Source: Mobula hypostoma (Eukaryota). From it: 64,000 nt of DNA. The position numbers and the translations under genes were made by a program. This document shows positions 1 through 64,000 of the stretch, piece after piece. The DNA lies in contig NC_086097.1 in NCBI RefSeq assembly GCF_963921235.1, forward strand, positions 82,896,001 through 82,960,000. Reading direction: 5' to 3'. How positions within the stretch are numbered: the stretch's first letter is position 1; every line of letters begins with the position of its first letter. The notes beneath the pieces were generated by a model. The model was not told the DNA's origin. It was given only the letters and a program-made list of their open reading frames with translations, and made no database searches.

Positions 1-100
1 TGGGTACGCCTAGCAATTTCTAAGGTAGGGACATGTTCGGCACAACTTAGTCGGCTGAAGAGCCTGTATTGTGCTGTAGGTTTTCTATGTTACTATGCTT
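1..100 (+). mobile_element. CR1 LINE 3' end, same family as 2155-6441
   Basis: Matches 6350-6440 (ggacatgttc.gcaca...tattgtgctgtaggttttctatgt) and has a short ctatgt-type tail repeat. Confidence 0.8.
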
Positions 101-199
101 CAGAAGTTTTGAAGCGCTTATTAGAATTCTCAGATTAAAGTCAGATTGAAGATCATGGTCACCCAGATCATACAACGCAGCACATAATGATGATGATAA

Positions 200-590
200 T
201 GATTTTAAGAATAGGTTGGACAAACTTGGGTTGTTTTCTCTGGAGCAGCAGAGGCTGTGGGAAGATCTTCATAAGGTTGTGAGAGACAGAGTAGATATCT
301 GTATCAAAGGGCTGAAACATCTAATATTGGAGGGCAAGCATTTAAGATGAGAGGAATAAGTTCAAAAGAAATGTGTGGGGCAAGATTTTTTTTAAACAGA
401 GAGTTGGTAGTGGAGGCAGATGTGACAGAGATATTTTAAGAGGCTATTATATCAGCACATAAATGTGCTAAGAATGGAGGGATATGGAGCATGTGTAGAC
501 AAAAGAAATTAGTTTCGTCAGCCATTTAATTACCAGTTTAATTAGTTTGGAACAACATAGTGGACAAACATTCTATTCCTGTTTTATGTT
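200..590 (+). mobile_element. Degenerate CR1 3' fragment
   Basis: CR1 ORF2 C-terminal signature (LGLFSLE..RL.GDL; ttgttttctctggagcagcagaggctg). Confidence 0.7.
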
Positions 591-761
591 GCCCTGGGCC
601 TGGGCTAGTATCAAATCCGTTGTAACCTGCTCCAGTGACGTACCTGCTATGCTCCTGAAACTCCGCGTTCATGAACAAATAAATTTTTCGAAAATTATCA
701 TGCATGCTTCTATCCATATGTTAACTGATGATAAACCTTCGTTTTTTTTTTCCCTTTTTAG

Positions 762-958
762 TACTAGAAGTATGTCAGTTTGCAAGGGATGCTTCAGTTG
801 CTGAAGCATGGCTGATTTCTCAGGAGTCCTATCTCAGCAGCCGTGATATTGGCAACAGTGTGGATGCAGTTGAAAAGCTGATCAAGAGACATGAGGCATT
901 TGAAAAATCAACAGCTACATGGGATGAGAGGTTTGGTGCACTGGAAAGACTCACCACT
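762..958 (+). CDS. SPTB: Beta-spectrin internal exon (final, partial spectrin repeat; tetramerisation region). The gene begins upstream of the window.
   Basis: Pyrimidine tract and AG at 760-761; donor GTAAGT at 959. Encodes (x)[70 protein letters not shown] and EKST are SPTB-type residues as recalled (SPTBN1 has EVHQF/EKSA). Ends in phase 0. Confidence 0.93.
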
Positions 959-1359
959 GTAAGTAAAAACTAGGAGGTGCATTCAGCTTCACCCAAATGC
1001 TTTTATCTACCTTGGACAGTCTAGTAATAGTTCCCTGACAGTTCATTTTGATGCATGAGTAGTGCTTATGAAAGTGGCATCTTTCAGTGATGAAAGCATT
1101 GCTGTCTTTTGTTTAGACTAAAGTGCTGCAATCTACCTTTTTTAAATATCTGATTCCATCCATGTTTGGGCTTTAAACAGCAGACACAAATAATTTCATT
1201 TTGCCCCTTTAGAACACTTGCTGACTTTGATTAATCACTTCATACAAAATACTCGGAGCTGTTCAGAAGTGCACTTAAAAAAACAACATGCACTTCTGGA
1301 CTGCATTTAGATTTTGGAGTTTGAAGAAGGAATATACTAACTTTGTCATTTATTGACTG

Positions 1360-2154
1360 TAAAACCATAAGGTATAGGAGCAGAATTAGGTCTTTTGGCC
1401 CATCGAGTCTGCTCTTCCGTTTCATCATGGCTGAACCGATTTTCCTCTCAGCCCCAATCTCCTGCCTTCTCCATGTATCCCTTCATGCCCTGACCAATCA
1501 AGAATCTATCAACCTCTGCCTTAAATATAGATAAAGACTTGGCCTCCACAGCTGCCTGTGGCAAAGTATTTCACAGATTCACCACTCTCTGGCTAAAGAA
1601 ATTTCTCCCATCTGTGTTTCAAAAAGGATGCCCCTCTATTCTAGGGCTGTGTCTTCTGTTCTGAGACTGTCCCATCATAGGAAACATCCTCTCCACATCC
1701 ACTAGACACTAGACTCTAGAATACTACAGCACAGTACAGGCCCTTCGGCCCTCGATGTTGTGCCAACCCATATATTCCTTAAAAACTACGTACTAAACCC
1801 ACACTACCCCGTAACCCTCTATTTTTCTTTCATCCACGTGCCTGTCCAAGGGCTGTTAAATACCCCTAATGTTTTAGCCTCCACTCTATCAGGACCTTTC
1901 ACCATTCAACAGGTTTCTATGAGGTCACCCCTCATTCTTCTGAATTCATGAATACAGGCCCTAAGCCATCAAATGCTCTTCACATGACAAGCCATTCAAT
2001 CCTGGAAACATTTTTGTGAACCACCTCTGAACCCTCTCCAGTTTCAGCACATCCTTTCGAAGATATGGGGCCCAAAGCTGCTCATAATACTCCAAGTGAG
2101 GCCTCACCCATGCTTTATAAAGCCCAACATTACATCATTGCTTTTATATTCTAG
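1360..2154 (-). mobile_element. Older CR1, 3' part; host of two nested insertions and continued at 6442-6950
   Basis: Near-identical in layout to the copy at 24975-25460; antisense CR1 ORF2 C-terminus and 3' UTR. Confidence 0.85.
1704..1879 (-). mobile_element. Short 5'-truncated CR1 3' end nested in the older CR1
   Basis: Flanked by TCCACT at 1698-1703 and 1880-1885, with a ctagacactagactctaga tail repeat. The segment is absent from the homologous copy near 25310. Confidence 0.75.
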
Positions 2155-2160
2155 TTTAAA

Positions 2161-2388
2161 AGAGTTTAAAAGCAAGCAGAGTTGAAAAGGTGATGGTTAT
2201 TTCTTCAGCGGCTTGAACGAGGCACGACTGCGCAAGTGTGTGGAGGTTGGCCAGTTAGAACAGCGGGAAGAGTTTAAAAGTGAGCAGAGTTGAAAAGGGG
2301 ATAGTTATTTCTTCAGCAGCTTGAACAGGACACGACTACGCAAGCGCGTGGAGGTCAGCCAGTGAGAACAGCGGGAAGAGTTTAAAAA
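2161..2388 (+). repeat. Tandem 108-bp monomers in the CR1 5' UTR (two units plus the start of a third)
   Basis: agagtttaaaa begins at 2161, 2269 and 2377, and the units align along their length. Confidence 0.9.
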
Positions 2389-2523
2389 GAAGACAGGTTT
2401 ACAGAGTGGGCATCAGAGTAGTGGGAGACAGAGTAGGAAGGCTTTGGCTCAACGGGGCTTCAGCGATAAAGGGTCGAGGCGAGGTACGTTTATCTGTTTA
2501 GAATAGAGACAGAAAGTATATGT

Positions 2524-3453
2524 GTGAAGCCGGTTTTCTGTGCTTGGTGTCAGATGTGGGAGGTCCTGGAGACTCCCAGCCTCCCAGACGGCCACATCTG
2601 CACCAGGTGTGTCGAGCTGCAACTCCTTAGGGACCGCGTTAGGGAACTGGAGCTCCAGCTCGATGACCTTCGTCTAGTCAGGGAGAGTGAGGAGGTGATA
2701 GAGAGGAGCTATAGGCAGGTAGTCACTCCGGGGCCTGGGGAGACAGATAAGTGGGTAACAGTCAGGAGAGAGAAGGGCAAGAAGCAGATGCAAGGGAGTA
2801 CCCCAGTGGCTGTCCCCCTTACCAATAAATATTCCTGTTTGAGTATGGTTCGGGGAGACGGCCTACCTGGGGGAAGCAACAGTGGTCGTGCCTCTAGCAC
2901 AGAGTCTGGCCCTGTGGCTCAGAAGGGTAGGGAAAGGAAGAGGACAGCAGCAGTGACAGGGGACTCTATAGGTAGGGGGTCAGACAGGCAATTCTGTGGA
3001 CACAGGAAAGAAACACAGATGGTAGTTTCCCTCCCAGGTGCCAGGGTCTGGGATGTTTCTGATCACATCCACGATATCCTGAAGTGGGAAGGAGAACAGC
3101 CAAAGGTTGTAGTACATATTGGTACCAATGACATAGGTAGGAAAAGGGAGGAGGTCCTGAAAACAGACTACAGGGAGTTAGGAAGGAAGTTGAGAAGCAG
3201 GACCTCAAAGGTAGTAATCTTGGGATTACTGTCTGTGCCACGTGACAGTGAGTATAGAAATAGAGTGAGGTGGAGGATAAATGCGTGGCTGAGGGATTGG
3301 AGCAGGGGGCAGGGATTCAGATTTCTGGATCATTGGGACCTCTTCTGGGGCAGCTGTGACCTGTACAAAAAGGACAGGTTGCACTTGAATCTGAGGGGGA
3401 CCAATATCCTGGCGGGGAGGTTTGCAGAGGCTATTGGGGAGAGTTTAAACTAG
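2524..3453 (+). CDS. CR1 ORF1 protein (Cys zinc finger, leucine zipper, SGNH esterase); frame open
   Basis: CAWC..CTRC, heptad LRDRVRELELQLDDL, and SGNH blocks GDS, HIGTND and DRLH. The in-frame codon at 2518 is ATA, possibly a mutated start. Confidence 0.88.
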   Translation: MKPVFCAWCQMWEVLETPSLPDGHICTRCVELQLLRDRVRELELQLDDLRLVRESEEVIERSYRQVVTPGPGETDKWVTVRREKGKKQMQGSTPVAVPLTNKYSCLSMVRGDGLPGGSNSGRASSTESGPVAQKGRERKRTAAVTGDSIGRGSDRQFCGHRKETQMVVSLPGARVWDVSDHIHDILKWEGEQPKVVVHIGTNDIGRKREEVLKTDYRELGRKLRSRTSKVVILGLLSVPRDSEYRNRVRWRINAWLRDWSRGQGFRFLDHWDLFWGSCDLYKKDRLHLNLRGTNILAGRFAEAIGESLN

Positions 3454-3482
3454 AATTGCTGGGGGGTGGGAACTGAACTGAA

Positions 3483-6356
3483 GTGACGGAGGAAAGGAGG
3501 GTTGGCTCACAAATAGAGAAAGCTTGGATACAGTGTGAGAGGGAGGATAGGCATGTGATAGAGAAGGGGCGCACTCAGACCGATGGTTTGAGATGTGTCT
3601 ATTTTAATGCAAGGAGTATTATGAACAAAGCGGATGAGGTTAGAGTGTGGATCAGCATTTGGAGCTATGATGTTGTGGCCATTACAGAGACTTGGATGGT
3701 GCAGGGGCAGGAATCAAGTGCCATGCTTTAGATGTTTCAGAAAGGACAGGGAGGGAGGTGAAAGAGGTGGGGGCGTGGCATTGTTGATCAGAGATAGTGT
3801 CACGGCTGCAGAAAAGGAGAAAGGCACGGAGGGGTTGTCTACGGAGTCTCCGTGGGTGGACGTTAGGAACAGGAAGGGGTCAATAACTCCACTGAGTGTT
3901 TTTTATAGACCACCCAATAGTAACAGGGACATCGAGGAGCAGATAGGGAGGTGGATTCTGGAAAGGAGTAATAATAATAGGGTTGTTGTGGTGGGAGATT
4001 TTAATTTCCCAAATATAGATTGGCATCTTCCTAGAGTGGGGGGTTTAGATGGTGTGGAGTTTGTTAGGTGTGTTCAGGAAGGTTTCTTGACACAATATGT
4101 AGATAAGCCTACAAGAGGAGAGGCTGTACTTGATCCGGTATTGGGGAATGAACCTGGTCAAGTGTCAGATCTCTCAGTGAGAGAGCATTTTGAAGACAGT
4201 GATCACAATTTTACCTCCTTTACCATAGATTTGGAGAGAGATAGGAACAGACAAGTTAGGGAAATGTTTAATTAGAGTAAGGGGAAATATGAGGCTATCA
4301 GACAGGAAACTGGAAGCATAAATTGGAAGCAGATGTTCTCAAGGAAGCGTACAGAAGAAATGTGGCAAATGTTCAGGGGATATTTGCGTGGGGTTCTGCA
4401 TAGATACGTTCCAATGAGAGAGAGAAAGGATGGTAAGGTATAGGAACCATGCTGTACAAAGGCTGTTGTAAATCTAGTCAAGAAGAAAAGAAGAACTTAT
4501 GAAAGAAACTAGGTAATGATGGAGATCTCGAAGACTATAAGGCTAGCAGGAAGGAGCTTAAGAATGAAATTAGGAGAGCCAGAAGGGGCCATGAGAAGAT
4601 GTTGGCGGACAGGATTAAGGAAAACCCCAAGGCATTCTACAAGCATGTGAAGAGCAAGAGGATAAGACGTGAGAGAATAGGACCAATCAAGCGTAACACT
4701 GGAAAAGTGTGAGTGGAACCGGAGGAGATAGCAGAGGTACCTAATAAATACTTTGCTTCAGTGTTCACTACAGAAAAGGATCTTGGCGATTGTAGGGATG
4801 ACTTGCAGCAGAGTAAAAAGTTTGAGTATGTAGATATTAAGGAAGAGAATGTGCTGGAGCTTTTGGAAAGCATCAAGATGGATAAGTCACCGGGACCAGA
4901 TGATGGGATGTACCCCAGGCTACTATGGGAAGCGAGGGAGGAGATTGCTGAGACTCTGGCGATGATCTTTGCATCATCAATGAGGGCAGGAGAGGTTCCG
5001 GAGGATTGGAAGGTTGCCGATGTTGTTCCCTTATTCAAGAAAGAGAGTAGGGATAGCCCAGGAAATTATAGACCAGTGAGTCTTACTTCAGTGGTTGGTA
5101 AGTTGATAGAGAAGATCCTGAGAGGCAGGATTTATGAACATTTGGAGAGGCATAATATGATTAGGAATAGTCAACATGGTTTTGTCAAAAACAGGTCATG
5201 CCTTACGAGCCTGATTGAACTTTTTGAGGATGTGACTAAACACATTGATGAAGGTAGAGCAGTAGATGTAGTGTATATGGATTTTTGCAAGGCATTTAAT
5301 AAGGTAACCCATGCAAAGCTTATTGAGAAAGTAATGAGGCATGGGATCCAAGGAGACATTGCTTTGTGGATCCAGAACTGGCTTGCCCAAAGAAGGCAAA
5401 GAGTGGTTGTAGATGGGTTATTTCCTGCATGGAGGTCGGTGACCAATGGTGTGACTCAGGGATCTGTTCTGGGACCCCTACTCTCTGTGATTTTTATAAG
5501 TGTCCTGGATGAAGAAGTGGAGGGATGGGTTAATAAATTTGCTGATGAAACAAAGGTTGGGCGTGTTGTGAATAGTGTGGAGGGCTGTCAGAGGTTACAG
5601 CGGGACATTGATAGGATGCAAAACTGGGCTGAGAAGTGGCAGTTGGAGTTCAACCCAGATAAGTTTGAGGTGGTTCATTTTGGTAGGTCAAATATGATGG
5701 AAGAATATAGTATTAATGGCAAGACTCTTGGCAGTGTGAAGGATCAGAGGGATCTTGGGGTCCGAGTCCATAGGATACTCAAAGCTGCTATGCAGGTTGA
5801 CTCTGTGGTTAAGAGGGCATACGGAGCATTGGCCTTCATCAATCATGGGATTGAATTTAAGAGCTGAGAGGTAATGTTGCAGCTATATAGGACCCTAGTC
5901 AGACCCTACTTGGAGTACTGTGCTCAATTCTGGTTGCCTCACTACAGGAAGTATGTGGAAACCATAGAAAGGGTGCAGAGGAGATTTACAAGAATGTTGC
6001 CTGGATTGGGGACCATGCCTTATGAGAATAGGTTGAGTGAACTCAGCCTTTTCTCCTTGGAGCGAGGGAGGATGAGAGGTGACCTGATAGAGGTGTATAA
6101 GATGATGAGATGATTGATTGTGTGGATAGTCAGAGGCTTTTTCCAAGGGCTGAAGTGGCTAGCACAAGAGGGCACAGTTTTAGGGTGCTTGGAAGCAGGT
6201 ACAGAGAAGATGTCAGGGATAAGTTTTTTTATGCAGACTTTAGTGGATGCGTGGAATGGGCTTCCAGCGGTGGTTGTGGAGGTGGAAACAATAGGGTCTT
6301 TTAAGAGACTCCTGGATGGATACATGGAGCTTAGAAAAATGGAGGGCTATGGGTAA
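3483..6356 (+). pseudogene. CR1 ORF2 (APE endonuclease and reverse transcriptase), frameshifted
   Basis: Motifs NARS, ITETW, YRPP, GDFN, SDHN, NYRPVSLTS, DFCKAFNKV, QGSVLGP and FADE (consensus FADD). Split over several ORFs, with a premature TGA at 5865-5867. Confidence 0.93.
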
Positions 6357-6441
6357 GGCTAGGTAGCTCTAGGGTAAGGACATGTTCAGCACAGCTTTGT
6401 GGGTTGAAGGGCCTATATTGTGCTGTAGGTTTTCTATGTTT

Positions 6442-6950
6442 CCTCTTGAAATGAATGCTAACATCGTATTTGCTTTTCTCGCCACAGACGCAACCTGCAA
6501 ATCAATCATTAGGGAATTCTGCACAAGGACTCCCAAATCCCTTTGTACCTCAGTTTTTCGTATTTTCTCTCCATTTAGAAAATAGTCAGCACTTTCATTT
6601 CTTCTACCAAAGTGCATGACCATACATTTCCCAGCATTGTGTTCCATCTGCCACATTTTTGCCCATTCTCCTAATTTGTCTAAGTCCTTCTGTAGCCTAC
6701 TTCCTCAAAACTACCTGCCCCTCCAACTATCTTCATATCATCTATAGTCTTTGCAACAAAGCCATCAATTTCATCATCTAAATCATTAACATATAATGCA
6801 AAAAAATTGGTCTCAACACAGACCCCTGTTCAACACTACTAGTCACCATCTGCCAACCAGATAAGGGTCCCTTTGTTCCCTGTCCTTGCCTCCTGTCAAT
6901 CAGCCACTGTTTTATTCATGCTAGAATCTTTCCTGTAAAACCGTGGGGTC
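6442..6950 (-). mobile_element. Older CR1, RT portion (continuation of 1360-2154)
   Basis: The minus-strand ORF reads WQMEHNAGKCMVMHFGRRN...QRDLGVLV, a CR1 RT C-terminal motif. Confidence 0.85.
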
Positions 6951-7589
6951 ATGGAAATTTTTACAGTATTGCTGCCAGCTCCTGAATGACTCACTTCTGG
7001 CACTGATTTCCTTGGCCAGCTGTGCTGTGGGAGACCTGACACAGATTCGTACACTAGTTTTCTTGTAATTGTGGCCTGTTGATCATCTGTGAGCTTAATT
7101 TCTCCAACTTCTGTAGCCTTGCCTTTATAGTTGCCAAAGTCTTGGCTTGAGTATTCCTTTCCTAAAACTTTGCATACTCAACTGTTTTTTCTCTATTTTA
7201 CAATACTCTTAAAATTTAATTCTTTCACCGAGCTGCTCTTGCTTGTAGGGTAGTGTCCAATGTTGTGTTATAATAGTGCCTTGAGATGTTCTGCTATATT
7301 AAAAAAAACTTAAATGCATGTATTACTAGTTATAGATCCATATGTCTGTGGACACTGGGTTGGGAACCCCTATTCTAGATGTTGCTTTGGTTTTATAGAC
7401 AAATACATAGCTGTAAATCCATTACTTTCTTTAAATGTACTTGTTTCCTTTAATTCCTCCAACTTCCTGCTGGCTTCCATAATCACCTGGTCCACATTTA
7501 CTGGAGATTATGCTTATGCGGTTCACCAGATTGTGCAGTACTTTGCAAAAGTCTTCAGCACCCTAGATTTTTTTGATATGGGTTTCAGA

Positions 7590-7780
7590 TGGTATGGTCT
7601 CCATGGGGCCCTGATCTCAACATCATTGTGGCTTTCTGGGATTACCTGGAGAGACAGAAGCAAGTGAGACAGCCGAAGTCTGCAGAAGAACTGTAGCAAG
7701 TTCTTCAAGATGCTTGGAACAACTGACTAACCGATTTTCTTATAAAACTGCATAACAGTGTAGTGTACCTAAGAGAATTG
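7590..7780 (+). mobile_element. Tc1-like transposase C-terminal relic
   Basis: Manual translation gives PDLNIIVAFWDYLERQKQVRQPKSAEEL*QVLQDAWNN, matching the Tc1 SPDLNPIE..W motif. Confidence 0.7.
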
Positions 7781-7890
7781 GAAACAAGAGAAAATCTGCA
7801 GATGCTGGAAATCCAAACAACACACACAAAATGCTGGAGGAACTCAGCAGGCCAGGCAGCCATTTATGGAAAAGAGTAGAGTTGATGCTT
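7781..7890 (-). mobile_element. Penelope-terminus-derived short repeat
   Basis: acacacaaaatgctggaggaactcagcaggccaggcagc is shared with the PLE ends at 31700-31745, 53070-53150 and 59722-59770. Confidence 0.75.
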
Positions 7891-8059
7891 CTTTGTTTCT
7901 AATTCTCCTACTTTACTCTTTCTCTCCCTCTTGACAGTTGATACATGCTTGTTGGGATTGAATCATTTAAACTACAATGACCTCACAAGGAGTGAATTAG
8001 CCTTTTTAAATAGTGCTTATCTGTTGTTTGACCGAGAACTCGCCAACAACTCTGTTGTA

Positions 8060-8946
8060 CCAATTACAACGATTTTTTTTTCAGAAATCTTGTTTCTTGA
8101 GAATTTCTTTGTTTTTCTGATAGACCATTTGAAGCTGAACACAATTATAATTTTAGACTACTCATATCACGTAGAAATTTTGAGAAACAAGAAATTAACT
8201 TTTATTGGATATAATGTGCTTAATTACATAATGGTGCTGACACTTTGCAATGGTTCAACAGAGCCAAAAATGTTTTTTTTTGATGATTTTCATTTGTCCT
8301 CAGTATCTGAGACTTTTTGCTTAAGTGTCTAACAATAATCAGCCAGCATTGATGGATTCCAGTTGCCCTGATACAGTTTCTCCACAAACTCAATGCAAGG
8401 AAGAAGTCTAAATGGGAATGCAGGAAATGAATCTTCAGTGACATGTTGTTCTCGCGGTTTAGTACGCTTGAAGCATGTCGTCAACCAGCCGCATGTAGTT
8501 TGATGCACTGTAGTTGGCAAGAAAATTTTCAACGGTATTGTTGAATGGCTTCCATTTGATTTTCTCCAGTTCCACTAGAAGTTATTCAAATTGCTTGTCA
8601 TTGATGACCTGTTTGATTTGTGGACCAACAAAGATGGCTTCCTTAGTTTTGACATCAGTTATTCTGGGAAACAGCTATTGAAATCTTTTGTGGAAAATTA
8701 GAGCCTTTCTTTAACCTGTCCTACCATGCACCATTTGCCCTGCCTAAGCATGCCTGGACAAGATAGAAAACTCTTCAGCTTATATTGTGGACAAGATTTT
8801 AATTGACTTGAATTATGAACTAAAATAACAAATATCGGCAAGTTCAAAAAAAGGAATGGCGTGTAATATTGAAATTTCATGGTGATTTTCATGATCAGCA
8901 ACCCAAAATCCATATGATAATTACCCAAAGTATTTGTTGTCCAGTG
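8060..8946 (-). mobile_element. Internally deleted Chapaev3-like (CMC superfamily) DNA transposon relic
   Basis: Minus-strand peptides FPRITDVKTKEAIFVGPQIK, MSLKIHFLHSHLDFF and YQGNWNPSMLADYC. The right end is ttgttgtccaGTG|taa. The family name is from recalled motifs. Confidence 0.65.
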
Positions 8947-9081
8947 TAAAATAATGAAAATAATTTTATACCAAAGAATTTCCTGCAATGTCTTTGGTAT
9001 TTTTCTGAAATCATAATTATTCTTTTGTGACTTTGCAGAACATTCAATATGATATACACTTATGCTGTTTCTGTCTTATAG

Positions 9082-9203
9082 TTGGAGTTACTGGAGGTTC
9101 AGAAAAGACAAGAAGCTGCCAGGCAGAGCAAGGAAGCCCAAGTACAGCCTGAGGCACAACTAGATCCTGAACAAAAAATACCTGATGCAACTCATGAAGA
9201 GAA
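9082..9203 (+). CDS. SPTB: Beta-spectrin exon following the last repeat (LELLEVQKRQEAARQSKEAQVQPEAQLDPEQKIPDATHEE)
   Basis: Acceptor ttctgtcttatAG at 9080-9081 and donor GTGAGT at 9204. The phase 0 start fits the previous exon, and LELLEV is the beta-spectrin motif that follows ERLTT. 122 nt, ends in phase 2. Not in the ORF track on this strand. Confidence 0.88.
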
Positions 9204-9454
9204 GTGAGTATTAATATTCCGGGTGGCAACTTTGTAGTTTCTGTAGAAATTGATGTCAAGGAATGTAGAGAAAGGATTAGGTATGGAAAGTGGTTGTAGC
9301 TCTGTTGAGGATGACATTTCTAAACCAAATCCTGATTTTTGACTTGCCTCCTCCTGTCAAAAATGGATCAATGTAGGTTTACTGCCCACCAGATGAATGA
9401 GCCCATCTTTCTGGATAGTGTCACATATAATGTAGCTTCAAGGAGACATCTTTT

Positions 9455-10500
9455 ACATTGCAGAGTGTGAAGTGATTCACATTGGAAGGTCAAATTTGAA
9501 AGCAAAATCCAGGGTTAATAGCAGGATCTTTAGCAGTCTGGAGGTACAGATCTTGAGGTTCATATCCATAGATCCCTCAAAGTTTCCACATAAGTTGATA
9601 GGGTTGTTATGGTGTGTTGGCCTTCTATACTCAAGGGATTGAGTTCAAGAGCTGCAAGTTAATGTTGCAGCTCTATAAACTCCAGTGAGACCACACTTGG
9701 AATATTATGTCCAGTTCAGACTACCTTATTACAGGAAGAATATGGAAGCTTTAGAACGAGTGCAGAAGATTTATCAGGATTTGCCAGGATCGGAGAGAGT
9801 GCGGTAGAACAGAGGGATCTGGGAATATAGATCCATAATTGCTAAATATGGCATCACAGGAAGATATGGTCATAAAGAGTCATTTTGGTACATTGGCCTT
9901 CATAAATCAGAATATTGAATACCGGAGTTGGGATGTTATGTGAAAGTTGTATAAGATGTTGGTGATGCCAAATTTGGAGTACTGTGTGCAGTTCTGGTCA
10001 CCTACCCATAGAAAAAAATATCAATAAGATTGAAAGAGCTCGGAGAAAATTTGCAAGGGTTTTGCTGGGACTTGAGTTTCAGAGGAAAATTAATATGTTA
10101 GGGCTTTTTTCCCTAGAGAAGAGAAAAATAAGGGGAAATTTAACAGAATTATACAGAATTATGAGAGATATTGATAGGATAAATGCAAGCAGAATTTTTT
10201 TCACTGAAATTGGGAGAGAGTTCAACTAGAGTTCATAGGTTAAGGGTGAAAGGTGAAATATTTAAGGGCAGCCTGAGGAGGAACTTCTTTGCTCAGAGGA
10301 TGGTGAGAATGTGGAATGACCTGTCAGCAGAAATAATGGATGGGGTTCGATTACAACATTTAAGAGAAGTTTGGATGGGTACATTGGTATTGAAGGTTAT
10401 AGTCCAAGTGTGGATTGATGGGACTAGGCAGTATAACAGTTCAACACAGACTAGATGCGCCAAAGAGCCTGTTTCCATCCGGTAGTATTCTATAAGACTA
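9455..10500 (+). mobile_element. Two stacked degenerate CR1 3' fragments
   Basis: The RDLG / RPHLEYCVQFW-like segment occurs twice (about 9540-9790 and 9810-10500), followed by LGLFSLEKR and a ttctataagactatg tail. Confidence 0.8.
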
Positions 10501-10765
10501 TGTCACTAAAACAAGTCATAGTGTTGTAGAACACAGAACTGTGCCTGTCACTTACCATATCCATGCCAATATTATTATCAATGTACACCAATTCCAATTG
10601 CCTGAATTAGGACTTTTCCTAAAATCTGATCAATTCTACTGTATTTAGATGTTAAGCACATAACCTTTTGAAAGTAATTTTGTTTATTTTCTTTTCAGAC
10701 ATAAAACACAGAATAGAAATGTTCCAGAGCCATGTTGATAGATAACACTTTCTCCTTTCCCTTAG

Positions 10766-10844
10766 GGCACAGAAAGAGGGGTGGAACATGGAAGTTCAGG
10801 AGGCAGCAGAAATAACCCCTCATGTAACAGAAGAACCATCACTG
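10766..10844 (+). CDS. SPTB: Beta-spectrin linker exon ((K)AQKEGWNMEVQEAAEITPHVTEEPSL) ending at an internal alternative donor
   Basis: Acceptor ttctcctttcccttAG at 10764-10765 and donor CTG|GTCAGT at 10845. It starts in phase 2 and ends in phase 0, which bridges the exon ending 9203 (phase 2) and the exon starting 41488 (phase 0). Confidence 0.8.
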
Positions 10845-10898
10845 GTCAGTTACCAATCTAAATTCTGTCATAGTTCTCATCGTTTCAAGGCAACCTAG
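10845..10898 (+). CDS. SPTB: Read-through extension giving a short, PH-less C-terminus VSYQSKFCHSSHRFKAT*
   Basis: The frame stays open through the GTCAGT donor to TAG at 10896-10898. It begins VS, like the short mammalian tails of SPTB (VSLWSR..) and SPTBN1 (VSYRSQ..) as recalled. AATAAA lies at 11046-11051. Confidence 0.65.
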   Translation, partial: VSYQSKFCHSSHRFKAT

Positions 10899-11045
10899 AG
10901 TGCCAACTGTCATCCTCTCTCAGCCCCTCTTGTTTTGGCGGTTTGTCCTTTATTTTAATCTTTCACCTATTTTCCTCAGCTACAAAAGTGTTTTAAAATT
11001 TAAAGAAAAGATGATGACCATGCAGCGATAAAAATTAAAAATGAA

Positions 11046-11051
11046 AATAAA
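11046..11051 (+). terminator. Candidate poly(A) signal for the short isoform
   Basis: AATAAA about 150 nt after the TAG at 10898, with ATTAAA just upstream (about 11034). Confidence 0.35.
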
Positions 11052-14000
11052 TGGGAATGATTCTCTGAATTGGACACCGATGCCTTCAGAACAAGAATTT
11101 GTCTTGGTTGGTAGCCAAAGCCCTGGCATTGTATTAGCTGCCCATTATGTGCTCTGTCTAATATTCAGTTCCATTCTTGCCTGCTTTAATTTACCATCCA
11201 AGATGAATTTCCACCCTGATTATTGCACTCAAGTTGGGGGTATGATGAATAATGAAGATAATGAATAATGAAGATAAAGCATCCCCCAAGAAATTTATAT
11301 TATCATCAGTAAGTTGCATAATTGTGGAAACATAACCTACAGCAGCTCCAGCCAGATGCATAGCCTTCTCATATATGTGAGATGTATCCTATTCCATTTC
11401 ATACATATGAGAATGCATAGTGGTTATAAAATTTGAGTTAATTCTATATACTGGTCACTAAGTGTGGTGTCTGTGTTATATCCATGATGCATTTAGATCT
11501 TTATTGCTCTGTGTGGGTTTTTACATTTGTAACTGGATTTCCATAATTCATCTTTTTACTTTACCTACAATAATGGCAGGGAAATATCTGCCAGTCAGTT
11601 GGGTTTTAACTGAAGTCCATGAATGAGGGAGGAAATGTCCACTGTAAATTATCTCTATTTACCCCCTTTCACAAGAAAGTTCATTGGACACCAGCCGTCT
11701 TTTGCACCAGCCATAGCATGTCAATGGTCACAGGTGTGACCCCATACAATATCTGTTTGGGCTACAGGGCACTTTGTCTCTACTGTTGTGCTAAGCAGTT
11801 GCCCTTAATTTATAACGCAGCTTGCAGGAAGTATTTTAGGCATGTTCCTAGTTTAGTTAATTCATCAATGAAATCTGGCAGGATTTGTGACTTCATTTTG
11901 TTAAGCTTTGAAATACTTCTGCCATTAATTTCATTATCCGCCTGCAGGGAGTTTCCAAAAACTGCTGCTAGAAATGCTTGGTGGTAATACCCAGCACGTG
12001 ACCTGACGCGAGAGTCCCAGTGATCACTATGGCTGGTCTCCCAGGACCAGGCTTTCCCACTTCAGCTATGCTGCTGAAAACAATGTCCCCCAAATGCAGG
12101 ATTCTCTATTTCAAAACCTGTGGCAATGGGGAACTCTATTCAGAGGGAATGAAGGTGCATGGTTGGACCAAGCACTATCCAAAGGAAGGAGAAAAAGACT
12201 GCAGCCAGCTAAGTCCAGGCTTTCTACCATTCTCTGACTCAGCCACAAAGTAGCCAAATACTGTAAATACTTCTAAGCTGTTTGGCTATTGTCAAGCTAA
12301 TTGTTTCTAAATTATGATATTATCTAAATCATGTAAATGTATAAACCCACTTGTAGTAAAAATGTAGAACAAATTTAAAAATACAAGAAACAAAAATTAC
12401 AACTGAAAATCTATGAATAAAATACCTCCTAAGCTCTTCTACTCACTTTTAAACACACTTCATCACTTAGTAATAATTTTGAAAAATAATCTCAAAGTTC
12501 ATCCCATTCCTTTGACTAAAGTGGAACTGTAAAATGTAAATTTTAAGTAAAATAGCTGCCATACAGCATGCTTAGTGTCACCAATTAGACCATAGAACAT
12601 TGGAGCAGAATTAGGCCATTCAGCCCATCAAGTCTGCTTACTCTCAACCATCCTCCTGCCTTCTCCCCATACCCTTTCATGCATAGTTTTACCAAGAGTT
12701 CATTGAAAAGTATTTTTACACCAAGAGCTTATCAACTAAATGTCCACACTGAGAAAAATACCTCAGGCTTTTGTAACCATTTCAGCCAAGCGGAAACAAA
12801 AACAATTTCTTTCCAGGTACAGCCTCCCAATCTGATCTCCAAGAAGTTTGCTCCTAAGCATTGAAGCATAAACTGTGTCTCCTGGATTTCTATATTAGCA
12901 TGGGTATCCCCAGAATTGCAGACTTTGCTCTCACTCATACAGAGCGAAGTTAAGGAATGCTGATGAGTTATGAACATCTCTGTTTGGAGTTCTGGACATT
13001 GTATAAAACAATGGAATAAGAAAGAACTGCATCTTGTTTGAATGGAGGTGAATTTTGCATTTTGTGACAGAGAAAGAAAAATCAGGAGACTAACCCCACC
13101 TTCACTGCTAACTCAACTGAAAATAATAGTTTTCACAGGAAATGTTAATTATGAAGCAGGAAGTTTCACTTAACTGATGATAGTTATAAATCCACATGGT
13201 GCAGTGCCTCATGGATATAACAGTTTTGGCATTAACTGAGGGAGACCAATCAAAACCTGTCAAGAGCATTTACTGTATGTCATATTTTTATAATTCTGTT
13301 TCAATAAGAATTCTGCAATGCTCAGCATCTATTTAATCCAAAATTTGGTAGTGTCTACAAAGTGGAGGTCAAATTATGAGATTCTTTAAGAGCAGATTGG
13401 TAATCAGTTTGCTAAAATAAAAATGAGAAGTACAGCTGATTAAAGTTGCAGTATTCATTTTTCTGGGATTGGTTACTTGAGTAGTGTTTCCATAGTTACA
13501 TTTACACAACTAAAGCTTGCAGTACCCTTTCATGTTTTATTGTTTAACTTCCAATGATATATCTGAAATATCTAAGAATGATGGTGGTGATCTCCTCTGA
13601 GGTGTTACTTTAAAACTGGGCCCAAGTACAAGTGATTCCTGTCTGAATAGAAATATATATATCCGACTTTAATAAATGGGGAGAGGGAGCAAGGTTACTT
13701 TTGGTTGCTGTGCATTAGTGATGTTATGAATGCAGCTTGAAAAATTCACATTTTGTCAGTTCTGTTGATGTTATGTCAAAATGAATCAATCAAATTCTGT
13801 TTCTGTCTTCAGTGGTTCAGAGCAACCAGAGGAAATTTCCATTACCACTCTGAGCTTGCTTTGTTAAAGATGTCATTGATTGAGGGGAAGGGGAAATGGT
13901 ACTGCAGCTTTAAAGGTTATTTGAGTCCAAGAAGATTTATTTTTCCTCTCTGTGAAACTTGTCTGTGGGATATTTTTTGTTAACACAACCAAATTAGTGA

Positions 14001-15269
14001 TTCCTGCAAGAGATTATGGAAAATTGTTCCATTCCAAAACCAATGCTGACCAATGTACTACTGTACTTCATGCAGATGAAATGCTTTTGATAGTACACCA
14101 AAGTGGTTGATTGAATCGGTAGGTACAAATAGGTGTGATAGAATGATTGCCAAGTGTAGATTTTTAAAATTCGTTTGCACACCATGTTGGAAATATCTTC
14201 ATATTTGGTAATGAGACTCGTCATAGCAACCACAGTTCCTGTTGAATCAGTACCCTTTGGTTTCCTGCTCTCAGTCTGCCTTGCTTTGTCTTGCATAACA
14301 GTCTATTGTCTTGGGATGGCTTTTGCTCCAGATTAACCAAGTAACATTATCATTGCTGGCTCTGCTTGTATTTTTATAATATGACAAGCAATAATGAAGA
14401 TTTTGGAGAAATGGCTTTGTTCATTTCACTCAGACTTAGTGCAAGAGTTGTTGGAACAAGAATCTGGTGATTATTTGGGAAATTAATAATAGGGTTATTT
14501 GTATTCATTATCCTTCACAAACCATCAGATGCAGACCTGCTTAGCTGTTCCTCAGTGATACAAATGTGATGCAAATTTGTACTTTGCTTTAAAGATTCTC
14601 AGGGAAGCATCTCAATAATTTTTGGATATACAAGTTCAGGAATTCTGGCTTTTTGAGAGATTAGTAGTCTGTCACTAATTCAGAGATCATGGAAGTGCAG
14701 CATTCTGCTCTTCCCAAGATCTGTGAAATGCACTCTAGTGAGGAAGTCAGTCATCAAAGAAAGAGGTGCGATATTGAAGCAGTAATCCACAATGCACACT
14801 GGCTTTAAGGTGGGAACCCACAGAGCTGCAGGATCGCTTCATGTGCCATTTTACATTTTGGGAGCATGAAGCAATATGATGGGATGAGGCTGAGGCAAGT
14901 ACGCATGCTGCAGATATTCTCTTTTTTACAACGGACATACTAAGTTTTAACAGTAGAAACAGAGTGCACAATGAGTGCAGAATCAATGTTGATGGTTCAA
15001 CTATGAAACTGAAAGAGGGAAAGGCATGCTCTTCAAAAGAGTAATAGATATTAAATTTCTGTAAGCATTCTTCTGCCTGTTTTCCTTCGCTCAGCAGAAT
15101 AGTTCCTTAAACCCAGTTTAAGAAAAGCCTTCAATCTATAGAGAAACACTTGGGACTTCATATACTATACTGTACTGTACTGCACACCTTGCTTCAAGAG
15201 AAATAACAATAAAATAAAAGCAGCCCTTCCAGCCCAAGGGCAAGTTATAACCAGCAACAAGATTCAAAT

Positions 15270-16400
15270 GGGTGCTTTTGAGACAAATATCAGGGGTGCC
15301 TAGAGTTAATAATGTGATCTCAAGCTGTTTTAACTCCAAGATCTTGCCTCCATGTCAGCAAATGTGACTTCATTCTACATCTACTGGTTTTGCAAGCTAT
15401 GATCACAACAGACCAATTTATGTTTAGACTGGTATCATGCAAAACGGCATCATCGGTCCAATACTCCAATCAATCTTCTTTGTCAAAATGCTGCACTAGT
15501 GGAGCTCATCTATTGGGCAAATAGGAAATCGCTAAACCTAATCACGTCAACTTCAGAACCAGGATCACTCCAATCTCAGTCATCAAGTGGCATGATAATG
15601 CCGTATATGAATGTTCAGGGACCAAGATCAAGTCATTACTGCCTCATTCATGGACAGAAATGAAGGACCACAGCAAAATAACATGCTCAACCAGCTTGCA
15701 TCTATTAAACAACACAGTTGCCAGACAATGAAGGTCCAGAATGAGATCTGGAACTCATGGACTACTTCTCCAGACACAGGAGCCACCTCTCAATGGAGAC
15801 AGACATTGATGATGAAATTCACCATTGCATCAACTGAGGAAAAGTGTGTCTGAAGATTAAGATTTGAAACCTGGCACAATAGCTCATAGTCGTATGACCA
15901 GCAGTTATCTGATCCCTCAATATGTTTCTGAGAAATGGACTACCTACTGCAGGCATCTCAAAGCACTAGAAAGGCACCATATCGCTATCTCTGCAAAATT
16001 TTCTAAATCCACTGGCAGAATAAGCAAAGCATAGTCAATATCCTGTCCCAGGTCAACATTTCTGTGTTCCGCATCCTGATTAAATGCAGACAAATCAGTT
16101 GGGCAAACCATGTCATTTGCCTGCCCATCACTAGACCCTGGCACAGATACTTTATTCTGACAGTCATGGGAAGAGATTACCAGCTGGACTTCGGAAACAA
16201 TTTAAGGATGCTCTCAAAACCTCCTCAAGGAAGTGTCCAACATCCCCACCAGCTTGTGGGAATCTCTGACCCATGACTGGTCAAAATGGAGATGAAGCAC
16301 TCACCATAGCGCTGAGAATTTTGTTTTATTCTTTGGAACACACCACTTCCAAACTGTGGTAGATTCTACTGTTCCCACATTGGCTTCATCAGACACCTCA
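15270..16400 (+). mobile_element. Highly degenerate RTE-clade LINE fragment
   Basis: Remnants resembling the RT C-terminal region (..IDDEIHH.., WTTY.RHLKALE, W.NHV..LP). No intact frame. Confidence 0.5.
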
Positions 16401-19169
16401 GTCTGAAATGAACGCTAGTAAATAAGTGAAAGATGTAGTGATACACTTATGAGTAAGTATATGTGTGTAGGTGTGTAGGGGAATAGGGGATCAGTGCAGG
16501 AGAAGCTAGAAACTGTAGAATCAAGGACCACTTCAGCTTTTCCACAGACAAAGAAGAAAGTAAAAATCATACTTTGGCTACTTCTGCTCCAAGTCTAGGC
16601 TTCTCTTTGTGTTGTCTTCAGCTGGTATGAAAGTCACTGTTCCTTCCTCCCAGTGAGGAGTTAAGATTGAATTTGGAGCATGTTAGTTTAAACAGATCTG
16701 CATTCTGCAGAAATGAAGGAAGATTGGTGTCTCTGCTATCTTGTAGACAGAGGGATTGACACAGGACATTTGCAGGTAAATTACTTGCTGATCAATTCCA
16801 ATTGCCTATCTGAGCATTTCCATCTGTTAGGTTGGATTAACATTGATCTACCAGCTAAAAATGCCCTGAATGTGATTTTGTGGTTTCTTTGATTTTGTGA
16901 TTTCTTGCACCTCCAGCTCACTCATTTACTGTTGATCTTTCAGTGGTGCTAAACGAGATTATAGGCAGAACCTGTTGTGTGTCATGAGGGAGATAAATCG
17001 AGGCTGTCCAAGTCTGTATAAATCTGTTTTATAAAGGTTGATTTTACATCACTTTATTTATACTTTACCACAATGAGACACACAAGCCTGTAGAAATGGT
17101 GTGAAAATTGGTAATAACTTGCCTTGAAGCTAATGCCATTAAAGTGGTCAATTGTCCAAAGGTCATTTGCTAGATGGAAATTTTCTGTGAGAGATCCATG
17201 TAAAGAAATGTGGTCCCAATTTCTTAGTTCAAAAAAAGGGAAAACGAACTCATCCAATCTTTTTGCAAATCTTTAATTCGATGCACTCTATTTCCCCATA
17301 CATTTTAATATTGTGCTTAAAATGTATTGTTAGTTAGTAGCAATATATGGTTGTCAATAGAAGCAGATTTCAGAAGTGAGGAGTGTGCAGCTTTTACAAT
17401 ATCATGAGTTTACTGAAGGGGTGTGATTTCCGGTAAATGATTCCTTGCTGACATCCTTACTCAAGTACATCAAACTGGATGGTTGATAGCACAAAAGGCA
17501 TTGAAGCCAAACATGATCCCGATTTAACCAGTGTCCGTATAGGTTTATATCCAAACTGTTCACCAAATGACAGCATAAATAAGCATAGAAAGATTTTCGT
17601 TTTTTTTTACTGCTCATTTTCTCTCTCCTTGGGGCAATGTAGCTCAGGCTGAATCAGTTTATTCAGCAAAGTCTTGATCAGACCTTGACTTCCACAGCAG
17701 CTGCTATTCACCGTGGGATCTACCATACAGAAACAGGCCACTCTGGCAGTGTCTGTGCTCCATGTATGCTTTACTCAGCTGAAGTATCAATAAACTCATA
17801 AATACTCTGAATCTCTGAACTAAATATTGTAATAGAAAATTCCTCATACAAGAGTATTCTGCAATCCAGTGGTGATTAGAAAGATATGTAGAAAGTTGCA
17901 AATGAAACACTGTATATTCACTGTTAAATTAAATCACATTCAATTTAGAGTGAGATAAATGGCCTGACAAATTATTTCTTGGTTATCACTAAATAAATGT
18001 ATGGATTACCACCACAGTCCTTCATTATTATCAACGTTGGTCTTCATCTTTTCAGTACAGATAAATAAAATGACATTGGGACAGGAATTTCTCTCAGATC
18101 ACAATCTTCATGTACAAATTTATGATGAGATGAACAAATGTTGTGTAAACTGAGTCTGGGATTCAAATGATTGTTTTTAACTCCATTGTGTCTTTCATGA
18201 TTTTACAGCCTTAATTTCCAATATGTCTATTACTTTCGATACATACAGAACTACTTATAATGTTAATTCATATATAAATAGTGCAATAAAACAGACAAAC
18301 AAAAGTAAGGCATTTATTCAGCTACCAGCTTCAAAAATATTCAAAGGAAAACTGGAAGTTTGCCATTATTGTTTTACATTTCCTGAGGGCAAAATTCCTT
18401 GGCCAAAATTAAAATATTCAATAGTTCCTCATCAACCAGTAGATGGTAGTACAGCAAAGCCTAATTTTGGCAGTGATGCAAAAAGGACATTAGTTTCCTT
18501 ACAAGGAATTGGTTGTGGGTAGATTGAGGTGTGTGTGTGTGTGTTTTTTAAACTTTTACTTTGCTTCACAATCAGATTTGAAAGAAAAATATCAAGAAGC
18601 AATGCATCAATGAAATCTCTGTACTTTTTCTTTAATTATTGTCAGCATTTTAACGCTGAATGAAATTACAGAAATGGGATTATGTAAATAGTCTCTGCAT
18701 CTTGAAAGTCTAACTATAAGAATGAAATTTTTATATGTGGAGTTATAAGCTTGTTACTAAGGCTTGTTAACTTTGACCTTGGTCAGTGTCACCAATCACA
18801 AATTATTTAACAACCCTTCTCCTTTTCTTATCACCTGCTGTTGTCTAGTCTGTTCTCTAGTACTAGTCTTCGGTCTTAGATTTCTTAATTCCAAAAGTGA
18901 TTGACTTGATTAATTATAGAATATTAATTAAATGGGCTTAGTACTTTTATTCTCCTCACTGAGTATGAATGGAAGAACAGAAATTCCTCCCATATTGAAA
19001 CACTAATGTGAGCTTCAGTTAGCAAGCTGTGTTTAACACAAAACATTAATACAACACAAAATTATCCTGCTGACTGCATTGCAGACTGTAATATTGCCTG
19101 GGAACTGAGGGTATAAACTCACTCAGATAGCTTTTTCAAACGTATTCTTCGTTTTTAACAGTTGTAAAC

Positions 19170-19390
19170 AAAAAGAAAACTGTAGATGCTGTAAAACTGG
19201 AATGCAAACAGAAAATGCTGGAAATATACTCAGCAGGCCAGGCAGCATCTGTGGCAAGAGAAACAGAGTTGCTATTTCAGGTTAATGACTTTTTGTTCCA
19301 ATCAGAAATCATCAAAACAAAGTAATTAACCTTAAATATTTACTCTTTTGCTCTCTACAGTTTCTGCCTGATATGCTGATTACTTCTAAT
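19170..19390. mobile_element. Old palindromic PLE-terminus mini-element
   Basis: The left arm aacagaaaatgctggaaatatactcagcaggccaggcag is mirrored by ctgcctgatatgctgattacttctaatattttctgtt. Confidence 0.6.
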
Positions 19391-22300
19391 ATTTTCTGTT
19401 ATTAGTTATGGCTGCCAGAGCCTGATCTGGTTCCACATACACATGTAATCACACTGTTCAGTTTTCTCTCCTGAATTGCTTATGATTTTGTTGTTCATTC
19501 TGCTGTGCTCCTTGTATTTTTTGGTATATTTCCCAATTGCTTTCCCTTCCTTGCATTCTGATATGAATGTATTTTCAATCCAGCCACAATGTTCTCTTAA
19601 AAATGTTCCTGTTCAGTTTTTCCTCCAGAGATTTTAAATAAAAGTCTTGCTCCTTGACATGATTTTGTTGAAAATGTGTTTATGTTGCTTGCCTTTTTAT
19701 TTTGATCCGCTGCTCTGCTGTTGAAAACCTAATTTTGTCACGTGCCATTTCCTTCAATTTACATTGGCATGGTTCATTCTTCATTGACTATTGTGTAGAA
19801 AATGAAGTTGCACTATAATTCAAAAAGCAAAAGAAGATTACAGAAAATAAATTGTATAAATACTGCCAAGCAAGCAAATGCAGTTCTAAATTTTAAATCT
19901 AAAAGAATTTGTGGAAAATTAAAGATAGAAGTCAATCTGGAAATTTTGTTTCCTCACTTTGTCCTTGCTGCATCACTGTTGCCCATTGCATCTCTGGGCA
20001 CTTGACATGAGGAAGAAAAAACCTGGAAGAGCAATACTTGCGCCTAGAGTGGAGCTACTCGTTTAACTTAACTTGGATATAGCACCCAGTATATGGCAGC
20101 TTATATACAGGCCAAATATAAGCTACTTTTCGAAACAGTCAGTTTAATCTTGTGGATAAATTACTGGATTACTAGCCACTAGTCTATATTGTTGATCTTG
20201 AACTGCTGGGATTTTTAAAGCACTGAAACTACTGGATAATTGTGAATATTCAACTGATTCTCTAATGTCCTTCAGGGACAGAGGTCTGCCATCCATATCA
20301 AGTCTGATCCATTTTTCACAGGGCTTTACATTACAGAAACAGACCCTTCAGCCCATCATGTCAAAAAATCAAATTCCAACTTGATGTTGTAAGAAAAATA
20401 GTTTCATATACAATATCATGGGTAGTTTTAACTTTCAGATAGATTGCATTATCCTCAATTTCCTTATCCAATCAGGCAGATTACTGATGCAACAGATTTT
20501 AAAATTTCTTCAGATCAGCTTCTGCAGAGTAAGCAGTTGGTCAAGAGTTTATGATTATCAGAGAAACAACCCGTTCTCTTTGAACTGTGGCAGTTTATGA
20601 AATTAAACCACACGGTTAAGAACTTAGGAATGGAATGGATCATTCAGCTCCTTGAACTTGTTCTGCCACAATTCGATAGCCAATGGCTGTTCTAGGCTTA
20701 ATTCCATTTATCTGTTCAGATTTATTCCCATTGATATTCCTTACCTACAAAAACTCCATTTGTTTCTTGAAAATTTCCTTGATTGTGCATCCAAGGCTTC
20801 AAAAGACCTCAAAATTTTCAGTACCTTTTGTGTGAGAAGGTATTTCCATATTTCACTGATGAATAGCCTTTTCCAATTTGAATCTGATATTATAAGATTA
20901 AAGGATTAGGACTTCTTGAATACTGAAAAGTAAGTTTAAAAAATCCAAGCATCCTGATTTAAAATGTGAAAACTCGTGAAAACTTATTACAAAAGGAAAC
21001 TTCCTTTGCATTGTCTGAACAGTGTTAACTTTGATATGGTGTTGACCAGGAGGGCTTCAACATTGAACACAGCCCTCAACCCACCCAACTCACAGACCTA
21101 AAGGCACAAGCTTTCAAATGCATCACCAATGCTCACAGGTCTTCAGCACGCAGGAAGGAAGACCATAAGTGTGGGCCCTAATACGCTTGAAACACCCAGA
21201 TGAAGATATGCTGGAACACCCTGTCTTTGTAGAGGTAACTGAAGTTGAAAAGTGTCTATCATGAAACAAACCTGGTAAGTTTTCAAATATGAATGAATTT
21301 GACAACTAAATTTTAAATAACATGAAATATGGCATATGATATGAGTTGAGATAAGGCAGTGTTGCCACATAACTGCTAAAAAAAACACACAAAATAATAC
21401 CTTTGATATACAGTAAGATCAATTAGCAGTCAATAAACAAGTAATCTCCTGTGTTGATTGCAATGGATGACACCTTAACTTGCTCAATAAATAATGAAGG
21501 AGCAAACCTTAAAATCTATTACTGCTGTTGTATCTGAAAAAGGGCCCCAATATCTGAACAGCCTCATGATCGAAATTATTTTTTTGGAAACAAATGGTCC
21601 GATTTATATTTCAGGGAAATATTTCTGGAGGGGCTGTCTTTGGGCATATCAATTACAAAGATCAAGAATCCACTTACAGGTCATCTAAGTAGTAGGTCAT
21701 CTACTCGTAGTTCTTATTCTGTAACAATTGGGTAAAACACTTAAACATAAATCCTCTGAAACTAAAATAAAATAAAGCTTGCAATTAGCATGCATGATTA
21801 AAACTGTAAAAATACAGAGAGCTACACAATTCAGTGTTTATGAGAAGGAAACAATGCTGTTATGTTTAAGTAAAATTAAAATTATCTCCAGTTTAGGATG
21901 AATATTGAAACATCGATTCTCATACCAGGAAGAATAATTCTACCAAGTCTTTTCTCCTATCAAAGTTTGTGACTCTTGATTTTATTTTTGTAAATCATAA
22001 CTTAAAAATTTTAAAGGCATGATAAAGGACAGATTTTGTGTTGCTTGCACAATGTGGAACATTGTAATAGATTTCTTCATTGGGATGGAGGAAAAGAAAG
22101 CCATCTTGAATTTGGTCAAATATTTTTTTCTTTGGTTGATAAATGCTAATTTAGAAGAAAAATTGCATCAAATTCATGTCTTCAGATGGAAGAAATAATT
22201 CAGAGGGACTGCTAGTGAAATTGGTCCTGCTTATACACATTAAATGTCTTTAAAAGTGATTTTGTTTTATATGTTCCCAGCATTATTAAAGATCCTTCAA

Positions 22301-24027
22301 GAGTATAGTTCAGACATAATATCCTCTTTTCAAACTGACACCTGATTAAAGGTTGTGCTTCACAATCATATCCTTGGTGAATAATGACCTTCCTCATAAA
22401 ACCTCTTGTATTGCTTCATTTAAACTAAGTTGTTAGATTTGATATACTTAGAAAAACTGTCAGAATGAATGTAGATTTTAACCTTATTTACTTCTGTTGT
22501 CTCTACAAAAAATTAAGAAATAATATTGGGAAGGAAGGGACAGGGACAGAAAGGTTAAAAGGAAATTTCTCGTATGTGTTGTATTTGTCCACTGAGGATG
22601 TCAAGTTGTGTGTCTGTGCCAAATTGTGTTTTTTTTAAAGGTCCTCAGTGGTTTGATATAGCTTGCTGCTGATTTTGGTTCCAAAGTTCATTGGGTTTAT
22701 TGAATTTTATAATAATTCCTCATTTCATGATTTTTAAATGGATTTGGGTGGGAAGAAAAAGCTGCTGGTTTTTACTTGGACAAAGTATTCAATGTCATAT
22801 TGTGTTGTGGTGCCAAGCTTCCTTTCAGTGGAAAACATAAAAACAAAGGAATAGTGATGATGAGGAAAAAAACATGAATATAAATATATTCCAACAACGA
22901 GCAATGAGTAAAACTGAAAGATTACACAAATTAAGAGGTGTAAATTTTTATTGATCCCCAAATTTTGTTTAGCTTGCTTTTTGATATTCCCTGTGGATCA
23001 GGGGAAAAAAATTGCAGGATCAGTTAATTGCTCTTTCTTCCATCCTATTTTGGAGCAGTGGTTAAAAAATGTGTTTAATATTCAGGAAACACTGATTCAA
23101 GCAGCTTACAGAGCTTTTATCAGAATGCTTCCAGACATATGCTTTCAACTTCTTCATTCAAATACTCATAGACGGACCCTATCCTAACATTTCTGAGTGG
23201 CAATGTTTGTGCTCCCTCAGATTCTATCACTTGTTGAAGGAGTCACAGTCATTCTATTCTCTATTCACGATAATTTTGCCAATATAGGGCAAAATAGTCG
23301 TTTATTATTTATGCTGAGGTCAACAAGGTTAGAAATCAACCTTTGATGAAAGAGAATGAAGTCCAAAGTAAATGAGGGTAGAGATCAGACTTGGGCTTGG
23401 GATGACAAAGAAGTAGTAGAGTTGTGTTGCCAAACTACATGGAAATATGTCCTTTCGCTTCCAGTGTTATTCTGCCCCACAGGTACTAAACTAATCTTAT
23501 TTCTTAGCGTTCAGCCCAAGCTAACTTTATCTAGCTTTCTTCCTCAAATCCCCGCTAAAGTTCCTACACTCACCTTAAATCTGGACCCTCATACATAGCT
23601 GTAGATCTCCATGCATTCTGCTCAAACAGGGATCGCAACTTTATATTGGCAACTTCCTTTTGCAGCAACTTTGTCCCAGACCTAAATTCTGCGCTGTAAA
23701 ATTTAAAGTGTCAGAGATGGCAATGGAGTTGCTCCACACAGTTTAGCTCCTCTGCTGCGTACATCAAGGCCTTAGGTGTTTTCAACAGTGCCATAGGCGT
23801 GGAACTGCAAGCATCCACTTCACCTGCCTCCTTAGACATTTCTCACCAGCAAAAATGCAGAGTCTGCTTTGTGGAACTAAGAATGTTAAAATATTTACCA
23901 ATTAATGTTCCAAAATTTCTCAGGGTAAGTAACACTCAGGTACAAGCCTGCCATGGAATACTTAACTCAACAGGCTTTGCATTCTTTCTTTCAAAAACGC
24001 ATCTGATAACATATTACAGTTAACTAT

Positions 24028-24182
24028 AAACACAAGAGATTCCACGGACGCTGAAAATCCAGAGTAACACATGCAAAATGCTGGAGGAGCTCGGCAGGTC
24101 AGGCAGTACCTTTGGAAATTAATAGAGTCCTGATGAATTGTCTCAACCCAAACAGTCAACTCTTTATTCCTTTCCATAGATG
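24028..24182. mobile_element. PLE-terminus mini-element with inverted arms and a degenerate hammerhead
   Basis: A reverse PLE arm is followed by agagtcCTGATGAattgtctcaacccAAACAGTCaactct and a partial forward arm. Confidence 0.65.
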
Positions 24183-24974
24183 TGTGGTAGAGTTAAATAT
24201 TCACACAGATCTTTCCTGCTGGAACATGAATATGGACAATGGCCAATGACCCAGTCTGTGACACAAAATCACCCACACTAAGATTCTCCCTCCATCAAAT
24301 CATGTTGCTTGGTCCAGACCATAGGAGAGCAGGACTTTACTAAATATAGTGGCATATCAGGATGTCCTGCCATGCCAGCATCTGTGGAACAATCTAGTCA
24401 GTACCAACCCATGCTTTGTATGCTGATTGATTTTCTTCAGATACCTATCCAATTTCTTTTTAGTTCCACTTCCATCACCCTGAGAGGCAGAGAATTACTA
24501 TTTGCTATGTAAAATGGTTTGTCCCCCAGGTCTTCAGGTCTTCTACTGAAACCTTAAATCTGCATTCCCTATTGCAACTACCAACAGCTAATTCAGACAG
24601 TTTTTCTTTCACCACTTTGTTGAAACTGACTTTAATCTTGTGTGCTGCGCTCAAGCTCTTCAAATCAAGCAGAAAAACACTAGTTTCTGCAATCTAAACC
24701 AACTAAAATCCCTCAACCCTGGAATAATTCTGGGAAATATTCTCCTCTTCCTCTCATAAATTTCACAGCTTCAAGTGTGGTGACCAGCACCATGGCAATG
24801 CTATTAAAATCAAAACGTTTGATTTATAAAGGTTCAACATTACTTCTACACTTCTATACTCGGTGTTCTATTTATAAATCCCAAGACACCAAATGCTTTG
24901 TAATCTCTTTCAATTTGTCGTGGTATCTTCAAAGGTTTGTGCAACTGAACTGCAGGCTTCTTTGTTTCTGTATA

Positions 24975-25460
24975 AGACCATACGATAAGGGAGCAGAATT
25001 AGACCATTTGGCCCATCAAGTCTGCTCCACCATTTCGTCATGACTGATCCAATTTTTCCCTCAGCCCCAGTTTCCAGCTTTTCCCCATATCACTTCATGC
25101 CTTGACCAATCAAGAATCTGTCAACCTCTGCCTTAAATATACATAAAGACTTGGACTCCACAGCTACCTGTGACAAAGAATTCCACAAATTAACCACTCT
25201 CTGGCTAAAGAAATTCCTCCTCTTCTCCATTCTAAACAGATGCCCCTCTATTCTGAGGCTGTGTCCTCTGGTCTTAGACTCTTCCACCACAGGAAACATC
25301 CTCTCCACATCCATCGATCAAGGCCTTTCACCATTTGATAGGTTTCAATGAGCTCATGCCTCATTCTTCTGAATTCTAGTAAATACAGCCATCAAACATT
25401 CTTCAGATGTCAAGCCATTCAAACCTGGAATCATTTTTGTGAACTTCCTTTGAACTCTCT
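24975..25460 (-). mobile_element. CR1 3' fragment
   Basis: Minus ORF MFPVVEESKTRGHSLRIEG..RRNFFSQRVVNLWNSL. Confidence 0.9.
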
Positions 25461-25749
25461 TCAGTTTAATGCACTTTAAAGCTGTGCCATTGTGTGTACA
25501 CTGCTGTGTCCTTAGCCACAATACAATAACTCACAATATCGGTGTTAATTTCCATCTGCCATTTATCTGCTCACTCTGCTAGCCTGTCTATGTTTGGTTA
25601 TAGTCATTTGGTATCACCTTTACTATTTGCCATGAATGCAAGTTTGTAGTAATTAGCAATTTTGAAATGTTTATTCCATTCCTGCGTAAATAACAAAAGG
25701 CACTGTTCATCACACCAAACCTTAGCAAATACCACTATCCAATATCTTG

Positions 25750-26085
25750 TGCACAAGAGATGCTGCAGATACTAGCAATCTTGAGCAAAACACACAAAAT
25801 GCTAGAGGAACTCAGCAGGTCAGGCAGCATCTATTGAGGGGAATGAAATAGTCAATTCGTTCAGGCCAAGACCATTCATCAGGACTGAATAAGAACGAGA
25901 AAGAAGTCAGAATAAGATAGTGGGGGGAGGGGAAGGAATACAAGCTGGTAGGTGATAGGTGAAACCAGCTGAGGGGGAAGGTGCATTGGTTGGGGAAGGA
26001 GATAAGGCAAGAAGCTGGAAGAGGTAAAGACCTGAAGAAAGAAGAAATTTTGTAGGAGAGGACAGCAAACCATTGAAGAAATCAT
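25750..26085 (-). mobile_element. Penelope-like element 3' terminus (pLTR)
   Basis: Same arm, hammerhead relic and purine-rich tract as 59722-60110. Confidence 0.75.
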
Positions 26086-26559
26086 CTTTCTGTCTAAAAA
26101 ACACCATTTCCTGTTTTATATCTTAAAGCTGATTAGTTTTTTCCATTTTCTCACTGTATCAAGATGACATTGACCTTGTTATGCTATAGGAAACAATTTT
26201 GTTTGCCAGTATTAAATATAGTGCCTTCTGAAATGATTTCTCAAAATCCATATGGCAACATCCCATCTATTGCATTCCCCTCAAGTATGTTCTCAGTAGC
26301 TTCATCAAAAATTTGGTTTGTCAAATGCAATTTGCCTTTTACAAATCTGTTCCTGGCTCAACTTAGCAACCAAAACGTCTTCAAGTGCTAGATAATTTTT
26401 CCTCCTGATTACGATTTCTAAAATCTCATGTTGCTACTGATGCAAAACAAAAAGATGGCAGTTAGACAATTGGCAGAACACAAAGAAAGGAGTGAAATTT
26501 AGTTGAAGAAGGCAGCGTTGCACAGTGGAATGACAGGACCATTGATTTCCTTATGCTGA

Positions 26560-27430
26560 TTTAGACTTAGTAAATAGGGCACAGTTTCCAAATATACAGA
26601 TCATATAGAACTTGGAGGCTTAATGAACTATGGTACTAGGTTTCAAGGAAGTAAACAAGCTGGTAGAATGAGCAGATAGATGGCAAATGAAATTTAATGC
26701 TGACAATTTTGAAATGTTATATTGTGGTAGGAAAAATGAAAAGAGGCAATATAAATTGGTAAACACAATTTTGAAAGAGATGCAAGAAAAGAGATCTTGG
26801 AGAAAATGTTCATTGTTTGTTGAAAATGAAAAGTTTCAAATGTGTTTACAGAAGTATATGACATTGTGGGCATTATATTTCTACACACACAAAGTACAAG
26901 AAGGTATGATGAACCTTTATTAAACAGTTTTTCAGCAAGGTAGTGGCCAGTTCTTGGGCATCCCTGTTTGGCAAAGATATAAAATCTCTGGAGCAGATGC
27001 AGATGAGATTTACCAAAATGATTCTATGGACGAGGAGCTTCAACTACACAGAGAGACTGCAGGAGCTGGGACAGAGATATTGTGAGGAAATTAGAACAAA
27101 GACATTTAAAATCATTAAGCAGATTATGAGAAATTGTTTCCATGGGGGTCGGGGGGGGGTGTCAAGATCAAGAATGAAGGTGATAAATGACAATCAGATT
27201 CATTAACATCCTTCATCTATTAAATATGACATGAGAGGAAAACTAGTCAGCAGATGGTTTAGGTCTGGAATGCACTGCCACTGATAATAGTGGAGGCATA
27301 TTTCAAAGAGCAGCTACTAAGGGTCCAAAAGCAAAAGGCAAAGGGTAAGGTAGCTTGCTGAATTGTAGAGACATAGAGATAGGGAGATACATAAAACAGG
27401 CCAAAGGGTCTCCTTCCCTGCTATAACAAT
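26560..27430 (+). mobile_element. Old CR1 3' fragment
   Basis: Remnants of WQMKFNAD, KDIKSLEQMQMRFTKMI and YTERLQELG. Confidence 0.65.
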
Positions 27431-27759
27431 TACGCAATTCAGGGTACCTACATTTAATCTTTCCAACTTTGATTTTAAGTTATTCCCTCAAATGTAATGT
27501 TCAAGACCGGTGATCCAGAACTCTTCAAAAGTCCAGGTACAATGTGCAGTAGTGTGTTGAAAGAGTGAAAAAGCAATTCCAAGTGAAGTTAGAGATGCAA
27601 TTGGATGTACATCAACTTTGGCAAGCTTTGCATGCCAAAAAGTTCCCATAAGGTGAAGCCTAACATCATAATGTCTGTGATCCCCAGTGAGCACCTGGTC
27701 ATCTGTTTCTGAGGCCAACAACAGAACATATTTTAAGAAGGTGAGCACACACAAGGTTT

Positions 27760-29130
27760 GATGGTGTACCCGGCAGGGTATTGAAAACCTGTCCCAACAA
27801 ACTTACTGGAATGTTCAGGGATATCTGCACTTCTCACTGCTACCTGCAGTCAGAAGTTTCCACCTGCTTCAAAAGGGCATCAATCATACTGGTGTCCAAG
27901 TAGCACAGAGAGAACTGCCTCAACAACTATCACTTGGCGGCACTCACGTCTACTGTGATGAAGTACTATGACAGGTTGGTTGTGGCTTCAATTAATTCCT
28001 GCCTGAGCAAGGACCTGAACTGCTGCAATTTGCCTACCACTACAACAGGTCGACAGCAGATTCAATTTCATTTGTCCTTCTCTTAGCCTTGGATCACCAG
28101 GACAATAATATTTATGTTAGGTTGCTGTTATTTGATTACAGTTCAGCATTCAACACCATCATCCCCTCAGTACCAATCAACAAGTTTCAAAACCTGGGCC
28201 TTTGTACCTCATTCTGCAACGAGATCCTTGACTTCCTCATCAGGATATCACAGTCGATAGGATCAGAAATAACCTCCTCACTGCAATCAACACAGGCATA
28301 CTTCAAAGATACATAATTATCCCACTACTCTACTCTACACTCTCCACACTCATGACTGTGTAGCTGAAACACAGTCTACAAGTTCAACGATGAAACAACT
28401 GTTGTTGCTAGAATCCCAGACAGTGACAAGGAGGCCTACAGAAGTGAGACAGATTGACTGGTTGAGTGGTGGCACAACAACAACTTTGTACTCAATGTCC
28501 GGAAGGCCAAGGAATTGATCATGGACTTCAGGAAAAGGAAGTCGGGAGAATGCAGACTAGCCCTTACTGAGGGATCAGCACTGGAAAGGGTGAGCAGATT
28601 CAAGTTCCCGAGTGTCAATATATCCGATGATCTATCCTGGACTCGATACATTACCAAATACTCTAACAAATTTCTGCAGCTGTAGCGTGGAGAGTATTCT
28701 GACTGGTTATATCACTGTAAGGCATGGAGACTCCAATGCACAGAATTGAAAACAAAAAGCTGCCGAGGCTTGTAGGATCTGCCACCTCCATCATGGTGCC
28801 TAGTCTCCCCACCATCAAGGATGACTTCTAAAGGCAATGCCTTAATACATCCATCATTAAAGGCCTTCTCCATCCAGGACATACCCTTTATCATTACTAC
28901 CAAAAGGGAGGAGATACAGGAGCTTGAAGACATACAATCAATACTTTAGGAACAACTACTTCCCCTCTGCTATCCATGAACGATCCATAAACCCATGGAC
29001 AGTATTTTCCTCTCTTTTAGCTCTATTTACTTACTTTATATATGTATTTCTAATTGTTATTGTTTCTGTATTGCTCTGTAAAAAGAACAAATTTCATCAA
29101 ATGTCAGCTCTGATCAATCTCATTGTGATT
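27760..29130 (+). mobile_element. Rex1/Babar-type LINE RT relic
   Basis: Motifs PTCFK.ASII.V.K, LQFAY..NRSTAD, YVRLLLFDYSSAFNTIIP, KELIMDFRK and FRNNYFPSAI. Confidence 0.8.
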
Positions 29131-30190
29131 CCTTAACTTGTCTCTTATTTCTTTCTCTCAGTTTATGATGTTACACGGTTTCAGCTGATTGTTTAAATGT
29201 GGGTATCTGGAGCTTTCAGGGCATGGCTTAGAATCAAGGTAATGACCAGAAAAATAGCCTCGTGGGAGTGTGTCATTACATTAGTAAAGAGGAGAGGAGC
29301 AAGTCATAAGATTTCTACTGGAGAGAAATGTGTTTTTGATGTAAAAGCATTGAAAAACTTTGACAAAACTGTAGCATTATCAGCACAAAGAAAGGAACAG
29401 ATGTCTAATTGAGATAATTGCTGGCTATATATGAAGGAAACTTAAGAAAATGTTGTAGTGCAGTATAAATCTTCCCTAGAACTTAAAAGCAGGAGTGAAA
29501 ATGTGACAGACATAATGGATTTTGTTTCTCTGTAGCGTTTGGCATTTATACTTTATGCTAATAATTTTGTACTAGATTGTGTTCTGTCCTCCCATTTGTT
29601 TGTTTATTTGGGATATGAGCCATTTGGCTAAAAGTATGCTCTCATTTTTAATGCTTCCTGTTTTCAGCAAATGCTTTCCATTAATGCCTTGGTCAGGCCT
29701 TTTAATGTCCTGCCATCCTCAGAATTTGTTTGTGGAAAATTGTTCTCACAATTGAAAACTATTTACATTAGTATTCTTTGCAGGATGTTAAGTTTATATG
29801 ATGCACATGATACCAAGTTCTCATCACAGTAATATAAATCCAGTTAGGGTACATGTCATTTAACACATATTGCAATGACTGTGTACAATGTTTGGCTGCT
29901 CATTCTCTATAGTGGCAGTCGCTCTCAGAATGGATTTGTGCATGGAAAGAAGACGTCTTGTCAGTTGTGAATGCTTTTCCTATTCCTATAGGAACGATTT
30001 TCCTATTTTAATTTTATATTAACTTTAATTCAGACTATTAAATAGAGATGGAGACAGACTTAGGAATAGTGAATGAAGCATATGTGAACAGAGAAAATTA
30101 GACAAGAGAGCCACCGAGGAAATGAGATGGAGCAAGATAAAAATGCAGAGATAAATAAAGTGGGAAACTTGAAATGAAGTCACTACTGTA

Positions 30191-30410
30191 CAAAGCAACA
30201 CACAAAATGCTGGAGGAACTCAGCGTGTCAGGCAGCATCTCTGGAAAAGAGTAAATAGTCGATGTTTTGGGTCAAGACCCTTCTTCAGGACTTCAGCCCA
30301 AAATGTCAACTATTTATTCATTTCTATAGGTGCTGCCTGACCTGCTGAGTTCCACCAGCATTTTGTGCACTTTGCTTTGGATTTCCAGCATCTTTGGATT
30401 TTCTGGTGCA
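30191..30410. mobile_element. Palindromic PLE-terminus mini-element
   Basis: Inverted arms of about 85 bp (caaagcaacacacaaaatgctgg...ttttggg versus cccaaaa...ccagcattttgtgcactttgctttg) around a short spacer. Confidence 0.8.
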
Positions 30411-30949
30411 TGTGATTTACTACAGTACATAAATGGTTTTGCTTCTGTATCTGGGCAATTACTGATCTGTGCTGTCATTTATTTGAGCAATCTTGTTTTT
30501 TTTATTAATAGTAGGATGCTAATAATTACTGTGATGAAGCTGAGCTTTGACTATTCCCATCCCATCTATGTAAAAAGACAGGGCAGTGGAAAAGATGATG
30601 CAGTAAAAGAAAAGTGAGATTGAAAATAAACATTGCAGATACCGGAAATCTGAAATAAATCAGAAAATGCCAGAAATGCTCAACAGGTCAGGTAGCATCA
30701 GTAAAGTAAGAAATAGAACTGGTATTTTAAATCAATGACCCTTGTTTTTATTTACATCAGAAAACTGAGAATGTTTAAATTCTAAGAATAAGATTTCTCA
30801 GAGGGAAACTGACCTGTCCAATAAAAAGTACAAAATGATTTATGGTTAACTGTGCAAAATAGAGGAGTATGAAAATAATTTTGAGGATAACAGCACTCAC
30901 TTGCTATCAAAATTGGATTACATTGGACCTTCTTTATCAGTGACATGCA

Positions 30950-31745
30950 ATCATTGTAATTCCCTTGTCCATTCGCACCTCCCATCCCTTCCCACTGATC
31001 TCCCTACTGGCACTTATCCTTGTAAGCAGAACAAGTGCTACACATCACATGCCCTTATTCTCCCTCCCTCGCCATCATTTAGGGCCCCAGACAGTCCTTC
31101 CAGGTGAGGCAACACTTCACTTGTGTGTCAGCTGGGGTGATATACTGCATCCGGTGCTCCCGGTGCGGCCTTCTATATATTGGCGAGACCTGATGCAGGC
31201 TGGGAGATTATTTCGCTGAACACCTACACTCTGTCCGCCAGAGAAAGCACGATCTCCCAGTGGCCACACATTTTAATTCCAACACACTATATTCCGTCTG
31301 GGTAGCCTCCAACCTGATGGCATGAACATTGACTTCTCTAACTTCCACTAGTGTCCCACTTCCCTTCGTACCCCATCCCTTATTAATCCCCTTTTTTCCC
31401 CTCTCTCTTTTTTCTCCCTGTGCCTCTCACTATAACTCCTGGCCTGCTCTTCATCCTCTGGGCTCCCCTCCCTCTTTCTTTCTCCCTAGGCTTCCCGTCC
31501 CATGATCCTCTCCCTTTTCCAGCCTCATATCCCTTTTGCCAATCAGCTTCCCAGCTTTTAGCTCCATCCCTCCTCCTCCTGTCTTCTCCTATCATTGTGG
31601 ATCTCCCCCTCCCCCTCCCACTTTCAAATCTCTTACTATCTCTTCTTTCAGTTAGTCCTGATGAAGGGTCTCGGCCCGAAACGTCAACTGTACCTCTTCC
31701 TAGAGGTGCTGCCTGGCCTGCTGCGTTCACCAGCATTTTTTGTGT
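30950..31745 (+). mobile_element. 5'-truncated Penelope-like element (GIY-YIG relic and pLTR)
   Basis: Translates to GVIYCIRCSRCGLLYIGET...LGDYFAEHL...PVATHFN...RLGSLQPDGMNIDFSNF, followed by a pyrimidine tract and hammerhead. Confidence 0.9.
31654..31690 (+). ncRNA. Minimal type I hammerhead ribozyme motif in the PLE terminus
   Basis: agtc CTGATGA a gggt-ctcg-gccc GAAAC GTC aactg. Catalytic core intact; palindromic ACGT stem III with no loop; predicted cleavage after C31685; first stem I pair mismatched (C/A). Confidence 0.75.
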
Positions 31746-33199
31746 ATGCTCATTGTAATCTGAATCATTTTGACAAATCTCATCTGCACCCTCTCTTACA
31801 CCTTCCTAAAGACATCAACCAAATCCCATTAGGATCATTTCCAGGTGAAATTGGGCCACATCCTGCCAGGATCCACAGCATCAAATGTCCACCTAATGAA
31901 ATCAGTTGCTGTGGAATGCACATCTGAAGCATTCTAGATTAAACAGCAGATCCTGGGTCCAAAAAAATGGCCACCATTTGTCAGCACAAATGACATGATA
32001 AAAAAGCTGTTGAAATTTATATTTAGATGCTATTTAAAACAACTACTTGGTTTACAGCAGAGCAACTCACAAGGCAACTTCAGACTTTACTTGTGATTGT
32101 GACACACAATCCAATATATTCAAGTATTTGTTAGAACTAGCACTGTTTTTTTTTGTTTGAGAATGTAATTACAAGGAAATTATTTAGTGGGTACCTCACT
32201 TGGACTCATTTAACATGTGAGTCACGGTCTCTGTGTCTTTGAGCTTAGCGAGGTGCTACATTTTCCAAAGAAGCCTATTCCCATCTTGTAATCTTCCCCC
32301 TATTCCTGGAAGTATCTGAAAGAAGAATAAAATAATTATTACTCAGGCTCCGTTGCTTAAGCATAAAGAACATAATAATAAAAAAACACAATATAAACAC
32401 CATCCTATTAAACTCAATATATAAGTAACTGTGGGAGTAAATTATGAAGATGCATGCATGCCTATCTACCTGTGGGTGTAAATGGCAGTGTTAAATTATA
32501 ATTGCTATTTAATGCAATAAATAGCAAGTGTTGTAAAGGTCACCTTGACATCTTAAGAGATGTCTCCATATTTTCTTCTGGCACTGCTTCATCTTTATCC
32601 CTTGCGGCATGTCTTCTTCCCTCCTGGAAAGTAATTTATTCAATGCCTTACAAAGAAAACCTTGGTTCTTTCTCCAGTTCTCTCCTCCATGGCAGCATAC
32701 TGTTCGCTGCTGTCATCCACGAGGAGTGTGCCTTTAAAAGTTGACACCGTTCTCTGCTCTGCAGCAAATTGTCAGGAGATGCAACAAATTTAAAATTATC
32801 CCATTGGGACCCATGCAATTTGTGACTTAAACCACTTTTTTTTGGGTGGAAACTATATTCATGCTGTTATGCACCAGTTAAAGCTGTTTTCATTGTCTTT
32901 TTGGGGTGATCAGTTTGGCTTCAATGCTAAGCGCAACAATCTTGAAGTGCAACAAAAAGTGAAGTCCAGTATCCAGACAACTACGGTTCAGCGGCAACTT
33001 ACGAGTGCAGGAGCAAAGTTTGTTATGTAAACACTGAATCTACTATTGCATTGCACTTGCTCCTGTTTTGTGTACAGGATTCCCAGAGAACTATGTGGTG
33101 TAAAGCTCCTGTGTGGACATCCTGAACATGGACTGAAGTCACGAGAAATAGGGAGTTTTCCTTTGAAGAGCCTGATAACTCTTAATAAATCCCAATAAT

Positions 33200-33410
33200 G
33201 GAACATTTCCTCAGAACTACTGAGAGTGCAGCCCACCTTCTGTACTGCTTTTCTCACTCTTCAACATTCCTTCATACTGCCCTATCAACAATGCAGACTG
33301 CCCCAAAACTACTCTTCTAAAGTAATAGAGTACAACTCCCCTGCCAAAAGCAGCACACCCTCAGTATTGCTCTTCCAACAATACAGCATTTGCTCATGAC
33401 ATCATCTGCA
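33200..33410. repeat. Degenerate minisatellite-like tandem of about 33-bp units
   Basis: Recurring cagcac..cct(c)agta(c/t)tgc.c...caacaat.cag units. Confidence 0.35.
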
Positions 33411-33957
33411 TGTGATCAAGATATTACACACAGCTTATCCAAACCAATCCAAAATTAAGAACCCAATGGTAAGACAGCTGCCAAATGAATCAAACTGAAA
33501 TAAATAATATAACATATCACTGTTCTTTTCAGGGTTTAAATTGATCTTTGCAGTTTCTTCATACCTGTTTTTTCTTTAAAAAAAATCAACAAATCATTCT
33601 AAATGAATCAGCTGTTGACATTTTCTTGAACATTCAATGATGTGATCACGGATGTGTGAGTGAAATGGCTAGGATAATGTAATATCATTAAAGTAGTCCA
33701 AAGTAATCTTTCAATATTAATATCCTTTCCAATGTTAAATCCCATCGGCAACAATGATCCACTGAATTTTCACGTTCTCATGCCTTGTAAAAGCTATCTG
33801 TTGCCAATAGAGAGAAAATAAAGCCAGTTTACATGAATGAAGTATCCAGGAAAACAAAAGTTTGATATTCTAGTGTTGTACACAATCATTTTCCTATCTC
33901 CTCAAGCAAATCCTCAAAAGAAATGAATAAAATACTTGAACAAGTCACAGCCCTTCA

Positions 33958-34125
33958 AGCAAAACAACAAAATGCTGGATACACTCAACTGGTCAGGCAT
34001 CATGTGTGGAAAGAGATCAAAGTCATTTGCGTAAATTACTAATGATGCTTCTCATTCCACAGATGCTACCAGATCTATTGAAATTTTCTACTATTTCATT
34101 TTTATTTCTGATTTCAGGCATTTTT
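33958..34125. mobile_element. Old palindromic PLE-terminus mini-element
   Basis: aaaatgctggatacactcaactggtcaggcatcatgtgtgga is mirrored by tccacagatgctaccagatctattgaaattttctactattt. Confidence 0.55.
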
Positions 34126-34554
34126 CTTCACGGCTGTCTGATACGAACATTTCAACTCGAGCACAGGGAAACTCTTTATATTCTGATTGTTTTTGCTGCT
34201 CTAAAATATGCAGCAATTTAGTTATTAAATATTTTGTATTCAGTAATTAGGCAGTTAAAGATTCTGCAAATGAATAGTCATATAGAGTGTAGAACACAAA
34301 GCCTGCATACTACAGGCTCTTTGGCCCACAGTATTGTGCCAACCATTTAATCTAACCCTTCACTTCCACATAGCCCTACATTTTTCTTTCATCCACGTGC
34401 CTATCTAAGATCTCTTGTATGCCCCTGATGTATCTGCCTCTACCACCACCAATGGCAGTGCACTGTCTTCACCACTGCGTTTTGAAAAAATCTGCCTATG
34501 ACCTCTCCCCTACATTCTCCTCCCTACACCTTAAAAGTTATTTGCCCTCATATT

Positions 34555-34692
34555 CCCCTCAAGTCCTGATGAAGGGGCTCAGCCTGATACATTGACTGTT
34601 CACTCTTTTCCATAGATGCTACCTGGCCTGCCGAGTTCCTCCAGAATTTTGTGTGCGTGGGTTGAATTTCCAGCATCTGCAGATATTCTATC
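34555..34692 (+). mobile_element. PLE terminus with degenerate hammerhead, nested in CR1
   Basis: agtcCTGATGAaggggctcagcctGATACATTgact followed by the standard arm. Confidence 0.7.
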
Positions 34693-36008
34693 GTCCCCTT
34701 GTATTAGTCATTTCTACTCTGGGAAAAACTCTCTGGATACCTACTTGATCTATGCCTCCTATCATTTTCTACACCTCTCTCAAGTCACCTCTCATCCTCC
34801 TCTCCTAAAAACACCCGGCTCACTCAACCTATCCTCATAAAATATACTCTCTAATCCAGTCTTTGTCATGGTAAATCTCCCCAGCACCATCTCAGAAGCT
34901 TTCCTTTCCTTCCTATAATGCGACGGCCAGAACTGAACACAATATTCCAAGTGCGGTCTAACCAGAGTTCTATAGAGCTGCAACATTACTCTGTGGCTCT
35001 TGAAATCAATCCCCCAACCAACGAAGACTGACACACCACTGGCCTGCAGTACTTTGCAATGAACTTTGAGGGATTTATGGATATGAACACTAAAAGGAAC
35101 TTTGTTCTCCACACTGGTAAGAATCCTGCCATTAACCCAATATTCTTCACATTCTTCAGACGGAACTGCTGTCTGCCACTTCTCAGCTCAGCTCTGCGTC
35201 CTAACAATGTCATATTGTAACCTACGACAACCTCCTATCCTATCCACAACTCCAGCAAACGTCGTGTTATCTGTAAAGTTACTAACCCACCCTTCCACTT
35301 CCTCAAAGTAATTTATAATAATGAATGGATGAGAAGAGCAGGAGTACCAGAACAGATCCCTGCAGAACATCACTGGTTACTGACCTCCAGGTAGAATATG
35401 CCCTAAGTGCTATCCCATTCTACCTACCATGGGCTAGCCAGTTCTGTATCCACACAGACAAGTGTCCCTGGATCCAATGAATCCTGACATTTTGAATATG
35501 TCTACCATAGGGAACCTTGTCAAATGCCTTACTAAAATACACCACATCCACTGCTCTGCCTTCATCACTGTTTATTTTTTCACTTCCTCAAAGGGTTCGG
35601 TCCTGCTTGTGAGGCATGATCTGCTACTCACAAAAACACGCTGACTATCCCTCATCAGACTATGCTTCTCCAAATGCTCATAAATCCTGTTTCCAGGAAT
35701 CCTCTCCAATAGCTTGCCCCAGCACTGATGTAAGACTCACTGGTCTATAAATCCCAGATTATCCCCGTTACCTTTCTTGAACAAAGGAATAACATTTGCC
35801 ATCTATCAGTCCTCTGGTACTACTCCTAAGCCAGTGAGGATGCAGCAATCGCTTCCCTCACTTCCTGTAGTAACATCTGGTATATTCCTTCCAGCTCTGG
35901 GGATTTGTCTGTCCTAATGTTTTCCAAAAGTTCAAGTACATCCTCTTTCTGGATGTCATCACGTTCCAGCATTTCAATCTGTTCACATTCATCATGGTCC
36001 CTCCCACT

Positions 36009-36088
36009 CAGGTGATCCCAACCTGGCATCTACAGACCCTTCAGTAAATGGTAAAGGTCCATGGCATCAAAAAGGTTGGAAACCCCTG
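36009..36088. mobile_element. 80-bp MITE with hAT-like termini, nested in CR1
   Basis: Inverted ends CAGGtgatcccaacc...ggttggaaaccCCTG interrupt the CR1 sequence ggtccctcccact|tcactggggaatactg. No clean 8-bp TSD. Confidence 0.5.
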
Positions 36089-36469
36089 TCACTGGGGAAT
36101 ACTGAAGCAAAATATTCATTAAGGACCTCCCCTCCATCCTCCAATTCCAGGTATACGTTACCTCACTAACCCTGATCTACCTTAATTTTGGCCATCCTCC
36201 AGCTCTTCACATATATGTAGAATGCCTTGGGGTTTTTTCTTTAATCCTACTCACCAAGGCCTTCCCATGCCCCTTCTAGCTCTCCTAAGTCCATTCTTCA
36301 GCGCCATTAAAGCTACCTTGTAACTATCGAGACCCTCGATCTGATCCTTGCTTCCTAAACCTTGAGTATGCTTCTTTCTTCATCTTGACAAGATCGGTTC
36401 CTTCACCCTACCGTCCTTTCCCTGCCCCAATGGCACAAACCGGAACCCCATACAAGTACTTCCAAAATA

Positions 36470-37015
36470 AATTGTTCAATTTAATATCAGAGAATGTATG
36501 CAGTATACAACCTGAAACTCTTACTTTTTGCAGATATCCATGAAACAAAAAGAAACCCTAAAGAATGAATGACGGAAAGACCAGAACCACAAAGACCCAT
36601 CCCTCTTCCATGCACAAGCATGACCCTCCTCCCCCTCCCTCAACCCCCACTTGCACCTGCAAAAGCACCGAACCTCCTACCCACCACCATGCAAGCAACA
36701 GCAAAAGCTCCCAAAGAGACCTTGGTCTAGAGTCCATCAAAAATCTACAGCCCACTTTGGTATCTCAGAGAGGCACTCTCTCACCAGCGAGGGAGAGAGA
36801 GATCACTCCTGCATCAAGAGGATCACTGTTACGAAGTTACAATCTTCCACGTTGCTTCTCTGAGCCCCCTGACTTGAGGTCCGACAGGCTTTCACTCACC
36901 AAAATGAGAGAGGGGGAAATCACTCGAGTACAAGGTCTTCTTCCGACAGCAGTGCATACCTCCTGCTGTCTCGATGCTTCAGTCTCCCGCCACACTTCAG
37001 TCGACAACATCTGCA
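36470..37015 (-). mobile_element. Unclassified non-coding insertion in the CR1, probably a non-autonomous retroelement
   Basis: Interrupts CR1 collinearity. The minus strand ends ...ctgatattaaattgaacaat, like a LINE 3' end. Confidence 0.45.
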
Positions 37016-39631
37016 ACCCCCACATTTTGATCGTGCTATTCCATTGTATATTTCCTTGAGAACATCCGTTCACAACTTACACTCCCAATTTCCTGTCTAA
37101 TGGCATCATAATTTGCCATCCTCCAATTAAGTACTTTCCCCTACCATCTGCTCCTATCCCTGTCCAAGGTCACCACCTCTGAAATGCTCACCCACCAAGA
37201 GATCTGTCACCTGACCAGATACATTGACTGGTACCAAATCCAGCATGGCCTCTCCTCTAGTTGGCCTGTCTACATACTCTAATAGGAATCTGTCCCAAAC
37301 ACAGCTAGCAAATTCCATCCTGTCTGCACTGAGGACGTGCCAATCAATATTAGGAAAGTTGAAGTCACTCATGACAACATTTTTGCATCCTTTCAAAATG
37401 TGACCCCCGATCTGCTCCTCTGTTGTCACGGGAGTGGGGGTGGGGGGGGGGTCTATTGAATACTCCCAATCCAGTGAGTGCTCCCTTCCCGTTTCTGACA
37501 TCCACTCACACTGACTCAGTAGACAATCTCTCCAGGACATGCTCCCTTTCTGCGACTGCTTTATCCATGATTAGCAATGCCACTCTCTCACCTCTTTAAC
37601 CTCCGTCCATCGCTTAGGAAAACTGTAAACCCCAGCAGCCATTCCTGCCCTTTCAACTCCCATGTTTCTGTAATGACCACAATGTCGTAGCTCCGTATAC
37701 ATCACCCTTATTTCTTATATTTCTCACATTAAAATAGACACATTTCAACCCCTCCAATTAACTGCAATTATGCCCTTTCCACTGCCTATCCTTCCTCTCA
37801 GTCTCTCTGCCGGCTGTATTTGTCATTGCCCCACCCTCTGACCTATCCCTTCAGTTCCCATTCCCCTGCCAAACTAGTTTTAACTCTCCAACAGCTCGAA
37901 CAAATCTGCCCACAAGGATATTTTCCCCTCAAGTGTAACCTGCTCCTTTTGTACAGCTCATACCTTCCCCAGAAGAGACCCCAAGGATCCAAAAATCTGA
38001 AACTCTGCCCTCTACAACAATACTTCAGCCCACATTCATCTGCCAAATAATCTTGTTCTTTGTAAATGGCTTCATAGAATCTTGAACCAAACAGGGCCAT
38101 GCACATGCCATCTCTTTGAAAGGTCTTTTCAGCATTCTTCCATACTGTCGCGTTTTCCCCGAAAGATGCAGATTAATCCTCTTCTCGAACGTGTCCAATT
38201 ACTATTAAAGCATTTCCATTGAATCTCATTGCACTATGAGAGCAGATCTGAAGATTTTTCAGGGTAATAAAATAACTGCTCTTTTCCCCAGTCTTTTAAA
38301 ATAATTTTTTTGCCTATCAGCTCTGACTATCACAGAGGAAATAGTTTCTCACTTTTTGCTGTGTTGAAGCCCCTTACAATTTTTGGGCATTTTTGAAGCT
38401 CTCACCAGTGTTATCTGTGCAAGGCGGGCAATGAATGATAGGTTCTTCAACTTCCCTTCCCTGATATCATCCTGGTAAACCTCTGCATCCTCTCCAGCGC
38501 CTGACTGCTGCTCCTGAAATACAGAGCAGGAACTGTACATCCTGACTAAGGCCTGGTCAGAGACGATCATCTCCTTGTTTTTGTGTGAAACACTCCTTTT
38601 TACATAGATAGCTTAACGACTCCTTTTAAACCTCTCCTACTATGTTCAACGAAAATGAGGTTGTTTCCCCAAAATCTTCGTGAAAGAATATTAATGCATC
38701 ATTTTTCCACCAGCTTTCATTGTTAATTGCATCCAAAACTCAATCAGGATTGTCAGATATTACTGACCCTCTAGAACATCCATACTTCTTAGTTAATGCT
38801 TCCCTCAGAAATGATCTCAAGGGGCTTTCCACCATTGCCATTAAATTAATTGCCTATTGTTGCAGCCTTCCTTTTCTGTTAGTACTTGAAAGGCTATGGA
38901 CAGAAAGTTTTCTAGATCCATTTGTGCTGGCCTAGATGTGACCCATCCGGACAGGGTCACATTACCTTTGAGTGAAGCTAATATATTTAAGGCCTCCCTT
39001 TAATCTATTTTTATCTCAACGCTTTCTCCCTCTGCTCTGACATCAAAGATATTCAATTCTGTGAAGATGGATGCAGAGTATTTTGGTTTAGTTTACTCTC
39101 TGAAGTTTTCCTTTTTTGATTTAAATTAACCCTATTACTCTTTGTTAACTTTTGATTGATGTGATTATTTAAAATGGGTCCCTCTTTCATATTATTAACT
39201 GATCTTTCCTCACACAGTTCTTGTCCATTTTATATTGATTACTGTTTCCTCTACACCCCCATGTCCTTTTGTATTTTGAGAGTATACAACAACACAGCTA
39301 GACAAATGTCCTCTTATTCTGTTCTTCCTCCAAGAGTTTCCCCTTCTCACTGCCCATTCCCTGGGTCCAAAGTGTTGAAGCTGCTCCACGTTTCAACACT
39401 GCTATTTCAGTAGCTATTCTCTTCCAGTCCTCCTTTTACCCTGTCGTGTAACTAAATTCAGCAGGGGCAAGATGTTTAGCTGAGATTTTGAGTATGATCA
39501 CTGCAATGCACAGTGACACATTTAATTTTATTAATCAGAATCAGGTATAATAATAAACACAAATTGCATGACATCCGCCGGTGATTACAATTGCTAGTTA
39601 AGAACTCCTTAGAGTGGAGGGAAAGCATAAA

Positions 39632-39770
39632 GGGGGCCATGGTGGGTAGCAGTTAGCATGACACTATTATAGCTTAGGGTATTGGAGTTCAGAGTCAATC
39701 CCAGCGTCCCCTGTAACGAGTCTTTACGTCCTCACTGTGGAATGGGTGGATTTTCATTGCGTGCTTGATA
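39632..39770 (+). mobile_element. tRNA-derived SINE, 5' part
   Basis: Similar to the heads of 46190-46830 and 57865-58150 (gttagca.g.c.ctatta.agct.aggg..., ctgtaa.gagt). Confidence 0.55.
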
Positions 39771-41487
39771 AATAGAAGCCAAAATCTTTATAGAAGAAAC
39801 TACATGCGTCAATCAATGGTAAACACCAAATCTGGAAAACCCTGCCATGGACTTACAAAGGTGGGTACCCCAACAGGAAAATAGGTAAGTTTTTTTTTAG
39901 CTCTTCTAAGTAAATTGGGAAGAAATATTGCAGGAAGTTTTAGTGATGGCATCCTGTTGCATTCTGAGTTGCAAGTGCAAGGAGAATAAAAGGAAATAAT
40001 TTTTCTTTTAAATGCCAGCCTTTAAATAAAGAACAATGAGTCTACTGAAGTTAGTCTCCTTTCACTTTCATTCAGCAGACCACACCTGCCTGTAATTTGT
40101 CAACAGATGCTGTATCGTGACATAAAGCATAAAATCAATGATGAACTGAACTGTTATGTGAACTTGATATGTTTCCCTTGAATTAATAGATTTCCTGTGA
40201 CAGCAGACTGAACTAATCCATAGGGTGCATTTGTATTTGGAACAGCAAGAAGGTCATGAAAAGAAGTGCAAAGATTGGGACCAAGTTGATTCCAATCTTT
40301 ATGAATCAACATAAGAAACGAGGGGAAGTTTGCACATTTTCTCCACAAAAGGAGAAGACTTTGAGATTTCAAGAATATTTTGTGATCCAAAACTCATATT
40401 AAGAACCCCTAAATAATCTCATTTCATGATTTGAAAAGTCTGTTAACAATTTTTTCCAGGCACTCACATAACCTTTTAGCAACACTAACAAAAATAAAAT
40501 CATTGTATTTTCCATTTACCAAAAATTTGTGATATTTGCAACAAGAAATCCAAACTAATAAATAACCCGGAGGTTACTATCAGTAATATTTACAAAGAAA
40601 CTCCAACATGTTTACCTTGTGTATATTTTAACACATTTATCAGCTTGCTAATATTTTAAATGCCTGTGCTAAAGCAGGAAGCAATTTATTAAATGCTTGC
40701 TAATATTACCAACTGTATTTTCTTTGTTGGCTGGTTACACATGCAACAGCATAACTCCATGATTAAAATTAGAAATGCTTGTTGTAAATAAACCTCTTTG
40801 ATATTTGGTCACTACTATACATAGAAACTACAGTTCATTTCCTTGATTCCACTGATTTCCTGACATCCAAGTGCAGGAATTTCCAAGGTTAAGTAGTAGT
40901 GGTGGTGTCTCAGCAGATGTGGGGGTTACAGCTAAAGCTGAAATTAAAATGTAATGTTGTGAGGTGGATGTTCCTTTGTGCTAATTTTGACTTAGTAAGT
41001 GAACACCAGAGCACAGAGCCATTGAGAAATGAGTGAGGCAGGAGGATCAAAAGGGAATGAAGACCCTGGGCAATTTTAAAGGATAACTTACCTTCAGACA
41101 TATTAAGTGAATATTCACTGTTACTCTATAAACACACAATGCTTTCTTCCTATTTTCAGTAAAAGCTGTACACTTTCAGTTAAAATAATTAAAATGCAGT
41201 TCATTTAATAAACAAAGAAATGCCATGCTGACATATTAACACTAAGATCAATAGCCACTGATGTGAGAACTATTTTATATTTTGTTGGTTTGGTTGCATT
41301 TTGGTAAAGCTAACTATGAGCTGAAAATATACAATTCCAGGATTTTTCTTGATGACGTGGATCTCTGATGGTTGTTTTTTTGATCACCAAATCAGAATTA
41401 TTGAGTTAATTCAAAAACAATAGAGGTCATAACTTTTTGAAAAATGCTTAGTGTTTCAGTCTCTGATGTTATCTGCACCCTCCATAG

Positions 41488-41762
41488 AAAACTACATCTG
41501 AAGATTTGTCCAACATGGTAAATGGTACTGACAGCCCAGAAGATAAAACTTTGGAGAGTGAAGAAAAATTAGAGTTGGAAGAGCAGTCTTATGAAAGGTC
41601 ATCCAAGCTTCAACCGCTGATATTGCCTGCAATGGAAATAGACAAGCCCAGAACATCAGCTACACTTCCCAGTTTTACCACAAGAGAAGAAATTGCCCAG
41701 CTGGAGGGATATCTGGGACGTAAACATGAACTGGAAGGACCTAACAGGAAGGCATCAAACAG
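41488..41762 (+). CDS. SPTB: Beta-spectrin exon: linker and start of PH domain
   Basis: Acceptor ccctccatAG at 41486-41487 and donor AG|GTGAGT at 41763. Encodes KTTSEDLSNMVNG...SATLP...QLEGYLGRKHELEGPNRKASN(R). EGYLGRKHxLEGP is SPTB-like. Confidence 0.92.
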
Positions 41763-42937
41763 GTGAGTTTTTAAGGCTCTAAATTTTCACTCTTATGACC
41801 TAAATAGGAATACAGTTCAGATCTTTTGTCTCCAACTGTAAATAACTTGTGTGAACTGATGTTCACGATCTCACATAACATTTACCTACCCATAAAGTAG
41901 TATTAGGTTAATTCTGAGAAGCTATAGGGGTAACTATTGTAACACACATACCGTGCATTTCAAAAATATCCTTTAAATGCACCGGTTATATGTTAATTAA
42001 ATCATAAATCAATTGGCTATTTCATTTCATAGTATGTTGATAAAATCTCACCCCACCCCACCCCCACCTCACCTTGAATAAGCCCAACACTGGAACCTCA
42101 AAGTTCAAACTATGCTGCATTCTCCAATAAACACTCACTTTGACTGGAAACTCATTTGATTTAAAATGATGTACATCTTTCCTTGTATGGCTCTCAGAAT
42201 AAATTCTCTGCTGATGATATCTAGGTTTTATTTGTCTTTTTATTGATTATTTGATAACTTGTTCAATTCAAAGCTGTCTTTTAACTCAACCCTAAATTCA
42301 GAAGCCTTTAATGTCTACCCACTAACCACTCATCCCTAATTTTAACCCATTCAATCCCCCCCCACAGAGCATCAATCAGATGTCCTCTTTGTCCCTGAGT
42401 AGAACTACAAACCCAAATTTCATCTATCGCCAAAACTGTTTTAATTCCACCTTCACAGTATCACCTATGTCAGTTCTTTCAATGTTGAACATTTAGGAAG
42501 CTCTTTATCACTGGCAGGTTCAATTACTCCTTTCCTGCACTGCTTGGTGCTGAAATGTCTAAGCAGGGAAGATTAATGACATCTCATTTATGCTCTCCGT
42601 AATAGCCCGGATGGGACTGAAGGACTACAAGTAGTTCCAGTACCTTGGGGCAGAGTTGGCACGTTTCCATTCTTACTTACAATTCAGTAAGCTGATGGAA
42701 AGTTCATGTACAGAGATAACAATACCAGTTTAAATCCTTTTCCAGAAATACTGTATGCATGCAACATCAATTGTAAGGTTTGCAGGGGAAGAATGTCCTT
42801 TTTTTTGAATGGAACTGTTGAAATCAATTAAAGTTATACTCAGCATCATTCCGTATTCTAGCACAGAAGTAGTTGGCATTGAATGGCCTGATTATTAATG
42901 AAAGAAACATTTTTTCCCTAATGTTTTTCGAACTTAG

Positions 42938-43111
42938 GTCATGGATCACCTTGTACTGTGCCCTGAAGAGTGGTGAATTTTACTTCTACAAAGACACAAA
43001 GAATTGTAGTGCGGGTGTAACATACCATGGAGAGGACCCACTGAATCTGAAAGATGCTATTTGTGAAGTGGCTGCTGATTACAAGAAGAGAAAGCATGTA
43101 TTTAAACTGCG
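42938..43111 (+). CDS. SPTB: Beta-spectrin PH domain exon
   Basis: AG at 42936-42937 and donor GTGAGT at 43112. Encodes SWITLYCALKSGEFYFYKDTKNCSAGVTYHGEDPLNLKDAICEVAADYKKRKHVFKL(R). Phase 2 to phase 2. Confidence 0.95.
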
Positions 43112-43734
43112 GTGAGTCATCACTTCATGTAAGTTTTTGCACCGATTTTGTGTTGTAGGATGGTAGTTAGGATGTTTTTTTTTCCTCATATGGTTGAAAC
43201 AGAATTAGATCATGCAAACCAAATCACTAATGGGAATATTCAGCTAAGCTCCCAAAGAGGGACAATATCCACAATAGCAATGTGAACCTGAGGTAATGGA
43301 AAAAAAAATCCCAAACAACATTCCTAGGCCATTATGCTCCTGGAATGTATAGGTGTTGGCAAATGCACATCATCAAAATAGGATATGTTTCGCTGTGCCA
43401 AATAAAAGTTCAAATGAAGGTCAACCAGCAAGTATTATTTCAGGCATATTAGATAACTAATTGTATTAGATAACTGTAAAATCTTAAACAAATTTGTCAC
43501 AGCATTTACAAAATTGCGCGTCTCCTGTCTGTCTTATTAATATCTTCCACCCATACTCCAAAAGCATTGCAATATCTGGCTAGAGCATACAGTTTATGTA
43601 TTGAATTTTGACTTTGCAGATGTGTATATTAGATATACATCCTGTTTTCAGTACAAAATAAACATGAGTATCTTTTGTATCACCGCGGCTGTATCTGTTT
43701 TAGACATGGCTTCATTTGTATTCTTAAAATGTCA

Positions 43735-43980
43735 AGATTGTGGGTACAGTCTCATGACAGGGATTTGAGCACATAAAATCCAATGCGGTTAAGTTGGAGG
43801 AGCCATCATTTGGATGATTAATAATGAGGCAACCTGCCTGGTTTCCTCAGTGAAAGTAATAGATTTAATGTAGCTCATCTGAAAGAGAGCAAAGAGTTTA
43901 ATCCTGGTGCTCTGGACAACATACATTCCTCACCTCATAAAACATTCATGAATTGCTGTTTGTGGGACCTTGCTATGTAT
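43735..43980 (+). mobile_element. Ancient SINE relic resembling Deu-domain SINEs
   Basis: Recalled motifs ttgagcacataaaatc, cctggtg.tctgg.caa.at..attcctc and ttgctgtttgtgggaccttgct. Confidence 0.4.
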
Positions 43981-43984
43981 TCAT

Positions 43985-44400
43985 TATTGGTACTGGTTTA
44001 TTATTGTGACACGTGCCAAGATACTATGAAAACCCTGCCTTGCATGCTGTTCATACAGATCAAGTCATGTCACAGTGCATTGAGCCAGAATACGGTAAAA
44101 CAATAACAATGCAGAATAAAGTGTGAAAGCAACTGAAGAAGTGTGGTGCAGGGGAACAACAAAGTGCAAGATCATAACCGGTTAGTTTGTGAGGCCAAGA
44201 TTCCATGTTATAGTATCAGTGGTTTGCTCAAGGTAACAGTGAGACAGAAGCTGTCCTTAAGCCTCGCGGTACATGCTTTCAGGCCTTTGTATCTTCTGCC
44301 TGATGGGAGAGGAGAGAAGACGGTATGCCCATGGAGGATAGGATCATTGATTATACACACTATATTTGCTGTATTGGGGCAGAAAAAAGAATAGACAGGG
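43985..44400 (-). mobile_element. Rex1-type LINE 3' end
   Basis: Minus ORF FSPLPSGRRYKGLKACTARLKDSF; the minus-strand 3' end is gtcacaataataaacc. Confidence 0.8.
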
Positions 44401-44842
44401 TCCATAGAGGACTATTGCATATACAATGCCTAAAAAAAAGGAATTTAACCCCCTGGGAAATTTTCATGTTTTATTGTTTTACAACATTGAATCACAGTAG
44501 ATTTAATTTTTTAACAGAAAAAGACTTGTTCGTGTCAAGGTGAAACAGATCTCTACAAAGTGATCTAAATTAATTATAAGTATAAAACTCAAAATAATTG
44601 ATTGCATAAGTGTTTTGTATTCCACAATAAGCAATGAAGGTAGTCTACAGTCTTGCATGATATTGCTGATATATCATCCACTTACATATGACCTAGGAAC
44701 CCAGTTATATTTTCTGTTGAAGTGTCATGTCTTATAAAACTTACACTTCTTAAAATCATTGATGACTATGATTCAGAAGTATAGTTTTTATTTGGAAAGA
44801 GGTCTTCAACTCTTCCTTGGCATCATTTAATTATTCCAAAGT

Positions 44843-44844
<2 letters not shown>

Positions 44845-44900
<56 letters not shown>
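44845..44900. repeat. (GT)28 microsatellite
   Basis: Perfect dinucleotide run of 56 bp. Confidence 0.97.
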
Positions 44901-44903
<3 letters not shown>

Positions 44904-45009
44904 AAGCATATTTTGAGACCTTCTTAAAGACACTGTTTTCTTTTCCCTGATGACCAAACAGTGCATGGATCCATTCTTTTATTTAGGAATTCTGAACAGG
45001 AAGGAAATT

Positions 45010-45550
45010 ACCGTGGCCCTTTAGCACTGGCAGTATTCATACCGTGCACCTCAAATGGCCTCTGACAACCAAGTCCAGATCCTGACCTACATGTATGGTT
45101 TAGCTACTCAGCCTGGTGGAAACGTTTCTACTAACAGGAAAAGGGGCAAAGGTGTGTCACTGGTGCCACAAAACCAGTGCTTTGGGCAGATGGAGCTTGT
45201 CAGCTGTGGTTGGCAGCTTACCTAGGAGAACTCTGATCTCAAACCTCAGATGCCCTGCAGCTATACCCATTCATGGGGAAGGCTTCGGGAGTAAACCCTG
45301 AGGGAAAATTCCAGAGCTGGAGTCCCTAAGGGCAGCCCTACGTTGAGTTCAACGCTGATTGGCAACTCCTGCGATGCTGCTGGTACCAAACTGTATCAGT
45401 CTCTGCCATTCCTTTGGGTACATCAGGTGCATGGAGAGAGGGAGCTTGCTACATGGGCAACAGCTGTCTCTCCACATGGTATTGCCAGGCCTGCATGTCT
45501 AGACAGCCAGGATGCAGCATGCATGGTCAACCCCGACTAAAGGAGGCCTC
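45010..45550 (+). mobile_element. Probable RTE-related non-coding repeat
   Basis: GC-richer block with RTE 5' UTR-like motifs (cgggagtaaaccc, ggcaactcctgcg). The assignment is tentative. Confidence 0.35.
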
Positions 45551-45935
45551 ACTCACTTTCCTGCTGAATATTTGTCAGTGATGGGAAAAATAAGTCTTTT
45601 GGTTCCCCTTATATGTTGCCCCTCTTTCTTCTAAGTCCACACGTATTTGGTAATTTTTCTAATGGGAAGCAACTGATTCTGTTATAGAGTAAAACCGATG
45701 CAAGGTGGATTTGCATAGATTTAAAATAGGTGACGACATTAGGAGCCAGGATAGAAAAGCTTGTGATGGTTATGTACATTTTGTGTCTCCAGTTTATGTT
45801 ACAGCCTTTAAACTCCTTCCAATTATTTGTTATAAATGCAGAACTAAAAATAGAGTATTTGCTGATGATGTTTTACCAATGTCCTTCTATAGGCAAGTAC
45901 CTGTTTGAAACAATATATGTTTGGGCTTGTTTCAG

Positions 45936-45978
45936 GTTGAGCAATGGGTGCGAGTACCTGTTCCACGGCAGAGATGAG
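45936..45978 (+). CDS. SPTB: Beta-spectrin PH domain 43-nt exon
   Basis: ttgtttcAG at 45934-45935 and donor GTAAGT at 45979. Encodes (R)LSNGCEYLFHGRDE. Phase 2 to phase 0. Confidence 0.93.
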
Positions 45979-46189
45979 GTAAGTGATATTGACCCTCAAC
46001 TATTCACTTCAGAACAAGTATTCCTTTGGCAATATTAAAATAATTCTTCACCAGTGATGATTAACAAATCAATATACTTTTTCACTGGAATGATCTTATA
46101 TATTTTTGGAGTTCATTTGTTTTATTGGTCCATTTTCGACAATTCCAGTAATGAGTGTGTCAATGACGAATATCTCAGTGTCCATGTGG

Positions 46190-46830
46190 ATACCACAGTA
46201 ATGTTATGGTTAGCACAATGCTATTACAGCTCAGGGCGACGGAGCTCAGTGTTCAATCCTGGCATCCTCTGTAAGGAGTTGGTGCATCTTCTCCGTGAAA
46301 TGTATGGGTTTTCCCTGGGCACACCAGTTTCCTCCCACAGTCCAAAAACCAATGGGTACACTAATCGGTCATTGTGAATTATCCCGTGTGTTGTGGCAAA
46401 ATTGATCCAAAATCTAAACAAAATTGCCGCCCTCCTGCAACCCCAGATGGAGTTGTTATATTTGCATGGCACACCCACAGCTCCAATGATTGCTCCAAAG
46501 CATCAAATTCACTATTTAGATCCTTTATTAGCAATTAGCACAATTAACCATTATTGAACATTATCTCAGTGGTCAATAAAGATATGAGCTCTACTGGCCC
46601 TGAGCTACAACCTGTCACGAAATACGTAATTTATTCGTCCCGCTTTTACAATGCCCCCAGCAATGTGATTAGTTACCATAATAAGCAGAATAAATGCACA
46701 GTGCAGGATACACGCCTCCTGCACCATGGTTAGGTTAAGGTTAAATCAGCATTGTCGGGGGTTGCTAAGCGGCATGGCTCAAAGAACCTATTGATCTATT
46801 CCACACTGTAGCATTAAATAAATAAATAAA
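46190..46830 (+). mobile_element. tRNA-derived V-SINE with an internal insertion of about 330 bp (about 46390-46725)
   Basis: B-box gtgttcaatcc and V-like core gtttcctcccacagtccaaa. The SINE resumes at ggttaggttaagg and ends in (taaa)n. Confidence 0.65.
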
Positions 46831-48201
46831 TATTTAAAATAGAATGATAAACACCATGGAAAATTGAGAGTGGGTGAATACCTGGGGAAATGGGGAAAGA
46901 GTTGTGTTGAGAGAGTTTATTAGGTTTCAAGAGAATAAGACAGGTAAGATGTAGGGTTGTGGGGGTTGTGTGTAGGCATTAGCTGTGTCTTTAATCAATC
47001 ATTAAAGAGATTAAGTTGATCTGGTGGGATTTAAATGTTCAGATGTTAAACTCAAATATATTGTAACTGGCTGCATTGTAATGACAGTGAGATTTAAAAA
47101 ATGATGGGCACCTTTGTAATTTTTTCAATATTCAATTGTGGAGTGATGTTTACTCTACTGCTTACTCATTGAGCAATAGACACAGGAAAAGGTAGGAAAA
47201 CCGAGAGAATAAAGCTTTCTCTCCACAACACCCCCACAACTGGCTACGACCCTGGACATTCATGATGGTCTTTGCACACTCTGCACAGGCGCAGAAAAGG
47301 ACATAAGAGGCATTCCTTCACGTGGGGATAATTCTGTAGTGCCTGATACTTTGTCATCAGGAGTTGTCGAATTTGCAAACAGTAGAATGAGATCTACCAG
47401 GTTTCGGTTTGTGGCCACATACCATCACTGTTACCGAGGAAAATCCAGACAACGGTCTGTAACTATTACGTTTGATTTGCAAACTGGTAAGGCCTTGTTA
47501 TGTTCTTTGTGTGGAGAAACACAGTCAGCAGTCTGTAATTTGCTGCTGCTAATCTCATGTCCCACGTGATGACAGATCTGATGCAGCTCCCACAAGCTTT
47601 GGTTGGTGGCAGCGTGCTCAAACTTTCCCTCATTAAAAACTCTCAGGCTAAATGTGTAGTGTATATATGTGATATTTTATAAGACATTTCCAAATATATA
47701 TGTAGAGAATACAGGATATTTGCAAATATCTTTTGCCGGCTCATTAAAAAATCCTTTAAGAGGACAGAACGTGGTGTTTAGTCATGTTCAGGCAATTTAT
47801 GATTACAAATCCACTGACAGCCTTCATACTGATTTAGCAATCATTTTAAGGAGGCATCATAGGTTCAGAACAAAATTATAAATATAAAATAAAAGTCAAA
47901 AACTGGCAGAATGATTCAGCATGTCAGGAAACATCTGTTTGCACTGCAGGTTGATGACATTTCACCAGAACAAAAAAAAAGAAACTAAATACGTTTAAGA
48001 AGCAAAGGAAGTGATGGATTGGGGAAAATAAAGGCTGGTCTGTGATGGGAAAGAGGCTTACAGAGACTGATGACACAGAAGGTCGTGGTGTTGGCTGAGA
48101 GAGGGTGGTGAATATCCAAAGGAGGTGTAGATAGAAAGTGATGGATATAAAATTGAGGAGAGAAAAACATGAAGGGAACTGAGAGATACAAAATATTGAA
48201 C

Positions 48202-48838
48202 TTCAGTTCAGTTCTCGTTTATTGTCATTCAAAAATGCATGCATTAAAAAATGATACAACGTTCCTCCAGAATGATATCACAAGAAAACATAGGACAAAC
48301 CAAGACTAAAACTGACAAAACCACATAATTATAACATATAGTTACAACAGTGAAAAGCAATACCATAATTTGATAAAGAGCAGACCATGGGCACGGTAAA
48401 AAAAGTCTCAAAGTCCCAATAGACTCATCATCCCACGGAGGTGGCAGAACGGAGAAACTCTCCCTGCCATGAACCTCCAAGCGCCGCCAACTCGCCAATG
48501 CAGCACCATTGGAAGCACCCAAGCGCAGCGGACTCTGAGTCCGTCTGAAAATTTCAAGCCTCCGACCAGCCCCTCCGAGTACCATCCTCTGCCGAGCACT
48601 TCGACCCCGCCCCGGCCGCCGAGTAACAAGCAAAGCCGAGGACTCGGGGTCTTCTCTGGAGATTCTGGACCACACAGTAGCAGCGAAGCAAGCATTTCAG
48701 AAGTTTCACCAGATGTTCCTCTGTGCTCTTGTGTCCGTCTCCATCAAATCAGGATTGTGCACGGCGCCCTACTTGACAAATAACAGACATCACCACCGGA
48801 GTGGCCGCTGCGAGCTGTGTCGCACTGCTATCTCCTCC
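48202..48838 (-). mobile_element. Non-autonomous retroelement of about 640 bp (GC-rich 5' part, Rex1-like 3' end)
   Basis: Reverse-complement homologue of 51481-52166; the minus strand ends aatgacaataaacgagaactgaactgaa. Confidence 0.8.
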
Positions 48839-48859
48839 ACCACACTCTGCAAATCCAAA

Positions 48860-50090
48860 GTAAACGAGCATTCTAGAACATTGGTCTGGTCAGGCAGGAG
48901 AGAGACAGGCAGGCAGGCAGGCGTTGGTCAATGTTACAGGTTGGTGACCTTCATCAGAACTAGCTAATGCTGATAATGAATTGGAAAGTCTGGCCACTTG
49001 AAATAGTTGAATCCAACACTGATTCCAAAGGATTGCAATGAGCCTGAGTGAAGGATGAGAGGCTTCTCCTTAAGCTTGTGTGAGGCTTGGTTGGAGCAGT
49101 GTGAAGGCTAAAGCATGGACAATTAAACCCACAGGCAACTGAAAGTTCAGGGTTACCATTTTGTTTATAATGATAGAATGGTTCTGCACGAAAGATACCC
49201 AATCTACATCTGGTTTCTTTGTTGTAGAGGATGCTCCATTGAAGAGGAAATAATATTGTGAGCATTGAATGCTCTGTGCTAAAATGGAAAAAGGTACAAG
49301 TAAATCACTGCTTCATTTGGAAGGGGTTTGGGTGCCTGAATGTTGAGAGAAGTTAACAGGCAAGCCTGCATCTTCCAGGTTCCATGGGAAAGTGGTCGAA
49401 GTGGTGAGTGGGTTTTAGTAAAGACGAAAGAGCAAGACATTTGAGAAGGGAATCATTGGGTTGCCAGGAAGAATTGAGAACATGTTTCTGGTGGTGATAT
49501 TATGTTAAATGTGGCAGGTATTATGGAGTCAGAGGTAATAGCTATGAAGTAAAGATTGGTCCCCTGGATGGTGGAAGGCAAAGAGTAAAAGGGCAAGTTT
49601 GAATCTCCTGCAGTTGCATGATAATAAGGGAAGTATTATACAAGATTTTGGTCACAGGAGTGAGGAAGGAGAACTATGGGAAGTGACATAGAAGCAGCTG
49701 GGAGTTGTGTCATTATTGGTGGAGAAAGGAAACTGTGTTTAAGGAAATCAGAAGTCATCCCAGAAGTACTGGAGTGGATGGTGTTGGGCTCAGAACAAAC
49801 GTGACAGAGCAGAGAAAATGACAGAGTGGTGTGGAGTCCTTACAGGATGAAGGGTGGAAAAAGTATTGCCAAGATATCTGTGACGGACTGTGGGATTCTA
49901 AAGCGAACTGTCAGAAATGGACCATGTGAAAGCAAAACTGGATTTTAAATTGACAATAAAAGTGATAAAATTTCCAACTCTGAATGAGGCCCAATGCAGT
50001 TATCCATGCACTAGATAGAGAGGTGAGGCAGGAGGGCTGAGACTCAGTGCAACAATTATCCTTTGTATCCTACAATGTGGCAGCCTTAAC
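48860..50090 (-). mobile_element. Old degenerate Penelope-like element
   Basis: Arm and hammerhead relic at 48926-48963, followed by sequence loosely collinear with 60110-61200. Confidence 0.5.
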
Positions 50091-50099
50091 AGAAGTAGG

Positions 50100-50625
50100 T
50101 GCATTATCACTGATCCGTATCATGAAATGTATTGTCTTGCAGCAGCAGTACAGTGAGAGGCATCAAATGATTGTAACTTACAAAATAAATAGTGCAAAAG
50201 ACCAACAGCAAGGTAGATAGAGTTCATGGACTTCTCAGAAATCTGATGGCAGAGCAGAAGAAGCTGTTCTTAAAATATCGTGTGTGGGCCTCCAGGCTCC
50301 CATACCTCCTTGCCCAACGGTGCAAAATGAAGTGGTGATCCTGAATGGTGAGGGTCTTTAATGATAGATGCTGCCTTCCTGAGGCCCTGCCTCATGCAGA
50401 TGCCCTCAATGATGGATAGGGTTATGCCAGGTCATTTCAGTCTACAATGCTCTGCAGTCTCTTGCGTTTCAGAGGCTCCATAGCAGGATGTGGTGCAAAT
50501 ATTCATAATGCTCTGCACTGTATATTGCAGAAATTTTTAAGAGTCTTTGGTGACAAACCAAAAGTTCTCAAGCTCCCAATGAAAATCAAACCACCGCCAT
50601 GCCTTCTTCATGATTGCCTTTATGA
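50100..50625 (-). mobile_element. Rex1-type LINE 3' fragment
   Basis: The antisense pattern aagaagctgttctt...ctccaggctcc.tacctcct...gatagatgctgccttcctgagg matches the ends of 27760-29130 and 43985-44400. Confidence 0.65.
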
Positions 50626-51269
50626 ACCAGTTAACAAGTTTTCATAGGCACACTTAGGATTTAGAGAAAGTTATGGACTTTAAGAAGTTGCTGAGTGTGA
50701 AAGTAAGTTCAACCAATTGAAATAGCGCTGGTAGGGACCGTGAAAATGGAAATTTTACCTCACCATTTTCCATCGTCTGAGGACCCAAGTACTTTTTCAG
50801 GTAGAAATGTTGATTCATTAACCTCGAGTTCATTATTCAGTGAACTCTGAGCCACTAGTTGCCTGTCACTTTAATACTTCATCCCATGTATTCGGCAGTC
50901 CAAGGGCAACCCACGGCCAGTTGACTATTCAGGGTGAAGCAAAATATCCCAGAGCCAGTAGTTATTCTGTCGCTCTCCAGGAAAAAATTCTTTCATTTAC
51001 ATGATGTGAAAAAAAAACAGTAATATGCAGTTTAATATCTTGGCACATTTTGTGGGAAAGCTCATGCTGGTTCACTCATGTTCTGTGCCGTACTTGAAAA
51101 GCATGATAAGTGCAAGGAATTTCACAAATGAGCACAAGTCAAAGCCGCTAAAGTTTTATTGCACGCATGGCTAGTGCTCACTTTCTGAGTGAAAGCAGTG
51201 ATACAGAGAGGTTGTAGGTGAATATAATGACTATTGTTAATACTAGATTTTATATGGGGTATAACTAGA

Positions 51270-52226
51270 GTGGAGGCATCTAAGACCAGAGCGCATAGGG
51301 TTTAGATAAGTACAAGAGGTTCAGAGTGGATCTGGGGAAGAAATTTTTCAGCCTGATTCTAGTGAAGTCTGGAGCACACTGCCACAGAAGGTGGTAAAGG
51401 TCGATAGTCTCACAACATTGAAGAACTATCTCGAAGAGTATTTGAAACACAATGGCATAGCAAGCTATGAACATAGCAAAGGGAGAAGATGGCGGTGCGA
51501 CGACAGTGCGCGCGGCCTCTCCGGTGATGAATATCTGTTATCTGTCAAGTAGGGGACAGTGCACAATCCTGATTTGATGGAGACAGACGCGAGTGCATAG
51601 TGGAACATCTGGAAAACTTCTGAAATGTCTGCTTTGCTACCACTGCTACTGTGTGGTAACCGGAATCTCTGGAGCTGAAGGCCTCGAAATCCTTGGCTTT
51701 GCATGTTTCAGCGGCCGGGGAGAGGTCGAAGGCACTCGGCAGAGAATGGTGCTCGGGGGGCTGTATCGGAAATGCTGGTCGGAAGCTTGGAATTTTCGGA
51801 CAGATGGACTCAGGGTCGGCTGTGGTCAGCTGCTTCCAAGGTATCGGCAAGTTGTCGGTGCCTGGAGGTTTATGGCAGGGAGTTTCTCCCTTTTGCCGCC
51901 GCTATCGGGGATTCGGGAGTCGATCGACTCGGGGACTTTGAGACTGTTTTTTTTTACTGTGCCTATGAACTGTTCTTCAGCAAATTATGGTATTGCTTTG
52001 CACTGCTGTAACTATATGTTATAATTATGTGGTTTTGTCAGTGTTAGTCTTTGGTCTGTCTTGTTTTCTGTGATATCACGCCAGAAAAACATTGTACCTT
52101 TTCTTAATGCATGTATACATTTAGAAATGACAATAAAAGAGGACTGAGTGCTCTCATAATCTAAATGCAAATTCTGGTAAATAAGATTAGTATAGATAGG
52201 TTCTTGACAGTCAACATAGACATTGG
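51270..52226 (+). mobile_element. Old CR1 3' fragment split by the 51481-52166 insertion
   Basis: A TRAHRV..RG.RF..DLGKKFFS-like remnant on the left; its 3' UTR continues after 52171. Confidence 0.55.
51481..52166 (+). mobile_element. Non-autonomous retroelement of about 690 bp (same family as 48202-48838)
   Basis: Starts gggagAAGATGGCGg (YY1-type motif) and ends aatgacaataaa plus tail. Candidate TSD GCAAA at 51476-51480 and 52167-52171. Confidence 0.8.
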
Positions 52227-52239
52227 AGGATGAAGGCCC

Positions 52240-53155
52240 CCAACCCCCGCCAGCTTTCTTTAGGGATCACTCCTTGTGTGACTCCCTTGCCCACTCAGCA
52301 CTCCCCACAGATCACCCTCCTGGCACTTATCCATGCCCCTACACCACCTCTCTCATCACCATTCAGGGCTCTCAACAGTCCTTCCAAGAGAGGCAAAGGT
52401 TCACCCTGCGAGTCTCTCGGGGTCGTCTATTGTATCCAATGCTCCCAGTGTAGCCTCCTCTACTACTGACGTCTGTGAGGCCCAATGCAGATTGGAGCAC
52501 TGCTTTGTCAAGTGTCTTTGCTCTGTCTGCCACGAAAGGCAGGATCTCACAGTGGCTATTTGTTTCAACTTGACTTCCCATTCCCATTCTGACATGCGTA
52601 TCCATGGCTACCTCTACTGTCGTAATGAGGCTACACTCAGGTTGGAGGAGTAACACCCCATATTCTGTTTGGACAACTTCCAAACTGATCGCATATGTAT
52701 CCATTTTCGAACATCTGTTAATTATTCACCTTCCCGGTTTCTCTCTTTTTTTCATTTCCCATTCTGGTTACTCTCACAATCCTTCTCAACTGCCCATCAC
52801 CTCCCTCTCTGCTTCCCCATGTCCCGCCCTTTTTTCCATGGTCCACTGTCTGCTCCTGTTAGAGTCCCTTTCGTCAGCCCTTTACCCCTTTCACCTATCA
52901 CCTCCCAGCTTATTAGTTCATCCCTCTTCCCCCTCAACTGATTTCACCGATCACCTGCTAACTGTACTCTTTCCCCTTCCCATGCCTTCTTATTCTAGCT
53001 GCTGCTCTTTTTCTTTCCCGATCTGATGAAGAGTCTCGGCCCAAAACGTTGATTGTTTATTCCCTCCATAGATGCTACCAGACATGCTGAACTTTTTAGC
53101 AATTTGTATGTGTAGCTCAAGACTTTCAGCAGCTGCAGAATCTCTTGTGTTTGTG
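52240..53155 (+). mobile_element. 5'-truncated Penelope-like element (GIY-YIG relic and pLTR)
   Basis: AFFRDHSLCDSL, GVVYCIQCSQC and HGYLYCRNEATLRLEE, with a degenerate hammerhead at 53023-53054. Confidence 0.88.
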
Positions 53156-53402
53156 GTGGTTTCATGGAGGCTGCTGGTCACTGTCTAGAATTTCAAGCCT
53201 ATGGAAATCATATACATGCTGATTCCACTCCGCCAGTGGACCCAATCCTGAGTCCAGTGGCTGAGCTGCATTGTATTGAGCTGAGGGATAAGATATACTA
53301 CTGGGATGAACAGTTGGATACTTGTCATATTTGGACCCATAGTTTTAAATGAAGGAAAGTTATTTCTTTTACTTATAAATTATTTCCAAACATTGCTACT
53401 GT

Positions 53403-53795
53403 CTATTATACCACCGGCATTTAGGGCAGCAATGAAGGTCCTCCATCTCTGGTGGTGATCAGGGCTTCCTTCATCATGTCAGTAGCTTCCTCTCAGTTTT
53501 CTCTATTAACACTCATTCAAGTCCCAGGTGGAGACTCAGGAACACCATTGCACTCAGATGTAGAGGAATTCTTCATTGCTGTTTCCATAACAACTTTGGT
53601 TTACCAGTCAGGGTTATTGGCCCTGAGCTGAACTCCCTGAACTTGGAGGACTAGTGGACCACTCTTAGTCTGGCCTCTACCCTTTGACCTGTTTGGCATG
53701 GGTGACCCTACCAAAAGCCAAAGCATAATGCTTTGATTGCAGCCAATATAGCTCTCCAGGTCATTGAGGCACACAAGCCTCCAAAGCACAGGATT
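53403..53795 (-). mobile_element. Probable RTE-derived non-autonomous repeat
   Basis: The minus strand ends gatggaggaccttcattgctgccctaaatgccggtggtataat, resembling an RTE ORF C-terminus (W..F..AL). No long ORF. Confidence 0.45.
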
Positions 53796-54209
53796 TTCAA
53801 ACATTATCACTTAAGTATGTTTTAAATAAAACTATTTTAAAATTATATACCTTATTAATTCAAACTTTGCAAACTGTTTTTAAGACCCTGTGATCATCAG
53901 ATACATTGACAAGTCATCATCAAGCCCTGACAACAATAGCACCAGAGGCAATGGGGATGCAGGTCCTCTGCCCGTTGCCCAGCCACTGCTCACAGACTGC
54001 TCCACAGCTTCACTGCAGCAACAAGTCTTAGGGTTTGATTTAAAGCACAAGGTGCTGAAAGATTAGTGTGAGGATGGACCACAAGGTACACGCTGGTTCA
54101 AGCAACATCTGGTCCATTGGCATGGATGAAACCCCACAACTGATTCTCTCACGTCTACAGATAACAAAGCTGAGTGGTGCACTCATGGAAATTTCTTTTA
54201 CTTTTGCAG

Positions 54210-54395
54210 GAGGAGATGCACAACTGGATCCACAATCTCAACATAGCAATTGCGGAACATAAAAATCCACAGAGTCCACATCAGGGAGATGTCAGGGGAC
54301 ATACCCTCCCTCTCCCCTCTGTGACTGGTCAAGAAGCGAGTCCCGGCAAAAAGGACAAAGAAAAAAGATTCAACATTTTTGCAAAAAAGAAATGA
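54210..54395 (+). CDS. SPTB: Beta-spectrin terminal coding exon (PH C-terminal helix and basic tail)
   Basis: ttttacttttgcAG at 54208-54209. Encodes EEMHNWIHNLNIAI...HTLPLPS...KKDKEKRFNIFAKKK followed by TGA, the typical beta-spectrin C-terminus. Confidence 0.95.
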   Translation, partial: EEMHNWIHNLNIAIAEHKNPQSPHQGDVRGHTLPLPSVTGQEASPGKKDKEKRFNIFAKKK

Positions 54396-57300
54396 TTATC
54401 ATTAAAACCAGGAAACAAAACGTTGTAGTGCCTAATTTACAAAGAGGTGGCAGTGCTTAATCTACACCACTGATAATGCTAGTTTCTGCAAGTGTAAATA
54501 TATAGTTAATCTTTATAGAGTGTGTAAAGAGTGTAACACATTTTTATTAATTTACTGAAACCATGTGCATCTTCCCACATGAAAATTATTTTTGGGATGA
54601 TTTTGATTCTTCAGACTTTGGCAAAAACTATAACGTGCACCATGCCAAATTCATATAGCCCTTGCTAATGGCTGAGAAATGCAGATTTCGATTAGCTAGA
54701 GCTTTAAGATCACAGTGAGTTATGCGATCAGCCACCTTAAGCAATCATGTGTTAGTATTTGTTCTCCTGCTGGCATGGTCACTCAAACATACTTTGAAAC
54801 AATTATAAGTACATTATATTTAAACTAAATTGCCATCACCAAAGAATATTTTTTTAAAAATCTATATAATAATTATATGTAAAGGCCAATTTTTCAAATT
54901 TAAAATAAATTACAATATTATTCAACAAATAACCATGTAAGATTGATAAATATTATAGATTCATCTTGGAAATGGTTAAAATTGCCAAGTTTGTACTGGA
55001 AGATCAACAGTTGAAGGCATGTATGTACATTTTGGCATGCATTTCTATAGTATTGCCATGTACATTATGTTCTTAGCAAATTAAGCATTTTGTCACTAAT
55101 TGTTTTTTTGCTCTAACTGCCTTCATGGTGCAGAAGTTCTTTGAGCTACCGTTTATTGCACAAACTATTTATAGATTTTATCTGTTCCTTATTAACGGCA
55201 TAATCAAATATCTTCCAGAAGATCTTCAACATGCACAATGTCAAGACACAGTGACTGAGGAAAGTATTGCCAATTTATTTTATAAATAGTTTTTTGTTTG
55301 CTACCAGCTATTGCTAGCAAAGTAGTCTCTTTAAAACAGCATTTATATTTCATAAAAATACATAATTGACTTTTGTTTTCAAACTATTGAACATTTCCAA
55401 CCAGGTGCTCTTGGACTACGTAATGTCGAAGTCCGCTCAGTATGCTAGTTCAATTACACATACCAGAAGCAGTTGAGAAAAAAAAATGTACAAAAAAGGT
55501 GTTCTGTTTTAACTTTTCTTTAATTGTACACTCCATTCTATTTGATATTTTACTGGTTTGAATTTTTTTTTTAAAAGTCTTTTCCAAAACCAAATGTGGC
55601 ATGCAATGATTTTAAATTTTTAGGTTGAATTGTACTTTTGTTGTGAATATTGCATTGTCTAGTCTATCATTATATCAAATTCAACAAATCTATGGACTAA
55701 TCTTATAAATTTGCAAATCTCAGCAAAGATTTGTTTAGGTCATCATATCAATACTTCTTGCGATCTTTCCCACTCATTTATAGACTCACTGTAAGGAGGA
55801 CCTATTCACTGATTCTGAGCAATCTATAAAATTGCTGGTCCTTCAAAGTCAGATCAAACATGAACTAATGTTATAGTGCTGGGACTGTCATCAAAAGTTC
55901 ACCCTGGTGTTGTGGTCATTAAGATAACTTTGTCCAGAATAAAACAAAATGATAATGGTAGAGGCTCGTGCACTTTGACATAATGAGGTATGACTAGATC
56001 TATGGCAGATTCCTTTGATTTTCAAGGAAGCAGCAATTGCAGTTTGGTTGCTGTAGTCTGTTTAATTGTTGTCGCACTTGCAAAGAGAAGCCTATCGAAA
56101 GTTGTCTTCTGCTATTGACCCAACTGAAATATTTAAAATTTAAGCAGTGAGTGTGTTCTCTGTCTCTAGCAAATGTTCGGATGCATCTCACCAGAGCTTT
56201 CTGGGCTTCTATATAATGTTACCTATTGCCACAGGGTGGTAGCCAATACCAGAGGTGTTCAGGAGCTAGCAGAACTTTTTCCACACTTTTCTGGCATAAG
56301 CTTAAGTGTTAAGTGGAAGTGTAGATTGTAAGCAGGGTAAAAGATCATTCTCTTCTTTACCAAGTAGAATAATGAGTCAGGCAGGGAGTTTAAACTAAAT
56401 ATTACGATGCAAATGTAATTAAAATGGTCAGGTGAGGAGACGTTTTTTTGAATGGTTTATGATCAAATGATGCAAGGGGCTGTAATGTCCCAGTGCCCAG
56501 TTCTTGGATAAAGCAATATTTATATTCAGCTTTCTGTATAAAATGCAACTGAGAAACAAAAGTAAATGTTCTCCCATGTTAGTGGGTAGCACTGGTTACC
56601 AGGCACTTCTTAAAATATTCAGATATTCTGGTGCATGGAATTTTCTGCTTGCCTTAGTGAAATCTATCAATACTAGAAAATTTAACTCTTATTTTCTGTA
56701 ATATTTAATAAGGCAGCAATTAGCTTTATCCTTGGTCAGTTTCATCACTGTCTGAAATTAGTTCTTCCTCTACACTGCCCAAAGAATGTGCCTTAACCCA
56801 AACTTCAAAGAGCACTTTATTATATACCCAGATGATTTTTTCCTTCACTTTCCACACCTTTATGGCAAATTGAGTTTGCCACTTTAGTGCCAAATTATAG
56901 GAAGTTTTCTATTTTCTATTTTTAACCCAGGTGGAACTGGGTGAGGCTATCTTCAAAAATATTATTTATAGTAAGTACTAAAACTTTAACTAACAGTAGT
57001 TAAATTTGAACCCATACCAGAAACTCATGGATATAATCAACCTATCATATGAACAGGCTTCCTTTACTCTTTTCCGATTTCTACACCAGACATTCATGAG
57101 TTCTTACATAAATTTGACTCAAATAATGAATATCTTTGAAACCCACAGCTGCTCCAAATCAGGATATGCATTCCCAGAGAATTGCAACCGGGCATTTTAT
57201 CCCTTCTGTCTACTCAATATTCAATCCAGCTTCTGGAGAGAAGGCAGTATGCTAACCAACATGGCAGCCTATTATCTGCAATAGTAATATTTAAATGAAG

Positions 57301-59500
57301 CCAAAGTACTCAACAAGCATTAGCTCCAAGATGAGTCATATTGATAGCAATTTTATTTGCCAATATCAAAGCCAAAGTTTGGGCCAGACACATCCTAAAT
57401 AATTAATACTTAATGATGAAAGACCCTTCTTACATGTAAAAAAAAACAAGCCAACCGAATTAGTATGTTGCGAATATGGAAGATAGCAGGACAATTCTAG
57501 TGGTTTATATTCCTTCTTTGCTTCCTTTAACTTCATTTTCATGACGCCCAGGAGAATTTCACAATTATATGTCATATATCCTTGTGCTGGAGACATCCTG
57601 AGGCATGTGAATGGCTTCCTCCTGTAATGTAATTCTACAAGATATAATAACCTAATTGCAACGAACTTTTAATATTTATCGTGGCCCACCAGAAAAAGGT
57701 TTAATTGAATGGACCATGAAGCAAAGTGCATTAGTGAATAAAAACTGTTGTAAGCTGAATGCTTCAATACAGTGGAAAGGTTCCTCTCTAGAAAAAGAAG
57801 ACAGGGTTCATTTTATAGCAAGATGTATTTGAATTCTCTGAAGAGGAGGGTTTGAAAGTTAGTGGGGGTGGCATACTGGTTAGCACAACGTGTTACTGTA
57901 CAGGCAACCCGAGTTCAATTCCCACCACTGCCTGTAAGAAATTTGAACATTCTCCCCGTGACCTTGAGGGTTTCTTCCAGGTGCTCTGGTTTCCTCCTAC
58001 AGTCCAAAGACGTACTGATTGGTAGGTTAATTGGTCATTGTAGATTGTCCCGTGATTAGGCTAGGATTAAATTGGGGGATTACTGTACTGTGTGGCACAG
58101 CTTGACGGGTCAGAATACCCTACTCTGTGCTGAATCTCAAGTAAAAGTAAAAGTAGGTATCATACATGTTTGCCTTTGAAGATTATTGATGTCATAAAAA
58201 TTCAAAGTAATTCATATACTTTAATAATAGCTGAATAAGGCATACTGTTCATAAATGTCTGTAGTCAAACAACTTAATTGACTTTAAGTCCTCTTATTCA
58301 GACAGAAAATATTGTTCCATTCACTTCATTTATACTATATTGTACATGTGTACATTTTGCAACCTCACACTTACTTCTCCAAAAATCCAACTTATGATCA
58401 AAAATATTACTCAGTTTTATTGAATAAAAGATGTAGACAGGAAAGGATTTGATTGTTTTAGAGGTAGGCCATGTATTGATTCTATGTTTTACTGATGTGT
58501 AAATTGGTGTAACATCCATTGATAGAATAAAACATCTTCTGTAATGCCACAATCACAGTTCATTTGTCAATATTTATTTTCCACCTTTTGCTTCATTCTC
58601 CATTTTTGTATGAAAGTGAACATACTTGAGTGATTTTCTTGCACTTCTGTTTGCTGAGATGCAAGTTTGAGAATGTGATTACTTTCAGATGGGATCGTCT
58701 GAACGTCAGCCATTTTTGTTTTTCCATGTGTTGAGAAAGAAAAACCGATTCAATCATAAGCAGTATTTTTAAACCTCAGATTGACCCCGTGATGGCTGGT
58801 CAATGAATAACCTGTGCTGCTATTTGATTGTGAATCATACAAGTTAAATACAGCAATTTACTTACAAATTCCTGAAGTGCTGTAACTCTCGTATTCATGA
58901 TAAAAACTTGCTTAAGGAAGGAATGGCATGAAGTAACATTTTCCATTTTCAAACGTGGATGCTTAAGATTGGGAATTCTGAATAAAAATTGCTTTCATCA
59001 AAACTCCTTATACTACAGGTAGATAAATATAGTTTTTGCAGAATTCTCATGCATCGTATATGTCTGATCTGTTGTTACAGTTCTAAATTTACAAACATTT
59101 ATATTATATGGTCCAACTCTGTATAATACATCACAGAATATTATCATAGGAATATATTCTATATAAATCACATGTGAATGACAGTTTTAGCCTTCAGATT
59201 TTAATCAGATTAAATTTAAGTAAAATGTGTTTACTGATTTCACAAATGATCTGTGCAACTTATATATTGTTTGTATCATTTGGTTATAGAAGTACATTAA
59301 TTGATTTTAAATCTGAATAAAATTGTGGACAACAATGCAACACGTATGTTTAGAGGCATTATTCAGTGGCAAACTAGGTAGAAAGTCACAACCAGCTATG
59401 CACTCCATAAGATGATAGAATGTTATTATTAAATTTTATTATTTTGCCAGTAAAGGATATTAATTTAAATTTAAAATATAACAATCAGCAATAAAAAATA
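54396..59500 (+). other. Probable 3' UTR and downstream region of the long isoform; end uncertain
   Basis: AT-rich and almost repeat-free after the stop codon. AATAAA occurs at 54904, 55938, 57737, 58423, 58526, 58981, 59316 and 59490. Confidence 0.4.
57865..58155 (+). mobile_element. tRNA-derived V-SINE (HE1-like)
   Basis: A-box TGGCATACTGG, B-box GAGTTCAATTCC, core ggtgctctggtttcctcctacagtccaaagacg, and a (gtaaaa)n tail. Confidence 0.8.
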
Positions 59501-59790
59501 CATTAAAACATCAAAGACTGAGAATAGAAAATCCTGTCCTTTGAGGCAGGAAATCTGATTGTAATGTGATATTTTGCTTCCATCTACACTAGTCAGAATT
59601 TAAAAACTCAAGGTGATCAAATTTCATGATGCGATTTGTATCCCAAGCTTGGATATCAAAACCTTGCATCCTGACCAAACATATCATCAAAATTATATAT
59701 GTAACTTCCAAACATTCCATTTAAACAACACACACAAAATGCTAGAGGAACTCAACAGGCAGGCAGCATCTCCGGGGGAAAAAAAATGTA

Positions 59791-59828
59791 CAGTCGACGT
59801 TTCAGGCCTAGACCCTTCGGCAGGACTG
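59791..59828 (-). ncRNA. Minimal hammerhead motif with perfect stem I and mutated core
   Basis: Minus strand reads CAGTC CTGCCGA a gggt-ctag-gcct GAAAC GTC GACTG. The core is CUGCCGA rather than CUGANGA. Confidence 0.6.
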
Positions 59829-61634
59829 GACTGGAGGAAAAAAAAAGAGAAGGAGTAGATATAAAGGGTGGGGGAGGGGAGAGAGAAACAGAAGGTGATG
59901 GGCAAAACTGGGGGGGGGGATGAAGTAAATAGCTGGGAAGTTGATTGGTGAAAGAGATACAGGACTGGTGAAGGGGGATTCTGATAGGTGAGGATAGAAG
60001 GCCATGGAAGAAAGAAAAGGGGTCAGGAGCACCAGAGGCAGGCAAGCAGATAAGATGAGAGAAGGAACAGGGGATGGGGAACTGGTGAAGGAGAGGGCAG
60101 TGGAGGGGGCATTACCAGAAGTTCGAGAAATTGATGTTGATGTTCATGTTCATGCCATCAGGTTGAAGGCTACCCAGACGGAATGTAAGGTGTTGTTCCT
60201 CCAACCTGAGTGTGGCCCCATCGAGACAGTAGAGGAGGCCATGAATTGATATATTGGAATGAGAATGGGAAGTGGAATTAAAATGGGTGGCCACTGAGAG
60301 ATTCTGATTCTTCCAGCAGATGGAGCTTAGATGCTCGGCAAAATAGTCTCCCAATCTATGTTGGGTCTCACTGATCCACAGGAGGCCACATCAGGAGCAC
60401 TGGACTCAGTAATGACTCCAACAGACTCACAGGTGAAGTGTCACCTCATCTGAAAGGACTGTTTGGGTCCCCTGAATGGTAATGAGGGAGGTGGTGTAGG
60501 GGCTGGTGTAGCACTTGTTCCACTTGCAAAGATAAGTGCCAGGAGGGAGATCAGTGGGGAGGGACAAATGGACAAGGGAGTCGCATAGGGAGCGATCCCT
60601 GTGGAAAGCAGAAGGTGGGGGGGGGTGGGGGAAGAGGAGAAGGGAAAGATGTGCTTGGTGGTGGGATCCCATTGTAGATGGCAGAAATTCTGAAGAATTA
60701 TGTGCTAGATGCGGAGGCTGGTGGGGTTGTAGGTGAGGACAAGAGGAACCCTATCCCTGGTAGGGTGGCAGGAGGATGGGATAAGAGCAGACGTATGTGA
60801 AATGGAAGAGATACAGTTGAGGTCAGTGTTGATGGTGGAGGAAGGGAAGCCTCTTTCTTTTAAAAAGGAGCACATCTCCTTCATTCTAGAATGAAAAGCC
60901 TCATCTTGAGAGTAGTTGTTGTGGAAATGGAGGAATTGAGAGAAGGAGATGATGTTTTTACAAGTAACAAGGTGGGAAGAGGTATAGTCCAGGTAGCTGT
61001 GAGAGTCCATGGGTTTATAAAAGACATCAGTAGATAAGCTGTCTCCAGAGACAGAGACAGTGATATCAAGAAAGGTGAGAGGGGTGTTGGAAATACAGGG
61101 TAGACCAGGTAAATTTGTGGGCAGGGTTGAAGTTGGAGGCAAAGTTGATGAAGTCGACGAGTTCCACATGAGTGCAAGAAGCAGCACCAATGCAGTCGTC
61201 GATGTAGCGTAGGAAAAAGTGGGGGACAGATGCCAGTGTAGGCTTGGAACATAGACCGTTCCATGTAGCTGACAAAAAGAGAAGCATAGCTGGGACCCAT
61301 GTGAGTGCCCATGACTACACCTTGTGTTTGAAGGAAGTGGGAGAAGCTAAAAGAGAAATTACTAATAGTGAGAACAAATTCCATGAGACAGAGGAGAGTG
61401 GTGATGGAGGGGAACTGGTTGGGTCTGGCATTCAGAAAGAAATGGAGGGCTTTGAGGCTTTCCTAGTGGGGGGGGGGGGTGTGGAGGTGTATATGGACAG
61501 GACATCCATAGTAAAAATAACATGCTTGAGGCCAGAGAACTTGAAATCATTGAAAAGATCCAGAGCGTGTGAGGTATCACAGATGTAGGTAGGAAGGGAC
61601 TGAACTAGGGGGGATAAGACAGAGTCAGGGTATG

Positions 61635-62921
61635 TAGTCTGTGAGCCAGTAGGGTTGGTCGGTACCATCTGAGGGGAATAATGCTCAGTGATTTTTGGCA
61701 AGGTATTCATCTCTAGAGTTAGAAAATTATGTGATAGCATTGCACCAGTGGTAGCTTTATGTGGCTTGGCACTTGTGGGTCCTTCTCCAAACATCTTCTC
61801 CATATACCAGACTGGTAGTTGGCTCACTGTGCATGTTTTCTTAAGCAGTCCTTGCACAGTGGGAGTTGATAACTTCCGATTTCACCTTTTTTGGCACAGA
61901 AAAGACGATTCCTGAGCTCATTGACCTTGGTGGTCGATGCTTTTGGGGCGTACAGGAGACATGTAAATGCCTCCAGTTTGTTCATCAGTTCTGGGGAGAG
62001 GTTCCATTTCTGACCCAACTCTAAGAATGTGTCCTGAGTTTCCCAGTTGCTGGTCAGAAGTTTTAGGGCACTTGTCTTCCCTTTGCCTGCAAAAGTGCTT
62101 AGTGCCATATCCTGTATATGCGTGCAACTCAGTGAGGGCCCTACAAACCTCTATGCTAACAGTGGCAGCAACCTTCCTGATGGTTGTACGAGCCTTGTAC
62201 GGGTTCTAGTGCCACACTCCTGAAACAATGGGGCCTCAATCTTGTCACAAAATGCTAAAGACATGATAAAGACATCTGTGTCTTCTGAGCAGATCACGAC
62301 ATTTGTTTACCATCAAGGACTCCATTGATGGACCCCTCTGCGACAATTCCAGCCTCTATGCATATGTCCTTTAGACCAGCATCCAAAAATCGCTTTTCTA
62401 GGATGGGTAAGGCCTATAGTGTGGAATGTCCCCATCCAGAGAAAAATGTTGGAGAAGTGTTCTTTGTGCTTCCAGGCAATTTCAGTGGCTTTTGCATCGA
62501 GTGCTTGATCCATGACTACCACAATTGTTTCTAGATGAAGTTCCTTCCTGATTAGCTCTGTTTGGTTCAGGATTTCAAATACTGTGGTCAACTCTGTGAC
62601 TGGTGAATTGATGGAGACACCAAGCAGTATTGTTCTCTTCAAGTTGGGAGTAGGACAGCCCATGCCCAAGCCTGTTCAGTGTTTGGATGAGCTCAGTGTC
62701 ACCCGTCAGTGTTTTTACTGCATTAAGAAGTAGAGGGTGCTTTGGTGGTTTATGTTGACCACATATCACAGCATATATTATTGCAGCTACCACTACAGCA
62801 ATGCTATCACATTTTCTAGCACTAGGGGTGTATACCTTGCCAAAAAAAAAAAAATCACTATAGAATTATTCCCCCCAGATGGTACTGGTGGTCCAAATTT
62901 GGGGTCCTGGCTCATGGACTA
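61635..62921 (-). mobile_element. Internally deleted Academ (AcademX-type) DNA transposon, 1287 bp
   Basis: TIRs at 61635-61756 and 62785-62921 with TAG...CTA ends, and ATG duplicated at 61632-61634 and 62922-62924. Peptides PKH..LNRLGHGLSYSQLEE, VVMDQAL.AKA.EIAW..MGTFH, SEDTDVF, HAYTG, FAGKGK and LEAFTCLLY..VNELR (transposase and XPG-like nuclease pieces). Confidence 0.82.
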
Positions 62922-64000
62922 ATGCAGACAAGTTCAGTGGGGCAGGACAAACAGAAACAATGGGTCTACCTGGACAAGCAGGTTTGTGGAACTTGGGTAT
63001 GACATAGAAACAGGAGACGTAGAGTGCGGGAGCCATGAGATTGGTGGCAGTGGATGGGAGATCACCAGAGCTAATAAGGTTGGTGATGGTGTGGGAAACA
63101 ATAGCCTGCTGTTCCTTAGTGGGGTCCTGTTCAAGGGGCAAGTAAAAGGTGGTGTCTGAGAGTTGCCACCTAGCCTCAGCAAGGTAGAGGTCAGTGTGCC
63201 AGACTACTACAGCACCCCCTTATCTGCGGGTTTGGTGGTGAGGTTAGGATTAGTGCTGAGGGAGTGGAGAGCAGACCATTTGGAAGGGGTGAGGTTGGAA
63301 TAGGAGAGAGGAGTGTTGAAGTCTAGATGGTTGAAGTCCTGTCAGCAGTCGGCAATGAAAAAGTCCAGAGCAGGCAGAAGACTGGGGGGTGGGCGTTGTG
63401 AGGCGGTTTGTCTAGGAAGAGGAGGAGAATTGAAGACAGGAGGAAGAATCACTGGTGCAGTGTGGAGATTTCTTGCTAAGAAGCAGGCTTGGAGAAGAGC
63501 TCAGTGTCATGGCGGGTGCAGAACTTGCTGAGGTGTGGATGCAGGGGGGAACAAAGATGAGGCCTTAACTGAGGACAGACCTGGCACAAAAGAGAGCTGG
63601 GATCAAGGTTGTGGGGGGAAGGAGCTGGTAGTGTCTGAGGAGAAGGGAAGTTTGGGGTGTTCAGGGAAGGTGGGGTGAGAGGAAGATGGAATCTTCAAGG
63701 GCCCAAGAGCTGATGGTGAGCATTGAGAGAGATGGAATTGTGGAGTAGTGGTGGAGGAAGATGAGACGCATGTGAAGACCCAGCCTGGAGGTCAAGGCCG
63801 GAGCAATTGCCACTTTGGAGATGTCCAAGGTCATTGGAACCTGCAACTTATATCTTTGGAGTCTGATCTTTGAATCTGCTTGGGATCATTACAGCCATTG
63901 AGCTCGGTAGCATGGGTCATGGTCTGGAGACATCCGGGCCTACCGGTGTTGGAGTCAGCAGATTCTGTGGACTGTAGATGGGCGACCTTTCAATCCTTGC

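What the first reader, a model, noticed from the sequence alone, without database searches (positions are those of the whole stretch)
31654..31690. Core-intact minimal hammerhead ribozyme in a Penelope terminus, sense to the spectrin pre-mRNA
Seen: agtc-CUGAUGA-a-[GGGU cucg GCCC]-GAAAC-GUC-aacug. Comparing copies in this window gives the consensus CAGUC CUGAUGA AGGGUCUCGGCCC GAAACGUC GACUG, with a perfect stem I and a loopless palindromic stem III (ACGU). Known: PLEs carry minimal type I hammerheads thought to cleave as dimers. Inference: cleavage after 31685 would cut the intron separating the short and long isoform ends. The C/A mismatch next to the site may weaken it.
Basis: partly seen in the sequence, partly recalled or inferred. 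Interest (0 to 1): 0.7.

Follow-up and report, generated by a model that had tools for sequence, protein, structure and literature searches.

The report
Penelope hammerhead relic in spectrin intron
The small self-cutting RNA motif is really there, but it is the ordinary tail of a dead jumping gene that landed in a fish spectrin intron, it carries a damaging mismatch at its own cut site, and nothing suggests it steers which form of spectrin is made.

Summary
The motif at 31654-31690 is as described and matches the minimal hammerhead of Penelope-like elements (PMC4209133). It lies near the 3' end of a 789-bp, 5'-truncated, broken GIY-YIG copy (30961-31749) with a 10-bp target-site duplication. 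That copy is sense within the 30.6-kb intron separating the short and long ends of an SPTB-like gene. A role in isoform choice is unsupported. The motif has no loop III, so it needs a partner. A31686 is a CpG-decay change that breaks the pair next to the cut; a review cites at least 500-fold loss for that mismatch (PMC3138052). It also extends an inactive fold. An intact core in 1 of 7 copies is expected under neutral decay (P about 0.87). The short tail is conserved in whale shark, so the switch is older than this insertion. The long form is spliced in 4 of 4 runs laid. Cleavage itself was not testable. The scan has already noted this family many times in this genome. New member of a known kind; low interest.

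The parts
31653..31690 (+). Minimal type I hammerhead motif: stem I (4 of 5 pairs), intact core, extra A between 9 and 10.1, 4-bp stem II, loopless palindromic stem III, predicted cut after 31685
31686..31686 (+). Position 1.1 is A here, G in 5 of 7 window copies; CpG-to-CpA decay; breaks the 1.1-2.1 pair and extends an inactive helix
30961..31749 (+). 5'-truncated Penelope-like copy: end of the RT-EN linker, GIY-YIG remnant, C/T-rich 3' region, hammerhead, tail
30961..31345 (+). Dead ORF remnant: Cys-linker broken by a frameshift near 31045, two in-frame stops, about 24 codons deleted near 31280; 80% identical over 80 aa to a Mobula PLE protein (P0121)
30951..30960 (+). Left 10-bp target-site duplication
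   Evidence: 16 of 3000 random 60x60-nt window pairs share a 10-mer
31750..31759 (+). Right 10-bp target-site duplication
770..958 (+). Beta-spectrin exon, last spectrin repeat (5' edge not fixed)
9082..9203 (+). Beta-spectrin exon, AG/GT
10766..10899 (+). Composite exon: internal donor after 10844 (long form) or read-through to the stop at 10897-10899 (short form); candidate poly(A) signals at 11034 and 11046
10845..41487 (+). 30.6-kb intron of the long form, holding the element; cut site 20,786 nt after the short-form stop and 9,803 nt before the next exon
41488..41762 (+). First long-form exon (start of PH domain); spliced to the next exon in 4 of 4 runs
42938..43111 (+). PH-domain exon
45936..45978 (+). 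PH-domain exon
54210..54395 (+). Last coding exon of the long form
59730..63679 (-). Longer, broken copy of a related PLE with RT, linker, GIY-YIG and a hammerhead with perfect stems but a changed core; ties the terminus to an RT
34559..34655 (+). Nearest sense-strand relative, core and palindrome decayed
24123..24183 (+). Sense-strand relative, core decayed

Best explanation
The motif is the minimal, dimer-type hammerhead carried at the 3' terminus of a very abundant EN+ Penelope-like family (Neptune/Nematis-type linker) of a cartilaginous fish, probably a ray. One fairly recent retroposition event (shown: truncation, target-site duplication, dead ORF) put it, by chance in sense, into a large spectrin intron. 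In the active element two motifs pair through the 4-nt palindrome; one supplies the core and stem II, the other the cut site (from the literature; inferred here). This copy has no intact partner in its intron, and a CpG mutation has unpaired the base next to its cut site (shown). It most likely does not cleave at a rate that matters within the few minutes polymerase needs to reach the next exon (inferred). The short/long choice is made 20 kb upstream by competition between an internal splice donor and read-through with polyadenylation (gene anatomy shown, mechanism inferred).
For: All diagnostic min-HHR features are present. GIY-YIG and linker match ray and shark PLE proteins, and an RT is present in a related copy. 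TSD. nhmmer lists 21 matches to the terminus in 64 kb, 17 with E below 0.1. Summed contig depth over the terminus bin is 47,954, 29,464 and 66,108 against 3-11 in the next bin for X1, X3, X2. Decay looks neutral and CpG-driven in the six other copies: 20 of 48 CpG bases changed against 20 of 174 others, p=8e-6; non-CpG changes in the motif (20/174) match the tail (21/234), p=0.41; core 4/60 against non-core 16/114, p=0.21; P(at least one intact core among 7) about 0.87. Folding: core U4-G8 pairs with 15.2-1.1 at probability 0.74-1.0 in 38-58-nt windows; stem II is 0.02-0.06 with 30, 60 or 200-nt flanks and about 0.45 with 120; each 1.1 mismatch costs the active dimer 2.3 kcal/mol. Literature: monomer inactive, dimer weak (PMC4209133); mismatch 3' of the cut costs at least 500-fold (PMC3138052); slow intronic ribozymes do not affect splicing (PMC10919898 citing Fong 2009); no RNA-seq ends at the cut site of a lizard PLE (PMC11167929). 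The short tail is conserved in whale shark (P0075, 74.7% over 147 aa). The long form is spliced in 4 of 4 runs.
Against: This copy's motif is the best kept in the window: 1 of 37 positions differ from the consensus against 7 of 45 in its tail (Fisher p=0.067), and it keeps 3 of 4 CpGs against 5 of 24 in the others (p=0.058; 0.20 after allowing for 7 copies). It was picked for being intact, and it seems to belong to a younger subfamily, but weak selection is not excluded. The insertion is shared with organism B, about 1.6-2% divergent (one contig, 31717-32448). The distance to the next exon (9,803 nt) is close to that of the CPEB3 ribozyme (9,931 nt; PMC10919898). No listed contig spans the motif, so cleavage was not tested. 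The 500-fold figure comes from a review of engineered trans-acting hammerheads. A lizard PLE hammerhead does cleave in vitro (PMC11167929). Nearest-neighbour energies omit core and tertiary contacts.
Confidence: 0.88

Rival explanations
1. One reading: the motif cleaves the nascent pre-mRNA after 31685, breaks the long-form intron and favours the short, PH-less spectrin, as a CPEB3-like kinetic timer.
For: Core intact, sense strand, in the deciding intron. 9.8 kb before the next exon, like CPEB3 (PMC10919898). Motif better kept than its tail, p=0.067. Shared by organisms A and B. Domesticated intronic hammerheads are known in amniotes (PMC6155905).
Against: Needs a dimer partner, and none of the sense copies in the intron is intact. 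Mismatch at 1.1-2.1. Cleavage 20.6 kb past the candidate poly(A) signal cannot make the short mRNA, only destroy a long precursor. The switch predates the insertion. The long form is readily spliced in 4 of 4 runs. The family is everywhere in this genome, so the location is unremarkable.
Confidence: 0.03
2. Intact enzyme half: in the dimer, stems I and III are intermolecular, so this copy's 5' strand, core and stem II could cut other family transcripts that keep G at 1.1, while its own site is spared.
For: Topology of the dimer. The heterodimer with a natural copy (59791-59828) has one perfect and one mismatched stem I and is 2.3 kcal/mol better than the homodimer. Family sequence is abundant in the runs.
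Against: The active dimer is still 6.4 kcal/mol above the two monomer folds. The enzyme half is sequestered in an inactive helix. Only 9-13 intermolecular pairs. Intronic RNA is short-lived and dilute. Even covalent dimers cleave weakly (PMC4209133).
Confidence: 0.05
3. The family motif is hammerhead-derived but serves the element in another way (priming, fold-back or protein binding at the terminus), and cleavage is incidental.
For: Catalytic mutants do not impair PLE insertion in vitro (PMC11167929). Naiads spread without the motif (PMC8557442). Two inverted pairs in the window have their junction at the 5' strand of stem I.
Against: The family keeps every catalytic base. PLE hammerheads cleave in vitro and lose activity on C3 or G8 change (PMC11167929). 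This rival concerns the parent element and does not change the verdict on this copy.
Confidence: 0.2
4. Chance look-alike.
For: No Rfam hammerhead hit; folding z-score only -1.33; bare core pattern common.
Against: Full descriptor 0 hits in 300 shuffles; exact match to the published min-HHR features at the expected place in a PLE; same motif in 7 copies.
Confidence: 0.01

Closest known systems
Minimal hammerheads (min-HHR) of metazoan Penelope-like elements (Cervera and De la Pena 2014, PMC4209133; Lunse et al., seen only as cited in PMC6765202)
   Same: Type I; extra nucleotide between 9 and 10.1; G10.1-C11.1; palindromic 15.2-16.2 without loop III; short stem I; mostly single, dispersed copies from truncated elements.
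   Different: Host is a cartilaginous fish, not named in the parts I read or in the one supplementary file searched; stem II is 4 bp rather than 7-8 as in Schistosoma; this copy has a 1.1-2.1 mismatch.
Neptune/Nematis-type EN+ Penelope-like elements (PMC8557442)
   Same: C-terminal GIY-YIG, CX2-5CxxC linker, 5' truncation, inverted partner copies, hammerhead in the terminal repeat.
   Different: Clade not fixed by a tree; this copy is a 789-bp dead fragment with a clear 10-bp TSD.
CPEB3 intronic HDV-like ribozyme (PMC10919898) and conserved amniote intronic hammerheads such as RECK (PMC6155905)
   Same: Self-cleaving motif, sense, in a long intron about 9.8-9.9 kb before the next exon.
   Different: Those are deeply conserved, single-locus motifs; CPEB3 is active as a monomer (half-life 2-3 min). 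This one is a young repeat copy, dimer-dependent and mismatched at the cut site.
Non-LTR retrozymes (bioRxiv 10.64898/2026.07.22.740005)
   Same: Type I hammerheads derived from PLE termini; reported in one chondrichthyan; 42-44% of Xenopus copies are intronic.
   Different: Retrozymes are non-coding tandem repeats; this is a single copy with an endonuclease remnant.

Membership tests
PLE minimal hammerhead | Catalytic core C3-A9, G12-A14, A15.1-U16.1, H17 | tested here: met
   0 differences at 11 fixed core positions, C at 17
PLE minimal hammerhead | Unpaired nucleotide between 9 and 10.1 | tested here: met
   A31665
PLE minimal hammerhead | G10.1-C11.1 closing stem II | tested here: met
   G31666-C31677
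PLE minimal hammerhead | Palindromic 15.2-16.2, no loop III | tested here: met
   31681-31684
PLE minimal hammerhead | Short stem I of 4-5 bp | tested here: met
   4 of 5 pairs
Active hammerhead | Paired 1.1-2.1 next to the cut | tested here: not met
   C/A here; paired in 5 of 7 window copies
PLE minimal hammerhead | Located in a PLE terminal repeat | tested here: met
   About 310 nt downstream of the GIY-YIG remnant; same place in the RT-bearing copy
PLE minimal hammerhead | Compensatory changes among family members | tested here: inconclusive
   7 dead copies, 81% of cells paired, 1 double change, no excess over shuffles; no outside copies found
PLE minimal hammerhead | Self-cleavage as a dimer | not testable with these tools
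   Needs in vitro assay; contigs cannot show ends
Rfam hammerhead families | Covariance-model match | tested here: not met
   No hammerhead family at E up to 10; I infer this is because loop III is absent
EN+ Penelope-like element | C-terminal GIY-YIG endonuclease | tested here: met
   Pfam GIY-YIG E=0.048 on 30 aa (weak); 80% identity to P0121, whose Pfam GIY-YIG E=0.00046, and 46% to P0133, which passes the cut-off
EN+ Penelope-like element | RT upstream in the same family | tested here: met
   Related copy at 59730-63679 matches P0125/P0126 (RVT_1 above cut-off); absent from this truncated copy
Neptune/Nematis clades | CX2-5CxxC linker between RT and EN | tested here: met
   Present in P0121, P0123, P0124; split by a frameshift in this copy
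Neptune clade | Placement in RT phylogeny | not tested
   No named reference set at hand
Domesticated intronic ribozyme (CPEB3/RECK type) | Conserved at the orthologous site across distant species | tested here: inconclusive
   Shared with organism B; no listed contig of organism C crosses a junction
Domesticated intronic ribozyme (CPEB3/RECK type) | Able to fold into the active form as a monomer | tested here: not met
   No loop III; inactive helix dominates
Non-LTR retrozyme | Tandem non-coding units, each with a hammerhead | tested here: not met
   Single TSD-flanked copy with ORF remnant

The most novel reading that the evidence does not exclude
Because stems I and III form between molecules, the many family copies in this transcriptome could act as a pool of enzyme and substrate halves. 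This core-intact copy, 9.8 kb before the first long-form exon, could then be cut slowly with help from a partner or protein and tune the short/long spectrin ratio, or could cut other pre-mRNAs in trans, with CpG methylation decay as the built-in off switch.
Probability: 0.04. Interest if true: 0.75.

Novelty: new member of a known kind. Interest (0 to 1): 0.12.

Why it matters
As found, little: it is one more copy of a class described in 2014, in a lineage where the family is very abundant. Two by-products are mildly useful. Three of the motif's four CpGs sit at G12, the dimer palindrome and the cut-site pair, so methylation-type decay disables copies quickly, which helps explain how a host tolerates many sense-strand intronic copies. 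Dimer topology also means a copy can be a good enzyme and a poor substrate.

Tried and rejected
No whole genome is held, so copy number, orientation bias in introns and subfamily covariation could not be computed. Rfam: no hammerhead hit. Pattern scans for outside copies found 0 loci in viral, prokaryote-genome and metagenome collections. A protein search with the first long-form exon gave 0 hits among 77 candidates. The representative search with the PH exon (184 hits, unnamed) was not needed. The look-up of sequencing runs listed 9 runs, none on record as RNA; 4 were laid. No listed piece spans the motif, and organism C shows no cover at 32132-32795; neither is evidence. The loose end at 31685 in X9 (6 contigs, starting with G) is read as paralogous copies diverging at this copy's private base, not as cleavage. 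The rise in intron contig depth at about 34.8 kb in X2 is not at the motif and is not seen in X1 or X3. An upstream-shifted perfect 5-bp stem I (31649-31653 with 31686-31690) would insert 4 nt before C3, has probability 0.2 or less, and was rejected as a rescue. A match to the substrate half at 15544 has no family context and was taken as chance. No TSD of 7 or more bases was found for 5 other units tested. My first exon set had three wrong ends and gave a frameshifted translation; it was corrected. The Lunse et al. paper was not available. A search for papers linking hammerheads, CpG deamination and retrotransposons listed 1 general review, seen only as a listing. Searches for shark or elasmobranch PLE hammerheads listed no dedicated paper; the library lacks most subscription journals.

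Full report
Observation. All fixed core positions are intact, with an extra A before a 4-bp stem II, a loopless palindromic stem III and a predicted cut after 31685. Stem I has 4 of 5 pairs; the pair next to the core is C/A. The bare core pattern is common, but a full descriptor hits only this site and 0 times in 300 shuffled windows. Rfam finds no hammerhead. The anatomy matches the four traits that Cervera and De la Pena list for minimal PLE hammerheads, apart from family-level covariation (PMC4209133, parts 1-2 of 4 read; one of the supplementary files could not be searched, and may list further hosts).

The element. Upstream lies a dead GIY-YIG reading frame with a frameshift, two stops and a deletion. 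It is 80% identical over 80 aa to a Mobula protein, and the best relatives are from Mobula, Hypanus and Chiloscyllium. A 10-bp duplication at 30951-30960 and 31750-31759 bounds a 789-bp insertion; 16 of 3000 random window pairs share a 10-mer. A longer related copy at 59730-63679 carries the RT. The Cys linker points to the Neptune/Nematis type (PMC8557442, passages); I built no tree. nhmmer lists 21 matches to the terminus in the window, 17 with E below 0.1; 7 cover the whole motif and were aligned, and an eighth, more distant one (48927-48964) was left out. In public contigs the terminus bin has summed depth in the tens of thousands in organisms A and B against 3-11 next door. Relative to the bin holding an older copy (25492-26155) the ratio is 2.2-2.4 in A and B but 0.26 in C, which suggests a subfamily burst in the A/B lineage; summed depth is not a copy number.

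The gene. Seven exons give an open long form ending in a PH domain, closest to SPTB among 15 named proteins compared (63% against 52% for the best SPTBN1), and a short form by read-through of the donor at 10844 to a stop at 10899. The whale shark protein P0075 has the same short tail. The motif is therefore in the deciding intron, 20.8 kb after the short stop and 9.8 kb before the next exon. That human erythroid and muscle beta-spectrin differ by 3' processing I saw only as a reference title (PMC2174349); the detail is recalled. Mammals lack these motifs (PMC4209133), so the switch works without one.

Would it cut? First, with no loop III the motif must dimerise; the tested monomer of this class showed no cleavage and dimers little (PMC4209133; review PMC6765202, passages). 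The other sense copies in the intron (24123, 30293 half, 34559) are decayed. Second, in a dimer the cut site of one molecule pairs with the partner's 5' strand, so A31686 faces a C whichever family member is the partner. A review puts the cost of a mismatch at this position at 500-fold or more (PMC3138052, passage; engineered ribozymes, secondary source). Third, the same A extends a helix that locks the core (probability 0.74-1.0 in short windows), and flanking sequence mostly disrupts stem II. Fourth, only fast intronic ribozymes disturb splicing; CPEB3 has a half-life of 2-3 min over a similar distance (PMC10919898, passages). Fifth, a lizard PLE hammerhead cleaves in vitro, but no RNA-seq reads end at its site (PMC11167929, passages). 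In 4 of 4 runs laid (of 9 listed) the long-form exons are spliced (41760 to 42936, GT..AG, depth 53-308), and low-depth intron contigs lie on both sides of the motif; none listed spans it, so cleavage is untested.

Is the intact core special? In the six other copies CpG bases changed 20 of 48 times against 20 of 174 for other bases (p=8e-6); non-CpG change equals that of the tail, and the core is not significantly spared. At those rates a copy keeps its core with probability 0.25, and at least one of 7 does with probability 0.87. Against my reading: this motif differs from the consensus at 1 of 37 positions and its tail at 7 of 45 (p=0.067), it keeps 3 of 4 CpGs, and the insertion is shared with organism B (one contig with 33 bases in the element). 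Selection of the best copy and a younger subfamily (CpG observed/expected 0.42 in its coding part against 0.35 and 0.15 in two others) can explain this; weak selection is not excluded. Pair counts on the 7 copies show no covariation beyond shuffles, as expected for dead copies.

What is known. The class is described. A 2026 preprint reports PLE-derived retrozymes in one chondrichthyan and many intronic copies in Xenopus (10.64898/2026.07.22.740005, parts 1-2 of 5). I also saw passages of PMC6155905 and PMC3088659. Earlier notes of this scan report the same family repeatedly, 31 fitting notes in this genome; they are unchecked AI notes, and their genome-wide counts I could not test.

Verdict. 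A real motif of a known kind in a dead insertion, most likely inert. Interest 0.12. The boldest reading left open, slow or trans cleavage tuning the isoform ratio, has about 4% probability.

Noticed in passing
window 24069-24183 and 30198-30367: Two inverted pairs of termini with the junction at the 5' strand of stem I. In the first, the two copies share the four stem I bases, so the minus copy begins exactly at position 1.1. This fits fold-back priming on stem I, or an end made by cleavage.
   Followed up: partly
window 33967-34087 and 19208-19398: Two older inverted pairs of tails; the first has a 27-nt gap, about the length of a hammerhead core, but the gap is too decayed to read.
   Followed up: partly
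window 31653-31690 and six other copies: Three of four CpGs of the family motif lie at G12, the dimer palindrome and the cut-site pair; 19 of 24 CpG dinucleotides are lost in the other copies.
   Followed up: yes
window 48927-48964 (-): A decayed hammerhead-like terminus, possibly of a second family (nhmmer E=0.058).
   Followed up: no
window 52237-53113 (+): Another truncated PLE copy, sense, in a later spectrin intron; G12 lost.
   Followed up: partly
window 61700-62900: The RT of the long PLE copy is interrupted between about 61653 and 62929 by unrelated sequence with ORF fragments, probably a nested element.
   Followed up: no
window 2470-6356 (+) and 34695-38172 (-): Two decayed copies of a LINE-like element (endonuclease- and RT-like frames by eye; family not tested), 66-72% alike.
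   Followed up: no
window 48208-48838 and 51482-52147: A 630-670-bp inverted repeat pair, 77% alike, in the last intron.
   Followed up: no
window 34824-41516: In run X2 long intron contigs have depth 22-31 against 5-9 upstream of 34408; not seen in X1 or X3; contigs cannot show RNA level.
   Followed up: no
proteins P0121-P0124, P0130: Ray gene annotations, some under unrelated gene names, contain this PLE's RT or GIY-YIG frames, so the family is being annotated as host coding sequence.
   Followed up: no
window 33461-33535 (+): Sub-threshold Rfam SNORD47 match (34 bits against a gathering score of 50), probably chance.
   Followed up: no
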